Program-made: the position numbers and the translations under genes
The notes under the pieces: model-generated
Database searches by the model: none
Told to the model about the DNA's origin: nothing
What the model saw: only the letters and a program-made list of their open reading frames with translations
Shown: positions 1-64,000 of the stretch, piece after piece
How positions within the stretch are numbered: position 1 is the stretch's first letter
Layout: every line of letters begins with the position of its first letter
From: a virus
Taxonomy: Duplodnaviria; Caudoviricetes
Strand: one strand, 5' to 3'
Length of the DNA: 64,000 nt
IMG/VR virus record: IMGVR_UViG_3300033076_001354
Location: 64,001 to 128,000 of that record

Positions 1-89
1 AAGACATCTACGCCGTACAGAATAAGTTTCTCTTGATCGAGTCGTCGGACGTCACGGTCTCGCTCGTTCCATTCGTCGGTAACAACTAA
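1..89 (+). CDS. 3' end of probable baseplate wedge subunit gp6 (partial)
   Basis: Open frame from nt 3 (DIYAVQNKFLLIESSDVTVSLVPFVGNN*) ending in TAA that overlaps the next ATG (TAATG); position directly before gp7. Confidence 0.55.
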   Translation, partial: DIYAVQNKFLLIESSDVTVSLVPFVGNN

Positions 90-2050
90 TGCTTCCTACC
101 ATTGAGAACATATCGAATCTAGTCGAGAATCAGTTCCCAAGCTTCTACAAAGAAGAGGGACCGAAGTTCATCGCGTTCGTCAAAGCCTACTACGAGTGGC
201 TCGAAGAGACTGGAAAGACGAATGATCTCGGCAGGAACCTGTTCTCATTGAGAGACGTCGACTCAACGACGACGCAGTTCTTAGATGAATTCCGGAAGAA
301 GTACCAGTACGTAATTCCAAAGAACATTCCCGGTGATACGCGATTCTTACAGAAGCACATCCTCGACCTCTACAGGGCGAAGGGATCGATCGACGGACTC
401 AAGCTCTTCTTCAGGCTCCTCTACAACGAAGACATCGACGTCTACATCCCATCATACGACATCCTCAAGCCGTCCGACGGTAAGTGGATCGAGCGGAAGT
501 ACATCGAGGGATCGTACAGCGACTACAACCAATTCTTTGAAAACAAAGCGATAACGGGTTCTCAGTCGGGCGCGACCGCTTACGTTGAAGCTTACGTCAA
601 GAACTTCATCAACGGTCGCGTGATCCACTTGTTCTTCTTGAGCGATATTCGCGGATCATTCGTCGTCGGTGAAAGGATAGCCTACGACGGTCTCGACTTC
701 AACTTGGCTCCTAAGATTCAAGGATCGCCGGTTACCATCGACGTAACCGGCACTACTCCGAACAACGCGACGGGCGACACCCTGCTTCCGTCGGCCGCTA
801 ACGGATCCGGCGTTGGACTCAAGACGCTCGCGTCTTCCGTGCGAATCGCGGGCTCGGCAAACGCCACGATCGACTTTAAGATCGTCGATGGGGGTTCTGG
901 ATACACTACTTCACCAAGCATCACGATCTCCACTGGATCCAACACGACTGGTACGGGCGCAACGTTCTCAGGCGTCATACTGAGCAACGTCTCAAGCTTC
1001 TCGTACTCCTTGAGCTACATAAACAACCTAATCAACAGGATCGCCAACCAGTCGTTCAACGCTTTAACTTCTGTCGCGAATACGACTGAATACATCTCAT
1101 TCGCGAACAACACCTACGCCAACGGTGACTACGTTCAATACACGGCTGCGGCTGGAAACACCGCGCTCTCGGGATTATCGAACGGAAGCTACTACTTCGT
1201 CCGCGGCGCGAACTCAACCGCTCTCCAGCTCGCGGCCGGCAACACGATAACCTACAACACAAGTCCATTGAACTTGACGGCCGGTGCCAGTGAAACCGGT
1301 CACTACCTTTCTTTGGTCCCCATCACCAATCTTGCGATCAACGCGGTCACCTACGGTTCGACGCTCAACAACGCCTCGCTCAGCACCGTTCTCGACACCG
1401 CCTTGACGAGCCAAACCATATCCATCGGTAAGATCTCTCAGTTGACCGGAATCAACTTAGGTTCTGGATACGACGGGTACGTAAACATTCAGGTCACCGA
1501 GCCTAAGCTAGCGGGCTACGGGATACCTGATGGTTCGGGCGGTGTGGTCGGCAACAACGCCGTCGTCACAGGCAACGTCGTCTTGGGCACGGGTCTCGTG
1601 CAAAACGTCGTCGTTAAAAACTCAGGCTACGGCTACCATACGCTCGGTGAACCAATACAGCTCTTCAACTCCACGCAGTCGAACACGAATCAGATCACTC
1701 AGGGAACCATCAACCTAGGTGCGGTCGGCTTCAGTGAGGGTTTCTGGCAAGGAACACAGAGCTTCCTCGACAGCAATAAATACATTCAGGACAGTCACTT
1801 CTATCAAGAATACTCTTACGAAATCAAATTCGTAAAGTCGATCCATAAATACATTGATATTCTAAGAGAACTGGTGCATCCTACAGGAAACAAAGTATTT
1901 GGTAAAACCCTAATAACGGCAAAGAACGATGAACAGCAGGTCGACATTGACAACACCTTCAGTCTGTACAGGATTCTCGGCTCCGCTCTATCACCAACCA
2001 CGAACACGTCAGTCGATGTGTTTACTCTCAACGTTTCAAGGCTAGTGTAA
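89..2050 (+). CDS. Baseplate wedge initiator, gp7-like
   Basis: N-term QFPSFYKEEGPKFIAFVKAYYEWLE...LYRAKGS and C-term IQDSHFYQEYSYEIK...VHPTG resemble cyanophage-type gp7; synteny gp6-gp7-gp8. Confidence 0.8.
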   Translation: MLPTIENISNLVENQFPSFYKEEGPKFIAFVKAYYEWLEETGKTNDLGRNLFSLRDVDSTTTQFLDEFRKKYQYVIPKNIPGDTRFLQKHILDLYRAKGSIDGLKLFFRLLYNEDIDVYIPSYDILKPSDGKWIERKYIEGSYSDYNQFFENKAITGSQSGATAYVEAYVKNFINGRVIHLFFLSDIRGSFVVGERIAYDGLDFNLAPKIQGSPVTIDVTGTTPNNATGDTLLPSAANGSGVGLKTLASSVRIAGSANATIDFKIVDGGSGYTTSPSITISTGSNTTGTGATFSGVILSNVSSFSYSLSYINNLINRIANQSFNALTSVANTTEYISFANNTYANGDYVQYTAAAGNTALSGLSNGSYYFVRGANSTALQLAAGNTITYNTSPLNLTAGASETGHYLSLVPITNLAINAVTYGSTLNNASLSTVLDTALTSQTISIGKISQLTGINLGSGYDGYVNIQVTEPKLAGYGIPDGSGGVVGNNAVVTGNVVLGTGLVQNVVVKNSGYGYHTLGEPIQLFNSTQSNTNQITQGTINLGAVGFSEGFWQGTQSFLDSNKYIQDSHFYQEYSYEIKFVKSIHKYIDILRELVHPTGNKVFGKTLITAKNDEQQVDIDNTFSLYRILGSALSPTTNTSVDVFTLNVSRLV

Positions 2051-2051
2051 T

Positions 2052-4118
2052 ATGCCATCGACTTATACATTTACCGCGGGCCAGATCCTCACCGCCGCTG
2101 ACTTAAACGCTAAGTTCGCACAGACCGCAGTCGACGCGGCGAACTCTTCAGTGGCAAACACCGGCACACTCGCCGAAGCAAGGCTTCCGTACCGGATGAA
2201 CCAGAACGTCCGAACGACCGACAGCGTTCAGTTCGTCGATGGTGTGTTCACAGGCAACCTTACGATCTCCGGCACCACAACTTACGTAAACACCAGCGTT
2301 CTTGACATCAAAGACAAGAACATTACTCTCGCCAAGGGATCGGCGAACAGCTCAGCCGCAAACGGTGCCGGATTCAACATCGAGGGTGCTAGCGTAAACT
2401 TCACCTACGACGACAGCAGCAACATGATGATCCTTGATCACCTGTTGAGCATAGGCAATAGCACAGTCAACGCGGTCTTTGGATACAACGCATCGCAGCT
2501 TTCAGGCGGTCAGTTCATAGGTAACGTCAACAACTACTTCCAAGTCATCGCGACGAACGCGAATAATGGCACCAGCGCTTCTGGCGACTACGTTGTTGCG
2601 GATGACCAAGGTGTAGGTAGCAATAGCTACGTTGATATGGGCATCAACAGCACCCAATGGTCGAACACACAATGGACCATCAACGGGCCGTCGGACTCAT
2701 ACCTCTACTCGCATGGCGGCGCGCTGGCCATAGGTACGGCTGAGAACTACCACACAAACTTCTTCGCGAATGGTACCCTCGCCAACAACGAGGCGATGAG
2801 GATCGATTCAGGCGCGAACGTCAACATCGGCAATACGAAAGCCGGCGCGACTTCTTTGACGATCGGTAACACGACTGTCAACACCGTCATCAACTCATCT
2901 TCTTTCAACATAAACACGGTCTTTACGGCGAACTCAACGGTAGTCAACGCGGTGTCTTATCGCGTAAACACTCAGTTCATAGCCAACTCAACCGGTGTCT
3001 ATTCTACCGGAACGGTCAACGCCAACGCATTCATGACCACGACGGTCACTGTAAACACTTTGGCGATCGCGGTCGGCTCGAACGTAACGATCAACACTAC
3101 TTCTTACAAAGTAGGCAACTCGACGGTATATGCAAACGTCGTTGCCGGTGAGTTGACCCTCTCGTCGAACAGCACGAACTCAGCTCTCATCAATTCAACT
3201 TCATTTACCGGAACTGCAAACAACGCTTCGTACCTCGCGAACGTAGCAGCAGCGGTCTACGTGCAGAACACCGACTCAAGGACCCTCTCCGGAAACTTAG
3301 CTTTCTCGGGTGCGAACGTCTACTACAGCTCGGGATTGTTCGTAGGAACTAAGCTCGTCGTAAACACCAGCACGTTCTTCGTGGGTAACTCAACGGTCAA
3401 CACGATCACTACGGAAGGTCAGATCTCACTCTCCGGCCAAACGATCAACTCGACGGCGTACACCGGTCTTTCTTATACTGCGAACAACTCATCTTACTTA
3501 GGTGGAATCGCCGCGGCGAACTACGTTGCAAACACCGGCTCCGGCTTGATTGCAAACAGCACGGGTACATTCATCAACCCGAACACCGGCATCGTGGCGA
3601 ACAGCACCGGCGTGTTCGTGAACTCCTCGTACATCGCGACGATCTCATCGAACAACGCCTCTTACTTAGGTGGCGTCGCGGCAGCGAGCTACGTCAACAC
3701 CACTGGAGCCTACACCATCTCCGGCGTGCACACCCACTCCGCGAACATGGTCTTCAGCAACGGCAACGTGATCATAGCGAACGGTGGGTTCGGTACCAAT
3801 ACACAGGTCTTGATCTCCAACGGAACCTCGATGTACTGGGGAACGTTCTCTGCGAACGACGCAGTCTCGCTGGGAGGTGTCAACGCCGCCGCCTACGTGG
3901 TCAACACAGATTCTAGAACTCTGTCGGGCAACTTAGTTCTTTCCGGCGCGAACGTCACAGTAACCGGAAACATGAGATTCGCCAATGGGTCGCAGCTCAT
4001 CGCTAACAACGGGTTCGGTACGGCCGGTCAAGTTCTCGTATCCAACGGAACGAGCATGTATTGGGGTGCCGGCGGCATCACTGTCTACTACGCTAACGGA
4101 ACGCAGGCGTATCCATAA
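2052..4118 (+). CDS. Tail fibre / baseplate-associated fibrous protein, Asn/Ser/Thr-rich
   Basis: Fibre motifs (GNLTISGTTTYVN, DKNITL, NNASYLGG, GQVLVSNG..YW); few charged residues. Confidence 0.65.
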   Translation: MPSTYTFTAGQILTAADLNAKFAQTAVDAANSSVANTGTLAEARLPYRMNQNVRTTDSVQFVDGVFTGNLTISGTTTYVNTSVLDIKDKNITLAKGSANSSAANGAGFNIEGASVNFTYDDSSNMMILDHLLSIGNSTVNAVFGYNASQLSGGQFIGNVNNYFQVIATNANNGTSASGDYVVADDQGVGSNSYVDMGINSTQWSNTQWTINGPSDSYLYSHGGALAIGTAENYHTNFFANGTLANNEAMRIDSGANVNIGNTKAGATSLTIGNTTVNTVINSSSFNINTVFTANSTVVNAVSYRVNTQFIANSTGVYSTGTVNANAFMTTTVTVNTLAIAVGSNVTINTTSYKVGNSTVYANVVAGELTLSSNSTNSALINSTSFTGTANNASYLANVAAAVYVQNTDSRTLSGNLAFSGANVYYSSGLFVGTKLVVNTSTFFVGNSTVNTITTEGQISLSGQTINSTAYTGLSYTANNSSYLGGIAAANYVANTGSGLIANSTGTFINPNTGIVANSTGVFVNSSYIATISSNNASYLGGVAAASYVNTTGAYTISGVHTHSANMVFSNGNVIIANGGFGTNTQVLISNGTSMYWGTFSANDAVSLGGVNAAAYVVNTDSRTLSGNLVLSGANVTVTGNMRFANGSQLIANNGFGTAGQVLVSNGTSMYWGAGGITVYYANGTQAYP

Positions 4119-5917
4119 TGTCTAATATAACTACAAAGTACTTCAGCGAAAAAATCGGCGAGTCGATCAAGCGCGAGATAGCGAACGGCGTCTACTACTT
4201 CGCCGTCGGTAGGTACACTCCTTGGCCGGATGAAGACAATCCAAACACCGCCTACGACACCACCGACTCGATCAACGAGTTCTCAAGGCACTTGGTCGCC
4301 GGCAAGCGCGTTAAGAGTGAAGACGTCACGAACTTGATCCGCAGGTACTTCTGGGGCAGCGGCAACACCTACGCCATGTATGACGACACCGACACCGAGC
4401 TGTACAACAAGCAGTTCTATGTGATCAACTCATCCGAAGCAGTGTATAAGTGTTTGTTCAACAACGGCAACACCGCTTCTACTTCAGAGCCTACTCTCGT
4501 TCAGAATAATATATTTCAGACCGCCGACGGCTACATGTGGAAATACATGTACTCGATTAGCTCATCGAACAATACGAAGTTTTCGACCGGATCATACATA
4601 CCCGTCGAACCCAACACAACCATCACCGCCGCGGCGGTTAACGGCGCGATCGATGTCGTTATACTCACGAATCCAGGCGTCGGCTACACCGGATACATCA
4701 CGGGCTCAGTCGCGCAGGTCATCTCCAATACGCTGTTCAGGTTGACTTCAACCTCGGCTCTCTCGGTCGACAGCTTCTACTACAACTCATCGGCGTTCTA
4801 CATCTATAACGGTACGGGCGAAGGCCAGCTGACGAACATCTCAAACTACGTCGTCAATGGTTCTGGTTACTACGTCTATACCGAAGACGCGTTGAACAGC
4901 CCAGCGCTCGACGCCACGTCTGAGTTCCGTATAGCTCCACAGATTCGCATCACAGGTGATGGATCGGGCGCGAAAGCCATCTGCACCGTCAATACCTCGA
5001 CAGACGCTTTGATGGGCATCGACGTCATCAGTCCAGGAAACAACTACTCCTACGCGAATGTACAGATCATATCGAACCCGTCATACGGTTCAAACGCGAC
5101 TGCGAGGGCAATCATCCCTCCCTTCGGTGGACACGGCTACGACGCCCACGCCGAACTGGGATCTAAGCTTCTCGGCTTCTCCGTCTTCTTCAACAACAAC
5201 GAGAGCGGATCGATCTCTACCGAAGTCTCGATTCGTCAGGGCGGACTCATCAGCTCACCGCAGAAGTACACAAAGCCCGCATACGCGAACGTAGCTTTCA
5301 ACGCCTTGACTGCCGTATCAAACACCGACGACACCATTGCGATCACAAACGCAAACACCTACTTCAACTACGGCGACAGGGTGATCTATAGGACCGACAC
5401 CGGAAACAACGCGATCGGCGGTCTGGCGAACGGTACACACTACTACGTGTCTTCGGCGAACTCAACGAAGATCAAGTTGGCAGCGACTCTCGATGGAACA
5501 TCCATCAACCTAACCGCAGGATCTTCTGAGACCGGTCACAGGCTCTTCACGACCAATACGTTCTCGACGAACACTTTCAACGCGCTGACGACACTCTCGA
5601 TCACCACCGGATTGAACACATTCACGAACAGCGAGATCATCACTGGAACGACTTCTGACGCGACTGCGAGGGTGGGTTTCGCCAACGCGACCACGGCGAA
5701 GGTCGTCATGATCTCAGGCAACTTCATATCGAACAGCACGTTTGGTGAAACTATTGTCGGAGAAACATCGGGCGTATCGGCAACTATCAATACAAACGGT
5801 ATAAATAATCCTGACATAGAACAATTCTCATTCAGAGTCTTGCACATAGACAACGTTGAGTACATCCAGCGCTCAGACACCGAGAATGAGCAGGGTTATT
5901 TGATAATAACGATTTAA
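4118..5917 (+). CDS. Baseplate wedge subunit gp8-like
   Basis: Motifs FYVINS..VYKCLFN, TADGYMWKYMY, IIPPFGGHG typical of T4-like gp8. Confidence 0.85.
   Translation: MSNITTKYFSEKIGESIKREIANGVYYFAVGRYTPWPDEDNPNTAYDTTDSINEFSRHLVAGKRVKSEDVTNLIRRYFWGSGNTYAMYDDTDTELYNKQFYVINSSEAVYKCLFNNGNTASTSEPTLVQNNIFQTADGYMWKYMYSISSSNNTKFSTGSYIPVEPNTTITAAAVNGAIDVVILTNPGVGYTGYITGSVAQVISNTLFRLTSTSALSVDSFYYNSSAFYIYNGTGEGQLTNISNYVVNGSGYYVYTEDALNSPALDATSEFRIAPQIRITGDGSGAKAICTVNTSTDALMGIDVISPGNNYSYANVQIISNPSYGSNATARAIIPPFGGHGYDAHAELGSKLLGFSVFFNNNESGSISTEVSIRQGGLISSPQKYTKPAYANVAFNALTAVSNTDDTIAITNANTYFNYGDRVIYRTDTGNNAIGGLANGTHYYVSSANSTKIKLAATLDGTSINLTAGSSETGHRLFTTNTFSTNTFNALTTLSITTGLNTFTNSEIITGTTSDATARVGFANATTAKVVMISGNFISNSTFGETIVGETSGVSATINTNGINNPDIEQFSFRVLHIDNVEYIQRSDTENEQGYLIITI
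5800..5807 (+). promoter_or_regulatory. T4-type late promoter TATAAATA
   Basis: Exact TATAAATA inside the gp8 3' end, ~120 nt upstream of the 1928-aa gene. Confidence 0.6.
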
Positions 5918-5925
5918 GGACCGCC

Positions 5926-8900
5926 ATGCCCACGCAGCTTAGCAACAACATCTCCACGGTAATCAGCACGACTTACCTCGATGATTTCAGTGAGTCGAAC
6001 AGGTACTATAAGATCCTGTTCAGGCCGTCTACCGCTGTGCAGGCAAGGGAACTCAACCAGATCCAGTCGATCCTTCAGAATCAGATCTCAAGGCTCGGCG
6101 ACTACAGCTTCAAAGACGGCTCGATCGTCGACGGCGTTCACATCACTTACAGGTCTAAGCTTCCGTTCGTCAGGTTGAATGATACATTCACGACGAACAC
6201 CTCTCAAGCCGTCACCGTATACGACAACAACTACCTCATCACCAACAGCTCGAACGGTACTATCGCGGTCAAAGCCTACATCGCCTACTCGGCGCGTGGA
6301 TATAAGGCCAACTATCCAGACACCAATCGCTGGTACCTCACCTACGTTCAGACGGGTAAAGACGGCTCGAACAACGACGTCAATGAGTTTCAGTCGGGCG
6401 ACACTCTCTATGTCTACGACACGACTCAGACTAAGTCGGCGGCGCTCGATGCCGGTAAGCTCATCGATACCATCACGATGCTTACGACTAACGCGACTGT
6501 CAACGCCACTGGTTACGGCTATGGATTGACTGTCTCAGACGGCGTCATCTATCAGAAGGGTTTCTTCTCGACCGTCAATACTCAGACGATCGTCGTTCGC
6601 AACTATGACCAGAACGTAAACAACTACGTGGTTGGCTTTGAGACCACTGAGACGATCGTCACCGAGAACCAAGACTCCTCACTCTACGACAACGCGATCG
6701 GTTCACCGAACTACAACGCTCCAGGTGCCCATCGCCTCAAGTTGACTCCGACACTCGTAGCAAAGCTTCGCACGGAAGCGTCGAACAACTTCTTTGCGAT
6801 CGCAGAGTTTGAGAACTCAACGACGGTTACACAGAAAGCTTCGCTCGATCCAAGCGCGCAGCTCATGGCTTCGATGGCCAAGAGGACCTACAACGAGTCG
6901 GGCGACTACGTCGTTCGTCCCTTCTTCCTCGATTCGGAAGCCGACGCTGCGAACACCTCGGCGTTCTACTACAAGCTTTCACCCGGTCTGGCTTACGTCA
7001 AGGGTTATGAAGTCGAGAAAGTCTCAGACGTATACGTCAACTCACCTCGAGCCGTCAATACAAACATTGAGCAGAACATTGGCATCACCTGCAACATGGG
7101 CAACTATGTTGTAGTCGACGAGGTCGAAGGTCTGTTCAACAACGAGACCCTCGCCGAAGTCACCCTCTACGATACTGCTCAGAACTCACTCTCGGATCGT
7201 GAAAACGCAAGCGCGTCGCCGTCTGGCTCGATCGTAGGCTACGCGAACGTTCGCGGCATGCAGCACTTCAGCGGAACCAAGGGTCTCTACACTACTCAGT
7301 ACGCCCTATACATCTTCAACATCCGCATGAACTCCGGCAAAACTTTCGCCAACGATGTTAAAGCTTTCTATCAAAGCACCGGCGTTGGATATGCAAAGGC
7401 CGACGCGGTTCTAGAATCCGGTGTAACTGTCCTTAAAGACTCAACACTCGCGGCAGCTGTGTTCCCAACGGGCTTCGGCGCGGTAAAGACTCTCGTGGTC
7501 AACGGCGCGGCTTCTTCGGACACGACCTTCAACTTCCGTCAGATCAGCTCGACCACGATGGCGTCGAACGGTTCGGCGATCTTTAACCTCGACACCGCGG
7601 CAGCGGGCGGCACGGAGCGGCTAGGGATCTCGGTCGGCAACTATACTTCGGCTGCCATCCTCAATCAATTCAACGTCGTCGCTGGAGCCGCGGCTTACAC
7701 GTCAAACATCGCAGGTTCTGTGTCTATAACCTCAGGCAGCGTAAACGTTACGGGTACTTCGACCACGTTTACAACGGCGATCGCGAACGGTGAACTCATC
7801 AGGGTCGCCAACTCATCGGCCACAGTCTACTATCAAGTCAACCAAGTCGCGAACAACACGTTCATGAACTTGATCAGCATTCCGGCCGCGACTTACGCGA
7901 CCTACAACGTCGCACACTTCTACCCTGAAGGTCACCACTTCAATGTAACGTCGATCAACGCGATCGCCGGCGGCATTTCCTTCAACATCAACACCGGTCT
8001 TACGCTCGCTTCCGGCTCAATGACTGTATACGCATCGTATCCCGTTAGCAAATCAACCGCCGTTCAAGCTAAGAAAGACGCGAACGAAGGGACTTGGGTC
8101 AAGATCGACTGCTCCAACAACGCGGCCACTTCGGTCGGACCATGGGACCTCGGTCTCGTCGACGTCTACAACATCAAGAACATCTATGTCGGCACGACGT
8201 ACGCGAACACCAATCCCGAGAGGAAGCAGTGGTTCTCGCTCGACAACGGTCAGCGCGATGATCTCTACGATCACGCTAAGATCTCGGTGAAGCCTGCATA
8301 CGCTTCAAGCATCACTGGATCGACTAAGCTTCTCATCGAGCTCGATCACTTCACGGCAAACACTTCTGCAGGCGTCGGATTCTTCACGGTCGACTCATAC
8401 CCGATCGACGATGCCAACACCGCGAATACTACCGCTATCACTACCGCTCAGATCCCAACGTTCCAGTCGAACAAGGGATACGTCGACCTTCGCAACGCCA
8501 TCGACTTCCGTCCGGTCAAGTACAACACCGCGACCGTAACGACGACCGTCGGTTCGGCCACGATCAATCCAGTCGTGTCGAACACCTCGTTCAACATTAC
8601 GTCGACGAATCAGTACATCGCCGAACCCGACTCAACCTTCTCAGGCGACTTCGAGTACTATCTGCCTCGCTACGACGTGGTCACCATGGACGTTGCAGGC
8701 AAGGTGCTCGCCAAAGCTGGTCAGTCTGCGGTTATACCTAAGGTGCCATACATCGAGAACGACGTCATGCCGATCGCGGAGGTGTTCGTTCCACCGTACC
8801 CGTCGCTGACAGTCAAAGAAGCTGAGACTTATAATCGCAAAGATCTCTCGATGAGGATCTCGGTCAAGACGACCAAGCGCTACACGATGAAGGACTTAAC

Positions 8901-11712
8901 TAAGTTCGATGATCGAATCAAGCGCCTTGAGTACTACGTCGTGTTGAACGCCCTTGAGCAGCAAGCCAAGGACATGAACGTTCCTTCGGCCGCCGATCCA
9001 ACGCTGAATAGGTTTAAGAACGGTATCTTCGCTGATCCATTCAACTCATTCAACAGCGCCGACGTAACAAACATTGAGTTCAAAGCATCGATCGACCCGC
9101 AGGCGACTGTGCTTCGTCCATTCTTCAATGCTTATCCCGTCGACTTTAAGTACGACACCGCCAACTCAACGACTGTGATCAACGGCAGCACCGTCACTGT
9201 GCCTTTCTCTCACGTCCAGTACATTCGTCAGCCGTACGCGACGAAGTACAGGAACTGCACCGAGTCGGTCTGGCAGTGGAATGGTAAGGTCGACCTCTAT
9301 CCATCATACGACTTCTTCCGCGACGAAAAGCAAGCAAACAACATCAACGTCAATATCGACAATTCTGCTCCTTGGAAAGACTTTGCCAACTCTCCGTTTG
9401 GAACCAACTACGGTGACTGGAGAACAACAAAAACTTCTACTAGGGAGGAGTCAGTAAGAGGTAGAACAACTAACGAAGGTGGTGGTCAATGGTCAAGAAC
9501 TGTTACAGATTCGACTATTACTACGACTACGCAGCAGCGCACCGTATCACAGATAAAAGTCGACACCGTAAACGAGAAAGTTGACCTTGGAAACTACGTA
9601 TCAGACTTCTCAATCAACCCGTACCTTCGCAGCAGGGTAGTGGCTTTCGTTGCTACGAACCTCAAGCCAAATACGACTATGCACGTCTTCTTCGACGGAA
9701 AGAACGTCGACGCTTACTGCGCCCCCGGTGTTTTAAGCAACGTAGCAAATCCTCCTTCGGGAAAAGAAGATGGAATAGTGAATCAGAATGGCGCTTATGG
9801 TTCTCCATTGGTTACTTCGGCCGATGGAAAACTGTACGGCGTGTTTAAGATTCCGGAAGGTATGTTTAGAACCGGTGACCGCGTGCTTAGGATCGTCAAC
9901 GTAAGTGACTTGGTGACCGGAGCAGACGCGATCATCACATCGGCGACCGGCACTTATTCGGGTCAGAACATCTCAGTCACCAAGCAGTCGACCACGCTTA
10001 ATCTTTCACAGCCTAAGATAAGCTTTAGCTCTAATACTCAGACACAGACTATTGTTGATAGAGATGTAACAAACGTTCGAACTGAAACTGGCGGTCGTCC
10101 AGAGCGTGATCCTATCGCCGAAACGTTTAAGATCACTCGTCCGGAAGACGGTTCATCTGGCATCTATATGACGAAGATCGGCGTGTACTTCTATGCGAAG
10201 GACAGCAATCCAAATAACGGTATCACGATATTGATAACTGAGACGAACAACGGCTTCCCCGATACTTCGGTCATCGTCGGTGAAGGACGCATCCTCTCAG
10301 CCAACGTTACCACGAGCACGACCGGTACGGTTGAGACTCAAATAACGCTTAATCAACCTGTGATGCTTACGGCAGATAAAGAATATGCGTTCGTCGTGAT
10401 GCCTGACGGCAATTCACCCGAATGGCTCATCTGGACGGCTGAGACCGGCGGTGTCGATGTCAACACCGGCGAGAACGTCTTCAGCAACCCATACGCCGGA
10501 ATCATGTTCGTCTCGGCGAATATGTCGGCATGGACACCTATCCAGAAAGAAGACATCAAGTTCAACATCTATCGCGCTTCGTTCTCAGTCGGCACCTACT
10601 ACGCTTACTTCAACAACGAAGACGATGAGTACATCACGACTGGTGGATTCACCCGTGCAAACTCATCGGTGGCGATCGAAGTCGGTGACTTGGTCTACGG
10701 CGCCAACTCGACGGGTGGTCCAAACACGGCCGCCAACGCCGCGTTCGGTAGGGTACAGTATGTAGATGAAGCCAACGGTGTTGTCTACCTCGATGGTTCG
10801 ACGAACGGTAAGTTCTACGCGGCGAACAACATCAACGTCTACAGGACGCCAGATCCGTCAAATACGACTTACATCACGAACACCTACTTGATCGCCAACG
10901 CCACGATCAGCACCGTTGACAACCTTGTGTATCAAGCGGTGGTTCCAAAGTTCGCTACGATTCAACCGATCTTGACCGACGTATTCTACGACTACAAGGG
11001 AACCGACGGTTCATACATCAAAGACACCTCGTATCAGAGAGTCGTCGGTGAGACTGAGTACGAGTACCTCGATAAGTCAAGGTACGCGGTCAGTAAGTCG
11101 AACGAAGTGGCGAGCATGGCCGGCGGAAAGTCTTCTACGTTCCGCATCGCGCTTGGTACGTCGACTTCATACGCATCGCCGGCTATCGGTCTCGGAAGAA
11201 AGTCTTCACTCTTCGTCAAGAACATAATCAACAACGACGCGACGAATGAGTACACGAGGTACGGAAACGCCAACACGAAGTACGTGTCGAAGAAGGTAGT
11301 TCTCGCCGACGGACAAGAAGCCGAAGACTTGAAAGTCATGATTACGGCCTATCGCCCGATCGACACCGACGTCAAGGTCTATGGAAAGTTCTGGAACGCT
11401 TCAGACCCTGAGACGTTCGACAGCAAGAACTGGACTCTTCTCTCGTACCTCAACGACAGCGACCTCGTATACAGCAGCCCGACAGATCGCGAAAACTTCT
11501 ATGAGTACGAGTTCGGTATACCCGCGACGACGACTTACACCAACGACGCCTACCTCGACGCGACGAACAGCAGCATCTTGACCTACGTCAACGCGGCTGG
11601 GTCTAAGTTCTCAAGCTACAAGATCTTCGCTGTCAAGATCGTGCTTCTTTCCTCAAACGCCGTCAGGATCCCGATGATCAACGACATCAGGGCCGTCGCG
11701 CTTCAGGTATAA
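5926..11712 (+). CDS. Large virion structural protein, VrlC/DUF4815-like
   Basis: YLDDF...YYKILFRPSTAVQARELNQIQSILQNQI, NAPGAHRLK, RFKNGIFADPF, DPIAETF motifs of the conserved large structural protein of T4-like cyanophages. Confidence 0.8.
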   Translation: MPTQLSNNISTVISTTYLDDFSESNRYYKILFRPSTAVQARELNQIQSILQNQISRLGDYSFKDGSIVDGVHITYRSKLPFVRLNDTFTTNTSQAVTVYDNNYLITNSSNGTIAVKAYIAYSARGYKANYPDTNRWYLTYVQTGKDGSNNDVNEFQSGDTLYVYDTTQTKSAALDAGKLIDTITMLTTNATVNATGYGYGLTVSDGVIYQKGFFSTVNTQTIVVRNYDQNVNNYVVGFETTETIVTENQDSSLYDNAIGSPNYNAPGAHRLKLTPTLVAKLRTEASNNFFAIAEFENSTTVTQKASLDPSAQLMASMAKRTYNESGDYVVRPFFLDSEADAANTSAFYYKLSPGLAYVKGYEVEKVSDVYVNSPRAVNTNIEQNIGITCNMGNYVVVDEVEGLFNNETLAEVTLYDTAQNSLSDRENASASPSGSIVGYANVRGMQHFSGTKGLYTTQYALYIFNIRMNSGKTFANDVKAFYQSTGVGYAKADAVLESGVTVLKDSTLAAAVFPTGFGAVKTLVVNGAASSDTTFNFRQISSTTMASNGSAIFNLDTAAAGGTERLGISVGNYTSAAILNQFNVVAGAAAYTSNIAGSVSITSGSVNVTGTSTTFTTAIANGELIRVANSSATVYYQVNQVANNTFMNLISIPAATYATYNVAHFYPEGHHFNVTSINAIAGGISFNINTGLTLASGSMTVYASYPVSKSTAVQAKKDANEGTWVKIDCSNNAATSVGPWDLGLVDVYNIKNIYVGTTYANTNPERKQWFSLDNGQRDDLYDHAKISVKPAYASSITGSTKLLIELDHFTANTSAGVGFFTVDSYPIDDANTANTTAITTAQIPTFQSNKGYVDLRNAIDFRPVKYNTATVTTTVGSATINPVVSNTSFNITSTNQYIAEPDSTFSGDFEYYLPRYDVVTMDVAGKVLAKAGQSAVIPKVPYIENDVMPIAEVFVPPYPSLTVKEAETYNRKDLSMRISVKTTKRYTMKDLTKFDDRIKRLEYYVVLNALEQQAKDMNVPSAADPTLNRFKNGIFADPFNSFNSADVTNIEFKASIDPQATVLRPFFNAYPVDFKYDTANSTTVINGSTVTVPFSHVQYIRQPYATKYRNCTESVWQWNGKVDLYPSYDFFRDEKQANNINVNIDNSAPWKDFANSPFGTNYGDWRTTKTSTREESVRGRTTNEGGGQWSRTVTDSTITTTTQQRTVSQIKVDTVNEKVDLGNYVSDFSINPYLRSRVVAFVATNLKPNTTMHVFFDGKNVDAYCAPGVLSNVANPPSGKEDGIVNQNGAYGSPLVTSADGKLYGVFKIPEGMFRTGDRVLRIVNVSDLVTGADAIITSATGTYSGQNISVTKQSTTLNLSQPKISFSSNTQTQTIVDRDVTNVRTETGGRPERDPIAETFKITRPEDGSSGIYMTKIGVYFYAKDSNPNNGITILITETNNGFPDTSVIVGEGRILSANVTTSTTGTVETQITLNQPVMLTADKEYAFVVMPDGNSPEWLIWTAETGGVDVNTGENVFSNPYAGIMFVSANMSAWTPIQKEDIKFNIYRASFSVGTYYAYFNNEDDEYITTGGFTRANSSVAIEVGDLVYGANSTGGPNTAANAAFGRVQYVDEANGVVYLDGSTNGKFYAANNINVYRTPDPSNTTYITNTYLIANATISTVDNLVYQAVVPKFATIQPILTDVFYDYKGTDGSYIKDTSYQRVVGETEYEYLDKSRYAVSKSNEVASMAGGKSSTFRIALGTSTSYASPAIGLGRKSSLFVKNIINNDATNEYTRYGNANTKYVSKKVVLADGQEAEDLKVMITAYRPIDTDVKVYGKFWNASDPETFDSKNWTLLSYLNDSDLVYSSPTDRENFYEYEFGIPATTTYTNDAYLDATNSSILTYVNAAGSKFSSYKIFAVKIVLLSSNAVRIPMINDIRAVALQV

Positions 11713-11715
11713 ATA
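11708..11715 (+). promoter_or_regulatory. Late promoter TATAAATA
   Basis: Exact match overlapping the stop of the 1928-aa gene and the next ATG. Confidence 0.55.
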
Positions 11716-11912
11716 TGAATAGCAACGAAAACTTAAAGAGGTTAGGTTCTAACCCAGGCGCGGTGGTAAACACCGACCATCCGGGACTCAAGGCGTACCG
11801 CGAGGCTAGGGAACGGGTTAGACAGAGAAACAAAGACTTTGAACAGCTGAAGACTGAAGTCACCGAGCTCAAGTCGATGCTGAACCAAATACTAGAGAAG
11901 TTGGACAAATGA
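11715..11912 (+). CDS. Small coiled-coil protein
   Basis: 65 aa, GAVVNTD...LKTEVTELKSMLNQIL; fills gap between structural genes. Confidence 0.7.
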   Translation: MNSNENLKRLGSNPGAVVNTDHPGLKAYREARERVRQRNKDFEQLKTEVTELKSMLNQILEKLDK

Positions 11913-12523
11913 CGATAGCGATCGCAAACGTAGATACAACGACCGACTCATTCGGCCAGTGGATCACGAAGACAAACGTCTTATCGGACGCTATGTCGAA
12001 CAAAGTTGTCACCACGAACTCAAACACGGCGGTAGGCAACGCGGCGGTCTCATCGGCTTTCTCAGCGAACGCCCTCTACGCAAACACCCTCTCGGGCGGC
12101 AACAACTCGGTCACCGCTCCTCTCGCCGTCGCGACCAACACGTCTTTCACGGCGAACGTAGCTTTCAACGGGTACAGGACCAACTTAGGTCTCGGCGCAA
12201 ACGTTTCCGTAAACTCGGGCAACAGCACTTTCAGGGTGCTGACGGTCAACTCCGCCGCTTCCAACACACTCGTCGCAACTAAGATCTCGTTCGGTGACTT
12301 GTATGATATGAACGTTGCGTCGGCCGGCAACGGCGAAGTGTTGGTCTATACGTCCAACGGCAACTACTGGTACAACACCAACTCGGTCAACATAAATACT
12401 ACGACAAACACCGTGACTTTCTCTGGAAACATCGTCGTGTCGGGCATCCAATACGGGAACGGACAATCGTTCAGTTCATTGGTCGTCTACTACGCGAACG
12501 GTGTCCAAGCATTTCCAACATAA
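11909..12523 (+). CDS. Short fibre/virion protein
   Basis: N-term NVDTTTDSFGQWITKTN fibre-type anchor; C-term VYYANGVQAFP shared with the 2052 protein. Confidence 0.6.
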   Translation: MTIAIANVDTTTDSFGQWITKTNVLSDAMSNKVVTTNSNTAVGNAAVSSAFSANALYANTLSGGNNSVTAPLAVATNTSFTANVAFNGYRTNLGLGANVSVNSGNSTFRVLTVNSAASNTLVATKISFGDLYDMNVASAGNGEVLVYTSNGNYWYNTNSVNINTTTNTVTFSGNIVVSGIQYGNGQSFSSLVVYYANGVQAFPT

Positions 12524-12532
12524 GCGTAAACG

Positions 12533-13630
12533 ATGGCAGCGCTACTTAAAATCAATACCGCTACGAGTCCAGTCTCCCTCAAGCAAGCTTCTGGGACCGA
12601 CTACGACTATGCTGTGAACCTGATACTTACGCAGTTCACGACCTCGACGTCGAACGCGAACATCACGGTTAATCCGGCGAACACCACGGGTTTGACGCTG
12701 ATCGGTACGTTTACTGATACGTACTTGAACGCCACGCCGGGACAACACCCGATTGGTACCACGCCGCTGTCCGTGACCTATAACTTCTACCAAGATCAGC
12801 AGGCTGCGTCAGAATCGATCACGCGTCCAATCGAGTTTGACACGACGATCAAAGAACAGAACGACACGACTTTGAACGCCGACTTGATCGCGACCGCTTT
12901 GGCTAACTTAGCGTCGACCGGCGTAGGTGCTTATGCCCTTCAGCCAACTTCACCGACGGGCGGCACTTGGGTTTCAATAAGCACGATTACCAACACACTC
13001 GACGCGGTCACAACGAACACCACTCAGCTTTGGAAAAAGACGGCGGCTGCTTCTACGCCATCTACCCTTAGGCCGATCAAGCTCAACACCGGTACTTCTC
13101 CAATCTCATTGAAGGAGATGTCGGACGCCGAGATCCAGTCGCTCGCCGCGCGCTTAAAGAATCGATTGATCGCGACCGGCATCGGTACGTACAAGATTCA
13201 AGGCACCACACCGGTAGGTGGAACATGGGTTACGTCAGGCGCCTCGTTCCTTGACACGACTAGAACCTCGTCGTCGGTTTCTTACTCCGGAACGTATACC
13301 GGCACCTACACCGGAAGCTACACAGGAAGCTACAGTGGAACGTATTCCGGTACGTACACCGGAAGCTACATCGGCACCTATAGTGGCAACTATACTGGAA
13401 CCTATCGCCCATCGTTCAACGGATACCTTGGCGGCTTCTTTACCGGTACATACACGGGCTTCTATAGCGGGACTTACATCGGAAGCTATACGGGCGGCTA
13501 CACCGGAAGCTACACTGGAAGTTATACTGGAAGCTACACAGGAAACTATACGGGTGGATACGCTGGCGATACGTTAAATAACGACAGCAGCACAGTCTCA
13601 ACAGTCTACTTATGGGTAAGGACGGCATAA
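12533..13630 (+). CDS. Fibre/spike protein with C-terminal (Y-x-G-x)n repeat
   Basis: Three internal ~90-100 aa repeats, a 24-unit tetrapeptide tract, and C-term TVYLWVRTA resembling gp10/gp12-type fibre ends. Confidence 0.65.
   Translation: MAALLKINTATSPVSLKQASGTDYDYAVNLILTQFTTSTSNANITVNPANTTGLTLIGTFTDTYLNATPGQHPIGTTPLSVTYNFYQDQQAASESITRPIEFDTTIKEQNDTTLNADLIATALANLASTGVGAYALQPTSPTGGTWVSISTITNTLDAVTTNTTQLWKKTAAASTPSTLRPIKLNTGTSPISLKEMSDAEIQSLAARLKNRLIATGIGTYKIQGTTPVGGTWVTSGASFLDTTRTSSSVSYSGTYTGTYTGSYTGSYSGTYSGTYTGSYIGTYSGNYTGTYRPSFNGYLGGFFTGTYTGFYSGTYIGSYTGGYTGSYTGSYTGSYTGNYTGGYAGDTLNNDSSTVSTVYLWVRTA
13283..13570 (+). repeat. 12-bp coding tandem repeat (TAC ACN GGN NNN) encoding Y-[TS]-G-x units
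   Basis: 11 units + FNGYLGGF + 11 units read directly from the sequence. Confidence 0.95.
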
Positions 13631-13631
13631 T

Positions 13632-14066
13632 ATGGCAAGGAAGATTATAAATCCTAGGTGGGGCAACGACGAGAAGACGGCTATTCTCGCTACGTTTAAG
13701 TACGACGACGGTCGCGAACTCGTCGCATCGATCAGCAACGTCGACGACACGATGAATCCTGATTGGAAAGAAATCATGGATACTTTCGGCGTTGAAATGT
13801 TGGATCAGAACACGGGCGACGCGCTTGAAAGCCACATGAAAAGAAAAGCTGAACGGGCCGAACGCGCTAAGATCGACCAAGATCGCGCGATGAAAGAAAA
13901 CTTGTTCAACTTGAAAGCCGAAGCCTTCGACATGGAAATCGTGAAGAACTCTAAGAACAGAGACGTCAAGAACAAGATCCGCAGGGCAGCCACTCCGACG
14001 GAAGTTCTCGTCTATACAGCTCTCCTTCACATGCTCGAGGATCCGTTGGCTAAACCCATGGCCTAA
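13632..14066 (+). CDS. Probable tail-fibre assembly chaperone
   Basis: Directly follows the fibre gene; IINPRWGNDEKTAI N-terminus and helical C-terminus resemble Tfa-like chaperones. Confidence 0.45.
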   Translation: MARKIINPRWGNDEKTAILATFKYDDGRELVASISNVDDTMNPDWKEIMDTFGVEMLDQNTGDALESHMKRKAERAERAKIDQDRAMKENLFNLKAEAFDMEIVKNSKNRDVKNKIRRAATPTEVLVYTALLHMLEDPLAKPMA

Positions 14067-14068
14067 TC

Positions 14069-14818
14069 ATGAACGGCTTTCTTTATGTGGCTTCACAGAG
14101 CGCCGCTTTCTATAAGTCAGCGGTGAACTCTGCAATATCCCTCCGTGATAATTATCCTGAAGCAAACATTACGCTCTTCACGCACGCCGACTTCGTTCAA
14201 GAGTCGGACCGCAAGTTCTTTGATAAGATTGAGACTGGGATCCCGATCCATAAGCGCGCCAAGATGTACGGCATGGCTAGGACGCCTTACGAGAAGACTT
14301 TCTACCTAGACGCCGATACTGAAATTAGATCTGAGAATATCAAAAAAGTATTTGACATCCTAGGAAACAATGATATAATGTTTACTAGGATTATATCAAA
14401 AGTTTCTAAAGATCGATTGATTGATTCCAACAATAATCTAGAGTATCACGGCGGTGTGGTTCTTTATAATTCAAAGAAGCTTACTCTTCAGTTGATGCAG
14501 GATTGGTATGAGACTTACCTGATCCAAGACCGTACGCCGTGGAGTCAAAGTCCGTTCGCCAGATTCAATCCTAAGATGAGACCATGGGATCAGTTCACCA
14601 TCTGGTACTTATTGAACGTAGATCCTAAATATAAAAAGATCAAGCACGACTTTTTTCCAGACGGCGGACACTCGTTCAACTATATAAGTCTGTTTGAAAA
14701 CTATGAAGAATTCAAAGAAATCGAACAGATCGTTTATCATCATACTATTCCACGTGACAGGATAGAAAATGCAGTCCTTATCAGACCTAAATCCGGACTT
14801 ACTGAAGACTTTAACTGA
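14069..14818 (+). CDS. GT-A fold glycosyltransferase (GT8-like)
   Basis: TPYEKTFYLDADT (DxD), GGVVLY and WDQ motifs. Confidence 0.75.
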   Translation: MNGFLYVASQSAAFYKSAVNSAISLRDNYPEANITLFTHADFVQESDRKFFDKIETGIPIHKRAKMYGMARTPYEKTFYLDADTEIRSENIKKVFDILGNNDIMFTRIISKVSKDRLIDSNNNLEYHGGVVLYNSKKLTLQLMQDWYETYLIQDRTPWSQSPFARFNPKMRPWDQFTIWYLLNVDPKYKKIKHDFFPDGGHSFNYISLFENYEEFKEIEQIVYHHTIPRDRIENAVLIRPKSGLTEDFN

Positions 14819-15428
14819 GTTCAGCAACTTCTTCTATGGGCGTGACTTCTCACACCTTGAGTCCTTGATCGGTTCAGACGAAAAAAGAAAAAACGTCAGT
14901 GTCAAGTCGATGGCTCTGGAAGCGGTCGGCGAGGAGTACTTGAGAAACGCTCTCAAAGAACCCCCGATGAAGTACGGATTCCCTAGACACTCTTGGGGAC
15001 TGGAGCTCGTGATGGATCGCCGATACATCGACGACAGGGAGCTCTTGGATAAGTCGCAGGCTGCCAACGATAAGCTGATGAACTTCTTCGGCGCGCGAAA
15101 CAACGCCCTTCAGATGTTTTATCCGTCCGGCGGCTACATCGGCTGGCACACGAACTGCAACGCTCCGGGATTCAACATCGTCCTCTCCTGCAACCCAGGA
15201 GCCAAGGGATACTTTGAGCACTACGACCACGTCAACGATAAGTTCGTTAGGTACGAAGATAAGCCGGGATGGAACTGCAAGGTCGGGTACTTCGGCCCCG
15301 ACACCGAACCGGAGAAGATGTATTGGCACTGCGCCTACACCGACACCCCTCGATTGACGTTCAGCTACGTCATATACGACAAGAACATTTGGGAAGACAT
15401 GGTGGATGACATCGGAAGAGCCGATTAA
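14769..15428 (+). CDS. 2OG-Fe(II)/cupin-type oxygenase-like protein
   Basis: YPSGGYIGWHTN...YWHCAY...RLTFSY pattern; HxN instead of HxD. Confidence 0.55.
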   Translation: MQSLSDLNPDLLKTLTEFSNFFYGRDFSHLESLIGSDEKRKNVSVKSMALEAVGEEYLRNALKEPPMKYGFPRHSWGLELVMDRRYIDDRELLDKSQAANDKLMNFFGARNNALQMFYPSGGYIGWHTNCNAPGFNIVLSCNPGAKGYFEHYDHVNDKFVRYEDKPGWNCKVGYFGPDTEPEKMYWHCAYTDTPRLTFSYVIYDKNIWEDMVDDIGRAD

Positions 15429-16164
15429 GTTCATATGTTTGAAGTGGGGAACTAAGTATGGACCCGAGTACGTCAACAGGCTTCATGAATCAGTACGGAG
15501 GCTATATCTTAAGCCTCACCGCTTTCTTTGTTATACTGATGATCCTCGAGGCCTTAGACCCGAAATCGAAGTAAAGAACATTGAGGAGCTTCGCAGGGTT
15601 AAGAACACCTGCTTCACTATGGAGAAGCTCTTCTTATTCGACGGTCTCGACTTCGAGGGACCGTACTGCCTTCTCGACATAGACATACTTATACAGTCCG
15701 ACATCACGTCTTACTTCGATGAGTATAAGTTCGTAGAACCTAGGTTCACGATTTCATCGGCGATGCATTCATACATTAAAGTCGCGCCTATATTCTCGCA
15801 AGAAGGAATGTGCTACGTCAACAGCTCGTTCGTGACTTGGACCGGCGATCAGCTTAAGTGGCTCCCCGACTTCTACATGGCGAACAAAGATATTATCGAC
15901 TATAAGTATAGAGACTTAGATACTTTCTTGTTTCACACCGTCTTAAAGAAGATGCGTTTTCACCCACAGGATATGATCTATTCTTTTAATCACGAAAAGA
16001 AGCGCTTAGACTCGCCGATAGTCATGTTCAATACTTCCCACGGTCGCGGCGTCGAGCTGCACGAGGGACCTACTTGGGCAAAGGAGTTGTGGGAATCGTA
16101 TGATAGTGAATCAGGATCCGCTCGTCTTCTAAGCGAACCTGTCGCTGCGCCGCGGTCGTCATGA
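15406..16164 (+). CDS. GT-A fold glycosyltransferase
   Basis: CLKWGTKYGPEYVNRL, CYTDD, LLDIDIL (DxD), NSSFV. Confidence 0.75.
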   Translation: MTSEEPIKFICLKWGTKYGPEYVNRLHESVRRLYLKPHRFLCYTDDPRGLRPEIEVKNIEELRRVKNTCFTMEKLFLFDGLDFEGPYCLLDIDILIQSDITSYFDEYKFVEPRFTISSAMHSYIKVAPIFSQEGMCYVNSSFVTWTGDQLKWLPDFYMANKDIIDYKYRDLDTFLFHTVLKKMRFHPQDMIYSFNHEKKRLDSPIVMFNTSHGRGVELHEGPTWAKELWESYDSESGSARLLSEPVAAPRSS

Positions 16165-16717
16165 TCTTCTTCTTGAGATACATAACCCTTCCATACTTAT
16201 TGATGAAGGTATCGTCCCCATAGTGTTCGCTCGTGTGCTTGAATATGTCGTCCATAAGCATCTGATACAGGTAGTGGTGTGAGTCTCCCACCCATCCCAT
16301 CACCGAAGAGTTTCCGTTGCAGAAGAACCTCTCCTTGTTCTTATAGTCGAGCTTATCAACGAGCCTCCACCATTCGTCGTTCTTCCATACCGTGTCCACC
16401 ACTTTCAACACGCCCTGCTGAACGTCTTCCACTAAAAAATCGATGTTCTTCTTTATGAGTATGTCAAGGTCGAAGTACAGGTTTATTCCCGGACTACATA
16501 TATCTTTGTTGAACAACAGTATCTTATTCCACCAAGTGTCGAGCTCGAACCGTGTTACGTCTATGAACTCAATGGGTCGATCCGTCTTCCAATCGGAGTC
16601 TGTCAGGCAAGTCATCTTGAATTCATGCGTTAAATACTTACGCACTTGGTCGTACAAGTTCTCGACGTGCTCTATAGAATACCTTGGCTTTACGAGTACA
16701 CAATAAACGTTTATCAT
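16070..16717 (-). CDS. GT-A fold glycosyltransferase (opposite strand)
   Basis: CLTD, WWNKILLF, YFDLDIL (DxD), NSSVMGW, GDDTFI; same family as its neighbours. Confidence 0.75.
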   Translation of the reverse strand: MINVYCVLVKPRYSIEHVENLYDQVRKYLTHEFKMTCLTDSDWKTDRPIEFIDVTRFELDTWWNKILLFNKDICSPGINLYFDLDILIKKNIDFLVEDVQQGVLKVVDTVWKNDEWWRLVDKLDYKNKERFFCNGNSSVMGWVGDSHHYLYQMLMDDIFKHTSEHYGDDTFINKYGRVMYLKKKIMTTAAQRQVRLEDERILIHYHTIPTTPLPK

Positions 16718-17426
16718 GGATCAGACCGTTAAGTTTATAGTTTTGAAGTGGGGAACCAAGTATGGTCCCGAGTACGTCAACAGGCTATTTAGGACTTTAA
16801 AAGCGACTTACTCCGGTCCCTTTGAGTTCTACTGCTTCACCGACAACAGTCGTGGTGTCGAGTGCAGGACGTATCCCATTGAGATGCTTCCGCTCTTTAA
16901 GTCAAACGTATTTACCGCGTGCAAGCTCGATCTATTCAATAAGCTTCCGTTCAAGGGACCATATTGTTTTCTCGACCTCGACCTACTCATCCTTAAAGAC
17001 CTCAAGCCGTACTTCGATGAATACGGCTTCAATGAGCCTAGGATGATATACAACTATTGGACTGAGACCGAAAGGATCTATAGGTCGTACTATACGGGCG
17101 ACTGCTACGTCAATAGTTCATTCGTGACGTGGGACGCCGACCAGCTAAGGTGGATGCGCGAGAGATTCATTGAGAACCAAGAAGTGATCTCTTTCAGGTT
17201 TAAGACTCTCGATAAGTTCATATACTATAGCAGTCGCAAGGATATGAAGTACCACCCGCGCGGGGTGGCGTACGCCTACAGCTTTGGCTCCGACCACCCA
17301 TTTGACGTCGAACCCTATAAGCTAAGGGATCAATACATATCGATATTCAACACTTCACATAAGAAAGGCGTCGAGCTACACGACGCAAACGGATGGGCTA
17401 GAGATGTTTGGACCCGGTACGACTGA
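16716..17426 (+). CDS. GT-A fold glycosyltransferase, paralog of 15406
   Basis: LKWGTKYGPEYVNRL, CFTD, FLDLDLL, YVNSSFVTW, FNTSH..GVELH shared with the 15406 protein. Confidence 0.75.
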   Translation: MDQTVKFIVLKWGTKYGPEYVNRLFRTLKATYSGPFEFYCFTDNSRGVECRTYPIEMLPLFKSNVFTACKLDLFNKLPFKGPYCFLDLDLLILKDLKPYFDEYGFNEPRMIYNYWTETERIYRSYYTGDCYVNSSFVTWDADQLRWMRERFIENQEVISFRFKTLDKFIYYSSRKDMKYHPRGVAYAYSFGSDHPFDVEPYKLRDQYISIFNTSHKKGVELHDANGWARDVWTRYD

Positions 17427-18036
17427 ACTTGACTACATCGTAGAATTAAACAGGATTCTAAATGAACTGTTTAAGCATCTTCAAAGCAGGAATCTAGACT
17501 ACGTCTATAGGTTCTATGCTATGCACAACGAAGAAAAGATGCGAAATCGCAACTTCATCGCGATGGAGGCTATAAGGAAGAACTTTAAACAACTAAACAA
17601 CGTCGCGATCGTGAACAGCAGCAGTCCCGTCGCCCTAACACACTTCTTAAAGAAGGAGTACAAATCTTCAGTGACACTGATTTCAGACCACCCGTCTTTT
17701 GAAATGTCGCTGGGATTCTTTCAGAGATTCTTTAAGGCGAACACCATAGTCAAAAGCGTCTTCTTTGAAGACGTCGATCTATCTTCATACGACTTGGTGA
17801 TCTTGTCTGAGTTTGAATACTTGGTTCCTCTCGATATGCTCAAGCACGTTAACTTCGGTGATTCACCTATAATGGCTCTTCAGCATATCCAGCACGTCAA
17901 CGATCACAACAGTCGACACATAGTCATGTGCATCGAAGACTTACTTGAGCTGTGCAACTTTAAGACTCTACTCGACTCAGGCGAGACCCTCAATATAGAC
18001 AATAGGTTCGTCTATCACGCCTTGGGAGTGAAGTGA
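17404..18036 (+). CDS. Hypothetical protein, possibly degenerate Rossmann/methyltransferase fold
   Basis: Alternating beta/alpha pattern, YDLVILSEFEY; no canonical GxG motif. Confidence 0.4.
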   Translation: MFGPGTTELDYIVELNRILNELFKHLQSRNLDYVYRFYAMHNEEKMRNRNFIAMEAIRKNFKQLNNVAIVNSSSPVALTHFLKKEYKSSVTLISDHPSFEMSLGFFQRFFKANTIVKSVFFEDVDLSSYDLVILSEFEYLVPLDMLKHVNFGDSPIMALQHIQHVNDHNSRHIVMCIEDLLELCNFKTLLDSGETLNIDNRFVYHALGVK

Positions 18037-18659
18037 TCCGGAGGAGTCAAGATGATCTTGACGTGCTCGTCGAGCCACCATGGGTCTGCAGCGTGAATGT
18101 ATTTCTCGTTAGCATCTTGCTTTAAGATCTCGTCGACCTGAGGATCTTCCCACGCCATAGGGAAGTCGAGCCAGTGACCGAGCGACTTGATGTATTGGCG
18201 TCTGTACAAGTATAGAAGTTCTTGGCTGATGAAGAAGGGCGGCACCTTCATCCATTGAATGAGCTGAGGCATGTTGCCCCAAGTCGGACCGCCGCGAAGC
18301 CTCGTCTGCTGGTGCGTCAAGATGTTCTTATCTCTGCCTATGACGACCGGTTGAACCTCGATGCCTAGACTCTGACACTTCTCCATGAACTCATAAATCG
18401 GTGGGACTTTAGGCAGCCACTTCTCAATGTATGGGTTGCTGATGCTCGTAACGGCGTACTTCTTGCCGCCCATGATGTTTAAGTCAATCTTATCGATGTT
18501 GTTCCAGTAGTAGTTGAACGGCTCTTTGTAGTGAGGGATGAAGTATCCATCGGGCTTGAGCGCGTCTTTCCAACCGTGAACTTCAGGGTGCATGCTGAAG
18601 ATCTTACCGAAGAGGTGATTGCCCGAACCCTGTGGACCGAATAGAACTATAATCTTCAT
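18015..18659 (-). CDS. Sulfotransferase-like P-loop protein
   Basis: IVLFGPQGSGNHL...HPEV (5'-PSB-like) and VVIGRD (3'-PB-like). Confidence 0.55.
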   Translation of the reverse strand: MKIIVLFGPQGSGNHLFGKIFSMHPEVHGWKDALKPDGYFIPHYKEPFNYYWNNIDKIDLNIMGGKKYAVTSISNPYIEKWLPKVPPIYEFMEKCQSLGIEVQPVVIGRDKNILTHQQTRLRGGPTWGNMPQLIQWMKVPPFFISQELLYLYRRQYIKSLGHWLDFPMAWEDPQVDEILKQDANEKYIHAADPWWLDEHVKIILTPPDHFTPKA

Positions 18660-19411
18660 CAGTTCTTCCTCAGCTCAAAGTAGAGCCTGTTGCCGTTGTC
18701 TTTCTTGAACGACTCAAGCTTACAGTCGTGGATGCTGGCGATCTTATACGCGGTCTCAAAGTCCCATGGATAGATGTCGACCCATGGACCATTCTTGTGC
18801 ACTTCACCGGGATTCGCCCTGACGTAGATCGTGCCTCCGCGCATAGTCAAGTCGATGACTTTCTTGAACCTTGCGTTGATGTCGTCGAAGTCGCCGAAGT
18901 TGATGCTGCCGAAGACGATGACGTGGTCATAGGATTCGTTGGGAACGTTGTAGTCTAGAATGTCTACCATGAAGTCGGCTGAGTTGTTGAAGGCGTCGAT
19001 GCCTACCAAGTTAGGGATCCTAGCTTTAAACTGATTGAACCCACATCCTACGTCGAGGACTGCCTTTGGGTTCGACTTATTGATTCGCTCAACTATGTTC
19101 CATCCGGTGTATTGATACACCTCGGTGCGCGGCTGCCAGATTCCTCCCCAGAACCTAGCGCTGTACTTAGTGTCTATGTCAGCTGTTAGCATAGAGACTG
19201 ACACGCCGTCGATGTTGATGTCTACGTCGAAAGTATCACTGAGCAACGCCATGAACTTCTCCTGCTTCTTTGGAGTCCATGGAAGCGATGAAACTATCGT
19301 GTGCGGATTGATATTTTCATAGACCTCAATATACTTCGGGAGATTGAAGCAGTCTTTCAAGTTTTTCAGAACGAAGTTAAAAATTTTGTGATTCACAATA
19401 AAAATTCCCAT
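18659..19411 (-). CDS. Class I SAM-dependent methyltransferase with N-terminal ACP-like segment (true start may be GTG at 19396)
   Basis: VLDVGCG motif I, GIDA, YDHVIVFGSINFG. Confidence 0.75.
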   Translation of the reverse strand: MGIFIVNHKIFNFVLKNLKDCFNLPKYIEVYENINPHTIVSSLPWTPKKQEKFMALLSDTFDVDINIDGVSVSMLTADIDTKYSARFWGGIWQPRTEVYQYTGWNIVERINKSNPKAVLDVGCGFNQFKARIPNLVGIDAFNNSADFMVDILDYNVPNESYDHVIVFGSINFGDFDDINARFKKVIDLTMRGGTIYVRANPGEVHKNGPWVDIYPWDFETAYKIASIHDCKLESFKKDNGNRLYFELRKN

Positions 19412-19426
19412 TTGAGTAATTTTTTT

Positions 19427-19457
19427 CCTTATTGATTATATATATAGATCAACAAGG
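19427..19457. promoter_or_regulatory. Dyad-symmetric AT-rich element between divergent genes
   Basis: CCTT-A-TTGAT-(TA)5-G-ATCAA-C-AAGG in the 62-bp divergent intergenic gap. Confidence 0.5.
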
Positions 19458-19473
19458 ATTTTTTCTTTAGAGG

Positions 19474-20214
19474 ATGAAAAAAATGACGACTTATCAAGAC
19501 TGGGGCGACAGCCGCTGGGAATTCACCAAGAGTCAAAGTAAGTGGCACTTTGATCCATCCCGACCTCCGGTTCCCGGTCTAGACAGCTACACACACGTGT
19601 GTAGGTTCGACGCCGACTTTACCGACGCGATCGCCAAGTGTATGCCTCGAGCTAAAGCGAGCAGCTGGAGCAGCAGAAATAATTTCAACGAAAAGATAGC
19701 GGAGCAGGGACTTTATTCCGCGAGCCTTGAGGAGAAAGACCTCATCAGGGCTGGAGCAGATCCTAAACAAGAAGTGTTTCATCGCACGGCGGCCGAGGAC
19801 ATCGACGTCTTTCAAAAGATCGCAGCTTGGCTCGGCATCGATGAGCCGATGATTAAGTTCCACAACCAGACTACTGGTCAGATGCTTCACACTCACTTGG
19901 ACAACTTCGCCGCGCGCCCCGAGCGCGAGAACAGCTTCAAGGAGACTGAGATCGACAAGAACCCCGACATCATGAGAAGGTTCGCAATCATGCTTGCGGA
20001 CTGGGAGCTCGGTCAGATCTTTCAGATCGGCAACGCGAACTTCACCCAGTGGAAAGCGGGCGACTGCATCACTTGGGAATGGAAGGACATGCCGCACAGC
20101 ACGGCTAACATGGGATGGTGGGATCGCCCGATGCTTCAGATCACGGGATACACCACCGACAGAACCAAAGAAGTTCTCGGCGGTGCCGGAAAGAATCTGG
20201 TCGTAAAGATATGA
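19474..20214 (+). CDS. 2OG-Fe(II) dioxygenase
   Basis: HTHLD (HxD) ... PHSTAN ... R-x-x-LQITG distal His/Arg pattern. Confidence 0.65.
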   Translation: MKKMTTYQDWGDSRWEFTKSQSKWHFDPSRPPVPGLDSYTHVCRFDADFTDAIAKCMPRAKASSWSSRNNFNEKIAEQGLYSASLEEKDLIRAGADPKQEVFHRTAAEDIDVFQKIAAWLGIDEPMIKFHNQTTGQMLHTHLDNFAARPERENSFKETEIDKNPDIMRRFAIMLADWELGQIFQIGNANFTQWKAGDCITWEWKDMPHSTANMGWWDRPMLQITGYTTDRTKEVLGGAGKNLVVKI

Positions 20215-20954
20215 ATCAAGTCATCGCCGTCGCTTATATGCCGGGTGCCTATGGCAGCTTTCTCTGTTGGGCACTCGAGAGATTCTCAAAAGTAAGGAAG
20301 TCTTACCACCCACCGGTCACCGATAACCCTCTTCTTCCGGACGGCAGCAGCCACGCCTACGCGAGCTTCTGTAAAGTCAAGCAGGAAGACCAGTTCATCG
20401 ATGGCCTCAACGTTGCCAGAAACTCAGTCGTCCCATGGAACCACAACGTATACGCGGGATGGCCGTGCGGCAAGAGCGAGAACTTACAGAAGACCGTAGA
20501 GAACATAGGTTCTTGGATGAACACGATGGACAGGCTTATAGTGGTAGTTCCTCAGACTCCCGTGGATCATTACATCTGCTACATTAGGAATGAGTTTACC
20601 CTTGACAAAACCCGCTGGTATGATATATTGGGTATTGAAAAAGATGAACAGCTTTACGAGAGAATGATCGAAGACATCGAGGCTGACTACTCGCTCAACG
20701 TCGAAGACCCTAGGATCTTAAAGCTGACGATCTCTGAGATCCTATATGATCCACCGTACGTATTGTTCGGTAAGATCGCCAAGCTCGTGGGTTGGCCTAC
20801 CTGCGACTTTGGTCTCTTTGAGACTACTCTCTATGAGATGAGAAAAAGGCAAGAGAAGTATTTCAATATGATCACTGACGCCAACAAGGGCGACAGCTTA
20901 ACGCAGCGTGCAATAACTAAATTTAGACTGGAGTACAATAATGGATTTAACTAA
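20211..20954 (+). CDS. Sulfotransferase-like/P-loop hypothetical protein (start ATG 20211)
   Basis: VAYMPGAYGSFLCWAL N-terminal loop; ATGA overlap with upstream gene. Confidence 0.4.
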   Translation: MNQVIAVAYMPGAYGSFLCWALERFSKVRKSYHPPVTDNPLLPDGSSHAYASFCKVKQEDQFIDGLNVARNSVVPWNHNVYAGWPCGKSENLQKTVENIGSWMNTMDRLIVVVPQTPVDHYICYIRNEFTLDKTRWYDILGIEKDEQLYERMIEDIEADYSLNVEDPRILKLTISEILYDPPYVLFGKIAKLVGWPTCDFGLFETTLYEMRKRQEKYFNMITDANKGDSLTQRAITKFRLEYNNGFN

Positions 20955-22395
20955 AATCTTTCCGTTGTTCACTCCGGATACGGGCATCACAGTTCTAGCT
21001 GTGTATGCCGCAATCGTGTTCGGACTGACATGGGTATTTGCTAGCGGATACGCTTGGAATAAAGAAAGCTTCTTCGTCGCAAGACGCGAAGTCAGCACGC
21101 TGCAGGGTGCGATGAGCACGGGTGCCGCGTGGATGTGGGCACCGGGAATGTTCATCTCGGCGCAGCAGGCATATATGAACGGACTCGTCGGTTTGTTCTG
21201 GTTCTGTATCGGTAACTTCCTCAGCTTGATCTTGTTCAGTTGGTTCGCCAATCGCCTACGCGATCGCAAGCCCGATGGATTCACGATCTCAGGCTACTTG
21301 AGAGAGAAGTTTGGCAAGCGCGTTCAGGTGCTGTTCATGATCGAACTGCTCTCGCTCGCGGTGTGCAGCTTCGCCATCAACGCGCTGGCAGGAAGCAAGA
21401 GCGTCGAGGTGATCACTGGCATGAGCTACCACACGGTTAGCTTGATCCTCGCGGCGATCGCATTGGTCTATACCATTCGCGGCGGCCTCAAGGCATCCGT
21501 CATCACCGAGATGTTTAAGCTCTCTGTGTTGGTATTGGGTCTTGCGTTCATCGTTCCATGGGCGATCAACACCGCCGGTGGTCTCAGCATCGTCGACCTA
21601 GGACTCGGTGGAATCACCGGCAACGGTCGCGACATCATCGGCACGCCCTTCGCGCTCGGTGTGTTCATGGGCTTCGGCTTCTCCACCGCCATCGGTCACC
21701 TCGGTGCACCTTGGGGAGACAACGCCTTCTATCAGCGCGCCTTCGCAGTTCGTAAAGAGTCCGTGATCAAGGCATTCGTCGGTGGCGCGTTCATCTTCAT
21801 CTTGACGCCGCTGATGACGGGTCTCCTTGGATTCTTGGCCGCTGGTCTCCAGTACCAAGTTCCTAAAGAGCTGCTCGGCTACGTGAACATCCTCACCGTC
21901 GGAAGCCTGCTTCCTTCTTGGGTTGTCGTGCTCTACTTGTTCATGCTGTTCGCAGGCCTCGTGTCTGTGCTTGACTCGCAGCTGAGCTCGGTCAGCAACA
22001 TCTTTGGTCACGATGTCAAGAACTTGGTCGCAGCGGATCAAGACGAAACCAGCAGCATCAAGATCGGTCGCCTTGGTATGATCCTCTTGATCCTTGGCGG
22101 TCTCACCATCGCAAACTGGCCGGGAATGACACTCGTCACGATCTTCCTGTTCTTTGGTATCCTCAGAGCAACCGTTTGGTTCCCTCTCATGTTCAGCCTT
22201 TGGAATGAAAAGCTTGTGAATGAGAAGGGTATGTTCTGGGGTGTGTTGATCGCATACGTGGTTGGATTCACCACCTACGTCTACGGTCAAAACTTCGGAG
22301 GCGGTCCAAACATCGCGGTGCTTGGAACTTGTCTCGCGGTCTTCGGCTCGGGCGCTTTGGCACTCGGCATCACAAGAGTGACAGATGCCCGTTAA
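20941..22395 (+). CDS. Sodium:solute symporter (SSS) family transporter
   Basis: ~13 hydrophobic segments; ESFFVARR, AAWMWA, YTIRGGLKASVITE, FYQRAFA, SVLDSQL motifs. Confidence 0.85.
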   Translation: MDLTKIFPLFTPDTGITVLAVYAAIVFGLTWVFASGYAWNKESFFVARREVSTLQGAMSTGAAWMWAPGMFISAQQAYMNGLVGLFWFCIGNFLSLILFSWFANRLRDRKPDGFTISGYLREKFGKRVQVLFMIELLSLAVCSFAINALAGSKSVEVITGMSYHTVSLILAAIALVYTIRGGLKASVITEMFKLSVLVLGLAFIVPWAINTAGGLSIVDLGLGGITGNGRDIIGTPFALGVFMGFGFSTAIGHLGAPWGDNAFYQRAFAVRKESVIKAFVGGAFIFILTPLMTGLLGFLAAGLQYQVPKELLGYVNILTVGSLLPSWVVVLYLFMLFAGLVSVLDSQLSSVSNIFGHDVKNLVAADQDETSSIKIGRLGMILLILGGLTIANWPGMTLVTIFLFFGILRATVWFPLMFSLWNEKLVNEKGMFWGVLIAYVVGFTTYVYGQNFGGGPNIAVLGTCLAVFGSGALALGITRVTDAR

Positions 22396-22846
22396 GAAGA
22401 TCTTAATAATGGGCTTGCCGGGATCGGGAAAAACGACTCTGGCAAGAGCCTTGGCACCAAAGCTCGGTGCGGTTCACTGGAACGCGGATGCAGTAAGGGC
22501 TGAGATAAACTCTCACCTCGGCTTCAGCGAGAAAGACCGCATCGAGCAGGCGCGAAGGATGGGGTGGCTCTGTGATCAAGTCGTCAAGGCTGGTCACTGG
22601 GCCATCGCCGACTTCGTGTGTCCGACCAAAGAGACGCGGGACGCTTTCGGCGAATGCATCACCATCTGGGTCGACACTATAAAAGAGGGTAGGTTCGAAG
22701 ATACAAACAAGTTGTTTGAGCCGCCCGTTAAATACGACTACAAGGTGACTGAACAGAACTCAGACTTCTGGGCTAAGTTCTTAGCGGAAGACCTTGACTT
22801 CTATGAGAAGCCTACCTTCTTTAAAGCCATATTAAAGGGTTTGTGA
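22385..22846 (+). CDS. cysC: Adenylylsulfate (APS) kinase-like protein
   Basis: GLPGSGKTT Walker A, DAVR, LGFSEKDRIEQARR, FVCP, FEPP match CysC motifs. Confidence 0.7.
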   Translation: MPVKKILIMGLPGSGKTTLARALAPKLGAVHWNADAVRAEINSHLGFSEKDRIEQARRMGWLCDQVVKAGHWAIADFVCPTKETRDAFGECITIWVDTIKEGRFEDTNKLFEPPVKYDYKVTEQNSDFWAKFLAEDLDFYEKPTFFKAILKGL

Positions 22847-23196
22847 TGTTTGATTATAACAAGCCGACCGTGCAGATGTTGGGCAGGTACCAACCGTGGC
22901 ACGCCGGACACCATGAATTGTTTAAGCGCGCTTACGCGAAGACCGGACAAGTCTGCATCATGGTTAGAGACGTCGACGAAGCTTTCAACTACAGGGAAGT
23001 GGAGTCGAGGATCATCGACGACCTTTACATACACGGCTATGAAAACGGCGTCGACTTCATCGTGCTTCGTGTACCAAACATCGTCAACATCACTTATGGT
23101 CGCGACGTTGGGTATAAGATCGAGCAGGAGCACCTAGGTGAAGAGATCGAGAGCATCTCAGCCACGAAGATTCGCAGAGAGATGGGAATCGAATAG
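22843..23196 (+). CDS. HxGH nucleotidyltransferase (cytidylyltransferase-like)
   Basis: GRYQPWHAGH and ISATKIR motifs. Confidence 0.75.
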   Translation: MMFDYNKPTVQMLGRYQPWHAGHHELFKRAYAKTGQVCIMVRDVDEAFNYREVESRIIDDLYIHGYENGVDFIVLRVPNIVNITYGRDVGYKIEQEHLGEEIESISATKIRREMGIE

Positions 23197-23200
23197 GTGA

Positions 23201-23815
23201 ATGCATAAGTACATATTCATCGCCGGCGCGCCGGGATCCGGATGGAGCAGGGTCGCGCTGAGCATACACAATAGTCCAAGCATTGACTACAGCGACTGGT
23301 CGAAAGACCAGTCGTGGACTTTTATAAACGACAAGAATCTAGAAGAAAAAAGCTATCACTCCGGCGCTTACTTTGGACCCGATCAAAAATACGGAAAGAA
23401 ATTCGATCGTCTCGATGAATTAACTAAAGACGAGATCGAAGAAGAGTTTGCCCGCCCATTCAAGGGATCCGGCACTAAGATAATAAAGTGCCACGACTTT
23501 GCTTATCAACTCGACTTTATAAAAGAACACTGGCCTGATTGTCCTATAATAACTTGTCATAGGCCGACTGAAATATGCTATAGTTGGTGGATGTATGTCG
23601 GAGGTGCTGACATAGCTTTCCCGTCTTATAAAATGTTGAAGACGATTGATCCCAAGAAATACATGGACAAGTGCAACCAAGGGATAGAGAATTTCTTGGC
23701 AGAGAATAAAACGATCGGGCTTGAAAACAACATTGAGCTGTGTGAGATCTTAGAGCTCGACTATCCTAAAAATATAATCTACTTTGACCACGCGAACGTA
23801 TGTATAAAGGTTTGA
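23201..23815 (+). CDS. Sulfotransferase-like protein
   Basis: YIFIAGAPGSGWS, IIKCH, CHRP; paralog of 24449. Confidence 0.5.
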   Translation: MHKYIFIAGAPGSGWSRVALSIHNSPSIDYSDWSKDQSWTFINDKNLEEKSYHSGAYFGPDQKYGKKFDRLDELTKDEIEEEFARPFKGSGTKIIKCHDFAYQLDFIKEHWPDCPIITCHRPTEICYSWWMYVGGADIAFPSYKMLKTIDPKKYMDKCNQGIENFLAENKTIGLENNIELCEILELDYPKNIIYFDHANVCIKV

Positions 23816-23816
23816 T

Positions 23817-24449
23817 ATGGAAAAGATCTTCTCCCTAATCAAAGAAGCCAACGATGAAACTCTATGGATGTTTTCCAGAGACGTTCACGACCTCATACTC
23901 GAGAAGTACTACAGCACGTATTGGCCCGACGTTCCCAATGGCTTCGACGAAAGTAAGACCAAGTCGATCGAGATGATCGTCAACCTACACGAATGTAAGA
24001 ACATACTCGACGTCGGATGCGGCTACAATCACTTCAAAGATAAGTTCCCCGATGCAAAGTTCACCAGCATCGAGCCGTACATCGACGGTGCAGACTATAA
24101 GATGACTGTGACTGAGTACCAACGAAACTTTCCGGATCGCCAGTACGACTGCGTCATGGCTCTTGGTTCGATCAACTTTGGTCCCAAGGCAAAGATCCTT
24201 GAAGAAGTCGAGGCGATGGATAAGCTCACTCGACCAGAAGGCATTCAAATCTGGCGCGTCAATCCTAGGGACAAACCCTTCGTCGACGACAGATTTCCCA
24301 TATCAGAACTCATTCAATACTACGGTTGGGATGAGCCGTTCATTCGCCACATCAGCGAAGTGTACAACTATAGGTTGATCGAATACAAAGAAGAGATGAA
24401 CTACTCCAACGATCGAAGGATCTTTTTTATCATGAAGAAAGGCCTGTAA
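23817..24449 (+). CDS. Class I SAM-dependent methyltransferase, paralog of 18659
   Basis: ILDVGCGYNHFK, YDCVMALGSINFG, RVNP. Confidence 0.75.
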   Translation: MEKIFSLIKEANDETLWMFSRDVHDLILEKYYSTYWPDVPNGFDESKTKSIEMIVNLHECKNILDVGCGYNHFKDKFPDAKFTSIEPYIDGADYKMTVTEYQRNFPDRQYDCVMALGSINFGPKAKILEEVEAMDKLTRPEGIQIWRVNPRDKPFVDDRFPISELIQYYGWDEPFIRHISEVYNYRLIEYKEEMNYSNDRRIFFIMKKGL

Positions 24450-25096
24450 TGAAGTACATATTCATGGCCGGCGCACCCGGATCAAAGTGGAGCTCGGTCG
24501 CCCGCAGCATCTACTTCAGCAGCGACATCAATCAGAGCGACTTCTCGCTCAATCGCAGGTACTTCCACGACGCGTCGGGTAAGCGCCAGCTCATGCACCT
24601 TGGGTCCTACTTCGATCCGGGAATGGAGTTCGGAAACGAGTTCAACATGCTCAACCTATTAAGCAAAGAAGAATGCGAGCAAGAGTTCGATCGACCGTTC
24701 ACCCACGACATGGGAACAAAGATTATAAAGAGCCACTTCTTTACGTACTACTTAGATTATCTCAAAGAAACGTGGAAAGACCCGATAGTCTTGGTAAGTC
24801 GTGACTCGGACGCCTGTATAGGGTGGTGGATCAGGTGCGGTCACTTTAACATCACCTATCCTAAGTACGACTTCTATAAAAACATCGACGATATGGTCAA
24901 GTACGTCGATGCCCAGAATAAGTTCATAAAGAGGTTCATCGATGAGAACGAGACCCTTCAGGTATGGAACAGCCTCGAGCTGGCCCAAGCCCTAGGAATC
25001 AACGACGAGGGCGTCTACCACCAAGACTACAAGCGAAACGACATCAAGGTCCACCTCTACTGGGGCAAATACGACGGGAGTCAGGCTTTCCTCTGA
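24449..25096 (+). CDS. Sulfotransferase-like protein
   Basis: YIFMAGAPGSKWSSV, IIKSH, LVSRD. Confidence 0.5.
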   Translation: MKYIFMAGAPGSKWSSVARSIYFSSDINQSDFSLNRRYFHDASGKRQLMHLGSYFDPGMEFGNEFNMLNLLSKEECEQEFDRPFTHDMGTKIIKSHFFTYYLDYLKETWKDPIVLVSRDSDACIGWWIRCGHFNITYPKYDFYKNIDDMVKYVDAQNKFIKRFIDENETLQVWNSLELAQALGINDEGVYHQDYKRNDIKVHLYWGKYDGSQAFL

Positions 25097-25099
25097 GAA

Positions 25100-25107
25100 T
25101 ATAAATA
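25100..25107 (+). promoter_or_regulatory. Late promoter TATAAATA
   Basis: Exact match at the right boundary of the enzyme island. Confidence 0.75.
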
Positions 25108-25131
25108 GTTTGAAGCTTAGTCGAGGTTACC

Positions 25132-25458
25132 ATGGCAACGAAACTCAATCTGGTCATAGACCAAGGCGCGACCTATTCAAACGCGATTCTCGTGAAAGAT
25201 TCTAGCAACAACGCGATCAATCTTTCGACCTACACCGTAGCGGGACAGATAAGGAAGTACTACACTTCTTCGAACAGCACCGCTTTCACGGCGACCGGAA
25301 ACAGCACCGGTTACGTCAACATCTCACTTACAGCAAACGCGACGGCGAACCTCTCTTCGGGCAGGTACGTCTACGACGTTGAGATCACCAGCAACACGGG
25401 CATAGTGACACGTGTTACGGAAGGCATAGTCACGATCACACCTCAAGTGACACGATAA
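25132..25458 (+). CDS. Small virion structural protein (Ig-like, LVIDQGAT family)
   Basis: LVIDQGATY...GRYVYDVEIT...TRVTEGIVTITPQVTR, conserved in T4-like cyanophages. Confidence 0.7.
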   Translation: MATKLNLVIDQGATYSNAILVKDSSNNAINLSTYTVAGQIRKYYTSSNSTAFTATGNSTGYVNISLTANATANLSSGRYVYDVEITSNTGIVTRVTEGIVTITPQVTR

Positions 25459-25464
25459 CTCAGC

Positions 25465-28400
25465 ATGGATGAGAAGAAGCTTCTTGAGGGATTCGCCAAA
25501 GCCTTAGGTTCGGCAGGCGAGAAAGCGCTCAAAGACATCGAAGAAAAGAAGCTTAAGGAGCAGAAGTACCTTGAGGGTCTGGCTTCAATGCTGGGTCCTG
25601 AGGCAAAGCGGAAGCTCGAAGAGATCGAGAACGAGCAGGCTGAAAAGAAGAAAGCTTTAGAAGCTAAGAAAGAAGAGATCCGAGCGAAGAAGGAGAAGGA
25701 GCAGAGGCTCCTCGATGAGATCAATAAGTCTCTCACCGCGCTCGTTACTGGCAATCCACAATACATTGAAGCGATCGAGCAAGAAGTCGCTGAGACGATA
25801 GCCGAGCTTCCGATAGAAGAAACGATTGCCGCTGCGGTTGAAGAAACGGTTGCTGAAGTCATTGAAGAAGCACCTGTAGAAGAGATCGAAGAAAACGCGG
25901 CTCAGCCTCAACCTGAGCTTCCTAAAGACGACATCATCACACTCGCAGTCAAAGACATTTCCAAATCGGCACCCGGAAAGATACAAGACGTTGTCGATGA
26001 ACTTCCGCGAGGCCTTCGCCGTGAACTCGACATTCTTAAGAAGTCGATCGCAGACCTTCATAGGTTCGCCACGAATCACTCGCAGATGGGTGGAGGCGGC
26101 GAAGTCAAGCTCGCGCGCTTAGACGACGTCGACGCCAGCACGATTGAAGATGGCTACTACCTGCAGTACGACGCCGCTTCTGGAAAGTTCATATTCGCTG
26201 CGGGTGGCGGCGGAGGAGGTACGGGTCCAAGAGGTGCAAACGGTATTAGTATAACCAACGCCGCTGTCAACGGCAACGGCTACCTCATCATAACTTATTC
26301 AAACTCCGCCACGTCGAACGCAGGCTACGTGGTCGGTGCCACAGGTCCGACAGGCGCCAATGGTGCAAATGGAGCCGCTGGAGCAAACGGCGCAAATGGA
26401 ACGAATGGCACTAATGGAACAGATGGCATAGGAATATCCAGCGCTACCGTCAATGGCGATGGTTATCTGACCATAACGTATTCAAATACATATGTGGCAA
26501 ATGCCGGATACGTTGTAGGCCCAGCTGGTTCAGGAAACGGCGGTGTGTCGCAGATCCAATCTAATTGGACGCAGACCAATAACACCGCCGTTGATTTCAT
26601 AAAGAATAAACCCTACGTCCCTACTAATACAGATATAGAAACTGCATATAACAATGTCGTAGCGTACGCTGCGTCAAACACATACGTTAATTCTACGTTT
26701 GCCACTAACACCTATGTCAACGGCACTTTCCAGACTATGTCCGGATTGAGTGCTAATGTTGCAACGCTTGCGGCAAACGCGGCGACTTATTTGAATGGTA
26801 AGACAGAATCTAATCTCAATGTCAACAACGCTTTGACGTCTAATAATTCTACGTATGCTTTTGGTAAGTCTGAATCGGCTCTCAATGTAAACAATGCGCT
26901 TACATCTAACAATTCATCTTACCTTGGTGGAGTCGCTGCTAATGGTTACTTAACGACTACCGGCGTCAATACTTCCAACGGTAGCTTTACTTATTATTCC
27001 AACGCTTCTAATACAGCGTTTAGCATCGTCTTAACGCCTTATACACCTACAGGAAATCAAACTTTTGCGTTTTATACAACAGGATCTATATACGGTCCAC
27101 AAGCGTGGATGTCTTGGCCAGATGGAACTCTGCAAAGAACCGCTTGGACTGGAGCTGCCGATGGTCTGATTGCAAATAGTTCTGGTACATTTGTCAACAA
27201 TTCTTACATAGCCACGCTATCCGCGAATGCTTCGACTTATTTGAATGGTAAGACAGAATCTAATCTAAATGTCAACAATGCATTGACTTCTAACAACGCT
27301 TCTTACTTGGGTGGAAACACTGCTTCTGATCTAAGAACTTATGCAAGTGATTTAGCTGGAAACGCGTATTCAAACGCGATAGCATACGCAGCTTCTAACT
27401 CCACCGTATATTCTACGTTTGCTACCAATACATACGTCAATAGTACTTTCCAGACGATGGCTGGGTTAAGTGCGAACGTTGCAACACTTGCTGCAAATGC
27501 ATCTACGTATCTCAACGGTAAGACGGAAAGTAATCTCAACGTCAACAACTCATTTACATCGAACAACGCCTCTTATTTAGGAGGCAACACGGCTTTAGAC
27601 TTAAGAGCGTATTCTGACACGGCCGCGGGAATCGCATACTCTAACGCGATCAGTTACGCCGCTTCAAACAATGCTGTATACTCGACATTTGCAACTAACA
27701 CTTATGTTAATTCTACGTTTGCGACCAATACCTATGTAAATTCTACGTTTGCTACAAATACCTATGTCAACGACACTTTCCAAACAATGGCTGGGTTAAG
27801 TGCCAACGTAGCGAAACTTTCTGCGAACGCAGCCACTTACTTGAATGGTAAGACTGAACCTAACTTGAACGTCAACAATGCATTGACTTCAAATAACGCC
27901 TCTTACCTCAATGGAAACACAGCAAGCGACATCTTAACCTATGTCGACAATAAATCCGGAAACGCATATACGAACGCGACGGCGTTTTCTTCCAACGCTT
28001 CTAACATCTCCAGTGGAACCGTCGGTGAGCCTAGACTTCCCTACAGAATGGATCAAAACGTAAGAACGACCGACGCGGTTTCGTTCGGTAACATGACGAT
28101 CACGGGTAACCTTACTGTGACCGGCAACGTTGCGGTGATAGGTGCAAACAACCTAACAGTCGTCGACAACATGATATACCTGAATAGTAACAACACCGTT
28201 ACTAATCCGGACTTAGGTTTCGCGGGCAACTACAACGACGGAAGCTACCATCACGCAGGATTCTTTAGGGACGCAACCGATGGGTTCTGGAAAGTATTTG
28301 ATAACTACGCGCCCGAACCCGACGCTTCACCTTACATCGATACGTCAAACAACACTTTCCACATCGCCGACTTCCATGCAAATACGTTTAGAGTAGGCAA

Positions 28401-28662
28401 CACTACTGTCTACTCCACTATCAATAGCACAGCGTTTTCTGGAAGCGCAAATTCCGCATCTTACCTCGGCGGGAATACGGCTTCAGACTTAAGGACCTAC
28501 ACCGACAATAAATCCGGCAACGCTTTCTCCAACGCTGTTTCTACGATGATAGCGAACAGCACGAGCTACACGGGTAACAATACGTTTGGTGGAACGACTA
28601 CCACCTTCAACAGCAACATAGTATTCAACGGGACTTTCACGATCGACGGCGGAACATTCTGA
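25465..28662 (+). CDS. Mosaic fibre protein: charged N-terminus, collagen-like segment, Asn-rich repeats
   Basis: E/K-rich first ~200 aa, GGGGEVKLARLDDVD, G-x-x repeats, repeated YLNGKTESNLNVNN, C-term DGGTF. Confidence 0.7.
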   Translation: MDEKKLLEGFAKALGSAGEKALKDIEEKKLKEQKYLEGLASMLGPEAKRKLEEIENEQAEKKKALEAKKEEIRAKKEKEQRLLDEINKSLTALVTGNPQYIEAIEQEVAETIAELPIEETIAAAVEETVAEVIEEAPVEEIEENAAQPQPELPKDDIITLAVKDISKSAPGKIQDVVDELPRGLRRELDILKKSIADLHRFATNHSQMGGGGEVKLARLDDVDASTIEDGYYLQYDAASGKFIFAAGGGGGGTGPRGANGISITNAAVNGNGYLIITYSNSATSNAGYVVGATGPTGANGANGAAGANGANGTNGTNGTDGIGISSATVNGDGYLTITYSNTYVANAGYVVGPAGSGNGGVSQIQSNWTQTNNTAVDFIKNKPYVPTNTDIETAYNNVVAYAASNTYVNSTFATNTYVNGTFQTMSGLSANVATLAANAATYLNGKTESNLNVNNALTSNNSTYAFGKSESALNVNNALTSNNSSYLGGVAANGYLTTTGVNTSNGSFTYYSNASNTAFSIVLTPYTPTGNQTFAFYTTGSIYGPQAWMSWPDGTLQRTAWTGAADGLIANSSGTFVNNSYIATLSANASTYLNGKTESNLNVNNALTSNNASYLGGNTASDLRTYASDLAGNAYSNAIAYAASNSTVYSTFATNTYVNSTFQTMAGLSANVATLAANASTYLNGKTESNLNVNNSFTSNNASYLGGNTALDLRAYSDTAAGIAYSNAISYAASNNAVYSTFATNTYVNSTFATNTYVNSTFATNTYVNDTFQTMAGLSANVAKLSANAATYLNGKTEPNLNVNNALTSNNASYLNGNTASDILTYVDNKSGNAYTNATAFSSNASNISSGTVGEPRLPYRMDQNVRTTDAVSFGNMTITGNLTVTGNVAVIGANNLTVVDNMIYLNSNNTVTNPDLGFAGNYNDGSYHHAGFFRDATDGFWKVFDNYAPEPDASPYIDTSNNTFHIADFHANTFRVGNTTVYSTINSTAFSGSANSASYLGGNTASDLRTYTDNKSGNAFSNAVSTMIANSTSYTGNNTFGGTTTTFNSNIVFNGTFTIDGGTF
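26335..26433 (+). repeat. Collagen-like (Gly-X-Y)n coding tract
   Basis: GATGPTGANGANGAAGANGANGTNGTNGTDGIG. Confidence 0.85.
26665..27960 (+). repeat. Degenerate coding repeats in the fibre gene
   Basis: Recurrent FATNTYVNST, QTMAGLSANVA, YLNGKTESNLNVNN; DNA repeat TTGAATGGTAAGAC at 26791, 27241 and 27841. Confidence 0.85.
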
Positions 28663-28711
28663 CGTTAAATAGGTTATAACCCGCAGTATATACTGCATAA
28701 AAGGTTGCCAG

Positions 28712-30184
28712 ATGGCTAGCACTATTCAGATCAAGCGAACCGCGGTTGCGGGACGCGCACCCAACACAACCAACTCATCTAATTCGCAGTACATAGCCGC
28801 GGGTGAGCTCGCTCTCAATATGACGGACGGCGTGCTGTATTCTTCGGACGGCACCAACCTGATCTCCATCGGTGCATCGCAGCAGGCTTTCTCAGCTTTT
28901 TCGGTTGCGTCAGAATCCATAAGCACGAATACTGTCACCGCATCCACGGGCTCTTTCAATAACATCTCCACCGATCAAGGCATATCGATCGGCAACTCTA
29001 CTGTCAATGCTTCTGTTAATTCCACCACTTTGTTTGCGGGCAACGGAAGCGTCAATACGTTCGTCAATACGAACTTCATCGCCGTCAGCAACTCGACCGC
29101 GAATATGCAGATCAGCCCGCTCTCACTCTTCAGTGGAAATTCAACGGCGAATCTTTTTATAGACATGGCCGGCGGAACCATCAGTGCAAACATCTCGGCC
29201 GCCTCTCTCGATGCTACAGGTACTGCTACTATTCAAACCTCGACTAATCACAATTTAACATTGACAGCAGGTCTTACCATCAACGTAAGCGGTTCTTCTG
29301 CCCAAGTTTTTAATTCTTCAAACTACACCAAAGCTTTCTCAGTAGTTTCACTGCCTACACCGAATACCATAAAGTTTACTATATCTTCGTCTTCCAGCAC
29401 ACAGACGCCGTCTTCATTTAAGAGCGATGGAAGAAAGCTTTTGAAGCTAGGAAGAAGCAACGGCGTGGCGACCGCAGTGACGTCGAACGCTCACCTTTTC
29501 TCAAATGGTGACACGATCTTTATCAACGACAACATTTTAGTGAATGGAAAGGCTCCAGCTTATAGCTTCAACATTCCCTCGGCTTCTCCAGTCACCGTAA
29601 CGACTGTTAACTCAACTGCATTTACATTCAACAGCCAGAGTCCTACTTCAGTCGTTACATTGAACGGTAAAGCCTACAACATCGCTGCGGTAGCCGCAAC
29701 TGTCACTGCCGACGTGTTCATGAGAATCACGGCGAATAATTCATTTACCGTAGGATCCACTATTAAATTTAATACGATGGTTCCATCCAATGTGGCGTGG
29801 AGTTCAACTAAGACTACGCTCAGCAACGCGTCGTTCTTGGTCACGGCTTCTAACTCTACTTCATTTACGTTGAAGCTTGGATCACATAGGGCTGGAACGC
29901 CGGCAGTCGTAAATACAAACGCCACGATTACTTCGGGTTCCATCGGAACGAGCTTCGATGAAGTTACGGGAAACGTTACCTCGACCGCTTATGTAAATCA
30001 AGTTGTAGCCAACACTTCTGTCGGTGGATCGATTGGAACACAGACGCCCGTCGGCATAACTATTCAAACCGGAAACGGGCAGCTTATGAAGATAACGTCT
30101 TCATTCATCTACGTTGGTTCTGCTTCTAATCTAAACAGTGGTACGTATATTTCTGGCAATCAAATACGTCCTGGGACTATCTAA
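28712..30184 (+). CDS. Tail fibre protein
   Basis: N-term IQIKR...GELALNMTDGVLY fibre anchor motif; S/T/N-rich body. Confidence 0.7.
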   Translation: MASTIQIKRTAVAGRAPNTTNSSNSQYIAAGELALNMTDGVLYSSDGTNLISIGASQQAFSAFSVASESISTNTVTASTGSFNNISTDQGISIGNSTVNASVNSTTLFAGNGSVNTFVNTNFIAVSNSTANMQISPLSLFSGNSTANLFIDMAGGTISANISAASLDATGTATIQTSTNHNLTLTAGLTINVSGSSAQVFNSSNYTKAFSVVSLPTPNTIKFTISSSSSTQTPSSFKSDGRKLLKLGRSNGVATAVTSNAHLFSNGDTIFINDNILVNGKAPAYSFNIPSASPVTVTTVNSTAFTFNSQSPTSVVTLNGKAYNIAAVAATVTADVFMRITANNSFTVGSTIKFNTMVPSNVAWSSTKTTLSNASFLVTASNSTSFTLKLGSHRAGTPAVVNTNATITSGSIGTSFDEVTGNVTSTAYVNQVVANTSVGGSIGTQTPVGITIQTGNGQLMKITSSFIYVGSASNLNSGTYISGNQIRPGTI

Positions 30185-32997
30185 TGGTTGATATTTCTTC
30201 GGTACAGCAAGACAGCATCACAGTTCAATCTCTGCAGAACATAGGCGGGTCAATCGTCGACGCGTCTAATAACTTCTTCGTGAACACAAGCATAATGTTT
30301 ATGGGGAACACGACGACCTCAGTCATTATTCAATCTTCTGGAATATACACGCCGTCTATTGAGCTCGATGGAACGACCGCTAATCTTTCGATAAACACCA
30401 CATCGTTGATGCTAAAGACGACCACCGCGAACTTATACATCGACGTCAACGAAGCTAATTTTCCCGGCGACGTAACGGTGCTCGGCAGCATACTTCTGAC
30501 AGGAAGTTTTGTGTCGAACGGTACCAACGGCAACACCGGTGACGTTTTAGTCTCTGATGGTACAATATCATACTGGTCTTCGGCGGCCAACAACTCTACA
30601 TACGCCTATGGTAAGACCGAAGGCAACCTCAACGTTAACAACTCCCTGACGTCGAACAACGCTTCTTACCTTGGTGGTATAGCGGCGAACCAATATGCCT
30701 ATGCAAATCAGGCTGCGTCTTCCGCTAATAACGCGTCGTATCTTGGTGGTGTTGCAGCCGCAAGCTACATTCAGAACACTGACTCAAGGACTCTATCTGG
30801 CAACTTAAACTTCACCGGATCAAACGTACAATTTAGTTCTTATTACTTAGGTAACGACAGTCAGATTAGGTTTAGAACTGTAAATAGCGCCGCCTACGCA
30901 TACTTCGTTCAGCAGTCAGATGATAACTTCGTCTTCTACACAACTAACGCTTCCTATGCTGCACGACCAGTTTGGTCAATATATGCAAATAGTTCTACAA
31001 GCGCTTTAGGATTTGGTGTTCCCGTAAACTTTAATTCCAACGTCGGTGCTTTGACTGCTAACGGCTCGGTCGGCGCCACAAACCAAGTCTTAACGTCTAA
31101 CGGTTCAACAGTTTATTGGTCTTCACCTGGTGCTGCTTCAGTCAACTCTGCGGCGCAGTATACGTGGACCAATACACATACATTCCAAGCAAACGTTGCG
31201 TTTACTGGAAACAACATAAGCGTTGTGTCGAATACTGGATCAGTTATGTTTGCTGGTGCAAGCGACACAAACTGGAGAATTGGAAGGTCTACCGGTTCTG
31301 TCACAAAGTTCTACTACACCAACAATTCACTTGACTTCATAAGCGGCGGTTCAAACCTTGAAGGGTTTACGTTTGGCGCACCTGGTGTCAACACATACCT
31401 TGAGACTGGTTCAGCTGGAACTTTTACAAAGAACCCAATCTACGTTGGAAACTCAAGCGTCAACGTCACTATCAACTCAACATCGTTCACAGGATCTTCA
31501 AACAACGCTTCTTACCTTGGAGGTGTCGCAGCCGCAGGCTACTTAAGATCTAATACGTCGGGTACTTACAGCGGTGGTGTTTTAAGGTTTACTAATGACA
31601 CTGGTGTTTTAGGTTCATCGACGGGTGAAGCAAACACTCTTCAAATATATCAAGCAAACGTCAATGCCGACGCGTTTCAGACGTTTCATGTATCTGGTGA
31701 TACGGCAGTTCACTTTGGTTTAGATGGAACAACAAACGACTTATTTGTTGGTGGCTGGTCTTTAGGCGCTAACAAATATAAGGTATGGCATCAAAACAAT
31801 GACGGAAGTGGGTCGGGATTAGACGCGGATCTATTGGATGGTGTCAATGGTGCTAACTACGTTCAAAATACTGATTCTAGAACACTGTCCGGCAACTTAA
31901 ACTTTACAGGCGCAAACACATCAATATCTGGCAATCTAACTATTCAATCTACGGGTGAGTTGATTATATCAAACGGTGCCGGCATATACGCGAATGCATC
32001 TTTGGGTAATACTGGACAGGTGCTCACCAGTGACGGCGCTGGAGTTTATTGGTCTACGGTAAGTGGCGGAGGCGGAGGTGGTTTTACAAACGGTCAATCT
32101 ATCTCTGTTAACAACTTTGTTATTACGGGTGGCTTTACCGCGAATAGTTCAAATGGTACATCTGGACAAGTATTGACGTCAAACGGTTCAGGACTATATT
32201 GGTCTTCAGCGACAGTCACTACGGTTGCTAGCATCGAAACTGAGATAACTGCCGACGGGCCTTTGGCTTGGTGGAAATTCAATGAAACATCTGGAACCAC
32301 TATCACGAACTACGGCTCACTTGGTTCGAACGCCAATCTTACACTCAGCGGAAGCTGGACACTCGCAGCCGCTAAGATAGTTCCTTCATCGAGTGATTCA
32401 TTTGCTTTCTGTGCAACTTCAACGTCATACGCCGGTACTGCAAACAACATCTTAGGAGCCCCTGCCTCAGGTGATCACACTCTTGAAGCTATAGTCGTGC
32501 TAACGAATGATGGTACGAACGCAAACAGGGTGATAAGCATCTCAGACGTCGGTGAGACTGCGGCCACGAACTACCAAGCAGGTTTGATGGTTACGACGGC
32601 GGGAGAACTTTTTGACTTCTGGGAGTACGGTTCAGGTACAAACGTATCCGTAGACTCAAACGTTCTTGTCAGAAGAGGCGAACCTCTACATCTTGCATTC
32701 GTTAAAAACAGCACAGCTAAGACTGTTACGTTCTATGTCAATGGCGTTAAAACCAACGTTCTTACATATGCAAACGAACCAACCGGTGGTACGACCGCTT
32801 ACACCAGAGTAGGTAATAACGGCACTGATACAACTTCACGCTTCACGGTAGCCCACACCGCGATCTACAACAAGCAATTATCGGACGCAAGGGTTTTAGC
32901 GCATGCAAAAGCGGCCGGTCTTGCTTATACACCAAACTATGTAACAACGTCACTGGCCTCTGGATCATTTGGCTATAATTTAATCTTTGGAGGATAA
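30184..32997 (+). CDS. Tail fibre protein with C-terminal LamG/ConA-like lectin domain
   Basis: NDGSGSGLDADLLDG fibre motif; PLAWWKFNETSG...HLAFV...FYVNG...AIYNKQLS LamG-like pattern. Confidence 0.75.
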   Translation: MVDISSVQQDSITVQSLQNIGGSIVDASNNFFVNTSIMFMGNTTTSVIIQSSGIYTPSIELDGTTANLSINTTSLMLKTTTANLYIDVNEANFPGDVTVLGSILLTGSFVSNGTNGNTGDVLVSDGTISYWSSAANNSTYAYGKTEGNLNVNNSLTSNNASYLGGIAANQYAYANQAASSANNASYLGGVAAASYIQNTDSRTLSGNLNFTGSNVQFSSYYLGNDSQIRFRTVNSAAYAYFVQQSDDNFVFYTTNASYAARPVWSIYANSSTSALGFGVPVNFNSNVGALTANGSVGATNQVLTSNGSTVYWSSPGAASVNSAAQYTWTNTHTFQANVAFTGNNISVVSNTGSVMFAGASDTNWRIGRSTGSVTKFYYTNNSLDFISGGSNLEGFTFGAPGVNTYLETGSAGTFTKNPIYVGNSSVNVTINSTSFTGSSNNASYLGGVAAAGYLRSNTSGTYSGGVLRFTNDTGVLGSSTGEANTLQIYQANVNADAFQTFHVSGDTAVHFGLDGTTNDLFVGGWSLGANKYKVWHQNNDGSGSGLDADLLDGVNGANYVQNTDSRTLSGNLNFTGANTSISGNLTIQSTGELIISNGAGIYANASLGNTGQVLTSDGAGVYWSTVSGGGGGGFTNGQSISVNNFVITGGFTANSSNGTSGQVLTSNGSGLYWSSATVTTVASIETEITADGPLAWWKFNETSGTTITNYGSLGSNANLTLSGSWTLAAAKIVPSSSDSFAFCATSTSYAGTANNILGAPASGDHTLEAIVVLTNDGTNANRVISISDVGETAATNYQAGLMVTTAGELFDFWEYGSGTNVSVDSNVLVRRGEPLHLAFVKNSTAKTVTFYVNGVKTNVLTYANEPTGGTTAYTRVGNNGTDTTSRFTVAHTAIYNKQLSDARVLAHAKAAGLAYTPNYVTTSLASGSFGYNLIFGG

Positions 32998-32999
32998 AG

Positions 33000-33356
33000 A
33001 TGGCAGCTCCTAATCTACTGTCACTTACTACGGGAACGGGTAAGTCGTACTTCGCGAATCTTACCAGTACGGCCAACGCGACTCTTTTAACGACCGGCGC
33101 GAACCAAGTTTATAAGATCAACAACATCACCGTTTCAAACCTTGATGGCACAGCTGGGTACGACGTGACTATGTATGTTGCTAACGCGACTGTCACTGTC
33201 CCTATAGCATATCAGATCACAGTGCCGGCAAAGTCAACTTTGGTTCTAACTGATAAGTCTTCTCAATTTTATCTGGAAGAAAGCTATCAGCTGCAGGGTG
33301 GAACCAGCGCCAACGGTAAGTTGTCGGTCCTCGTCAGCTACGAACTTCTTCAGTAA
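33000..33356 (+). CDS. Small virion structural protein
   Basis: MAAPNL...VSNLDGT...TVPAKSTL...YLEE...VSYE family adjacent to fibres. Confidence 0.6.
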   Translation: MAAPNLLSLTTGTGKSYFANLTSTANATLLTTGANQVYKINNITVSNLDGTAGYDVTMYVANATVTVPIAYQITVPAKSTLVLTDKSSQFYLEESYQLQGGTSANGKLSVLVSYELLQ

Positions 33357-33365
33357 GGTTTAATA

Positions 33366-34535
33366 ATGGCTAAAGAAAACGGCGGCGTCATAGGAAAAAT
33401 AAATTTCACTACACAGAACTATGCTGTCGGCGCGTTCACAATAAAGTCGCATTTCAACGCGAACTATAATGCTCAATGGCCAAGAAGTGGTAGTGTATTT
33501 CTTGCGGTAGCACACAACACAACTCCATTTGTTTCAGTCTATCCATTTTCTACTTTAGGATTTGGAGCTAAGCTCGCTAACCCAGCAACTTTACCTACGG
33601 GAAATGGTAGCGGTGTTACATTTTCTTCAAACGGTAAAACGTTAGTGGTTGCACACGCTACTACCCCTTTTGTTTCTGCTTATCCTTTCAGTGGTTCTGG
33701 TATAGGATCAAAATATAGTGACCCAGCTACGTTGCCGGTAAGTGCTGGATTAGATGTAGGTTTTAGACCTCAAGGCGATGCAGTTGCAATATCGTTTAAT
33801 ACTACACCATTCATACACGTGTATGCATGGAGTAATGGATTTGGCTCAAAATTTACTAATCCAGCTACACTACCAACATCTGGCTACGCCGTTACTTTTG
33901 CGCCAAACGGCAATGATATAGCAATAGGTTCAGGAGCTCTAATTGTTTATCCATGGAGCAGCAGTGGGTTTGGTACGAAATACACTGACCATGCATCGAA
34001 CTTAACTGCCAGCGTCAACTACACGGCAGATCTTAGTTTTCATCCTAACGGCGGATATATTGCTGTAGGATATAATTCGAGTGGAACTATATCATCGACA
34101 AGAATCGAGCGCACGTATGGATTTACATCGGGCACAGGTTTCACAAGCACATTTTATGATACATCTACTTCTGGAGCAACGCTTGGTGCTACAAGTGCTA
34201 CTGGCTCAGATATTGCAGGTGTTGATTTTAGTCCTTCGGGTAACGACGTTGTTTTTGCTACGACTGGCAGCAGTGTAAACTATGTTAGAGCATATAGCTT
34301 TAATACTTCTACTGGATACACAGCTAAATATGCAGATCCTGCTACTAATACGACAGGTGCACCTAATAGATCTAAATTTAGCCCTGATGGAGCTTATCTC
34401 GCGTCTGTCCATGCCACTACGCCGTTCGTTACCGCATGGCCATGGACGTCTGGAACGGGATTTGGCACGAAATTAACAAACCCAGCAACTTTGCCGGCAA
34501 GCACTGGCAACGATTTAGCTTGGGGAGTAGTATGA
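33366..34535 (+). CDS. Beta-propeller protein, candidate receptor-binding protein
   Basis: About seven ~44-aa repeats (AH.TTPFV..YP.S..GFG.K..NPATLP...V.F.P.G). Confidence 0.7.
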   Translation: MAKENGGVIGKINFTTQNYAVGAFTIKSHFNANYNAQWPRSGSVFLAVAHNTTPFVSVYPFSTLGFGAKLANPATLPTGNGSGVTFSSNGKTLVVAHATTPFVSAYPFSGSGIGSKYSDPATLPVSAGLDVGFRPQGDAVAISFNTTPFIHVYAWSNGFGSKFTNPATLPTSGYAVTFAPNGNDIAIGSGALIVYPWSSSGFGTKYTDHASNLTASVNYTADLSFHPNGGYIAVGYNSSGTISSTRIERTYGFTSGTGFTSTFYDTSTSGATLGATSATGSDIAGVDFSPSGNDVVFATTGSSVNYVRAYSFNTSTGYTAKYADPATNTTGAPNRSKFSPDGAYLASVHATTPFVTAWPWTSGTGFGTKLTNPATLPASTGNDLAWGVV

Positions 34536-34559
34536 TTATTTTTAACATAGGAGAAAAAA

Positions 34560-34925
34560 ATGGTAGACTTTTTAACGATCAGCGACACCGATAAGAAGTT
34601 GGCGCTTGTTACGGCTCTGATTGGCCGTGAGCAAGAGATTCATTCTTACGACATAAATATAGGTAACTATGAAGTGATGCTTATCACTCTTCCAACAGGT
34701 GATTGGCCCGATCTAATTGCATCTTATAAAAATACGCCTATTGAATTGGTGCCGGCAGATCTTCAACAGAATGTAACCGACTATCAGTTCAGGGATAGAA
34801 TCAAAGCCTTGCTTGCAACTGAGAAGCTTGAAAGAAGCAAGTCTGTTAGAGTATATGAAGCGATAAAGTCACAGATACCCAGCAATGAACTCAGCTCATT
34901 GATAGCACAAGTAAAAGGAGCTTAA
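34560..34925 (+). CDS. Hypothetical helical protein (possible RBP chaperone)
   Basis: Good SD (AGGAG); follows the propeller gene. Confidence 0.5.
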   Translation: MVDFLTISDTDKKLALVTALIGREQEIHSYDINIGNYEVMLITLPTGDWPDLIASYKNTPIELVPADLQQNVTDYQFRDRIKALLATEKLERSKSVRVYEAIKSQIPSNELSSLIAQVKGA

Positions 34926-34928
34926 TAA

Positions 34929-35540
34929 ATGTTGACTGAAGAACAAATCAAACACGGCTATCCGAACTCAAAGCCGGACATCGTCAAAGCACTCGTTGAG
35001 AGCTTTGAAACGCTCGCGAGCAAATACGAGATCTCTGGTCTCCGTCTCGCACACTTCCTCGCGCAGACCGCACACGAGTCGGGCGGCTTCCGCGTGATCG
35101 AGGAGAACCTCAACTACTCAGCCGACGGTCTGATGAAGATCTTCCCAAAGTATTTCAGGGACAAGGACCCAAACGAATATGCTAGAAAGCCTGAAAAAAT
35201 TGCGAACGTTGTTTACGCCTCGAGAATGGGCAATGGCGATACTGCTTCTGGTGATGGCTATAAGTTTCGCGGCCGCGGACTTATCCAACTTACCGGAAAA
35301 AGCAACTATTCTGGGTTCGCTGCTGATTCCGGAGTAAGCGTCGACGAAGCGGTAGCTTATCTCGGCACACCTCAAGGTGCGATCGAGTCGGCGGCTTGGT
35401 TCTGGCACAAGAATGGTCTCAACGCACTCGCCGACAAGGACGATGTCACCGCAGTAACAAAGCGAATCAACGGCGGCACCATCGGTCTTGAAGATCGTCA
35501 GAAGCACACCAACGAGTTCAAGGCGATCTTAGGAGTCTAA
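34929..35540 (+). CDS. Glycoside hydrolase family 19 endolysin
   Basis: AHFLAQTAHESGG, EENLNYS, FRGRGLIQLTGKSNY, SAAWFW, INGG. Confidence 0.9.
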   Translation: MLTEEQIKHGYPNSKPDIVKALVESFETLASKYEISGLRLAHFLAQTAHESGGFRVIEENLNYSADGLMKIFPKYFRDKDPNEYARKPEKIANVVYASRMGNGDTASGDGYKFRGRGLIQLTGKSNYSGFAADSGVSVDEAVAYLGTPQGAIESAAWFWHKNGLNALADKDDVTAVTKRINGGTIGLEDRQKHTNEFKAILGV

Positions 35541-35543
35541 AAA

Positions 35544-35834
35544 TTGACGGCTGCCCACAGACACAGCGACGCTAGGGCTTGCGGAGCGACCACGATAGTA
35601 TCGGGTCAATCGACGGTTCGCGTCAACAACCTTCTGTGGGCAGTCGACAACGACGTGAACACCGATGGTGGAGGCGGTCTAAATCCTGCCGGCTCCACCG
35701 TAAAGATCAATAACCTCGCGGTAGTAGTGGTCGGAGACCCAGCGGATCCAGACTCGCTGTGTCCAGTTCCTGGAGGGGCGCACTGCAACCCGCTCGCCTC
35801 GGCTGGCAGCGGGAACGTGAACTGCTACGGCTGA
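35544..35834 (+). CDS. PAAR-like spike tip protein (gp5.4-like), TTG start
   Basis: AAHRHSD..CG, VRVN, VVVGD, His/Cys metal ligands, GSGNV. Confidence 0.7.
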   Translation: MTAAHRHSDARACGATTIVSGQSTVRVNNLLWAVDNDVNTDGGGGLNPAGSTVKINNLAVVVVGDPADPDSLCPVPGGAHCNPLASAGSGNVNCYG

Positions 35835-35835
35835 T

Positions 35836-35843
35836 TATAAATA
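35836..35843 (+). promoter_or_regulatory. Late promoter TATAAATA
   Basis: Exact match upstream of gp13. Confidence 0.8.
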
Positions 35844-35863
35844 TCTAAAAGAAGGAATTTATA

Positions 35864-36847
35864 ATGGCCACTTTAACCACACGAGACCAATTCAAAGAGT
35901 ACTGCCTGCGCAAGCTCGGCAAGCCGGTCATCGAGATCAACGTCGACGACGACCAAGTCGAAGATCGCATCGACGAAGCCCTGAAGTACTACTACGACTA
36001 CCACTTCGACGGCACCGAGAAGCAGTTCTATCGCCACATCTTTCAGGCCAGCGACTTCCCCGACGTGGTTAAAGAGGTCATGGTCTACGACGGTGGAACC
36101 GGATACTCAAACACAGACACCGTAACGATCACGGCGGCTTCAGGCGATACGTCTGGCACAGGCGCGACTGCTACCCTTACGACTTACGCGAACGGTTCCA
36201 TCCAAGCTATAAACGTCACGGCGGTTGGCTCGGGCTATAGACTCGATCCCAATGTTACGATCACAACCGGAACTGGATCCGGCGCAAGCGTTCAAGCGTT
36301 CAAGGGCGGATACATTACGATTCCTCAGAACATAATCGGTGTCGTCAACATATTCGACATCGGTGACTACATCGCGACGAACAACATCTTCAACATTCGC
36401 TACCAGATCGCGTTGAACGACCTGTACACCTTGACCTATCAGTCAATGGTCCCATACTACATGGCGTTCCAACACATCCAACTTCTTGAACAGCTCCTAG
36501 TCGGCAAGCAACCGATCCGCTACAACAGGAACACGAATCGCCTGTACATCGACGTCAACTGGAATAAGGTCGAAGCCGGCCAGTACTTGGTCGTCGAAGC
36601 TTATCAGATCGTCGACCCAGCCAAGTTCACCGACGTATGGAACGATCGCTGGCTGCAGAGGTACGCGTCGCAGCTCATCAAGAAGCAGTGGGGAACCAAC
36701 CTGACTAAGTTCAACGGACTGCAGCTTCCAGGCGGGGTCACCTTCAACGGTGAAAAGATCTATAACGACGCCGAAGCCGACCTTGAGAAGCTCGAGAGCG
36801 AAATGGCAGTGTCTTACTCTCTCCCGTCTTATGACATGATCGGGTGA
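35864..36847 (+). CDS. Neck protein gp13 (with inserted domain)
   Basis: YCLRKLGKPVIEINVDDDQVEDRIDEAL, KKQWGTNLTKF..LPGGVTFNG. Confidence 0.9.
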   Translation: MATLTTRDQFKEYCLRKLGKPVIEINVDDDQVEDRIDEALKYYYDYHFDGTEKQFYRHIFQASDFPDVVKEVMVYDGGTGYSNTDTVTITAASGDTSGTGATATLTTYANGSIQAINVTAVGSGYRLDPNVTITTGTGSGASVQAFKGGYITIPQNIIGVVNIFDIGDYIATNNIFNIRYQIALNDLYTLTYQSMVPYYMAFQHIQLLEQLLVGKQPIRYNRNTNRLYIDVNWNKVEAGQYLVVEAYQIVDPAKFTDVWNDRWLQRYASQLIKKQWGTNLTKFNGLQLPGGVTFNGEKIYNDAEADLEKLESEMAVSYSLPSYDMIG

Positions 36848-36850
36848 TAG

Positions 36851-37585
36851 ATGGCAACTTCAGTCTTCTTCAACAACTTTAATTCAGTCGCCGAACAGAA
36901 CCTCATCGAAGATCTTATCATTGAATCGATTAAGATCTACGGCATCGATGTGTACTACATCCCGAGGACTACAAACAATCGCGACGCGGTGTTCAGGGAA
37001 GGCTCGACTTACTCCTACAATTCGTCTTACTTGATCGAAGCCTACATCAGGAACGTCGATGGATTCACCGGCGACGGTGAGTTCTTATCGAAGTTTGGTC
37101 TGCAGGTTCGCGATCAGATCGTCTTTACGATGGCGCAAAGAACGTTCAAGGCTGAAGTAGGAAACTACAACGCCGAAGTGAGACCGTACGAAGGCGATCT
37201 AATCTGGTTCCCTTTGACTAAGACCGTGTTCCAAATCAAGAACGCCGACGTCAAGCCTATATTCTATCAGCTCGGCGCACTTCAGACTTACGACTTGACC
37301 TGTGAGCTCTATGAAGGCGGGACCGAGACTTTCAATACCGGCATCGCAGAGATCGACAACAAGTACAACGCCCTCTCACTCAAGTCGGACACATACGAAG
37401 TCCTTACCGAGAATGGTTTGGTTCTCGTCACTGAAGCCGGCGAACACATCATACTCGAAAGCTTCGACATCGAAGCGATCGACGTTCAAGCAGAGAACGA
37501 CGTATTCGAGCAAGAAGGCCAAGACTTCATCGACTTTACAGAGTTCGATCCATTCAGTGAAAAAGCTGGAGGCTATAGGGCATAA
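36851..37585 (+). CDS. Neck protein gp14
   Basis: EQNLIEDLIIESIKIYG, SKFGLQVRD, RPYEGDLI, FYQLG. Confidence 0.9.
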   Translation: MATSVFFNNFNSVAEQNLIEDLIIESIKIYGIDVYYIPRTTNNRDAVFREGSTYSYNSSYLIEAYIRNVDGFTGDGEFLSKFGLQVRDQIVFTMAQRTFKAEVGNYNAEVRPYEGDLIWFPLTKTVFQIKNADVKPIFYQLGALQTYDLTCELYEGGTETFNTGIAEIDNKYNALSLKSDTYEVLTENGLVLVTEAGEHIILESFDIEAIDVQAENDVFEQEGQDFIDFTEFDPFSEKAGGYRA

Positions 37586-38397
37586 TGCTTTCAGTTCCTT
37601 TCTATCACTCACTCCTTCGCAAGTACGTCGTCATATTCGGCACGCTCTTCAACAACATTAAGATCGAGAAGTTGAATGCAGACGGCTCGGTCGCCGCTAC
37701 TTTTAAAGTTCCGATCGCATACGGTCCCCGCGAAAAGTTTCTCGCTAGGGTTGAATCCAATCCTACCGGTATCGCGGACACAGCTTTGATCCTTCCAAGG
37801 ATAGGCTTTGAGATCAGCGGTATCAGGTACGCCAGCGACAGGAAGCTTCAGACGACGATTCCTTTGTATACCAACCAGAACGTAAACGGCAACAGCGTTC
37901 TCAAGAAAGTATACTCGCCGGTCCCATACGACATCGACTTCAGCATGTCCATCATGACGAAGCAGACCGAAGACGCCACGAGAATTGTTGAGCAGATCCT
38001 TCCCTACTTCACGCCTGAGTGGACCATATCCGCTCAGCTGCTGAGCGACTTCAACAACACTACCGACATACCGATAGTCATAAGTTCGATCGATATTGAA
38101 GATACGTACTCGACCGACTTCAAGCAGCGCAGGGCTTTGATCTGGACAATCAACTTTACGATGAAGGCATACTTGTATGGACCGGTGACAAAGGCCAAGC
38201 AGATCAAAGTCGCTACAGTCAACTCATTCGCACCTATGACTGCGAACCTCGCGCTCAACAGGGTCGTCACCCAGCCGGGACTCGACGCGAATGGCAATCC
38301 GACCACGATTCTTGCGGACACTATACCCTATACATCAATCGATGAAACCGACAACTTTGACTATGTTGTGACAACGACGGACTTCCCAAGTGGTTGA
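37585..38397 (+). CDS. Tail terminator / sheath stabilizer gp15
   Basis: FGTLFNNI, VPIAYGPREKF, LPRIGFE, EQILPYFTP, YLYGP. Confidence 0.9.
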   Translation: MLSVPFYHSLLRKYVVIFGTLFNNIKIEKLNADGSVAATFKVPIAYGPREKFLARVESNPTGIADTALILPRIGFEISGIRYASDRKLQTTIPLYTNQNVNGNSVLKKVYSPVPYDIDFSMSIMTKQTEDATRIVEQILPYFTPEWTISAQLLSDFNNTTDIPIVISSIDIEDTYSTDFKQRRALIWTINFTMKAYLYGPVTKAKQIKVATVNSFAPMTANLALNRVVTQPGLDANGNPTTILADTIPYTSIDETDNFDYVVTTTDFPSG

Positions 38398-38770
38398 TAA
38401 GAAAGACGTGATCGGGCAGAGTCTCAACCTTCCCGATCTACCTAGATCTAAGATAACCGACCTGACTCCTAAGATCGCTACCGACGACTATGAGTTCGCG
38501 CGCAGCAACCTCTACGACCTTATAAACAAGGGTTCGCACGCGCTTGAGGACATCATCGACGTCGCGAAGCAGTCTGAGTCGCCTAGGGCTTTCGAAGTCG
38601 TCACGAACCTATTGAAGACGATGGTCGACGCGAATAAAGACCTACTCGACTTAGCGAAGAAGCAGAAAGATCTTCAGGCGAAAGAAGAAGAAGGCGGACC
38701 TAAGACGATCAACAACAACTTGATCTTGACGTCGGCCGAACTCCTGAAGATGATAAAGAGCAATGAGTGA
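38390..38770 (+). CDS. Terminase small subunit gp16
   Basis: DYEFARSNL, SESPRAFEV, NNNLILTSAEL. Confidence 0.85.
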   Translation: MVDKKDVIGQSLNLPDLPRSKITDLTPKIATDDYEFARSNLYDLINKGSHALEDIIDVAKQSESPRAFEVVTNLLKTMVDANKDLLDLAKKQKDLQAKEEEGGPKTINNNLILTSAELLKMIKSNE

Positions 38771-40370
38771 GATATACTTAGGCAATAAGAACCTAAAGAG
38801 CCGCGACGTAAAGATTCCATTTACGGCCGATCAGGTGCAGGAATACCTGAAGTGCGCCAGAGACGTTGAATACTTTTGTCAGAAGTACGTAAAGATCGTC
38901 AACGTCGACCGTGGTCTCATAGATTTCCAGCCCTATAAGTACCAAGTCAAGATGTTCGATGTCTTCGACTCGAATAGGTACACCATCTGTAAGATGCCTC
39001 GTCAGGTCGGTAAGACCACGGGCGTCGTCGGCTACCTGCTGCACAAAGTCCTATTCAATGAGAACTACAACGTTGCCGTCCTCGCGAACAAGGAGAGACA
39101 AGCGCGTGAGATCTTGGCTAGAGTTCAGCTCGCTTACGAGTGGCTTCCAAAGTGGATGCAGCAGGGCATAGTCGAGTGGAACAAGGGAAGCATCGAGCTT
39201 GAGAACGGGTCGAAGATCCTCGCTTCGTCGACCTCATCTAGCGCGATCCGCGGTCAGTCCTACAACCTCATCTACCTAGACGAGTTCGCGTTCGTTCCGC
39301 GAAACATCCAAGACCAGTTCTTCGCCTCGGTGTTCCCGACGATTTCATCCGGTCAGACTACGAAGCTCATCATCACCTCGACTCCGAACGGTATGGACCT
39401 ATTCTATAAGATCTGGATCGACTCCGAGCAGGATCGAAATACCTACGCGCGTGTCGACGTTCATTGGTCAGACGTGCCGGGACGCGACGAAGCTTGGAAG
39501 GAACTGATGATCAAGAACACCTCGGTCGATCAGTTCAGGCAGGAGTTTGAGTGTGAGTTCCTTGGGTCGTCGAACACACTCATCCACCCGTCGGTCCTAT
39601 CGAGGCTCGTGTTCTTCCCGCCTCAGACGAGTCAGCAGGGCGTCAACGTCTTCAGCGAACCCAAGAAGGGTCACCAGTACTTCATGACAGTCGACTTGGC
39701 CGAGGGTCTTGGGCAGGACAGCTCAGCCTTCACGGTCATAGACACGACGACCGTGCCGTACGAGGTAGTGGCCACCTATCAGAACAGCAGCATATCTGAG
39801 CTCCTGTTTCCAACCCTTATCATGAACGTGGCTAGGTACTTCAATGAGGCTTGGGTCTTGATTGAGACGAACATTGGGTCGCAGGTCGTCAACATCCTAC
39901 ACCAAGACCTTGAGTACGAGAACGTTGTCACCACGAAGACGAGCGGGCGGAAGGGCGTCTTGCTTGGAGCGGGCGGTACACAGAGTCGCCTAGGCGTTAA
40001 GACGACCAAAGTTACGAAAAGAATCGGGTGCTCAAACCTCAAGTCGCTAGTCGAGTCCGACAAGCTTAAGCTCAACGACTTCAACATCATACAGCAGCTT
40101 TCCACCTACGTTGCCGATAAGAATTCCTACAACGCCGAAGAGGGTCACCACGACGACTTGGTCATGTGCTTGGTGCTCTTCTCATGGATGGTGAGCCAAG
40201 AATACTTTAAGGAGTTGTCGGACACAGACGTTCGTCAAAGGATACTCGAAGAGAACGAGAGGCAGATGGAGGAGAACATGTCTCCGTTCGGCTTTCAAGA
40301 CGACGGCATGCCCGAAGAGCAGGTCATGACCGTCTCGAGCGATGAGTTCGACCGCCTTCTTCTAAACTAG
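38763..40370 (+). CDS. Terminase large subunit gp17
   Basis: PRQVGKTT Walker A, YLDEFAF Walker B, TSTPNG, HDDLVM nuclease motif. Confidence 0.95.
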   Translation: MSEIYLGNKNLKSRDVKIPFTADQVQEYLKCARDVEYFCQKYVKIVNVDRGLIDFQPYKYQVKMFDVFDSNRYTICKMPRQVGKTTGVVGYLLHKVLFNENYNVAVLANKERQAREILARVQLAYEWLPKWMQQGIVEWNKGSIELENGSKILASSTSSSAIRGQSYNLIYLDEFAFVPRNIQDQFFASVFPTISSGQTTKLIITSTPNGMDLFYKIWIDSEQDRNTYARVDVHWSDVPGRDEAWKELMIKNTSVDQFRQEFECEFLGSSNTLIHPSVLSRLVFFPPQTSQQGVNVFSEPKKGHQYFMTVDLAEGLGQDSSAFTVIDTTTVPYEVVATYQNSSISELLFPTLIMNVARYFNEAWVLIETNIGSQVVNILHQDLEYENVVTTKTSGRKGVLLGAGGTQSRLGVKTTKVTKRIGCSNLKSLVESDKLKLNDFNIIQQLSTYVADKNSYNAEEGHHDDLVMCLVLFSWMVSQEYFKELSDTDVRQRILEENERQMEENMSPFGFQDDGMPEEQVMTVSSDEFDRLLLN

Positions 40371-40376
40371 CCTTTT

Positions 40377-40384
40377 TATAAATA
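40377..40384 (+). promoter_or_regulatory. Late promoter TATAAATA
   Basis: Exact match upstream of gp18. Confidence 0.8.
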
Positions 40385-40430
40385 AGAATACGATTTATTG
40401 CTCTAATTTTATGATACAAAGGAGAAAATC

Positions 40431-42458
40431 ATGCCATTTCAAGTAAGTCCTGGCGTTAACGTCTCTGAAATTGACCTTACCACTATCGTCCCTGCAGTGT
40501 CAACCACTCAGGGTGGTATTGCTGGGGTTTTCAGATGGGGACCGGCCAATGACAGAGTTCTGATCTCGAGCGAAGATGAACTCGTGGCCGTCTATGGACG
40601 CCCAACAGCAAACAACTACGAAACCTTCTTTACCGCCTCGAGCTTCTTGGCTTACGGTAACCAGCTCTATGTTGTTCGCAGCATTGCTTCTAACTCGTAC
40701 AACTCAGTGGCGGCTGTTAACAGCTCGGTCGCTTTCGCGAACACTCAAGTCAAGAACGAAGATTCATACAACGATCAAGTTGGAACTTTTGACGCGAATG
40801 CCTACTGGGTCGCCAAGTACGCCGGCTATCTCGGAAACAGCTTGAAGATCTCGACCTGCGAGTCTTCAAACGCTTACACCGCTTCTTTGGCCGGTAACTC
40901 AGACTGCGTGCCGGCTTTCAGCTTCGCGATCAACAGCAACACCCTTCAGATCGTTGTCACCTCGGCGACTTCGAACACCAACGCGAACACGATGGCAAAC
41001 ACCATCGTCAACAAGATCAACGTCGGTGACTACATCGTCGCTGGTAACACTTCGCTTGGCACACAGAACATCAAGGTTACCGCCGTCGGCGCTCCTTCGG
41101 TGACTGCCAACTCGACTGTCTATACAGCTCAAGCGAACATCTCCTTGGCAACGACCTATAACTTGTCACAGAACGTAAGCTCAAACACCGCGACTAGGTA
41201 CTGGGAATACTTCAACTTCGTCGATGCCGCTCCAGGAACTTCATTGTACACGGCAGCTGCAGGCGGTTCAGGCGACGAAATGCACGTTGTCATCGCCGAC
41301 GAAGACGGTTCATTTACGGGCAACGCCGGTCAAGTCCTTGAAGTCTGGAAGAATCTCTCCCGTGCTTCCGACGCGAAGACTGAAGACGGTGCAACCAACT
41401 TCTATCAGACCGTGATCAATCAGAACTCTCAGTATGCTTGGTTCGCGAATGCAAGGGCCGGTGTGACTTCAAACACCGCGGCAAACATGACCGCCATTAC
41501 GGTTGGACCATATACTCAATCGTTCCGCGGCGGATACGACGGTGTGACGGAAAGCACTCAAACCCTCGCCAACCTGTCATCGGCGTACTCCAAGTTCGCT
41601 AAGTCTGAACAGGTCGACGTTTCATTGATTCTTACCGGTAAGAATCAGTATGGTACAGTCGGTGAAGGCCTTGCAAACTGGATCATCGACAACGTCGCAG
41701 AAGTTCGCAAAGACTGCTTGGTTCTCATCTCCCCTGAGAAGACACTCGTGGTTTCCAGCAACCTTCACAGCCCAGCGGACTCGATCGTCAGCTTCAGGAA
41801 CGCTCTCCACAACAGCTCTTACGCCGTCATGGATTCTGGCTATAAGTACATGTACGACAAGTACAATGACACCTATCGCTGGGTTCCTCTCAATGGCGAC
41901 ATCGGCGGTACGATCGTTCGCACCGACAACACCAGAGACCCATGGTTCTCGCCGGCCGGCTTGAATCGTGGTCAGATCAAGAACGTTGTCAAGCTCGCTT
42001 ACAACCCAGACAAGGCAGACAGGGACGTCATCTACAAGGCTGACATCAACCCAGTCGTTAATTTTCCGGGTGAAGGCACTGTGCTCTACGGCGATAAGAC
42101 CCTCCTCGGCAAGCCCTCGGCTTTCGACAGGATCAACGTAAGGCGCTTGTTCATCGTCCTCGAAAAGGCGATCTCAACTTCGGCTAAGTTCACCCTCTTC
42201 GAATTCAACGACGAATTCACGAGAGCGACTTTCCGTAACCTTGTTGAACCATACCTCAGGGACATCAAGGGTCGTCGCGGCATCTACGACTTCCGAGTCG
42301 TCTGCGATGAGACCAACAATACACCTGAGCGCATCGATCGCAACGAGTTCTGGGGTGACATCTATATCAAGCCGGCTCGTTCAATCAACTTCATCCAACT
42401 CAATTTCGTCGCTGTCCGCACAGGCGTTCAGTTCGATGAAATCGTTGGTAGGTTCTAA
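40431..42458 (+). CDS. Tail sheath protein gp18
   Basis: SPGVNVSEIDLT, WFSPAG, FDRINVRRLF, KPARSINFI. Confidence 0.95.
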   Translation: MPFQVSPGVNVSEIDLTTIVPAVSTTQGGIAGVFRWGPANDRVLISSEDELVAVYGRPTANNYETFFTASSFLAYGNQLYVVRSIASNSYNSVAAVNSSVAFANTQVKNEDSYNDQVGTFDANAYWVAKYAGYLGNSLKISTCESSNAYTASLAGNSDCVPAFSFAINSNTLQIVVTSATSNTNANTMANTIVNKINVGDYIVAGNTSLGTQNIKVTAVGAPSVTANSTVYTAQANISLATTYNLSQNVSSNTATRYWEYFNFVDAAPGTSLYTAAAGGSGDEMHVVIADEDGSFTGNAGQVLEVWKNLSRASDAKTEDGATNFYQTVINQNSQYAWFANARAGVTSNTAANMTAITVGPYTQSFRGGYDGVTESTQTLANLSSAYSKFAKSEQVDVSLILTGKNQYGTVGEGLANWIIDNVAEVRKDCLVLISPEKTLVVSSNLHSPADSIVSFRNALHNSSYAVMDSGYKYMYDKYNDTYRWVPLNGDIGGTIVRTDNTRDPWFSPAGLNRGQIKNVVKLAYNPDKADRDVIYKADINPVVNFPGEGTVLYGDKTLLGKPSAFDRINVRRLFIVLEKAISTSAKFTLFEFNDEFTRATFRNLVEPYLRDIKGRRGIYDFRVVCDETNNTPERIDRNEFWGDIYIKPARSINFIQLNFVAVRTGVQFDEIVGRF

Positions 42459-42475
42459 TAGGTAGGAGTTAATAA

Positions 42476-43030
42476 ATGGCTTTCTCGATCAATGACATCA
42501 GGGCTCAATTAACTCTAGGTGGCGCGCGCCCTGCACTGTTCCAAGTCACCATCACGAACCCCGTGGCTCCCATCGCGGACCTCAAGGTTCCATTCCTCAC
42601 GGTGAGGGCGGAGATTCCCGCCTCCACCATCGGTAACATCGCAGTTCCATACTTCGGCCGCAAAGTATACGTGGCCGGAGACCGCACCTTCGCGCCGTGG
42701 ACGGTCACCATCATCAACGATGAAGACTTCCTCATCCGCAACGCGATGGAGCAGTGGAACAACTCGATCAATGCCTACGAAGCGAACATCAACAAGCTTG
42801 GCTCGGGAGCTCCTGCGCTCTATAAGTCTCAGGCTACTGTGACTCACTTCGGTAAAGCTGGCGAAGTGCTTAGGACTTATCAGTTCAACGGCCTCTTCCC
42901 AGTCGAAGTCTCGAACATCGGTCTTGACTGGAATGCTCAAGATCAATTGGAAGAGTTCAACGTAACCTTCCTCTACGATAACTTCGAGATCATCGGCGGC
43001 ATCACCGGCAACGCCGGCGGGTCGATCTAA
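42476..43030 (+). CDS. Tail tube protein gp19
   Basis: GARPALF, GRKVYVAGDRTF..WTVTIINDEDF. Confidence 0.92.
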   Translation: MAFSINDIRAQLTLGGARPALFQVTITNPVAPIADLKVPFLTVRAEIPASTIGNIAVPYFGRKVYVAGDRTFAPWTVTIINDEDFLIRNAMEQWNNSINAYEANINKLGSGAPALYKSQATVTHFGKAGEVLRTYQFNGLFPVEVSNIGLDWNAQDQLEEFNVTFLYDNFEIIGGITGNAGGSI

Positions 43031-43040
43031 TAACTAGGAG

Positions 43041-43073
43041 GAGCCGCTATAAATAATACTATAGCGGCTCTTT
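43041..43073 (+). terminator. Hairpin (probable terminator) containing the gp20 late promoter
   Basis: GAGCCGCTATA / TATAGCGGCTC 11-bp inverted repeat + TTT; TATAAATA at 43048-43055. Confidence 0.65.
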
Positions 43074-43087
43074 CATAGGAAATCATT

Positions 43088-44647
43088 ATGCAGTTATTTG
43101 GATTTGAAATCAAGAGAAAAGAAGAGCAGCCTCTTGAGTCTTTCGCCCCAGAAGTCAAGGATGACGGTGCAGTAGTCGTAGCCGCAGGAGGCATGTACGG
43201 CACCTACATCGATTTAGACGGGACGGCGAGGACTGAGGCTGAACTCGTTTCCAAATACAGAGAGATTTCACTCGAGGCGGAGATCGAGAGAGCGATTGAC
43301 GACATCGTCAATGAAGCCATCGACACCGACGCGAACGACGTAGTTCAAATCATCCTCGACAAGATTGAGTACGGCGACGACGTAAAGAATCGGATCCGCG
43401 AAGAGTTCGACACCGTCCTTGAACTTCTCAACTTCCAGAATGAAGCCTATGAGATCTTCAAGCGCTGGTACGTCGACGGACGACTCTACTACCACGCGAT
43501 CATCGACGAAAAGAATCCTAGGGCTGGCATCCAAGAGATCCGCTATCTCGACCCGCGCAAGATCCGCAAGGTGCGCGAAGTAAAGAAAGAGCCTAAGGGT
43601 CCAATCACAGTTCAAAAGACTAAGCGCGAGTACTTTGTGTACTCCGAGCGCTCGTTCGTAGCTGCACCGGGAAATGCCGGTCTTGCCCAAGACAACAACT
43701 CGACCGGTGGTCTCAGGATCGCGACCGATTCAATCATTCACGTCACATCGGGCCTGATGGATAAGAACAACCAGATGGTTTACTCTTATCTGCAGAAGGC
43801 GATCAAGCCTCTCAACCAACTGAGGACTCTTGAAGATGCTACTGTTATCTATCGTATTTCTAGGGCTCCTGAGCGCCGTATCTTCTATATCGATGTCGGT
43901 AACCTACCTAAAGTCAAAGCAGAACAATACCTCAGAGACATGATGGTTCGTCATAAGAATCGCTTGGTGTACGACGCAGTCACAGGTGAGGTTCGCGACG
44001 ATCGCAAGTACATGACGATGCTTGAAGATTATTGGCTGCCGCGCCGCGAGGGTAACCGCGGGACTGAGATCACGACTCTTCCGGCTGGTCAGAACCTTGG
44101 CGAGATGCAGGACGTCGAGTACTTTCAGATGAAGCTCTTCCGTTCACTCAACGTTCCGGTTTCTCGTCTCAACACCGAGACCGCAAACGTATTGGGTCGC
44201 TCATCTGAGATCTCAAGGGATGAAGTCAAGTTCACTAAGTTCGTCGGCCGCCTTCGCCGCAGGTTCTCCATGCTCTTCTTGGAAGCGCTCAAGAAGCAGC
44301 TTGTTCTTAAGGGAATTTGTTCGGAAGAAGATTGGACCGAGCTGCAGCAGCAGATCAACTTCGACTTCACCAAAGACAACCACTTCGAAGAGTTCAAAGA
44401 AATCGAAGTGTTGCAGGGAAGGATCAACCTTCTCAATCAAGTCATGCCCTACATCGGCAGGTATTACTCAGACCTCTGGGTTCGCAAGAACATCCTTATG
44501 ATGGACGAGAAAGAGATCGCCGACATGATGAATGAGATGGAGACCGAGAAGGTTCCGTTGACTCCTCCGGTAGAAGCGGGTCAACCGGCACCTCCGCCAC
44601 CCATCGCGAATAAGCCAAACATTCCCGGAACCGGCGAACAGTACTAA
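43088..44647 (+). CDS. Portal protein gp20
   Basis: WYVDGR, YRISRAPERRIFYIDVGNLP, EDYWLPRREG.RGTEI. Confidence 0.95.
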   Translation: MQLFGFEIKRKEEQPLESFAPEVKDDGAVVVAAGGMYGTYIDLDGTARTEAELVSKYREISLEAEIERAIDDIVNEAIDTDANDVVQIILDKIEYGDDVKNRIREEFDTVLELLNFQNEAYEIFKRWYVDGRLYYHAIIDEKNPRAGIQEIRYLDPRKIRKVREVKKEPKGPITVQKTKREYFVYSERSFVAAPGNAGLAQDNNSTGGLRIATDSIIHVTSGLMDKNNQMVYSYLQKAIKPLNQLRTLEDATVIYRISRAPERRIFYIDVGNLPKVKAEQYLRDMMVRHKNRLVYDAVTGEVRDDRKYMTMLEDYWLPRREGNRGTEITTLPAGQNLGEMQDVEYFQMKLFRSLNVPVSRLNTETANVLGRSSEISRDEVKFTKFVGRLRRRFSMLFLEALKKQLVLKGICSEEDWTELQQQINFDFTKDNHFEEFKEIEVLQGRINLLNQVMPYIGRYYSDLWVRKNILMMDEKEIADMMNEMETEKVPLTPPVEAGQPAPPPPIANKPNIPGTGEQY

Positions 44648-44650
44648 TTT

Positions 44651-44658
44651 TATAAATA
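44651..44658 (+). promoter_or_regulatory. Late promoter TATAAATA
   Basis: Exact match after portal. Confidence 0.8.
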
Positions 44659-44681
44659 CTATGTAGATTTTGGAGGATTTT

Positions 44682-44906
44682 ATGACTGATATATCTGATA
44701 TTTTTCACTCAGCGTTCACAAAGGACGCAGTAGGACTCAAAGCGGCCGTCGACGCAGCCATGACTGCTCGTTCACAGCAGGCAATTGCTGACATAACGGC
44801 AGACGTTGCGGCCAGCATGTTTGGTGTCACAGTGGGTGAAGATTCCTCCGACGAAGAAACAATCGAAGACTCAAGTCAGGAAGAACAAACAGATGAAGCT
44901 CTATGA
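44682..44906 (+). CDS. Small prohead core protein (gp67-like position)
   Basis: Acidic C-terminus, GGAGG SD before ATG 44682, directly after portal. Confidence 0.55.
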   Translation: MTDISDIFHSAFTKDAVGLKAAVDAAMTARSQQAIADITADVAASMFGVTVGEDSSDEETIEDSSQEEQTDEAL

Positions 44907-46911
44907 CAAACTAAAGAAAAGCATAACCGAAGTTCAAGAGCCTCTCTCACAGGGTGAGAAGAACTTCAAGGCTCTTCACAACCCAGACTTTAAGAACCTC
45001 GTTCCCGGTGTTACCGATCAAGAGCACCTGTTCAAAGGGCTTCCGCGCAGGGAAGACCCTAAGTCTGCTTCCTATGAAAACTTTAGGGACGACGATGAGT
45101 CAACCGAAGCCTATGACAAGACGATGAAAGTTAAAGAAGACGAAGAGAAAGACGTCGACATCGACGAAGCTCGGTCGGAGCTTTACATCGGAACAGTTCA
45201 CAAGGACGATCCCGACTACGATAAAAAAGTCGGCGAGATGAAGAAGAAAGCGGTCGGCGGGCACCGTGTTCGTGGCCGTGCCCCGCTAGCAAAGTTCAAG
45301 CACCTCTATAAGAAGGGTGGTGAGCTTCATACTATGACTTCACAGGACGTCAAGCCTGAGCACAGCGCGCGAGTCGATGTCTACTCAAGGAAGCCGATGA
45401 AGAACGAAGAGGTCGAGCAGGTCGAAGAGGAGCATCAGTACATTGAGGTGATCAGCAAGACCGGCGCCAAGAGACACGTTAAAGTTCACCCCTCAAAAGC
45501 TTTCGCGGCTCTCAATCAATATAAGAAAGACGGCAACAAAGCCCGCATAGTTTCTAAGAAGTCAATGAAAGAAGACGTTGAGCAGGTCGATGAAGTCCTC
45601 ACCAAGAAGACTCCAATTGGAACTTGGATCTCCGACTTTGTTCACAGCAAGAATCCTAAGTTTGCTGGCAAGAGCAAGAAAGAGCGCATGAAACAAGCTA
45701 TGGGCGCTTATTACGCCAAGCAGAGGAATGAATCTTTAAGCATCGAAGAAGCGGCTGAAGACGACTGGGAAGGCCTCATGGCCAAGACCGAATTGTCGGC
45801 CATTCGCGACAAGGCTGATAAGTTGATCTCCATGATCAAGGATTCAGCGGACCTTGAAGCTTGGGTTCAATCAAAGATCGCGTACGCCAAGGTTCAGCTC
45901 GACGGCGTCTACGACTATATGACCTACAGCGGTGAGCACAAGTCGGACAGCAATGAACCTCAAGATCAGACGTCACCGATGGCCGCCAACTACGCCAACT
46001 TTATGAACCGCATGGGTGAAGAGTTCGTGGTTGAGAAGAAGGGCGACGACGAAGACGAGTCGGATCGCGCTGCCAATAAGAACATCATCAATCAGATGCG
46101 CAAAGCCCCGATCGATGGTATGCACAAGCTTACTTTCGAGAACGGAAACAAGCACCTTGTCGACCCTAAGCACGTCGCTAAAGCCCTCGAGGTTCACGCG
46201 AACACACCGGTCGCCAAGGGCGCTAAAGAAGACGTGCAGAACGCTCTCGCTCGTTCTCACGAAGATTTCATGCACGTCGTGAAGCACGGCAAGGCTCCAG
46301 CTGTAAAGCCGAAGCTTAAGGTTTCACTCGGCACGATGCGTAAAGAAGATACCGATATGGCAACCCGCGAAAGCGGCAGGAAAGCCCGTGAAGCCATCAT
46401 GATTACCGGCAAAGACGGCCGTCCTAAAGTTAAGTACTTCACACCCGCTCGCAAAGAGATCAAGGTGACTTCTGAAGAGCTGAAGGGCAACCAACACAAG
46501 ATCGACGCCAACCACAACGGTAAGATCGACGGACAAGACTTCAAGATCCTTCGCGGAAAGAAGAAGAAAGTTCAAGAAGCCGAAGAGATGACGGCGGCCA
46601 ACGTTGCTAAAGCTGCAGCCACTCAGACTCAGTTCGGTGTGGTCGGCAGCAAGAATATGCAGCAGGACAGCATCGATAAGATGAAGTCTGATCCTCTTGC
46701 GTCGAAAGAAAAAGTTGAGCTTCCTCCGACTCAGGGCAACAAGCCGATCGGCGGAGACACTCAGACCCATCCGAACGTTGCTGAAGAAATTCTATTAAAT
46801 AAACTATACGACAGTTTATCAGAACAAAACAAGGCGAAGTTCGACGCCATGCTTGAGACCGACGAAGGTATTGAGTATCTCTTGAACTTCGCTAGGGAGC
46901 AGGGACTATAA
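44893..46911 (+). CDS. Large prohead core / internal head protein (start ATG 44893)
   Basis: Highly charged, many [ILV]-x-E motifs, located between gp20 and gp21. Confidence 0.6.
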   Translation: MKLYDKLKKSITEVQEPLSQGEKNFKALHNPDFKNLVPGVTDQEHLFKGLPRREDPKSASYENFRDDDESTEAYDKTMKVKEDEEKDVDIDEARSELYIGTVHKDDPDYDKKVGEMKKKAVGGHRVRGRAPLAKFKHLYKKGGELHTMTSQDVKPEHSARVDVYSRKPMKNEEVEQVEEEHQYIEVISKTGAKRHVKVHPSKAFAALNQYKKDGNKARIVSKKSMKEDVEQVDEVLTKKTPIGTWISDFVHSKNPKFAGKSKKERMKQAMGAYYAKQRNESLSIEEAAEDDWEGLMAKTELSAIRDKADKLISMIKDSADLEAWVQSKIAYAKVQLDGVYDYMTYSGEHKSDSNEPQDQTSPMAANYANFMNRMGEEFVVEKKGDDEDESDRAANKNIINQMRKAPIDGMHKLTFENGNKHLVDPKHVAKALEVHANTPVAKGAKEDVQNALARSHEDFMHVVKHGKAPAVKPKLKVSLGTMRKEDTDMATRESGRKAREAIMITGKDGRPKVKYFTPARKEIKVTSEELKGNQHKIDANHNGKIDGQDFKILRGKKKKVQEAEEMTAANVAKAAATQTQFGVVGSKNMQQDSIDKMKSDPLASKEKVELPPTQGNKPIGGDTQTHPNVAEEILLNKLYDSLSEQNKAKFDAMLETDEGIEYLLNFAREQGL

Positions 46912-47159
46912 TGGCAAACGCACTTAAGCCGATCGGCGCTGAAAGATCAATCGCTTCAGCGAACAACGTTGCTTCAGGCAAGCTTGTTAGAGTCATCAAT
47001 ACGGGTGCTGCAGCCGTTCTCAACTTCGCCTATGCGAATGCGACGGTATACGCCAACATCACGGTAACGAACACTGAGTTCGTCGTGGTTGAAAAGCAAC
47101 CAACGGACACACTAACTGGTGCGAATATGCTTGCCACCCCGCTTGCATATACACACTGA
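46911..47159 (+). CDS. Small virion protein
   Basis: 82 aa beta-rich ORF coupled (TAATG) to the upstream gene. Confidence 0.6.
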   Translation: MANALKPIGAERSIASANNVASGKLVRVINTGAAAVLNFAYANATVYANITVTNTEFVVVEKQPTDTLTGANMLATPLAYTH

Positions 47160-47169
47160 GGAAACTAAA

Positions 47170-47829
47170 ATGAAGCTCATAGCAGAACTCAACGAGTCGG
47201 TAAAGGTAATCACCGAAGAGGGTGTAGAAGGAAAGAAGAACCTCTACATCCACGGCCCTTTCATTCAGACCGAAGTAAAGAATCGCAACGGTCGCATGTA
47301 TCGTCGTGAGTCGGTAGCCCGTGAAGTCAATAGGTACAACGAGGAATACGTTCAGAAGGGTCGCGCGCTCGGCGAGCTTGGTCACCCCGACGGTCCTTCA
47401 CTAAACCTTGACCGCGTATCTCATAAGATCGTGTCGTTGGTTCCGGAAGGCAACGACTTCATCGGCAAGGCTCAGATCCTTTCAACTCCGATGGGTGAGA
47501 TCGCCCGCAACCTCATCGAGTCCGGCGTTCAGCTTGGCGTCTCGACCCGCGGTATGGGTTCGCTAAAAGAAGTCAACGGAGTCCAAGTCGTTCAAGACGA
47601 CTTCTACCTCGCGACCGCGGCCGACATCGTGGCCGACCCGTCCGCCCCGAATGCTTTCGTCAACGGCATCATGGAGGGCGTCGATTGGGTCTGGGACAAC
47701 GGCCTGCTGAAAGCCCAAGAGCTTGAGAAAGCAAAACAAAAGATTGAAGAGTCCGCCCGCAAGGTGAACAAGAAGGAGCTGGAAGAGGCTCAACTCCGGA
47801 TCTTCAAGCATTTCATTTCAAATCTTTGA
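47170..47829 (+). CDS. Prohead protease gp21 (start ATG 47170)
   Basis: NRNGRMY, ALGELGHP, GVSTRGMGS, DIVADPSAP. Confidence 0.95.
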   Translation: MKLIAELNESVKVITEEGVEGKKNLYIHGPFIQTEVKNRNGRMYRRESVAREVNRYNEEYVQKGRALGELGHPDGPSLNLDRVSHKIVSLVPEGNDFIGKAQILSTPMGEIARNLIESGVQLGVSTRGMGSLKEVNGVQVVQDDFYLATAADIVADPSAPNAFVNGIMEGVDWVWDNGLLKAQELEKAKQKIEESARKVNKKELEEAQLRIFKHFISNL

Positions 47830-47833
47830 GTTT

Positions 47834-47841
47834 TATAAATA
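47834..47841 (+). promoter_or_regulatory. Late promoter TATAAATA
   Basis: Exact match upstream of gp22. Confidence 0.8.
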
Positions 47842-47867
47842 CTTTAAGAAAAAACAGGAGTATTCTA

Positions 47868-48926
47868 ATGTCTGAAGAAAACTTGAACCACGAAGATCTT
47901 GAAATCGACACCGTTGAGGCCGTCGAAGAAGAGACTTCAAACGCAGGAACGATCGCCGCAAAGCCGACCGTTTCCCGCTCAGACCTCATCAAGAACATGG
48001 TTTCTTATGCCACCAAGCTCGCACCGGAAGAACTCGCTGACTTCGTTGCCCGCATCGGTTCTGCAGAAGAAATGACTTCGTCGAACGACGCCAACTACGC
48101 TGCTGCAGTGCAAGTTACCGGCGACACTTCGGGTAAGAACAAAGCATCCATCAAGTCTTCTGGCGCACAGGGCGAAGCACCTAAGGGTCTTCCGTCTGCC
48201 GTTAAGGAAGACCTTGCTCTCGTCTTCGGTGATTCTCTCGATCTTTCGGAAGAATTCAAAGACAAGATCTCGACCCTCTTTGAAGCAGCGGTCATGACTC
48301 GCGTTGAGCTTGAAAAAGTTCGCGTCGAGGAAGAAGTCGCGGCGGAAGCTGAACAAGCTCTCGAAGCTCTCAAAGAAGAGATGGAAGAGAACATCGACGC
48401 TTATCTCAACTACGCGGTCGCTGAATGGCTCGAGCAAAATAAGCTCGCGGCCGAGAACAACATCAAGCTTGAAATGGCTGAGTCGTTCTTTGGCGGTCTT
48501 CGCAACCTCTTCACCGAACACTACATCGACATTCCTAATGAGGAAGTCAGTGTCGTTGAATCGCTTATGGCTGAAGTTGAAGAGCTTAAGTCTCAGATCA
48601 ATGAGACGACTGAAAAGAACATCGAACTCACTAAGATTGTTTCTCAGAAAGAAGTGTCTGAGTCGGCAGCTAAATTGGCTGAAGGCATGACAGATACTCA
48701 GAAAGAAAAGTTCACTAAGTTGATCGAAGCCGTTGACTATTCTTCAGTCGAAGAATTCAACAAGAAGGCCAACATCATCAAGGAAACTTATTTCACTAAG
48801 AGCGACGTCAAGGTGAACACCGACCAGCTTCTCAGTGAGTCAGTCGATGAGCCTGCCAAGGTTGAACACGTTGCCCCTGAGATGCAGGCTTATGTTCAGT
48901 CGCTTTCTAGAACCGTTAAAAAGTAA
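47868..48926 (+). CDS. Prohead scaffold gp22 (start ATG 47868)
   Basis: LSEEFKDK..TLFEAAV, YLNY...EW, KETYF; acidic coiled coil before gp23. Confidence 0.88.
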   Translation: MSEENLNHEDLEIDTVEAVEEETSNAGTIAAKPTVSRSDLIKNMVSYATKLAPEELADFVARIGSAEEMTSSNDANYAAAVQVTGDTSGKNKASIKSSGAQGEAPKGLPSAVKEDLALVFGDSLDLSEEFKDKISTLFEAAVMTRVELEKVRVEEEVAAEAEQALEALKEEMEENIDAYLNYAVAEWLEQNKLAAENNIKLEMAESFFGGLRNLFTEHYIDIPNEEVSVVESLMAEVEELKSQINETTEKNIELTKIVSQKEVSESAAKLAEGMTDTQKEKFTKLIEAVDYSSVEEFNKKANIIKETYFTKSDVKVNTDQLLSESVDEPAKVEHVAPEMQAYVQSLSRTVKK

Positions 48927-48966
48927 TTTTGAATAAATAATTTAGACCCCCGAAAGGAGAAACCAA

Positions 48967-50343
48967 ATGGAAACTTTCAGCATTAAAGAAGAGTTGCTTA
49001 ATAAGTGGAAGCCTGTGCTTGAGCACGGCGATCTTCCATCTATTAAGGACGCACATCGTCGTAGAGTCACGGCTCAGATCCTTGAGAACACTGAGATCGC
49101 GATCAAGGAACAGGCGATGTTCAATCCTCAATCGCTGTTCGAAACTTCACCGACCAACTCTGTCGGCACCGGCGGTTACGCTGGCGCAGGCGGCACTGGC
49201 GTTGCTGGTTACGACCCGATCCTTATCTCTCTCGTTCGTCGTGCAATGCCTAACCTCATCGCATACGACATCTGCGGCGTTCAGCCGATGACCGGTCCTA
49301 CCGGCCTCATCTTCGCGATGCGCGCCAACTACGCCAACTCAACGGCTCGTACCACTGCGGAAGCATTGTACAACGAAGCCAACACTGAGTTCTCGTCACC
49401 GGGCATCTCACAGGCCAACACCATCGGCAACAAGTCGGTTGGTACAGTTCCTGGCTCGACCGCTCAGACGACCGTTCTCGCCAACAGCAACATCTACAAC
49501 TTTGCTGGCGGTGCAAACACTCAGCAGGCTGAAGCGCTCGGTTCGACCTCGAACGTAGCATTCGCTGAAATGGCCTTCTCGATCGACAAGCAGACTGTTA
49601 CTGCTAAGTCGCGCGCTCTCAAGGCAGAATACACCATGGAACTCGCACAAGACCTTAAGGCGATCCATGGCCTCGACGCTGAGACTGAACTCGCGAACAT
49701 CCTTCAGTCGGAAATCCTCGCGGAAATCAACCGTGAAGTTGTTCGCTCGATCAACATCACCGCGGTTCGCGGCGCCAACACCGGCACCACGACTCAGGGT
49801 ATCTTCGACCTCGACACCGACTCAAACGGTCGTTGGTCGGTTGAAAAGTTCAAGGGCTTGATGTTCCAGATCGAACGCGAAGCCAACCAAATCGCGAAGG
49901 ACACCCGTCGCGGTAAGGGTAACGTCATCATCTGCTCGTCGGACGTCGCTTCGGCACTTCAGATGGCTGGCGTTCTTGACTACGCTCCTGCCCTCAACGC
50001 GAACAACCTTCAGGTTGACGACACGGGCAACACCTTCGCCGGTGTTCTCAACGGTCGCTTCCGCGTCTACATCGACCCGTACACCACCGGTAACTATATG
50101 ACCGTCGGTTATAAGGGTGCCAACGTGTTCGACGCTGGTCTCTTCTACTGCCCATACGTTCCTCTCCAGATGGTTCGTGCGGTCGGTCAAGATTCCTTCC
50201 AGCCGAAGATTGGCTTCAAGACTCGTTACGGCATCGTACCGAACCCCTTCGCAAAGGGTGCAACCGCTGCTTCGGCAACCGGCGCGCTCGAAGAAGACAC
50301 GAACGTCTACTATCGTCGTGTTCTCGTGTCGAACCTTCTCTGA
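48967..50343 (+). CDS. Major capsid protein gp23
   Basis: GVQPMTGPTGLIFAMR, SRALKAEYTMELAQDLKAIHGLDAE, FQPKIGFKTRYG. Confidence 0.97.
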   Translation: METFSIKEELLNKWKPVLEHGDLPSIKDAHRRRVTAQILENTEIAIKEQAMFNPQSLFETSPTNSVGTGGYAGAGGTGVAGYDPILISLVRRAMPNLIAYDICGVQPMTGPTGLIFAMRANYANSTARTTAEALYNEANTEFSSPGISQANTIGNKSVGTVPGSTAQTTVLANSNIYNFAGGANTQQAEALGSTSNVAFAEMAFSIDKQTVTAKSRALKAEYTMELAQDLKAIHGLDAETELANILQSEILAEINREVVRSINITAVRGANTGTTTQGIFDLDTDSNGRWSVEKFKGLMFQIEREANQIAKDTRRGKGNVIICSSDVASALQMAGVLDYAPALNANNLQVDDTGNTFAGVLNGRFRVYIDPYTTGNYMTVGYKGANVFDAGLFYCPYVPLQMVRAVGQDSFQPKIGFKTRYGIVPNPFAKGATAASATGALEEDTNVYYRRVLVSNLL

Positions 50344-50374
50344 TAATAAACAGAAGAAGCTACCAAATAAACTT

Positions 50375-50400
50375 AGGGGACCCTTCGGGGTCCCCTTTTT
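50375..50400 (+). terminator. Rho-independent terminator with cUUCGg tetraloop
   Basis: AGGGGACCC-TTCG-GGGTCCCCT-TTTT after gp23. Confidence 0.92.
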
Positions 50401-50693
50401 TATTCCACGACTACTCTCTTCCAGTCGCCGTCTTTGCTCTTCAACCAAAGATTACCATCTTCACCCACTGACATCGACACCTGTTTATCCGGATCATATT
50501 GAGGAAAGTTGCCAAGAGTCATAGAAGAACTATTTCCAAGATACATCATTGTACCGTCTTTCTTCTTAGCTCCCATTAGAGTCATTTTTACTGAATCTGC
50601 TAATGGTTCCCCTGTCGGCTTCTCCTTAGCAAATGCTTCTACTGCCATCAAGGGCGATAGGGCAAACATTCCAAATAGACTACGTCTGTTCAT
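50400..50693 (-). CDS. Small exported protein with twin-arginine-like signal peptide
   Basis: MNRRSLFGMFALSPLMAVEAFA|K. Confidence 0.6.
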   Translation of the reverse strand: MNRRSLFGMFALSPLMAVEAFAKEKPTGEPLADSVKMTLMGAKKKDGTMMYLGNSSSMTLGNFPQYDPDKQVSMSVGEDGNLWLKSKDGDWKRVVVE

Positions 50694-51136
50694 TCTATAA
50701 TCTCCAAATGATCTTTTACCACTTTAAACTTAACAACATTGTAATCAGAAAACCGATCGCCACCATACTTAAAATAATCTCGTCCGCCATCTACATAAGC
50801 TCCGTTCTTACCCTCGCGAAAGTCGTGGCGATAACGTGAATAGACAACCTCACCCTCCGCCTCAATCCCTGAGAACACCACGTCTTTGATCGAGGGTAAA
50901 CCATCGGTGATCATCAGGGTGTCGCCCCTGAAGTAAAGCGCGAAGTAGTTGGATCCCTGTGGGTGGGCTTCTTCCGTATAGAATATAGCGGCCGGCCTGT
51001 TGCCCCAGAAAGTAGCTCCGGAATATTGATCCCTGCCTAATAGATCGGTCTCGAGAACGTACTTTGCTTTGTACTCCTTCTCGATAATCTCGATGGTTTC
51101 TTTCTTGAGAAAACTTGAATCAGTATTGATGATCAT
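50690..51136 (-). CDS. Hypothetical phage protein
   Basis: 148 aa ORF with YSRYRHDF...VDGGRDY motif; downstream of a sigma70-like promoter. Confidence 0.65.
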   Translation of the reverse strand: MIINTDSSFLKKETIEIIEKEYKAKYVLETDLLGRDQYSGATFWGNRPAAIFYTEEAHPQGSNYFALYFRGDTLMITDGLPSIKDVVFSGIEAEGEVVYSRYRHDFREGKNGAYVDGGRDYFKYGGDRFSDYNVVKFKVVKDHLEIIE

Positions 51137-51166
51137 AATCTATCCCTGTTTTAATCTCATAGCCTG

Positions 51167-51194
51167 ATTATATACAGACCGGATCAAATGTCAA
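51167..51194 (-). promoter_or_regulatory. Sigma70-type (early) promoter, leftward
   Basis: TTGACA-16 bp-TATAAT on the minus strand. Confidence 0.7.
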
Positions 51195-51274
51195 CCAAAA
51201 AAAGCCCTAGACCGGCCGACATAACCCATTGAAAAGATTACACAATTTTTTTTCTTAAAATCTGCACTTTTCTA

Positions 51275-51303
51275 TTGACATTTTCTTAAAACTTTGATAA
51301 GAT
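51275..51303 (+). promoter_or_regulatory. Sigma70-type (early) promoter, rightward
   Basis: TTGACA-17 bp-TAAGAT with TGn extension. Confidence 0.7.
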
Positions 51304-51332
51304 CTAGATAATGGATTGGAAAGGGTAGTCAA

Positions 51333-51443
51333 ATGTTACAGGAAATCTACGCGGTTCTTTCGGCCTATATGCTCCCGATCTCGGTGGCCGTCACGGGTCT
51401 CACGATCTCGGCAATCTACGAAATCTTCTTTATGAAAGGCTGA
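51333..51443 (+). CDS. 36-aa single-pass membrane peptide (absent from ORF track)
   Basis: MLQEIYAVLSAYMLPISVAVTGLTISAIYEIFFMKG*; AAGGG upstream; first gene after the promoter. Confidence 0.55.
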   Translation: MLQEIYAVLSAYMLPISVAVTGLTISAIYEIFFMKG

Positions 51444-51447
51444 GACT

Positions 51448-51657
51448 ATGAAAATTGTTGAACGGTTGCGTGAATATGATAAGCGAGAAGACTGGAGCTA
51501 CGTAAGGCACCCAGATGTTTGCATTGAAGCTGCCGACGAGATCGAGAAGCTTCAAAGCATAATCCGTGAGATCGTATCCCAGATAGATCAGGGAGGTGAG
51601 AACGGTAAGGTGTTCGCCAGAGACAACTGCATACAGCGCGCTCGAGAGGTCCTATGA
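51448..51657 (+). CDS. Hypothetical protein
   Basis: IVERLR...EAADEIEKL pattern common in small phage early proteins. Confidence 0.6.
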   Translation: MKIVERLREYDKREDWSYVRHPDVCIEAADEIEKLQSIIREIVSQIDQGGENGKVFARDNCIQRAREVL

Positions 51658-51694
51658 ACAAGCGCAGGTTAGTGACTCAGCGCGAAAATAACGG

Positions 51695-51722
51695 TGTACA
51701 ATTATACGTAAAAGTGTATAAT
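51695..51722 (+). promoter_or_regulatory. Early promoter-like element
   Basis: TGTACA-16 bp-TATAAT upstream of 51751. Confidence 0.5.
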
Positions 51723-51750
51723 GGTAAGATAAGATCACGGAGACCCGCCA

Positions 51751-52134
51751 ATGACGATGCACCTGCTTCCAGTCTACTTCAACGACCTCAAGACCCGTAA
51801 GAAGCCGCGTCAGGCCAAGTCGTTCGGCAGCCTCCCGCGCGTCGACATGGCCAAGCTCAAGCACGCTCAGTTCGTCCATAAAGTCACCGGCGGCAAGAAA
51901 GCCGACCGCGACGTGCTGCGCAGCGACTGGCTCAATGAGTACAAGAGCACCATGCAGGTCGATCGCTCCGACTACCAAAGCGCCGGCATGTCGTCGAGCT
52001 CCGCGCCTAAGCCCGAGGCCAAAGTCTACACCGGCGGCAACCTCAAGGGCATCGCCACCATGCACAAGTCAAACATGGTTCCCGTCTTCAACTCGCAGGA
52101 CGCCGAGGATATTTCCAAGATGCGACGGGGGTGA
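51751..52134 (+). CDS. Conserved hypothetical T4-like phage protein
   Basis: C-term YTG..LKGIATMHKSNMVPVF motif; strong codon bias; GGAG SD. Confidence 0.7.
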   Translation: MTMHLLPVYFNDLKTRKKPRQAKSFGSLPRVDMAKLKHAQFVHKVTGGKKADRDVLRSDWLNEYKSTMQVDRSDYQSAGMSSSSAPKPEAKVYTGGNLKGIATMHKSNMVPVFNSQDAEDISKMRRG

Positions 52135-52148
52135 TTGATAAATAGAGT

Positions 52149-52709
52149 ATGACCATAGACGTAACGACTACCATCAGCGCCGCGAACACTGGGATGCTTT
52201 TCTCGCAGCCCGGTGATACGAACTTTCTGTCGCCCTTCGGCTTCAGGTTCAAGCTCAAGCGCGCACCTAACTTAAACTTCTTCGCGACTGACGCGAACAT
52301 ACCCTCGTTTGAGATCGGTTACATCGATCTCCCGTCGCCGTTCAAGAAGATTGAGCTTCCCGGTGATAAGCCGAGTTTCGGCGACTTCACCTTGACTTTC
52401 AAAGTCGATGAGAACATGGCGAACTACTTGGAGATATACGTCTGGCTCATGAAGCTCGGCTTCCCTGAGAACTTCCAGCAGTATGCCTCGTTGAAGAACA
52501 CTGCTATCGGCTCGGGCGAGGGAACCGTGTCGGATGGAACCCTTACCATCCTCAACAGTGCGATGGCTCCCACCACTGAGATTCAGTTCACCAACATGTT
52601 TCCATACAGCATGAGTGAAGTCAACTTTACCACGGCCGACACGACTCTCAACTACGTCACGGCCCGTGTCGGATTCAAATTCAACATCATGAAGATCGTG
52701 TCGCTCTGA
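52149..52709 (+). CDS. Tail completion / sheath stabilizer gp3
   Basis: NFLSPFGFRF, PGDK..F..F.LTFKVDENMANY; GATAAATA late-like box at 52137. Confidence 0.85.
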   Translation: MTIDVTTTISAANTGMLFSQPGDTNFLSPFGFRFKLKRAPNLNFFATDANIPSFEIGYIDLPSPFKKIELPGDKPSFGDFTLTFKVDENMANYLEIYVWLMKLGFPENFQQYASLKNTAIGSGEGTVSDGTLTILNSAMAPTTEIQFTNMFPYSMSEVNFTTADTTLNYVTARVGFKFNIMKIVSL

Positions 52710-52727
52710 CACGTGTGAGGATACAAT

Positions 52728-53162
52728 ATGAAGCTGGACGAAATCCACGCCCTGTGGTCGCAGGATTGCGACATCAATCGCATCGAGCTCGGTGAAGAAG
52801 CTCTAAAGATCCCAAAGCTGCACAGTAAATACTTACGGATGTTCTCCGACGAGAGGATGCTGCTGCGCAAGCTTGAAGAAGATCGAAGCACACTCAAGCT
52901 TCTCAAGATCGACTACTACCGCGGCGTCCTACCTGAAGAGGACTTACGAGCGAACGGTTGGGAACCCTTCCGTCTGTCCGTATTAAAGTCCGATTTGCCA
53001 ATGTACCTTGACGCCGACCAAGACATCATTAAGATCAACCTAAAGATCTCTGTTCAGCAAGAGAAAGTCGACACTCTTGAAGCGATAATAAAATCCATAA
53101 GCAACAGAGGGTACCTGATAAAGAGCGCGATTGACTTCGAGAAATTTAAGGTTGGTGGATAA
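52728..53162 (+). CDS. uvsY: Recombination mediator UvsY
   Basis: IPKLHSKYL, YLDADQD, RGYLIKSAIDF; synteny with uvsW. Confidence 0.85.
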   Translation: MKLDEIHALWSQDCDINRIELGEEALKIPKLHSKYLRMFSDERMLLRKLEEDRSTLKLLKIDYYRGVLPEEDLRANGWEPFRLSVLKSDLPMYLDADQDIIKINLKISVQQEKVDTLEAIIKSISNRGYLIKSAIDFEKFKVGG

Positions 53163-54600
53163 GGTGCACCTTCGCAAGATCAATGAGACTTATCTCAAGG
53201 TCGAAGCCGAGCCGTCAGTCGTACAAGAGCTGTCGGACCAACTAACGTTTGAAGTTCCCGGTGCGAAGTTCATGCCGGCCGTCCGCAACAGGTTCTGGGA
53301 CGGAAAGATTCGCCTGCTCAACGCACTCACCGCGATCACGTACGCCGGATTGGTAGAAGAGATCCGAAGGTTTTGTAAAGCGCGCGACTATGAGTTCAGC
53401 GTCGACGACAGCCTCAAGCCCACGAAAAAGATCGACGAAGAGGAGACGATAGAGTTCCTCAAGTCTCTCAACTTAACCATGAAGCCGAGGGACTATCAGG
53501 TCGAAGCTTTTATGCGCGCGGTCAACAACGACCGAGGTGTATTCCTCTCGCCGACCGCGTCGGGCAAGTCATTCATCATCTATCTCATCGCTAGGTACTA
53601 CAATGCGCGCACTCTTATCATCGTACCAACTACTTCTCTTGTTTCTCAGCTTGCCTCTGATTTTGCTGACTATGGCTTCGACTCTTCCACTAACGTTCAT
53701 AGTGTATTCTCTGGACAGGACAAACGCTCGCCTAAGCCAATCACCATCTCAACTTGGCAGAGCATATACAAACTACCTAAGAGTTATTTCGAAGACTATG
53801 ACTTGATCATAGGCGACGAGGCGCACCAGTTCAAGGCGAAGTCGCTGACCACTATCATGGAGAAGATGGAGAACACGAAGTACAGGTTCGGGTTCACAGG
53901 CACGCTCGACGGATCGATGACGAACGAGATCACGCTGACCGGACTCTTCGGTCCAGTCTACAGGGTAACCACCACCAAGTCCCTGATGGACGACGGTAAA
54001 GTCGCGAAGCTCAACATCAAAGTCATCATACTAAAACACAAGAAAGAAGACAGGAAGCTCATCTCAAAGATGAACTATCAAGACGAGGTCGACTGGATAG
54101 TCTCCAATCCACTCAGAAACAAGTTCTTGAGAAACCTTACACTTTCTTCGGAGGGCAATACACTTTTATTGTTCCAGTTTGTTGACAAACACGGTAAACT
54201 GTTGTATGATAGCATTAAGTCGAAAGATCCGAACAGAAAGGTGTTCTTCATACATGGCGGCGTCGACGCAGAAGACCGAGAGAACGTCAGAAGAATCGTT
54301 GAGAGCGAGTCTAACGCTGTTATCGTGGCTAGCTTTGGGACCTTTTCTACCGGCATTAACATTCGCAACCTTCACAACATCGTACTTGCTTCTCCGTCAA
54401 AGTCAAGGATAAGGCTGCTCCAGTCGATTGGTCGCGGTCTTCGACTCTCTGAGACCAAAGACTCCGTGACTGTGTACGACATCGGCGACGACCTTCGCCA
54501 CGGCGACCGGACCAACTACACTCTCCAGCACTTGACAGAGCGCATGGAGATCTATAACTCTGAAGATTTTGAATATAAAATTTATACGGTGGACTTATGA
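53155..54600 (+). CDS. uvsW: DNA helicase UvsW (GTG start 53155)
   Basis: WDGKIRL, SPTASGKS, DEAH, QSIGRGLR. Confidence 0.93.
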   Translation: MDKVHLRKINETYLKVEAEPSVVQELSDQLTFEVPGAKFMPAVRNRFWDGKIRLLNALTAITYAGLVEEIRRFCKARDYEFSVDDSLKPTKKIDEEETIEFLKSLNLTMKPRDYQVEAFMRAVNNDRGVFLSPTASGKSFIIYLIARYYNARTLIIVPTTSLVSQLASDFADYGFDSSTNVHSVFSGQDKRSPKPITISTWQSIYKLPKSYFEDYDLIIGDEAHQFKAKSLTTIMEKMENTKYRFGFTGTLDGSMTNEITLTGLFGPVYRVTTTKSLMDDGKVAKLNIKVIILKHKKEDRKLISKMNYQDEVDWIVSNPLRNKFLRNLTLSSEGNTLLLFQFVDKHGKLLYDSIKSKDPNRKVFFIHGGVDAEDRENVRRIVESESNAVIVASFGTFSTGINIRNLHNIVLASPSKSRIRLLQSIGRGLRLSETKDSVTVYDIGDDLRHGDRTNYTLQHLTERMEIYNSEDFEYKIYTVDL

Positions 54601-55163
54601 ATAAACCAGTGCCTAAACACTACGTCGACAACAAGAAGTTCTTTACCGAGATCATTCACTATAAGCAGAAGTGTTTAGAAGCGGCGAGTCTCAAGCAGGA
54701 GAAGCCGCGCATCCCGCCGTACATCGGTGAGTGCCTGTATAAAATCGCGTTTCGCCTGTCGCTCAAGCCTAACTTCGTGAACTACACCTTCCGCGAAGAC
54801 ATGGTCGCCGACGGCCTCGAGAAGTGCATCGCGTACTTCGATAACTTCGATCCTGAGAAGTCGAGCAACCCGTTCGCGTACTTCACGCAGATCATCTACT
54901 ACGCGTTCTTGGCAAGGATCAACGGTGAGAAGAAGCACCTATACATAAAACAGAAGACCCTCGAGAACTTCTACTTCGAGGGCATGCTCGCTGAGCAGGG
55001 CATGGACGGCGATGAGCGCGCGGTCAACGTCGACCTAGACAATGAGTACATGAAGAACCTCGTGTCTTCCTACGACAAGAAGCAGGAAGAGAAGAAAGCA
55101 AAGATCAAGGCGAAGAAGAACGCCGGCAACTTAGATAAGTACTTTGGTGAGTTACCTGAATGA
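54597..55163 (+). CDS. Late-transcription sigma factor gp55
   Basis: HYVDNKKF, YIGECLYKIA, PNFVNYTFREDMV, NPFAYFTQI. Confidence 0.92.
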   Translation: MNKPVPKHYVDNKKFFTEIIHYKQKCLEAASLKQEKPRIPPYIGECLYKIAFRLSLKPNFVNYTFREDMVADGLEKCIAYFDNFDPEKSSNPFAYFTQIIYYAFLARINGEKKHLYIKQKTLENFYFEGMLAEQGMDGDERAVNVDLDNEYMKNLVSSYDKKQEEKKAKIKAKKNAGNLDKYFGELPE

Positions 55164-56230
55164 AGATCGCACTTATAACGGACACACACTGGGGAATCAG
55201 AAACGACTCTCCGGTGATGCTGAGCCAGATGAAGAAGTTTTTAGATGAAGTATTTTTCCCTGTCATCGATCGAGATAACATTGATACTGTTATTCATCTT
55301 GGGGATCTTGTTGATCGCCGCAAGTACATTAATTATGTGACGGCGAAGCGCCTGCGCGACGACTTCCTTGAGCCTCTTCGTCAGCGCGACATCGACGTAC
55401 ACATCATCGCCGGCAACCACGATACATACTTCAAGAACACGAACGACGTCAACAGTCTTCGTGAGCTTCTTGACGGCAAGTACTACAACTTCAACATCTA
55501 CGACAACGTCGCCGCCGAGATGATCTTTGAAGATAAGACTAAGATCTTTATGCTCCCGTGGATCTGTGACGAGAATCGCGAGCAGTGCATGAAGGCGATC
55601 GACGAGACGACTGCTCCGATACTGATGGGACACTTGGAGCTCAACGGGTTTGAGATGTACAGGGGACAGGTGAATGAACACGGCGATGATCCTAAGCTCT
55701 TTGATAAATTCGATCTTGTATGTTCTGGTCATTATCATACTCGTTCCTCTCGCTCTAACATTCACTACCTTGGCACTCCTGCTCAATATACTTGGTCTGA
55801 TTATGGGGACACTAAGGGCTTTTATGTTCTGGATACAGAAACTAGAGGGTTGACATTTATTGAAAACCCGTATAAGATCTTCTATAAGTTTCACTACGAC
55901 GACATCAACAAGCAGATGGACGAAGTCATAGTGTTCGACGCTGCGCAGTACAAAGACACCTACGTCAAAGTCATCGTAAAGAACAAGACCAACCCGTACT
56001 GGTTCGACCTCGTCATCGATAAGATCGAGAAGGCTGGACCCGCGGACATACAGATCGTTGAAGATCACCTCAACTTGAACCTCGAAGACGACACCGACAT
56101 CGTCAACGAGGCCGAAGACACCATCACCATCATCCGCAAGTTCGTCGACTCGATGAACGTAAATACTGACAAGAAGCGCGTTGAGAACATCATCCAGTCA
56201 CTATACATTGAAGCGCACGAGATAGAATGA
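55160..56230 (+). CDS. Recombination endonuclease subunit gp47 (Mre11/SbcD-like)
   Basis: TDTHWG, GDLVDRRK, GNHD, SGHYH. Confidence 0.93.
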   Translation: MKIALITDTHWGIRNDSPVMLSQMKKFLDEVFFPVIDRDNIDTVIHLGDLVDRRKYINYVTAKRLRDDFLEPLRQRDIDVHIIAGNHDTYFKNTNDVNSLRELLDGKYYNFNIYDNVAAEMIFEDKTKIFMLPWICDENREQCMKAIDETTAPILMGHLELNGFEMYRGQVNEHGDDPKLFDKFDLVCSGHYHTRSSRSNIHYLGTPAQYTWSDYGDTKGFYVLDTETRGLTFIENPYKIFYKFHYDDINKQMDEVIVFDAAQYKDTYVKVIVKNKTNPYWFDLVIDKIEKAGPADIQIVEDHLNLNLEDDTDIVNEAEDTITIIRKFVDSMNVNTDKKRVENIIQSLYIEAHEIE

Positions 56231-57942
56231 TCTACTTCAAAGCAATCCGCTGGAAAAACTTTCTGTCCACTGGAAACGCCTTCACCGAGATACAGTTGAA
56301 TAAGTCGGACACCAGCCTCATCGTAGGTGAGAACGGTGCTGGCAAGTCGACTCTTCTCGATGCATTGTCGTTTGTACTGTACAACAAACCTTTCCGCAAA
56401 GTCAATAAACCTCAGCTCATGAACTCGATCAACAAGAAAGATATGTTGGTCGAGATCGACTTCGACATCGGCTCAAACCGATACCACATCAAGCGCGGCA
56501 TGAAGCCAAACTTGTTCGAGGTTCACCAGAACGGTAAGCTGCTGAACCAAGAAGCTGCCGACCGCGACTATCAGACGGTGCTTGAGAAGCAGATCCTCAA
56601 GCTCAATCACAAGAGCTTTTGTCAAGTCGTCGTGCTCGGCTCGGCGTCGTTCGTCCCGTTCATGGAGCTTCCAGCCGGTCAGCGACGCGAGGTGATCGAA
56701 GACTTGCTCGACATTCAGATCTTTTCGGTGATGAACTCACTGCTCAGGGAAAAGATCTCGAGTAATAACACCGCACTTACCAAGGTTGAGTACGACTGCG
56801 ACTTGACTTCTGAGAAGATCAAGATGCAGACGCAGATCATCGAGAGCACCAAGCTTCTCAACGACACCTACGTCGCGAAGCTCAAAGAGGAGCTAAACAA
56901 GAACACCGCAAGGATCGAGGAGGAGCGCGATGTTGTTAAGCAGCTCAGCGAGAAAGCAGTATCCCTTAAGGCCGAGATCGAAGACCAAGAGTCGATCAGC
57001 GAGCGTCAAAAAAAGCTACAGCGACTGGAAGTACAACTCGCTGATAAAGTTGCCAAACTCACGGCTGACATCGAGTTCTTTTCTTCACACGATAGCTGTC
57101 CTACATGCAAGCAGGACATTGACCATACCTTTAAGTGTGAGACTGTCGGTGATAAACAAGGCCAAGTTCAAGAAACACGGGACGCGATCGATAAACTACA
57201 AGTGGAGATCACGCGAGTTCTTGATAGGCTACAATCCATCGCACGGGTGGCTGCTGACATTAATTCAGTGAACATTGAGATCATAACGAAGAACAGTACG
57301 ATCAACAACCTCATCGATCAGTGTAAGTCGCTCGCGGCTAAGATCAAAGAAACTCAGGAGTACAACGACAAGCTTGTGATCGACGACAGCGTCATGAAGG
57401 AGCTCGAGCGAACCCTCGGTAAACTCTCAGACGACAAGGCAGAGCTGCTGCGCGACAAAGACGCGCTCAACGTCGCGTCGATCATCCTCAAGGATACCGG
57501 CATCAAAGCTAAGATCATCAAGCAGTACGTGCCGGTCATCAACCGACTCATCAACAAGTACTTGTCGGCGATGGACTTCTTCGTCAACTTCGAGATGGAT
57601 GAGAACTTCGAGGAAAAGATCAAGTCGCGATTCCGCGATGAGTTCTCATACTCATCGTTCTCAGAGGGCGAGAAGATGAGGATCAATCTGGCGATCTTGT
57701 TCACGTGGCGAGCGATCGCCAGACTGCGCAACAGCGCGTCGACAAACTTATTGATCATGGACGAGGTGCTCGACGGATCACTCGACTCAAACGGTACCGA
57801 CGAGTTCCTCAAGATCATCAACAACCTGACGCTCGATACGAACACGTTCATCATCAGCCACAAGGTCGACCAGATGATGGATAAGTTCGCCAACGTCATC
57901 AAGTTTGAAAAGCACAAGAACTTCAGCAGGATAGCAGCATGA
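56227..57942 (+). CDS. Recombination ATPase subunit gp46 (Rad50/SbcC-like)
   Basis: GENGAGKS, CPTC zinc hook, FSEGEK, LIMDE. Confidence 0.94.
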   Translation: MIYFKAIRWKNFLSTGNAFTEIQLNKSDTSLIVGENGAGKSTLLDALSFVLYNKPFRKVNKPQLMNSINKKDMLVEIDFDIGSNRYHIKRGMKPNLFEVHQNGKLLNQEAADRDYQTVLEKQILKLNHKSFCQVVVLGSASFVPFMELPAGQRREVIEDLLDIQIFSVMNSLLREKISSNNTALTKVEYDCDLTSEKIKMQTQIIESTKLLNDTYVAKLKEELNKNTARIEEERDVVKQLSEKAVSLKAEIEDQESISERQKKLQRLEVQLADKVAKLTADIEFFSSHDSCPTCKQDIDHTFKCETVGDKQGQVQETRDAIDKLQVEITRVLDRLQSIARVAADINSVNIEIITKNSTINNLIDQCKSLAAKIKETQEYNDKLVIDDSVMKELERTLGKLSDDKAELLRDKDALNVASIILKDTGIKAKIIKQYVPVINRLINKYLSAMDFFVNFEMDENFEEKIKSRFRDEFSYSSFSEGEKMRINLAILFTWRAIARLRNSASTNLLIMDEVLDGSLDSNGTDEFLKIINNLTLDTNTFIISHKVDQMMDKFANVIKFEKHKNFSRIAA

Positions 57943-58208
57943 CAACAGAAGATAAATTGAAAGCTTATAAGGACGGGTTCAAAGACGGATTCGCCGAGGG
58001 ATACAAGCAAGCCAAAGCCGACGATGATCCACTCACCCCATATTACAGTGATCCACTCGCCCCGCATAGGAAAGCGTTGAAAGACTATCAACCACAGAAC
58101 TGGACTTCGTGTCAAGTGTGCGGTAGGACTGGCGTCAGCGCGGTGGTGTGCACATATCCAAGTTGTCCTAGCCGTGCATACTGCATTGCAGACAAACCCG
58201 GAATGTAA
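57939..58208 (+). CDS. Hypothetical protein with Cys cluster
   Basis: YKDGFKDGFAEGY and CQVCG...C...C; ATGA coupling. Confidence 0.55.
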   Translation: MTTEDKLKAYKDGFKDGFAEGYKQAKADDDPLTPYYSDPLAPHRKALKDYQPQNWTSCQVCGRTGVSAVVCTYPSCPSRAYCIADKPGM

Positions 58209-58211
58209 ATC

Positions 58212-58715
58212 ATGAAAGAAATCGTAAAGTTTCCAAGCCCTATATTAAGAATGCCGACGCGTCGTTTCGACTTCGTCAACCCAGAAGTTGATCCGCACGA
58301 GCTCGTGCAGGAGATGCTTCAGGTTATGAACGACCATAAGGGCATAGGTCTTTCGGCGAATCAGATCGGCTACAACCTACGCGTATTCGTGATGCGTGGT
58401 TTAGAACAGAACTACGCCTGCTTCAACCCAAAGATCGTGAGCTTCGGTGAAGGCACGAACGTCCTTGAAGAGGGCTGCCTATCTTTTCCCGGACTGAACG
58501 TAAAGATCAAGCGATTCAACAGCCTGCGCCTGAGGTTCCAGACCGCGTCCGGCGGTGTGGATACACTCAACGTTTCAGGTCTGACGGCCCGCGTCGTTCA
58601 GCACGAGATCGATCACCTAGATGGATACGAGTTCTTCAATCGCGCGAATAAGTTTCATCGCGACAAAGCATTTAAGAAGCAGAAGGAATACTTAAATGGA
58701 ACTAGATCAGCATAA
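58212..58715 (+). CDS. def: Peptide deformylase
   Basis: GIGLSANQIG, EGCLS, QHEIDH signature motifs. Confidence 0.93.
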   Translation: MKEIVKFPSPILRMPTRRFDFVNPEVDPHELVQEMLQVMNDHKGIGLSANQIGYNLRVFVMRGLEQNYACFNPKIVSFGEGTNVLEEGCLSFPGLNVKIKRFNSLRLRFQTASGGVDTLNVSGLTARVVQHEIDHLDGYEFFNRANKFHRDKAFKKQKEYLNGTRSA

Positions 58716-58983
58716 GCGTCCTGGAATCAGGATCAAAGACTTCTTCGTGACTTTCGCCGACGGTGACTTCGTCTTGGAGAACGAAGATGGAACGCTCAGT
58801 TTAGCGGTTGACATTTTCCGCATCGATGGTAATAATAACTTACATGAAGTCGATGCGAAGATCAAAGACGCCGAACTCGAGTCTATCAGGCCTGAGATCG
58901 AAGCTTGGGTCAACGCCGCTCTCGAAGCAGCAATTCAAGATGCCGAGCAAGTCATCGAAGAACATGAAGGCAAGCAAGAGTGA
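58696..58983 (+). CDS. Hypothetical acidic protein
   Basis: AAGGA SD; fills gap in operon. Confidence 0.55.
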   Translation: MELDQHKRPGIRIKDFFVTFADGDFVLENEDGTLSLAVDIFRIDGNNNLHEVDAKIKDAELESIRPEIEAWVNAALEAAIQDAEQVIEEHEGKQE

Positions 58984-59519
58984 ACATATTCTACATCAGT
59001 GAAGACCCGTTCGAAGCCGCTCAGATGATGGTCGACAAGCACGTCGTCAAGATGATCCTCGAGTCTGCGCAGCTTCTTTCAACCGCGCATCGCATCATCG
59101 ACGGCGAGGAGTTCGTCGGCCAGTCTCTGTCCGGTAGAAAAGCTAAGCGCTGGCGATTGCCCGATCAGCGCGACGCGGTTCTGTATCAAGCCACACACAT
59201 CAACCACCCATCGGCGGTCTGGTGCCGTGAGACTTCCGAGAACTACTACTGGCTGTTCAGGCACTTCGCCGCTCTGATGGCCGAGTACACTTATCGCTAC
59301 GGCAAGAAGCACAAGTGCGACGGACCTCTGTCGGTCTCGCTGATGCAGGCTCCCCTCGGAATCACCAAAGGCAAGATGACGAAGATGCCGTCGGCGATGG
59401 ACGATCAGTACAAGATCAGTGAAGACCCATTGACAAACTACAGAAATTATTATAAGATCGGTAAATCTAGAATGCACAGATGGACCAAACGACAACCTCC
59501 GGAATGGATAGCAGCATGA
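58980..59519 (+). CDS. Pyrimidine-dimer DNA glycosylase/DenV-related family protein
   Basis: MNIFY...DKHVVKMILESAQLLSTAH, HINHPSAVW, EYTYRYGKKH. Confidence 0.7.
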   Translation: MNIFYISEDPFEAAQMMVDKHVVKMILESAQLLSTAHRIIDGEEFVGQSLSGRKAKRWRLPDQRDAVLYQATHINHPSAVWCRETSENYYWLFRHFAALMAEYTYRYGKKHKCDGPLSVSLMQAPLGITKGKMTKMPSAMDDQYKISEDPLTNYRNYYKIGKSRMHRWTKRQPPEWIAA

Positions 59520-59917
59520 GCAAAGATTGGGTAGACGACATCTTTAAGATGCACCAGTACTACGGTGTACATCCAAAGATCAATGATATGAACAACGAGA
59601 CTCTCAAGACGTTCTTGGAGTTTCGCAAGTTCTTTCTTCAAGAAGAACTCGACGAGTTGAAGAACGCCGAGAGCGCCGAAGACGTGGTCGACGCGTTGAT
59701 CGACCTCTGCGTCGTAGCGATCGGTACTCTCGATGCGTTCGGTGTCAACTCGTACGAAGCTTGGGACGAAGTTCTACGGGCAAACATGTCTAAGCAGACC
59801 GGTGTCAAAGCTTCCAGACCTAATCCTCTGGGACTTCCAGATTTGATCAAGCCCGAGGGTTGGGTCGGTCCGGATCACTCTGGAAACCATGGAAACCTTA
59901 CAAAAATCTTTGGTTGA
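59516..59917 (+). CDS. MazG/PRA-PH-like NTP pyrophosphohydrolase (start ATG 59516)
   Basis: EELDEL...DALID, V.RANMSK, KPEGW. Confidence 0.8.
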   Translation: MSKDWVDDIFKMHQYYGVHPKINDMNNETLKTFLEFRKFFLQEELDELKNAESAEDVVDALIDLCVVAIGTLDAFGVNSYEAWDEVLRANMSKQTGVKASRPNPLGLPDLIKPEGWVGPDHSGNHGNLTKIFG

Positions 59918-59942
59918 CATTTTAATCTAGATTTGATATACT
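59914..59942 (+). promoter_or_regulatory. Sigma70-type promoter, probably giving a leaderless mRNA
   Basis: TTGACA-17 bp-TATACT with TGn; ATG 59949 starts 7 nt downstream with no SD. Confidence 0.7.
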
Positions 59943-59948
59943 TGGATT

Positions 59949-60215
59949 ATGAAACGAGAACTCTTCGACACCCAAGTACTTCAGAGTCTAGATAAACTGA
60001 CTCTCGATCAAGCGCGCGAGACCGCTCTCGGCCTCGTTGATAAGATGCCTAAGAAGTCGATCAATCAAGCGACTTCCGTCAATCGCATCACACACGACTT
60101 AAACAAAGCAAAAACGCCCGCAGAAGTAGCCCGAATCATGTATCAGGTCTACCTCTCGGGCGTTGGTCTTGGTACAGTCGGTTCAGCATGGAAGAAGCAC
60201 TATGACAACGTTTAG
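59949..60215 (+). CDS. Hypothetical protein
   Basis: 88 aa ORF directly after promoter. Confidence 0.65.
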   Translation: MKRELFDTQVLQSLDKLTLDQARETALGLVDKMPKKSINQATSVNRITHDLNKAKTPAEVARIMYQVYLSGVGLGTVGSAWKKHYDNV

Positions 60216-60648
60216 TACGACTGCCGAACTCATTGGTGACATCGGTGAAGTTGTAGTTCAAGAATTCTTCAATTCTACTCGAAGCGTATATAAGTACGAC
60301 GCCGAGAAAGACGGCACGATCGAACAGATGAAGTACGCGGTCAAAACTTTCCGACTAAATAAGTCGACCCGCGGATTCTGGATGAGCGACAATAAGACGA
60401 AGATTATGTGGAAGAACGTCGACGCGGCTGATCTCCTCTTCTTTATTCGAGTTCCAGAAACCATCAACGATCCCGCTGAGTTGTACTTAGCGATCGACCA
60501 TCGCAATAGCTACAACATGGTCTCAACGAATTCTGGAATCCCATGTAGAAACTACCCGTTGACAAAATGTTTAAAGCTGTGTAATATAACAGAAGATCGT
60601 TCGCGTATGTTGTACGAGAACTCAGTTCAGCTCAGGAGAGTGGCGTGA
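60202..60648 (+). CDS. Hypothetical protein, possible PD-(D/E)XK nuclease fold (start ATG 60202)
   Basis: GDIGE..V...KDG....YAVKT pattern (degenerate). Confidence 0.4.
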   Translation: MTTFSTTAELIGDIGEVVVQEFFNSTRSVYKYDAEKDGTIEQMKYAVKTFRLNKSTRGFWMSDNKTKIMWKNVDAADLLFFIRVPETINDPAELYLAIDHRNSYNMVSTNSGIPCRNYPLTKCLKLCNITEDRSRMLYENSVQLRRVA

Positions 60649-61040
60649 CAGATAAAGAATCCGTGAAAGTGCTTCAAGAGTGCATCGACCTGCAGCTCAA
60701 GAAGTCCCAAGACTATCAGAACCCGAACTCAAACGTAGTTCAAGCCATGCACTATCGTCGCGGCATCGACACGATCCACGATACTCTGCAGGGCAAGCTG
60801 TATCGCGCTCAGTCTTTGCTTGAGTCCGGTCGAGCCGACAGCGCGAACTTTGAGTCGCTCGAAGATACCTACAAAGACTTGATCAACTACGCTTCGTTCG
60901 CAGTTGCTTGGCTGCGCGGCGGCATCGAGGGTCAGAACCCAGATCGCGACATCTTCAACAGAAATAAAGTCACGCCGCCCATCAGTACAAATCCAGCTTG
61001 GCGCGACTTCACTCCAGAAGAACTGGCGAACCGCAAATGA
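60645..61040 (+). CDS. DUF1599-like nucleotide-modification-associated helical protein
   Basis: KKSQDY ... ESLEDTYKDLINYA. Confidence 0.65.
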   Translation: MTDKESVKVLQECIDLQLKKSQDYQNPNSNVVQAMHYRRGIDTIHDTLQGKLYRAQSLLESGRADSANFESLEDTYKDLINYASFAVAWLRGGIEGQNPDRDIFNRNKVTPPISTNPAWRDFTPEELANRK

Positions 61041-61699
61041 GATACCTCAACGCAATGAGCATCGACGACATACGCAGAGTCTTTACATGGCGTCTACAAG
61101 ATAATGAGTTCGTGACTGATAAGTCAGGCGTCAAGATGCTCGAGATCATGAACGCCAGCTTCATCGCAGATCAACCAGCGATCTTTGGCACAGTCAATGA
61201 AGACTACGTCAAGCGCGAGCTTGAGTGGTACGAGTCGATGTCGCGCAATGTCAACGATATTCCCGGCGGGCCTCCAGCAATCTGGCAGCAAGTCGCGAGC
61301 GAGAACGGCGAGATAAACTCGAACTACGGCTGGTGCATCTGGTCAGACGCGAACTACGCGCAGTACGACAACGTCGTCGCTGAGCTGCAGCGCAACCCTG
61401 AGTCTCGACGCGCGACCATGATCTATACGCGTCCGAGCATGTGGCTCGACTACAGCCGCGACGGCATGAGCGACTTCATGTGCACGAACACTGTGCAGTA
61501 TATGATTCGCGGCGATCGCCTGCACGCTCTTGTGTACATGCGATCCAACGACGTGGTGTTTGGATATAAGAACGATCGCGCTTGGCAGAAGCACGTGCAC
61601 GATCTCCTCTGCGATGAGCTCGGCTACGAGCCGGGACACATCTATTGGAATGTCGCCTCGCTTCATGTGTATGAGAGGCACTTCGACCTTGTCAAGTGA
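61037..61699 (+). CDS. dCMP hydroxymethylase (T4 gp42-like, thymidylate synthase fold; start ATG 61037)
   Basis: INSNYG, DGMSDFMCTNTVQY, MRSNDVVFGYKND: Asp at the position that confers dCMP specificity in gp42. Confidence 0.85.
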   Translation: MRYLNAMSIDDIRRVFTWRLQDNEFVTDKSGVKMLEIMNASFIADQPAIFGTVNEDYVKRELEWYESMSRNVNDIPGGPPAIWQQVASENGEINSNYGWCIWSDANYAQYDNVVAELQRNPESRRATMIYTRPSMWLDYSRDGMSDFMCTNTVQYMIRGDRLHALVYMRSNDVVFGYKNDRAWQKHVHDLLCDELGYEPGHIYWNVASLHVYERHFDLVK

Positions 61700-62192
61700 T
61701 AGGTGGCTGGAACACTACTTCAATCTCGCGAAGCAGGTGGCGAGCTGGTCTAAAGACCCGAGCACCAAAGTGGGTGCGGTGGCCGTAGGCAAACACGGAC
61801 AGATCGCTTCGCAGGGATACAACGGCTTTCCGCGTGGAATCAAAGACACGGAAGCTAGGCTGAGCGATCGCGGACAGAAGTATAAGTTCGTCGTTCACGC
61901 CGAGATGAACTGCATCTACAACGCGACGTTGAACGGAGTCAGTCTTGATAATGCAGATCTTTATGTGTTTGGCCTTCCTGTGTGTTCTGAATGCGCTAAG
62001 GGAGTCATCCAAGTAGGTGTCAAACGGGTGTACATGTGCTACCCCACGACGATTCCTGAGAAGTGGAAAGAATCGTTCGAACTATCAGCGAGCATGTTGT
62101 ATGAAGCGGGCGTCGGATTTAGCATCTATGAAAAAGATCTTAGTAGTTGGAATGAACCCATCAAATACACCGGGAACGGTGACGGGCGTTGA
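61689..62192 (+). CDS. dCMP deaminase (TTG start 61689)
   Basis: SKDPSTKVGA, GYNGFPRG, HAEMN, PVCSECAK. Confidence 0.9.
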   Translation: MSSDRWLEHYFNLAKQVASWSKDPSTKVGAVAVGKHGQIASQGYNGFPRGIKDTEARLSDRGQKYKFVVHAEMNCIYNATLNGVSLDNADLYVFGLPVCSECAKGVIQVGVKRVYMCYPTTIPEKWKESFELSASMLYEAGVGFSIYEKDLSSWNEPIKYTGNGDGR

Positions 62193-62505
62193 GCGAAAGA
62201 ACACTACGTTCGATAAGCTTCACAAGTGGTTCACCTATTCTGGTGTTCAGTATTTCTCTTTCGTAAATACAACCGACAAGCGCGGTGAGATAAAAGCTTC
62301 AGACATAGATTGGGATACACTCAAGCTGTGTCTAGAAGGTCACACCAAAGTTATTGCTCTCGGTGGGTTCGCCTCGAGCGCGCTGAAGAGGCTAAATATA
62401 CAGCATCACAAACTTCCGCACCCGTCCCCACGAAACAGGAAGTTCAACGACGCGTCCTACGAGCCTATGGTTATGAAAGAATTGAAAAGGTACATTAGAA
62501 AATGA
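62128..62505 (+). CDS. Uracil-DNA-glycosylase-superfamily protein (start ATG 62128)
   Basis: ILVVGMNPS motif 1, VIALG, LPHPSPRN motif 2. Confidence 0.7.
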   Translation: MKKILVVGMNPSNTPGTVTGVERKNTTFDKLHKWFTYSGVQYFSFVNTTDKRGEIKASDIDWDTLKLCLEGHTKVIALGGFASSALKRLNIQHHKLPHPSPRNRKFNDASYEPMVMKELKRYIRK

Positions 62506-63734
62506 GAGTGGCTATCCTTATGGGTCGCGGCATCGAGGGATGCGGCGTCTCGAAGTTTACGATTGAGATGGCGAAGTACCTGCAGAAGCATGGGCACGAA
62601 TACGTCGTCATCGCCGCCAAGGACAAGACTTGGTCGCGCAAGAACTCACATGAGATGCCCAACCTCATGTACATTAAGTTCGCCGATGACGGCTCGGTGG
62701 ATCACGTGGCCGACGCCTGCAACTCATGCGACTTGGTAGTCATCAACTCGCTCCCGCCGTTCGCGTACAAGAAGAACTTGAACTACGACGTTAAGGTCGC
62801 TGAGAACTTCCGTAAGATACTTCAGCAGATCACAGCGCCGACGGTGTTGTTTCAGCACGACCACAACAAGATCTCCATCACGCGCAACGACTGCTTGAAA
62901 GAATCTATCGAGAAGTCGAAGGTGTTGTTTGCGCACTCTCCGACCGGTGACTTCGCCGGCGTCGTCGAGAGCATGTCAGAAGCCGGCGGGGTGATGGGAT
63001 TCTTTGGAGGCGAAGCGCCGAAGAAGGAGATCTTAAACTTCCAACCGGGAATGTACTTCGACGAAGTTCGCCAGAAGTATTGGAAGCCCATCGAACAGAC
63101 CGACAAGATGTGCCACCGATGGATCGGCCGCATGGCGCTGTGGAAGGGTCCGCGACTCATGTTCGACTTCCATGAGAAACACCTGCGCAAGATGAACGCA
63201 CTCACGATCCTTGAAGGCATGGAGAAGTCTCTCGCTTTTGTTGAGATCAAGCAGAAGTATTCTTTCCAGTACTTCAACACCGAGAACCCAAACAACGTAG
63301 ACTTCGCTCCTTGGTACGGCAACACGGCCACCGTGTTCTCATTCTATAAGAACCATGAGCTTCTCGAGCGCTTGTCGAAGTCGGGCTACGGCTACCAGCT
63401 CTCGCTTCTAGATCCTAGGTACATCAAGCGATCGATCGAGTACACGCACTGCGAGGTTGCAGCCACGGGAGCGATCCCAGTGTTCCACAAGGGATACGGC
63501 GAAGCATGCACGCATCGAGTGCTCGGTAAACCCTTGACAGAATGCAAGGACAGTGGTACTATATGGTTATCGAATGAGAACATGGAGCAGTGCGCAGACT
63601 TGATCGCCACGCTGAACACCGACGACGGACTCCGCAACGAGTACCGCGAGAAAGCCTATGAGTTCTATAAGTCACATCAAGACGCAGACGCTGTCTTCGA
63701 CGAAGCGTTTAAACTGATCGGAGAAGCAAAGTGA
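62502..63734 (+). CDS. agt: DNA alpha-glucosyltransferase (T4 AGT-like)
   Basis: N-term MRVAILMGRGIEGCGVSKF...AKDK matches T4 AGT; QHDH, RWIGR..WKG, EYTHCE. Confidence 0.85.
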   Translation: MRVAILMGRGIEGCGVSKFTIEMAKYLQKHGHEYVVIAAKDKTWSRKNSHEMPNLMYIKFADDGSVDHVADACNSCDLVVINSLPPFAYKKNLNYDVKVAENFRKILQQITAPTVLFQHDHNKISITRNDCLKESIEKSKVLFAHSPTGDFAGVVESMSEAGGVMGFFGGEAPKKEILNFQPGMYFDEVRQKYWKPIEQTDKMCHRWIGRMALWKGPRLMFDFHEKHLRKMNALTILEGMEKSLAFVEIKQKYSFQYFNTENPNNVDFAPWYGNTATVFSFYKNHELLERLSKSGYGYQLSLLDPRYIKRSIEYTHCEVAATGAIPVFHKGYGEACTHRVLGKPLTECKDSGTIWLSNENMEQCADLIATLNTDDGLRNEYREKAYEFYKSHQDADAVFDEAFKLIGEAK

Positions 63735-64000
63735 AGCACGCGACAATCGTACCCCTTATCGGAGGTGAGACGCTCGGGTCTGAGAGAGCTTTTGGTTCTC
63801 GACCCGAGTGGCTTGCTTCCTACGAGCCGTTCATGGCGAACGACAGCCACCTATTGAACTACTACAACAACGAGGTTCCTTATCACCTCATCGATAAGGG
63901 CGACTTCCCTAAGACCAAGGTCGACGTGATCAGCACCGTGTGTCCGTGCGCCGGTCTATCGCAGCTGTCGCACGGCTTCGGCGATCACAACCCAAACAAC
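63731..64000 (+). CDS. DNA cytosine-C5 methyltransferase-like protein (partial, runs off window)
   Basis: GTG start coupled to agt; MKHATIVPLIGG...VDVISTVCPCAGLS contains the PC..S catalytic motif IV. Confidence 0.65.
   Translation, partial: MKHATIVPLIGGETLGSERAFGSRPEWLASYEPFMANDSHLLNYYNNEVPYHLIDKGDFPKTKVDVISTVCPCAGLSQLSHGFGDHNPNN

Follow-up and report, generated by a model that had tools for sequence, protein, structure and literature searches.

What an uncultured T4-like water phage does with a run of transferase and oxygenase-like genes lying among its structural genes is the question raised by positions 14069-25096 of the 64,000-nucleotide stretch of DNA analysed here (referred to as the window). 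The first-pass annotation had described 16 tightly packed genes with a late promoter at their right edge, and had read them as a single self-contained pathway for the tailoring of virion proteins or, alternatively, of the host surface. Packing and promoter were both borne out: the 16 ORFs were packed or overlapping (gaps of -95 to +62 nt), 13 on the + strand and three on the - strand (16070-16717, 18015-18659 and 18659-19411), with structural genes bordering on both sides and an exact late promoter motif at 25100. The island is, however, not a single pathway and consists of two joined modules (A and B). The putative control elements around and within it are the following.

11708-11715, + strand: T4-type late promoter motif TATAAATA, exact match, upstream of g11909 and g12533
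19412-19473, no strand: divergent intergenic region, with TATATATA at 19437 in this phage
25100-25107, + strand: T4-type late promoter motif TATAAATA, exact match, preceding g25132

Exact copies of TATAAATA numbered eight in the window, against a chance expectation of 0.69, and all of them were on the + strand and preceded structural genes; the motif scan of the whole window revealed no exact copy in the interior of the island. In eight relatives, the equivalent of the divergent intergenic region carried an exact TATAAATA, located ahead of the operon that runs from the oxygenase to the sulfotransferase.

Module A starts to the left of the island and is closed by a gene to its right.

12533-18036, closed by 25132-25458: module A, the fibre-region enzyme set
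11909-12523, + strand: g11909, fibre-like protein, whose homologues in L045-L060 and L123-L131 lie ahead of the YxGx gene
12533-13630, + strand: g12533, YxGx-repeat protein, operon gene 1 of 4
13632-14066, + strand: g13632, 144-aa partner, operon gene 2 of 4
14069-14818, + strand: g14069, putative GT8-like GT-A glycosyltransferase with DxD (D81/D83), operon gene 3 of 4
14769-15428, + strand: g14769, predicted prolyl-hydroxylase-like 2OG-oxygenase fold, operon gene 4 of 4
15406-16164, + strand: g15406, putative GT-A paralogue with DxD
16070-16717, - strand: g16070, putative GT-A paralogue with DxD
16716-17426, + strand: g16716, putative GT-A paralogue with DxD
17404-18036, + strand: g17404, located after the GT-A paralogues in many module A loci
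25132-25458, + strand: g25132, small fibre-module protein (phrog_1084, E 8e-27; phrog_3304, E 3e-20)

Within the fibre region, module A is old and very widespread. Of the 57 related viral loci, 56 had its four-gene operon (g12533, g13632, g14069 and g14769) in full, on one strand throughout, and the order and strand of the module relative to the YxGx structural gene were kept at identities as low as 30% and across more than 50 divergent viral loci, so that the co-occurrence with the YxGx fibre across phages looked for in the first-pass annotation holds for the left part of the island. GT-A paralogues were present in 61 of 63 loci, and wherever the locus was long enough g25132 mostly came behind the GT-A genes and ended the module, while g11909, which weakly matched a PHROG family without assigned function, was kept only in nearer relatives. 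The g12533 protein comprises a conserved N-terminal part of 240 aa, 23 (Y/F)xGx repeats devoid of Pro and Lys, and a conserved C-terminal end; the repeats (7-39 each) and the C-terminal end were retained in 22 homologues. In every case g13632 followed the YxGx gene and preceded the GT8-like one; it matched no family in Pfam or PHROG, and a role as assembly factor would be a guess. The Kyanoviridae phage C48C1 also carried the operon, with the repeats arranged as blocks within a 3348-aa protein; the gene order matched, with this giant repeat protein first, and annotated tail-fibre genes adjoined it.

As to the enzymes of module A, the four DxD proteins had been annotated as GT-A enzymes. The DxD was indeed invariant, but profile matches were weak and none of the four exceeded a curated cut-off, so that their naming as GT-A glycosyltransferases, drawn from sequence profiles, is the more tentative one. 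Within the g14069 family (17 members), in which D81 and D83 never varied, Glycos_transf_2 was matched by seven members and Nucleotid_trans by six (best E 5e-4), and the PDB profiles yielded glycogenin alone for g14069, at a non-significant E of ~0.7. PHROG glycosyltransferase matches were obtained for g15406 (E 7e-4; alignment A8), g16716 (E 1e-5) and g16070 (E 6.5e-9), of which g15406 and g16716 shared 43% identity and g16070 belonged to a family conserved among relatives; g16716 had relatives encoded in 205 viral stretches and weakly matched LgtC (GT8) in the PDB (E 0.15). The AF2 model of g14769 (pLDDT 92.9) matched P4H, PHD2 and AlkB in Foldseek (E 4e-5), and in VIA all 50 of 50 rows were 2OG oxygenases, with prolyl hydroxylases (Z 10.3, 10.3 and 10.0) ranked above AlkB and TET. 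Its invariant motif reads H127-x-N129...H187...R195, with HxN replacing HxD, and because an Asn thus invariably occupies the position of the expected iron-binding acid, g14769 may not hydroxylate. The enzymes closest to it in structure usually act on Pro or Lys. For g17404, the earlier suggestion of a degenerate methyltransferase found no support, as hhalign showed no similarity to the island methyltransferases (probability 0.3).

The remainder of the island is occupied by module B.

18015-25096: module B, the sulfation cassette
18015-18659, - strand: g18015, probable sulfotransferase of family STa, with an N-terminal GPQGSGNH loop and a mid-protein GRD, both invariant
18659-19411, - strand: g18659, class I SAM methyltransferase with invariant motif I LDxGCGxN
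19474-20214, + strand: g19474, 2OG-Fe(II) oxygenase candidate, H141-x-D143...H208...R218
20211-20954, + strand: g20115, likely start ATG at 20211, overlapping the g19474 stop
20941-22395, + strand: g20941, sodium:solute symporter family transporter (Pfam SSF, 92.6 bits, E 3e-26)
22385-22846, + strand: g22385, APS-kinase-like P-loop kinase (Pfam APS_kinase, 58 bits)
22843-23196, + strand: g22843, 117-aa nucleotidyltransferase with HxGH, GRD and ISAT motifs
23201-23815, + strand: g23201, sulfotransferase by predicted fold, family STb, paralogue of g24449
23817-24449, + strand: g23817, class I SAM methyltransferase, paralogue of g18659
24449-25096, + strand: g24449, sulfotransferase by predicted fold (AF2, pLDDT 91.4), family STb

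Module B is a separate mobile cassette, which in this phage lineage was inserted into module A. In ~20 other contigs it adjoined gp15 instead of fibre genes, with a T4-type late promoter ahead, and a complete 338-kb phage genome held a reduced module B in the absence of module A. Only 7 of the 75 loci holding the fibre cassette contained module B, and neither the single pathway nor the co-occurrence with the YxGx fibre could be upheld for the sulfation half. Independence of the genes from each other and from the structural module, which the first-pass annotation had raised as an objection to its own reading, is thus true of the right half of the island and clearly untrue of the left. The content of module B also varied: relatives at 80-94% identity had it without the kinase and nucleotidyltransferase, and some variants carried an extra amidinotransferase/ADI-fold gene. 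A complete 343-kb record had the kinase without a detected sulfotransferase.

Among the four proteins of module B initially regarded as sulfotransferase-like, g23201 and g24449 were confirmed to have a TPST-like sulfotransferase fold, as judged from the predicted model of g24449. In VIA, this model matched TPST1, TPST2 and a tick TPST at Z 11.2, 10.6 and 10.5, with all nine top rows being sulfotransferases, and its top BFVD match was labelled 'Sulfotransferase family' (52% identity); g23201 shared 41% identity with g24449 and weakly matched Pfam Sulfotransfer_3. A language-model lead (atlas neighbours including sulfotransferase clusters, score 0.94) and its motif layout make g18015 a probable sulfotransferase; none of its 3309 homologues was annotated, and searches of PDB and Pfam yielded no match. 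The fourth, g20115, had homologues (249 aa) only in L007, L015, L046 and L048 and showed no similarity to the STa or STb families, leaving its assignment unsupported. The two paralogous SAM methyltransferases stood as proposed: Methyltransf_25 was matched in 10 of 12 members of the g18659/g23817 family, the two proteins matched each other (BLAST E 9e-18; hhalign probability 100), and g18659 gave weak methyltransferase matches in the PDB. Of the two dioxygenase-like proteins, g14769 is confirmed by its predicted fold, albeit with HxN for HxD, and g19474 is probably a 2OG-Fe(II) oxygenase, given a motif that was invariant across 12 sequences with identities as low as 28% and an atlas search in which the nearest named cluster was Asp/Asn beta-hydroxylase; a weak AtsK match (E 0.11) was obtained as well.

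The transporter, CysC-like kinase and nucleotidyltransferase of the earlier annotation were all recovered. The transporter far exceeded the Pfam SSF cut-off of 22.8 bits, matched TIGR00813 (E 7e-38) and more weakly the PutP and PanF models, and had at least 10 hydrophobic segments. The kinase matched PDB APS kinases (E 1e-12) and retained the D, R, F and R equivalents of their APS-binding motif, with no detectable match to their C-terminal third and a score below the NCBIfam equivalog cut-off (55.7 versus 138.7 bits). Over its N-terminal two thirds, g22843 was nearest to NMNAT (E 5e-10), followed more weakly by PPAT, and a profile search gave no ATP sulfurylase match at E up to 1. Kinase and nucleotidyltransferase genes adjoined in 32 of 35 loci and were fused in two (L036 and L037), with a fused form also in phrog_10255, in the kinase-then-transferase order that is also that of animal PAPS synthase. 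Moreover, the nucleotidyltransferase stop overlapped the sulfotransferase start in relatives (a coupling seen in ~17 loci), and in one jumbo phage the pair was followed, at a distance of 3 kb, by a canonical Sulfotransfer_3 (Pfam) gene. In jumbo phages, the pair lay beside ThyX and radical-SAM genes, with the rest of module B absent. The island enzymes were all soluble, and neither Pfam nor hydrophobicity revealed membrane-anchored transferase, flippase, polymerase, ligase or nucleotide-sugar synthesis genes among the island genes.

These data might in turn indicate that module A decorates the fibre protein late in the cytoplasm, with module B as an optional sulfation/methylation add-on, a reading of the sequence that we consider the best available and to which we give about an even chance. 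We infer its acceptor, chemistry, donor identity and expression timing as follows. Late in infection, g14769 would hydroxylate or otherwise prepare the neighbouring YxGx-repeat protein in the cytoplasm, on which the GT-A enzymes (the GT8-like one and two to four soluble paralogues) would then build a short glycan before the protein enters the virion. Like a split PAPS synthase, the kinase and adenylyltransferase would make PAPS or a PAPS-like 3'-phospho-ADP donor, for which the SSF transporter would import a precursor, and module B may in this phage sulfate and methylate the product of module A. The earlier proposal that virion proteins are tailored is retained in this form, with the locking of the left part to the YxGx gene in more than 50 loci, the late-promoter context and the protein-acting fold relatives in its favour. 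Further support comes from the completeness of the operon with its conserved repeats and C-terminal end, the C48C1 gene order beside annotated tail-fibre genes, the APS-kinase substrate positions, the adjacency or fusion of kinase and nucleotidyltransferase, the TATAAATA copies flanking the island, and soluble enzymes that lack a flippase, polymerase or nucleotide-sugar synthesis. It is weakened by the Asn of g14769 and the absence of Pro and Lys from the repeats, by GT-A assignments from sub-threshold matches, by the NMNAT-like nature of the nucleotidyltransferase and the equivalog score of the kinase, by a complete genome that holds module B but lacks module A, by the absence of the kinase and nucleotidyltransferase from module B of close relatives, and by the published interpretation that glycosyltransferases of the fibre region alter the host O-chain (PMC7029224, in the passages available).

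That interpretation points to the serious rival, which we nevertheless hold to be rather unlikely: the soluble GT-A enzymes, oxygenases, methyltransferases and sulfotransferases could modify the precursors of host LPS, capsule or S-layer glycans at the membrane's inner face and so alter the cell surface during infection, either blocking superinfection or keeping new virions off cell debris. Such is the view taken, in the parts available, of GT8-rich tail-fibre regions in pelagimyophages and cyanomyophages (PMC7029224, PMC12801897), and module B does resemble an auxiliary gene set in moving between different genomic surroundings, and it exists without module A. A host-directed set would not need the fixed order and strand of module A with a structural gene, and the island contains no flippase, ligase or membrane-anchored transferase and no gene for the synthesis of sugar nucleotides; late promoters would leave little time for surface turnover, and the nearest folds of g24449 and g14769 are those of protein-acting enzymes.

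Decidedly less probable is that module B provides metabolic support, its transporter, kinase and nucleotidyltransferase boosting a host adenine cofactor, namely PAPS (sulfur assimilation), CoA (PanF-like uptake with PPAT-like and kinase steps) or NAD (an NMNAT-like step), with the sulfotransferase-like proteins being incidental. The affinity of g22843 to NMNAT, the weak PanF and PutP matches, the jumbo-phage pairs beside ThyX/radical-SAM and the 343-kb record would fit this, yet the substrate motif of the kinase is that of APS kinases rather than of CoaE or NadR, translation of the nucleotidyltransferase is coupled to that of a sulfotransferase in ~17 loci, the pair in G002 is adjoined by another sulfotransferase family, and two to four sulfotransferase genes per island are hardly incidental. 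Equally doubtful is a role in small-molecule tailoring, in which module B, alone or together with module A, would add hydroxyl, methyl, sulfate and sugar groups to an imported compound such as an osmolyte, signal or toxin-like metabolite. The transporter within the cassette would then import the scaffold, the amidinotransferase/ADI-fold gene of some variants would find a place, and the tailoring sets of natural-product clusters resemble this enzyme mix; a scaffold-forming enzyme is absent, however, the nearest sulfotransferase folds are protein sulfotransferases, and late promoters and a position among structural genes fit such a product poorly. Finally, DNA is a frequent substrate of phage glycosyltransferases and 2OG oxygenases, and AlkB and TET among the fold matches of g14769, together with the pairs beside ThyX, might hint towards sugars, methyl or other groups being added to phage bases. 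We deem this extremely improbable: module A is tied to a fibre gene and not to replication or nucleotide genes, prolyl hydroxylases outrank AlkB and TET, the promoters are late, and we know of no case of sulfated DNA.

Among the closest known systems is a cluster for host recognition that pelagimyophages and cyanomyophages carry (Zaragoza-Solas et al. 2020, PMC7029224), which in the available passages holds many glycosyltransferases, GT8 being commonest, among tail-fibre genes, mentions an Asp/Asn beta-hydroxylase-like gene and is interpreted as altering the host O-chain. The present phage shares with these the T4-like aquatic myovirus type and the location of glycosyltransferases within the tail-fibre region. 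It differs in its fixed operon with a YxGx-repeat gene, in its sulfotransferases and methyltransferases, words that the paper mentions zero times each, and, as far as the same passages go, in its kinase-nucleotidyltransferase pair and transporter.

The combination of a PHD/P4H-type 2OG oxygenase with GT-A enzymes in module A recalls the hydroxylation-then-glycosylation systems of PBCV-1 vCPH, mimivirus L230 and Skp1, and VIA matched g14769 to Dictyostelium PHD (PhyA, PDB 6t8m; Z 10.3) and to vCPH (PDB 5c5t; Z 9.4), although the phage repeats lack Pro and Lys and HxN takes the place of HxD in the phage oxygenase. In the Skp1 pathway, the PhyA prolyl hydroxylase is followed by glycosyltransferases, and L230 is a collagen enzyme of a giant virus. 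Freeman et al. are said to have reported in 2023 that mycobacteriophages encode, near their structural genes, glycosyltransferases that glycosylate proteins of their own virions, reportedly in another phage lineage, with other enzymes and without hydroxylase, sulfotransferase or donor-supply genes.

For module B, PAPS synthase, in which an APS kinase is joined to an ATP sulfurylase, and bacterial CysC/CysDN offer the nearest parallel, with an APS-kinase motif in the kinase and sulfotransferases adjoining the pair; as in PAPS synthase, the nucleotidyltransferase belongs to the ATP sulfurylase superfamily and the kinase comes first, adjacent or fused, whereas the phage transferase is a 117-aa protein nearest to NMNAT and the C-terminal third of the kinase is unmatched. 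TPSTs prefer an acidic context, which is absent around the neighbouring tyrosine repeats. At 14-15% identity, g24449 has no sequence-level match to them and is a soluble protein of ~210 aa, yet TPST1/2 (PDB 5wri, 3ap3, 8w5z) were its best structural matches over ~164 residues, and it shares with TPSTs the N-terminal strand-loop-helix and the mid-protein RD motif.

The parent viral record, 157.6 kb long (CheckV completeness of 98%), is that of a T4-like myovirus, with recognisable baseplate wedge, sheath and large-terminase genes. A cyanophage identity was rejected, as psbA is absent from the genome and the TerL sequence shares only 55% identity with cyanomyovirus terminases. The island was largely as the first-pass annotation had described it, i.e. 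a block of 16 packed non-structural genes: between 14069 and 25096, 16 ORFs (13 on the plus and 3 on the minus strand) are separated by gaps of –95 to +62 nt. Its G+C content is 0.46–0.49 over most of its length, versus 0.51–0.53 in the structural genes on its left, and the transporter is its only protein with membrane spans. Searching GenBank phage DNA for near-identical copies of the island gave no match. The region is composed as follows (ORFs being named by their approximate start):

11708, plus strand: T4-type late promoter motif
12533-18036: module A, with the YxGx-repeat protein g12533, g13632, the GT8-like g14069, the oxygenase g14769, the GT-A paralogues g15406, g16070 and g16716, and g17404
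18015-25096: module B, the sulfation cassette, with g18015, g18659, g19474, g20115, the transporter g20941, the kinase g22385, the nucleotidyltransferase g22843, g23201, g23817 and g24449
25100, plus strand: T4-type late promoter motif
25132-25458: g25132, which closes module A

The T4-type late promoter motif TATAAATA was found at 8 sites in the window (0.69 expected by chance), all on the plus strand and each before structural genes. Those at 11708 and 25100 bracket the island region, with none inside. The 11708 motif overlaps the stop of a 1928-aa gene and is followed by ~190 nt without an ORF of at least 60 aa, up to g11909 (11708-11908). A scan for sigma-70 promoters and terminators yielded counts near those of shuffled sequence (18 vs 15.2 and 16 vs 12.6, respectively). 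The scan did return a 12/12 sigma-70 consensus with an extended –10 TG inside g14069 (14352-14379, plus strand) and an 11/12 match inside g20115 (20602-20629, plus strand), which, as the scan overall did not outperform chance, may mean nothing.

Of 205 confirmed stretches, the scan anchored on the GT-A paralogues recovered 79 loci; the one anchored on g14769 recovered 80 out of more than 531. ORF profile searches revealed a fixed operon of YxGx protein, the small partner protein g13632, GT8-like transferase and oxygenase, which was complete in 56 of the 57 loci with sufficient upstream DNA and always lay on one strand. The GT-A paralogues follow this operon in 61 of 63 loci, with g25132 closing the set, while a sulfotransferase of any kind was present in only 7 of 75 module A loci. 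The YxGx region itself varies from 7 to 39 units across homologues, its period and C-terminal end being kept. The only GenBank carrier of module A found was the Kyanoviridae phage C48C1 (OQ984149; locus L199, 1-7688), in which a 3348-aa protein annotated as hypothetical has its globular parts split by many (Y/F)xGx repeat blocks, and is followed by the other three operon genes, then a homologue of g25132 and a gene annotated as tail fibre. The C48C1 repeats often take the form of an eight-residue unit with Arg.

The structural model of g14769 (pLDDT 92.9) best matched protein prolyl hydroxylases, and all 50 listed matches were 2OG oxygenases. The model thus predicts a double-stranded beta-helix fold, with the invariant R195, eight residues past H187, as the 2OG-binding Arg. 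The HxD/E...H iron triad was not found in g14769, which reads H127-x-N129...H187. This Asn did not vary across 18 sequences; the invariant D153 might replace the missing iron-binding acid. In the four DxD proteins, which are putative GT-A glycosyltransferases, the DxD is invariant within both families (GT8-like and GT-A paralogues), and sub-threshold glycosyltransferase matches were obtained to a PHROG glycosyltransferase, Glycos_transf_2, Nucleotid_trans, LgtC and glycogenin. A relationship between g14069 and the GT-A paralogues was unsupported by hhalign, PDB profile searches with g14069, the GT-A paralogues, g14769 and the module B oxygenase g19474 returned nothing significant, and a GenBank phage protein search with g16716 gave no match. 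As a separate observation, throughout the very large viral family of prolyl-hydroxylase-like proteins to which g14769 (14769-15428) belongs (alignment A10), Asn occupies the position of the metal-binding Asp/Glu; 24 residues further on, an Asp is invariant.

Module B is mobile. A kinase-anchored scan of viral contigs yielded 35 loci, about 20 of which contained a core of g18015, methyltransferase, g19474, transporter, kinase, transferase and g24449, and only one of which contained the glycosyltransferases and the YxGx gene. In the commonest arrangement this core adjoins the tail-sheath stabiliser gp15 and a Nudix gene. Eight such gp15-type loci carry an exact TATAAATA upstream of the oxygenase gene, in the short gap between the divergent genes, nearly the sole such site in 8–20 kb; the same gap in this phage reads TATATATA. 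One locus (L015:10842-11489) has a GIY-YIG/NUMOD3 homing endonuclease inserted between the cassette nucleotidyltransferase and sulfotransferase. Jumbo phages carry the kinase and transferase alone, beside ThyX and radical-SAM genes, and in one of these phages a canonical Sulfotransfer_3 gene lies 3 kb after the pair.

Some further features of these loci were observed. In the jumbo-phage records L030-L034 (around 6400-11300), the kinase and nucleotidyltransferase directly follow the ThyX gene, and in L030-L032 also a radical-SAM and SPASM gene pair, homologues of which are found elsewhere in the genome of this phage. Some cassette variants (L019:6739-7815, L010:7452-8528, L027:6605-7690) carry a gene for 358 aa that weakly matches the arginine-deiminase/amidinotransferase fold; a 32–33% identical homologue of this gene lies in the genome of this phage, about 5.8 kb past the window end.

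Two related loci that are 80–94% identical to this phage (L046 and L048) carry the whole island minus the kinase and transferase. A complete 338-kb phage has g18015, methyltransferase, transporter, kinase and transferase, while the module A GT8-like gene and oxygenase are absent from it (the same search finds both in the present genome). Other lineages combine module A with only a sulfotransferase, a methyltransferase and oxygenase g19474. The sulfation genes are therefore an optional add-on, within which the donor-supply genes are optional again. The proposal in the first-pass annotation of a single self-contained pathway, making a sulfated and methylated glycan on virion proteins or remodelling the host surface, is half right, module A being fixed to the fibre gene and module B moving and occurring without module A.

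The sulfotransferase-like proteins of module B fall into two families. For g24449, an AF2 model (pLDDT 91.4; alignment with 39 homologues) was compared with the PDB by Foldseek, which returned nothing below E 0.001 and did not tell g24449 from P-loop kinases. The exhaustive VIA search alone set sulfotransferases apart from kinases: its three top rows were tyrosylprotein sulfotransferases (Z 11.2, 10.6 and 10.5) and the next six were other sulfotransferases, so that the nine best rows were all sulfotransferases (Z 8.2–11.2), with kinases at Z of at most 8.0. The viral structure library BFVD yielded one strong match, named 'Sulfotransferase family' in UniProt, from an uncultured Caudovirales phage. 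Based on this modelling, g23201 and g24449 are predicted to adopt the PAPS-dependent sulfotransferase fold. In their alignment, the invariant G8-A-P-G-S12, W14 and S15 after strand 3-8 fit, by N-terminal position only, the 5′-phosphosulfate-binding strand-loop-helix, and the invariant R118 and near-invariant D121 after strand 113-117 fit, again by position only, the 3′-phosphate-binding Arg. The curated Sulfotransfer_3 score was not reached by g23201 (17.6 bits vs a cut-off of 27) and g24449 had no match to it, while PF13469 is annotated on a few homologues. A GenBank phage protein search with g24449 found two marine single-cell virus records only.

In the other family, that of g18015, the arrangement of motifs resembles that of sulfotransferases and the atlas neighbours include sulfotransferase clusters (score 0.94); g18015 had no PDB or Pfam match. 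Aligned with hhalign, g18015 and the g23201/g24449 family shared the first 28 residues only (probability 19), which does not support them as relatives, and PDB profile searches with both families gave nothing significant. Each family comprises about 3300–4000 sequence clusters, nearly all unannotated. The assignment of g20115 as a further sulfotransferase was not borne out, as it had no Pfam, PHROG or NCBIfam match and an hhalign probability of 0.4 to both families.

The second, probable oxygenase, g19474, shows the pattern of a 2OG-Fe(II) enzyme: an HxD...H triad (H141, D143 and H208) plus an Arg ten residues past the distal His (R218), none of which varies among 12 sequences. Its named neighbours are leads only (Asp/Asn-hydroxylase-like in the atlas; AtsK at E 0.11), and a role in freeing sulfate from organosulfates like AtsK was dropped, that E value being its sole support. 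The two oxygenases, g14769 and g19474, were not supported as relatives by hhalign. All-against-all hhalign of the island families supported only the pair g18659/g23817, in which motif I is invariant at L119, D120, G122, C123 and G124. Methyltransf_25 was matched by 10 of 12 family members (best E 0.0014, below the cut-off) and the PDB matches were mostly methyltransferases (E 0.003–0.1), so that g18659 and g23817 are paralogues and predicted class I SAM methyltransferases, with weak family matches. The hhalign comparison gave no support for g17404, previously suggested to be a degenerate methyltransferase.

Kinase g22385 scored 58 bits against Pfam APS_kinase (cut-off 21.1), and a profile of 14 homologues retrieved PDB APS kinases at E 1e-12. 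When aligned to 3uie and 1d6j, its invariant D35, R38, F47, R52 and C79-P80 line up with the APS-kinase substrate motif, thereby keeping the catalytic Asp, two substrate Arg, the stacking Phe and the Ser/Cys-Pro turn, with the first Asp of LDGD changed to Asn. With its P-loop and this motif, g22385 is predicted from sequence to be a CysC-type kinase. The equivalog level was not reached (TIGR00455, 55.7 bits vs 138.7), as residues 5-96 of 153 align and the last third does not. The 117-aa nucleotidyltransferase g22843 (Pfam CTP_transf_like, 22 bits) has an invariant HxGH (H20-x-G-H23), an invariant IxAT (ISAT, with the Ser near-invariant) and a conserved G86-R87-D88, in which R87 is invariant and D88 is Ala in 1 of 14 members. 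Its HxGH and GRD may correspond to the HxxH and GRD loops of the ATP sulfurylase family. Its best-supported likeness is to archaeal-type NMN adenylyltransferases (PDB profile E 5e-10 over the N-terminal two thirds, profile positions 10-86 of 122), and it carries the NadM-type GRxQPxHxGH motif (NCBIfam, 26 bits vs 127; 117 aa vs about 170), while no ATP sulfurylase came within E 1 in that PDB search. Kinase and nucleotidyltransferase also exist as a single chain, with one PHROG family spanning both and fusions in two loci (L036 and L037). Transporter g20941 (20941-22395), with 92.6 bits against Pfam SSF (cut-off 22.8) and at least 10 hydrophobic segments, is a predicted sodium:solute symporter family member that reached no SSF subfamily cut-off; a GenBank phage protein search with it found two faecal contigs only. 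Its homologues form two deeply split types, 74–84% and 36–42% identical to g20941, and the adjacent kinase is still 69–77% identical in loci with either type; g20115 is present only with the 74–84% type.

We propose that, late in infection, module A modifies the neighbouring YxGx-repeat protein in the cytoplasm. Kinase and transferase would act as a split PAPS synthase that supplies PAPS or a similar donor, the transporter would import a precursor, and in this phage module B would act on the module A product. The weak points of this mechanism are the Asn in oxygenase g14769, YxGx repeats that contain neither Pro nor Lys, and the NMNAT-like character of the transferase. The most complete version of this proposal, in which the YxGx fibre domain of T4-like aquatic phages is hydroxylated and glycosylated, and in some lineages also O-sulfated and methylated with a phage-made donor from a split PAPS synthase having a 117-residue adenylyltransferase half, we regard as unlikely. 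The resemblance of g24449 to tyrosylprotein sulfotransferases might hint towards sulfation of the YxGx tyrosines; since module B exists without module A and the repeats have no acidic residues, we keep this idea only as part of that same unlikely version. Virion glycosylation as such is reportedly established in mycobacteriophages.

The main rival to decoration of the fibre is alteration of the host surface. In pelagimyophages and cyanomyophages, fibre regions rich in glycosyltransferases have been read as altering the host O-chain, in a paper that mentions neither sulfotransferases nor methyltransferases (PMC7029224), and a cyanophage paper likewise reads its own glycosyltransferase genes as changing the host surface (PMC12801897). 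The fixed operon offers a testable rival to that reading for marine and freshwater T4-like phages, namely that the phage decorates its own fibre; if true, the glycans on the fibre would influence which hosts abundant aquatic phages infect, how sticky they are and how well they survive. The cassette for sulfation, in turn, bears on whether phages use sulfate esters at all and on whether a 117-aa nucleotidyltransferase can replace ATP sulfurylase. Should the unlikely full version hold, it would be the first case of a phage virion carrying sulfate, and its adenylyltransferase would be the smallest ATP-sulfurylase-type enzyme known. Literature searches on phage sulfotransferases, PAPS and virions found only auxiliary-gene lists, and those on prolyl hydroxylases with phage glycosyltransferases found nothing closer. 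Set within the known frame of a fibre-region glycosyltransferase island, two parts look new: the four-gene operon with its fixed order, and the sulfation cassette, which probably supplies its own donor.

Follow-up and report, generated by a model that had tools for sequence, protein, structure and literature searches.

PAPS formation needs an ATP sulfurylase and an APS kinase, the former an HxxH nucleotidyltransferase-superfamily fold that is normally much larger than the protein considered here; Sat-type ATP sulfurylases carry the motifs HxxH, QxRN, and GRDHAG. Bifunctional PAPS synthases include animal PAPSS1/2 and Sat-CysC fusions (e.g., Aquifex 2gks), and in rhizobia NodP/NodQ provide a dedicated PAPS supply for the NodH sulfotransferase. 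Iyer et al. 2010 (PMC2938197) predicted operons of hydroxylase, sulfotransferase, and PAPS synthetase genes whose products would act on tail-collar or collagen-like proteins, and the function of phage sulfotransferases has been called unclear in published work (PMC10580990). Here, we report three genes of a T4-like phage, located inside a cluster of sulfotransferase-like genes, and propose that two of them, a kinase and a transferase, form a two-subunit mini PAPS synthase feeding the sulfotransferases of the island, with the third, a transporter, possibly importing a solute (probability, roughly 0.55). Literature searches turned up no such enzyme described from a phage or from SAR11.

The proposed chemistry, sulfate adenylylation followed by 3'-phosphorylation, is that of PAPSS, and the domain order of fused homologs (kinase, then transferase) is the same; PAPSS is fused, whereas the genes are separate in the window (the whole 64,000-nucleotide stretch of DNA analyzed). 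As with NodPQ and NodH, the pair would be dedicated to nearby sulfotransferases. Like the operons of Iyer et al. (PMC2938197), the island holds oxygenase-like, methyltransferase, and sulfotransferase genes plus a PAPS supply beside fibre-type proteins (the oxygenase-like label comes from reading the sequence, with no family match), but those operons carry canonical PAPS synthetases, whereas the island has the mini pair instead, together with a transporter.

For the catalytic activities and the sulfation target, we infer the following pathway. APS would be made by the transferase from ATP and sulfate, with release of PPi, and phosphorylated at its 3'-OH by the lid-less APS-kinase-type enzyme to give PAPS. 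PAPS would in turn be the donor for the three or four sulfotransferase-fold proteins encoded in the island, whose probable targets are fibre or virion proteins or glycans. The transporter, co-transcribed here, might bring in sulfate or some other small solute for these enzymes; this is the weakest step.

Layout of the island

The preliminary description of three overlapping genes flanked by sulfotransferase-like genes was borne out, and their products matched PF00474, PF01583, and PF01467 (Table 1). The order SSS transporter, kinase, transferase, f17 protein recurs in two other loci (L098 and L100); the kinase-transferase pair was not found in the closest relatives of the island, within the stretches recovered, and a DNA search of GenBank phages with the island gave no match. 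Homologs of the f13 protein also occur in a conserved gene block 5' of fused kinase-transferase genes, and the minus-strand methyltransferase-like protein has 33 to 49% identical homologs in transporter loci L010 to L012. The product of the gene directly 5' of the transporter had no Pfam or NCBIfam match; a gene of ~244 to 249 aa (cluster c5) precedes the transporter in 15/80 related loci, with which it was equated by position and size only.

Table 1. Features of the island around the transporter, kinase, and transferase genes.
Feature	Coordinates	Strand	Details
Sulfotransferase-like P-loop protein, family f68, most conserved partner of the transporter	18015..18659	-	in 59/80 transporter loci
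SAM-methyltransferase-like protein, family f24, conserved transporter partner	18659..19411	-	in 57/80 transporter loci
Conserved island protein, family f13	19474..20214	+	homologs in 33/80 transporter loci
P-loop-like protein directly 5' of transporter	20115..20954	+	true start perhaps inner Met ~20211
SSS-family (DUR3-like) secondary transporter	20941..22395	+	484 aa, ~13 TM; PF00474 3.3e-26; phrog_20720 2.4e-89
Lid-less APS-kinase-like P-loop kinase, proposed APS 3'-kinase	22385..22846	+	153 aa; PF01583 1.5e-15
Minimal HxGH/ISxT nucleotidyltransferase, proposed sulfate adenylyltransferase	22843..23196	+	116-117 aa; likely start ATG 22846; PF01467 2e-4
Sulfotransferase-fold protein, family f17, probable PAPS user	23201..23815	+	predicted fold and motifs
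SAM-methyltransferase-like protein, family f24	23817..24449	+	paralog of 18659-19411, BLASTP 7e-18; LDVGCG motif
Second f17 sulfotransferase-like paralog	24449..25096	+	41% identity to 23201-23815, 1e-48

Kinase and transferase

The kinase scored 58 bits against PF01583 (Pfam cut-off, 21.1) and 55.7 bits against the NCBIfam APS kinase equivalog TIGR00455, far under its cut-off of 138.7. Best matches of the kinase family profile in the PDB were all APS kinases (1e-13 to 1e-9; 2yvu, 1.2e-13), with the alignment covering the N-terminal ~85 positions. Compared with the APS kinase motif set (P-loop, Asp/Arg of LDGD-x-R, Phe of LGF, Arg of DR, N, and Pro of ISP), the protein has the P-loop GLPGSGKT, NADAVR, LGFSEKDR, Q for N, and FVCP. 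Residues D35, R38, F47, R52, Q55, P80, and R85, positions with roles in APS binding in APS kinases, are invariant in the family (37 sequences). The domain is homologous to APS kinase but lacks the lid helix: the RDxKGLYKKAR-type segment is absent, alignments to APS kinases end near residue 90, and the stretch before the DTN..F..P segment is ~20 residues shorter than in those enzymes. It is scarcely credible that the locus instead encodes a CoA-type route (phosphopantetheine adenylyltransferase, dephospho-CoA 3'-kinase, and a PanF-like pantothenate importer), given that APS kinases came first in the kinase profile search, with no dephospho-CoA kinase at E 0.001, that a canonical CoaD-sized gene is kept in bacterial carriers, and that the sulfotransferase linkage would be left unexplained.

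Kinase and transferase matched the first and second halves of phrog_10255, respectively (transferase, 8.5e-29), and the transferase was 54 to 72% identical to the C-terminal domain of fused proteins among the best 120 listed. Its profile placed NadM NMNAT on top in the PDB (2qjt, 2.4e-7; 1f9a, 1.9e-6), with ATP sulfurylase chains absent at E<10, and the Sat-type family PF01747 was not found in the protein. The motifs GRYQPWHAGH and SATKIRR are of the NadM/archaeal NMNAT type; HAGH is present, but the motif before it is GRYQP instead of QxRN, and the family has an invariant GRD that might correspond to the GRDHAG of Sat. Sat has a catalytic domain of >200 aa plus accessory domains, whereas the mini transferase has ~115 aa and lies outside PF01747 and CysD/CysN. 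By sequence, the transferase thus appears to derive from NadM-type NMN adenylyltransferases and not from Sat, and an earlier suggestion, that the 117-aa HxGH protein is a stripped-down ATP sulfurylase, is only partly supported: context speaks for the proposed activity (sulfotransferase linkage and carriers without Sat or CysD), but the sequence does not speak for descent from Sat (NMNAT-like, no PF01747).

The protein also departs from NMNATs. It scored 26.2 against the NCBIfam NMNAT cut-off of 127 and lacks the full-length domain (~170 aa, NPF loop, and C-terminal helices), being ~50 residues shorter than NadM/archaeal NMNATs (2qjt, 1f9a, and 1ej2) and ending right after ISxT (9 residues after SATKIRR). 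An NPF loop occurs in most homologs but not in the window's copy. Further differences from NadM are the family invariants R42 (G-S-A in aligned NMNATs) and R87 (in the GRD motif), the APS-kinase-type fusion, and the sulfotransferase linkage. The AF2 model (pLDDT, 88) matched NMNAT, PPAT, and ATP sulfurylase folds in a tie (VIA-align), the classes not being separable. Foldseek against the PDB with AF2 models of the transferase and its downstream f17 neighbor returned nothing at E<=0.001; below that threshold, one model drew assorted HxGH transferases and the other a mixture of sulfotransferases and P-loop kinases.

This ancestry bears on two other readings. The kinase might act alone in sulfate activation, converting host APS to PAPS, with the transferase working elsewhere (e.g., as an NMNAT for NAD+ or on an unknown phospho-substrate); the NadM/archaeal NMNATs, closest to the transferase in sequence (GRxQPxHxGH and ISxT, plus the NPF loop in most homologs), agree with this, as do stand-alone kinases in Ralstonia phages RsoM2USA and phiRSL1, where neither the C-terminal part of phiRSL1 ORF238 nor the ORF after the RsoM2USA kinase is transferase-like. 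We consider it unlikely in view of the shortened, NPF-less protein of the window, the domain fusion in thousands of proteins, and the genomic content of the carriers described below. A NadR-like salvage, in which NR would be imported, converted to NMN by the kinase and to NAD+ by the transferase for phage NAD+ reconstitution, likewise draws on the NMNAT resemblance, and NadR also joins an NMNAT to a P-loop kinase; however, the domain order is reversed relative to NadR, the kinase is nearest to APS kinases and not NR kinases, and neither the sulfotransferase linkage, the unconserved transporter linkage, nor the NadD-sized genes kept in carriers fit, leaving this reading highly improbable.

Fused homologs, carriers, and sulfotransferase linkage

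The search for fused kinase-transferase homologs proposed in the preliminary description recovered 5,807 fused proteins of at least 206 aa (clusters), of which the two genes here are the two-gene form; fusion in thousands of proteins argues for consecutive steps. The order kinase then transferase occurs in at least 594 viral contigs and, among bacteria, in the genomes of at least 582 species, most of them SAR11, SAR86, and SAR116, with the split form prevailing there. No canonical ATP sulfurylase was found in the phage or in the tested carriers: PF01747 and PF01507 were in no gene of the phage itself, and PF01747 (Sat) and CysD were in 0/5 bacterial carriers (two of them complete Pelagibacter chromosomes), in which the sole APS-kinase match was this kinase. 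Strong Sulfotransfer_3 genes were found in 8/8 bacterial carriers versus 2/14 controls, and carriers retain CoaD- and NadD-sized PF01467 genes. If the kinase acted alone, these carriers would have sulfotransferases (8/8) yet no other APS source (0/5), and their retained NadD-sized genes count against an NMNAT role for the transferase.

In viral loci, the commonest neighbor family of the pair was a Pfam-positive sulfotransferase (PF13469, 6e-18), present in 36/80, always upstream and directly adjoining in 19; the same HMM found 0/80 in transporter loci, used as a control. Adding the island's own sulfotransferase-like families and a Sulfotransfer_2 family gave 35/57 loci (those with at least 6 upstream genes), a recognizable sulfotransferase being absent from ~40% of well-flanked viral loci. 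Some viral loci without sulfotransferases carry glycan-modifying genes, a Sano-like phage locus (L002) has the fusion amid genes of DNA metabolism and no annotated sulfotransferase in the vicinity, and the SAR11 neighbors are one-carbon and CoA-type genes. Within the island, the first f17 protein has a predicted sulfotransferase fold (VIA-align ranking of an AF2 model) with motifs of the 5'-PSB and 3'-PB type. An HMM built from the Pfam-positive phage sulfotransferases did not match the sulfotransferase-like proteins of the window; in hhalign against that cluster, f17 gave a weak match (prob 2%) and f68 a moderate one (prob 72%; E 3e-5; 104 columns).

A kinase with APS-kinase motifs, an NMNAT-derived transferase, and a sulfotransferase context make the candidate mini PAPS synthase well supported by context. 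We put at slightly below even the chance of the broader claim, that the ~115-residue domain of NMNAT descent represents a new, minimal ATP sulfurylase class and, together with the lid-less kinase, produces PAPS in many phages of aquatic habitats and provides the "missing" sulfate activation in SAR11, SAR86, and SAR116. If true, a textbook reaction would gain a very small new enzyme class, PAPS-dependent sulfotransferases without Sat or CysDN would be explained in the most abundant marine bacteria and many of their phages, phage sulfotransferase function would become directly testable (with fibre or host surface glycan sulfation as candidates), and a PAPS synthase of ~270 residues would offer biotechnology a compact means of sulfation.

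Transporter

The transporter scored 92.6 bits against PF00474 (cut-off, 22.8) over profile positions 1 to 405 of 406, and its hydropathy agreed with ~13 TM; no NCBIfam cut-off for a characterized transporter subfamily was reached. Its nearest solved relative was the DUR3 urea-proton symporter (4e-22), and the choline transporter CHT1 was also among the nearest. The PF00474 fold and ~13 TM are shared with DUR3-type SSS transporters (PDB 9vim and 9j7c), but the phage protein falls in a subfamily carried largely by phages (PHROG 20720, on at least 107 viral contigs), with sulfotransferase-like and methyltransferase partners. Eight SAR11/SAR86/SAR116 genomes held no close homolog, only distant SSS members (~1e-13). 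In a 762-aa homolog (P0270), the extra C-terminal 290 residues match no Pfam family and no family HMM built here.

Transporter and kinase-transferase pair do not regularly occur together: the kinase lay within 10 kb in 5/80 transporter loci, and the transporter was absent from 80/80 pair loci. The pair occurred in 3/15 transporter-bearing viral records searched, all of them 14 to 64% complete fragments in which absence says little. The two 80-locus counts weigh against a Lic-like scheme, raised earlier as an alternative, in which a small alcohol or amine would be imported, phosphorylated by the kinase, and NDP-activated by the transferase for decoration. The overlapping, co-oriented genes, the glycan-modifying genes at some loci without sulfotransferases, the proximity of CHT1, and the action of other HxGH superfamily members (cytidylyltransferases) on phospho-alcohols are in its favor, although the NMNAT relatives do not act on them. 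The kinase, however, matches APS kinases best and keeps their motif positions, and the sulfotransferase linkage is strong. Nor does the locus resemble LicB/LicA/LicC/LicD activation, the kinase being APS-kinase-type and the transferase HxGH-type, with no LicD-like match among the neighbors scanned; we regard this scheme as very unlikely.

For the transporter itself, import of sulfate or a sulfur compound to serve the sulfotransferases seems quite doubtful. A phage-borne transporter family with fixed sulfotransferase-like (f68) and methyltransferase (f24) partners is a separate question from that of the mini PAPS synthase. Distant members of the family have IbrA/IbrB-like PAPS-reductase and ParB genes as neighbors.

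Gene module and start of the transferase

The virus record holding the window (its positions 64001-128000) is 157.6 kb long and 98% complete. The three co-oriented, overlapping genes of the preliminary description were recovered at exactly the positions it gave. At the transferase, stop and start overlap as TGATG, and ATG 22846 is therefore the likelier start. Two of the DxD-type genes upstream are paralogs (43% identical), and the group resembles GT-A glycosyltransferases.

Features of the island and genes upstream of it in window coordinates, with Pfam matches
Feature	Coordinates (strand)	Length (aa)	Profile matches and features
Genes with DxD-type motifs (several)	14069-18036 (both)	210-250	No Pfam match
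Sulfotransferase-like P-loop protein (o18015)	18015..18659 (-)		
Conserved island protein (o19474)	19474..20214 (+)		
SSS-family transporter	20941..22395 (+)	484	PF00474, 3.3e-26; ~13 hydrophobic segments
P-loop kinase	22385..22846 (+)	153	PF01583 (APS kinase), 1.5e-15, limited to N-terminal two thirds
HxGH nucleotidyltransferase	22843/22846..23196 (+)	117	PF01467, 2e-4
Sulfotransferase-fold protein (o23201, f17)	23201..23815 (+)		

Descent and joint occurrence of kinase and transferase

Against NCBIfam apsK, the kinase scored 55.7 bits, far under the equivalog cut-off (138.7). A profile of its family ranked APS kinases first (2yvu, 1.2e-13; 16 more at ≤1e-9). Conserved in the family are the P-loop and D35, R38, F47, R52, Q55, P80, and R85, which we take to be the Mg/APS contacts of APS-kinase structures; the Q55 position is N in APS kinases, and the lid helix lacks ~20 residues. 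The kinase probably acts on APS.

The transferase had been proposed as a stripped-down ATP sulfurylase, a view that its descent does not bear out: judged from its sequence, it is a shortened NMNAT-type domain ending directly after the ISxT motif, not a reduced Sat, and its best named match is an archaeal-type NMN adenylyltransferase (5e-6). Two arginines are invariant in its family, R42 (G-S-A in NMNATs) and R87 (within the GRD motif), and may be a binding site for sulfate or a similar small dianion.

Kinase and transferase form one unit, matching the first and second halves of the 230-position phrog_10255 (2e-30 and 8.5e-29). A protein search returned 5,807 longer relatives of the transferase; the best 120 of these were 211 to 345 aa long (54 to 72% identity), nearly all with an APS-kinase-like domain N-terminal to the transferase. 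Phage isolates from the Sano/Salvo group also carry this one-gene fusion. Pattern scans placed the unit in at least 594 viral contigs and at least 582 species genomes, the latter mainly from SAR11, SAR86, and SAR116, with complete Pelagibacter chromosomes among them; in bacterial loci the split form, as in the window, was commoner (61 split versus 16 fused). RsoM2USA carries the kinase (64% identity to that of the window) without the transferase. In Ralstonia phage phiRSL1 (ORF232-238), a 231-aa protein joins the same kinase domain to a different C terminus, beside two TET-associated glycosyltransferases, an APH-type kinase, an NTP transferase, and a sulfotransferase-like gene.

Viral neighbours of the pair and of the transporter

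All genes around the fusion in 80 viral loci were clustered into families. The commonest neighbour was a Pfam-positive sulfotransferase (PF13469, 5.9e-18; PF00685, 3.8e-10), present in 36 of the 80, upstream in every case and directly so in 19; the same HMM, applied as a control to transporter loci, found none in 80. Ten further loci carried a block of methyltransferase, 319-aa protein, o23201-like, o19474-like (sometimes o18015-like), and fusion genes, the families of the window's own island, and three more had a Sulfotransfer_2 protein (1.1e-8). Where at least six upstream genes were available, a recognisable sulfotransferase or sulfotransferase-like gene was found in 35 of 57 fusion loci. 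A conserved ORF of ~75 aa (clusters c39/c51) directly follows the fusion in several viral loci (L019, L024, L033, L035, L036, L058, and L068). Seven tandem RCC1-repeat genes (~370 to 390 aa each) directly precede it in L059, L062, and L066, and in L007/L013 a sulfotransferase of 566 aa has two RCC1 genes in front of it; these RCC1 proteins are possible substrates.

The transporter subfamily recurs in phages (phrog_20720, 2.4e-89; at least 107 IMG/VR contigs), and among solved structures the urea/H+ symporter DUR3 comes closest to it (4e-22). Neighbours up to 10 kb away from 80 viral transporter genes included o18015-type sulfotransferase-like proteins (59 loci), methyltransferases (57), o19474-like (33) and o23201-like (20) proteins, the kinase (5), and the mini transferase (4); no transporter was found near the fusion in its 80 loci. 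The window's order of transporter, kinase, transferase, and f17 recurs in L098 and L100. In the closest relatives (transporters 83 to 85% identical), f17 directly follows the transporter, and the kinase-transferase pair is thus a variable cassette; L093 to L097 and L106 differ in this cassette from L098, L100, and the window, with islands that are otherwise syntenic. In L111/L137, kinase and transferase genes lie on either side of the transporter module. Distant transporters (31 to 45% identity; L009, L253, L254, and L156 to L172, phage-like contigs) repeatedly adjoin IbrA/IbrB-like genes (PAPS_reduct, i.e., PAPS reductase, plus DUF3440; ParB_N). The sulfotransferase-like and the PAPS-reductase-like partners both have folds that bind (P)APS, so it is an attractive guess that the transporter imports sulfate or some other sulfur compound; we know of no SSS member that carries sulfate.

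Proposed PAPS supply in phage and bacterial carriers

We propose that the mini transferase would adenylylate sulfate, the lid-less kinase would phosphorylate the APS, and the resulting PAPS would supply the island's sulfotransferases, a route that would parallel NodPQ/NodH and PAPSS. We give this whole reading a probability of roughly 0.55; whether the transferase makes APS is about an even call. The possible PAPS-making pair of the preliminary description draws its support from context and phyletic pattern, not from homology to ATP sulfurylase. Literature searches found no paper describing this enzyme. Bacterial operons predicted by Iyer et al. (PMC2938197) combine hydroxylases, methyltransferases, sulfotransferases, and PAPS synthetases, with tail-collar or collagen-like proteins as their targets, a pattern that the island fits, lying between fibre genes with a TPST-like neighbour and including a fibre with Tyr-rich repeats.

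The phage has no Sat (PF01747) or CysD/CysH-family gene, and neither PF01747 nor CysD was detected in five bacterial carriers tested (two of them complete Pelagibacter chromosomes). This kinase was the sole APS-kinase match in four of the five; the fifth had one weak extra (23 bits). Strong Sulfotransfer_3 genes were present in all eight carriers tested (1e-29 to 1e-48, one weak) versus 2 of 14 control genomes, and sulfotransferases are among the genes of the SAR11 hypervariable region (bioRxiv 10.64898/2026.04.03.716430). A housekeeping role of the mini transferase in CoA or NAD synthesis is counter-indicated, since the carriers tested retain CoaD- and NadD-sized HxGH genes. Sulfotransferases are not among the genes flanking the Pelagibacter split pair (L243, L247, and other SAR11 loci), which are Rieske oxygenase, GcvT-family, MTHFR-like, methyltransferase, enoyl-CoA hydratase, and CoA-binding genes.
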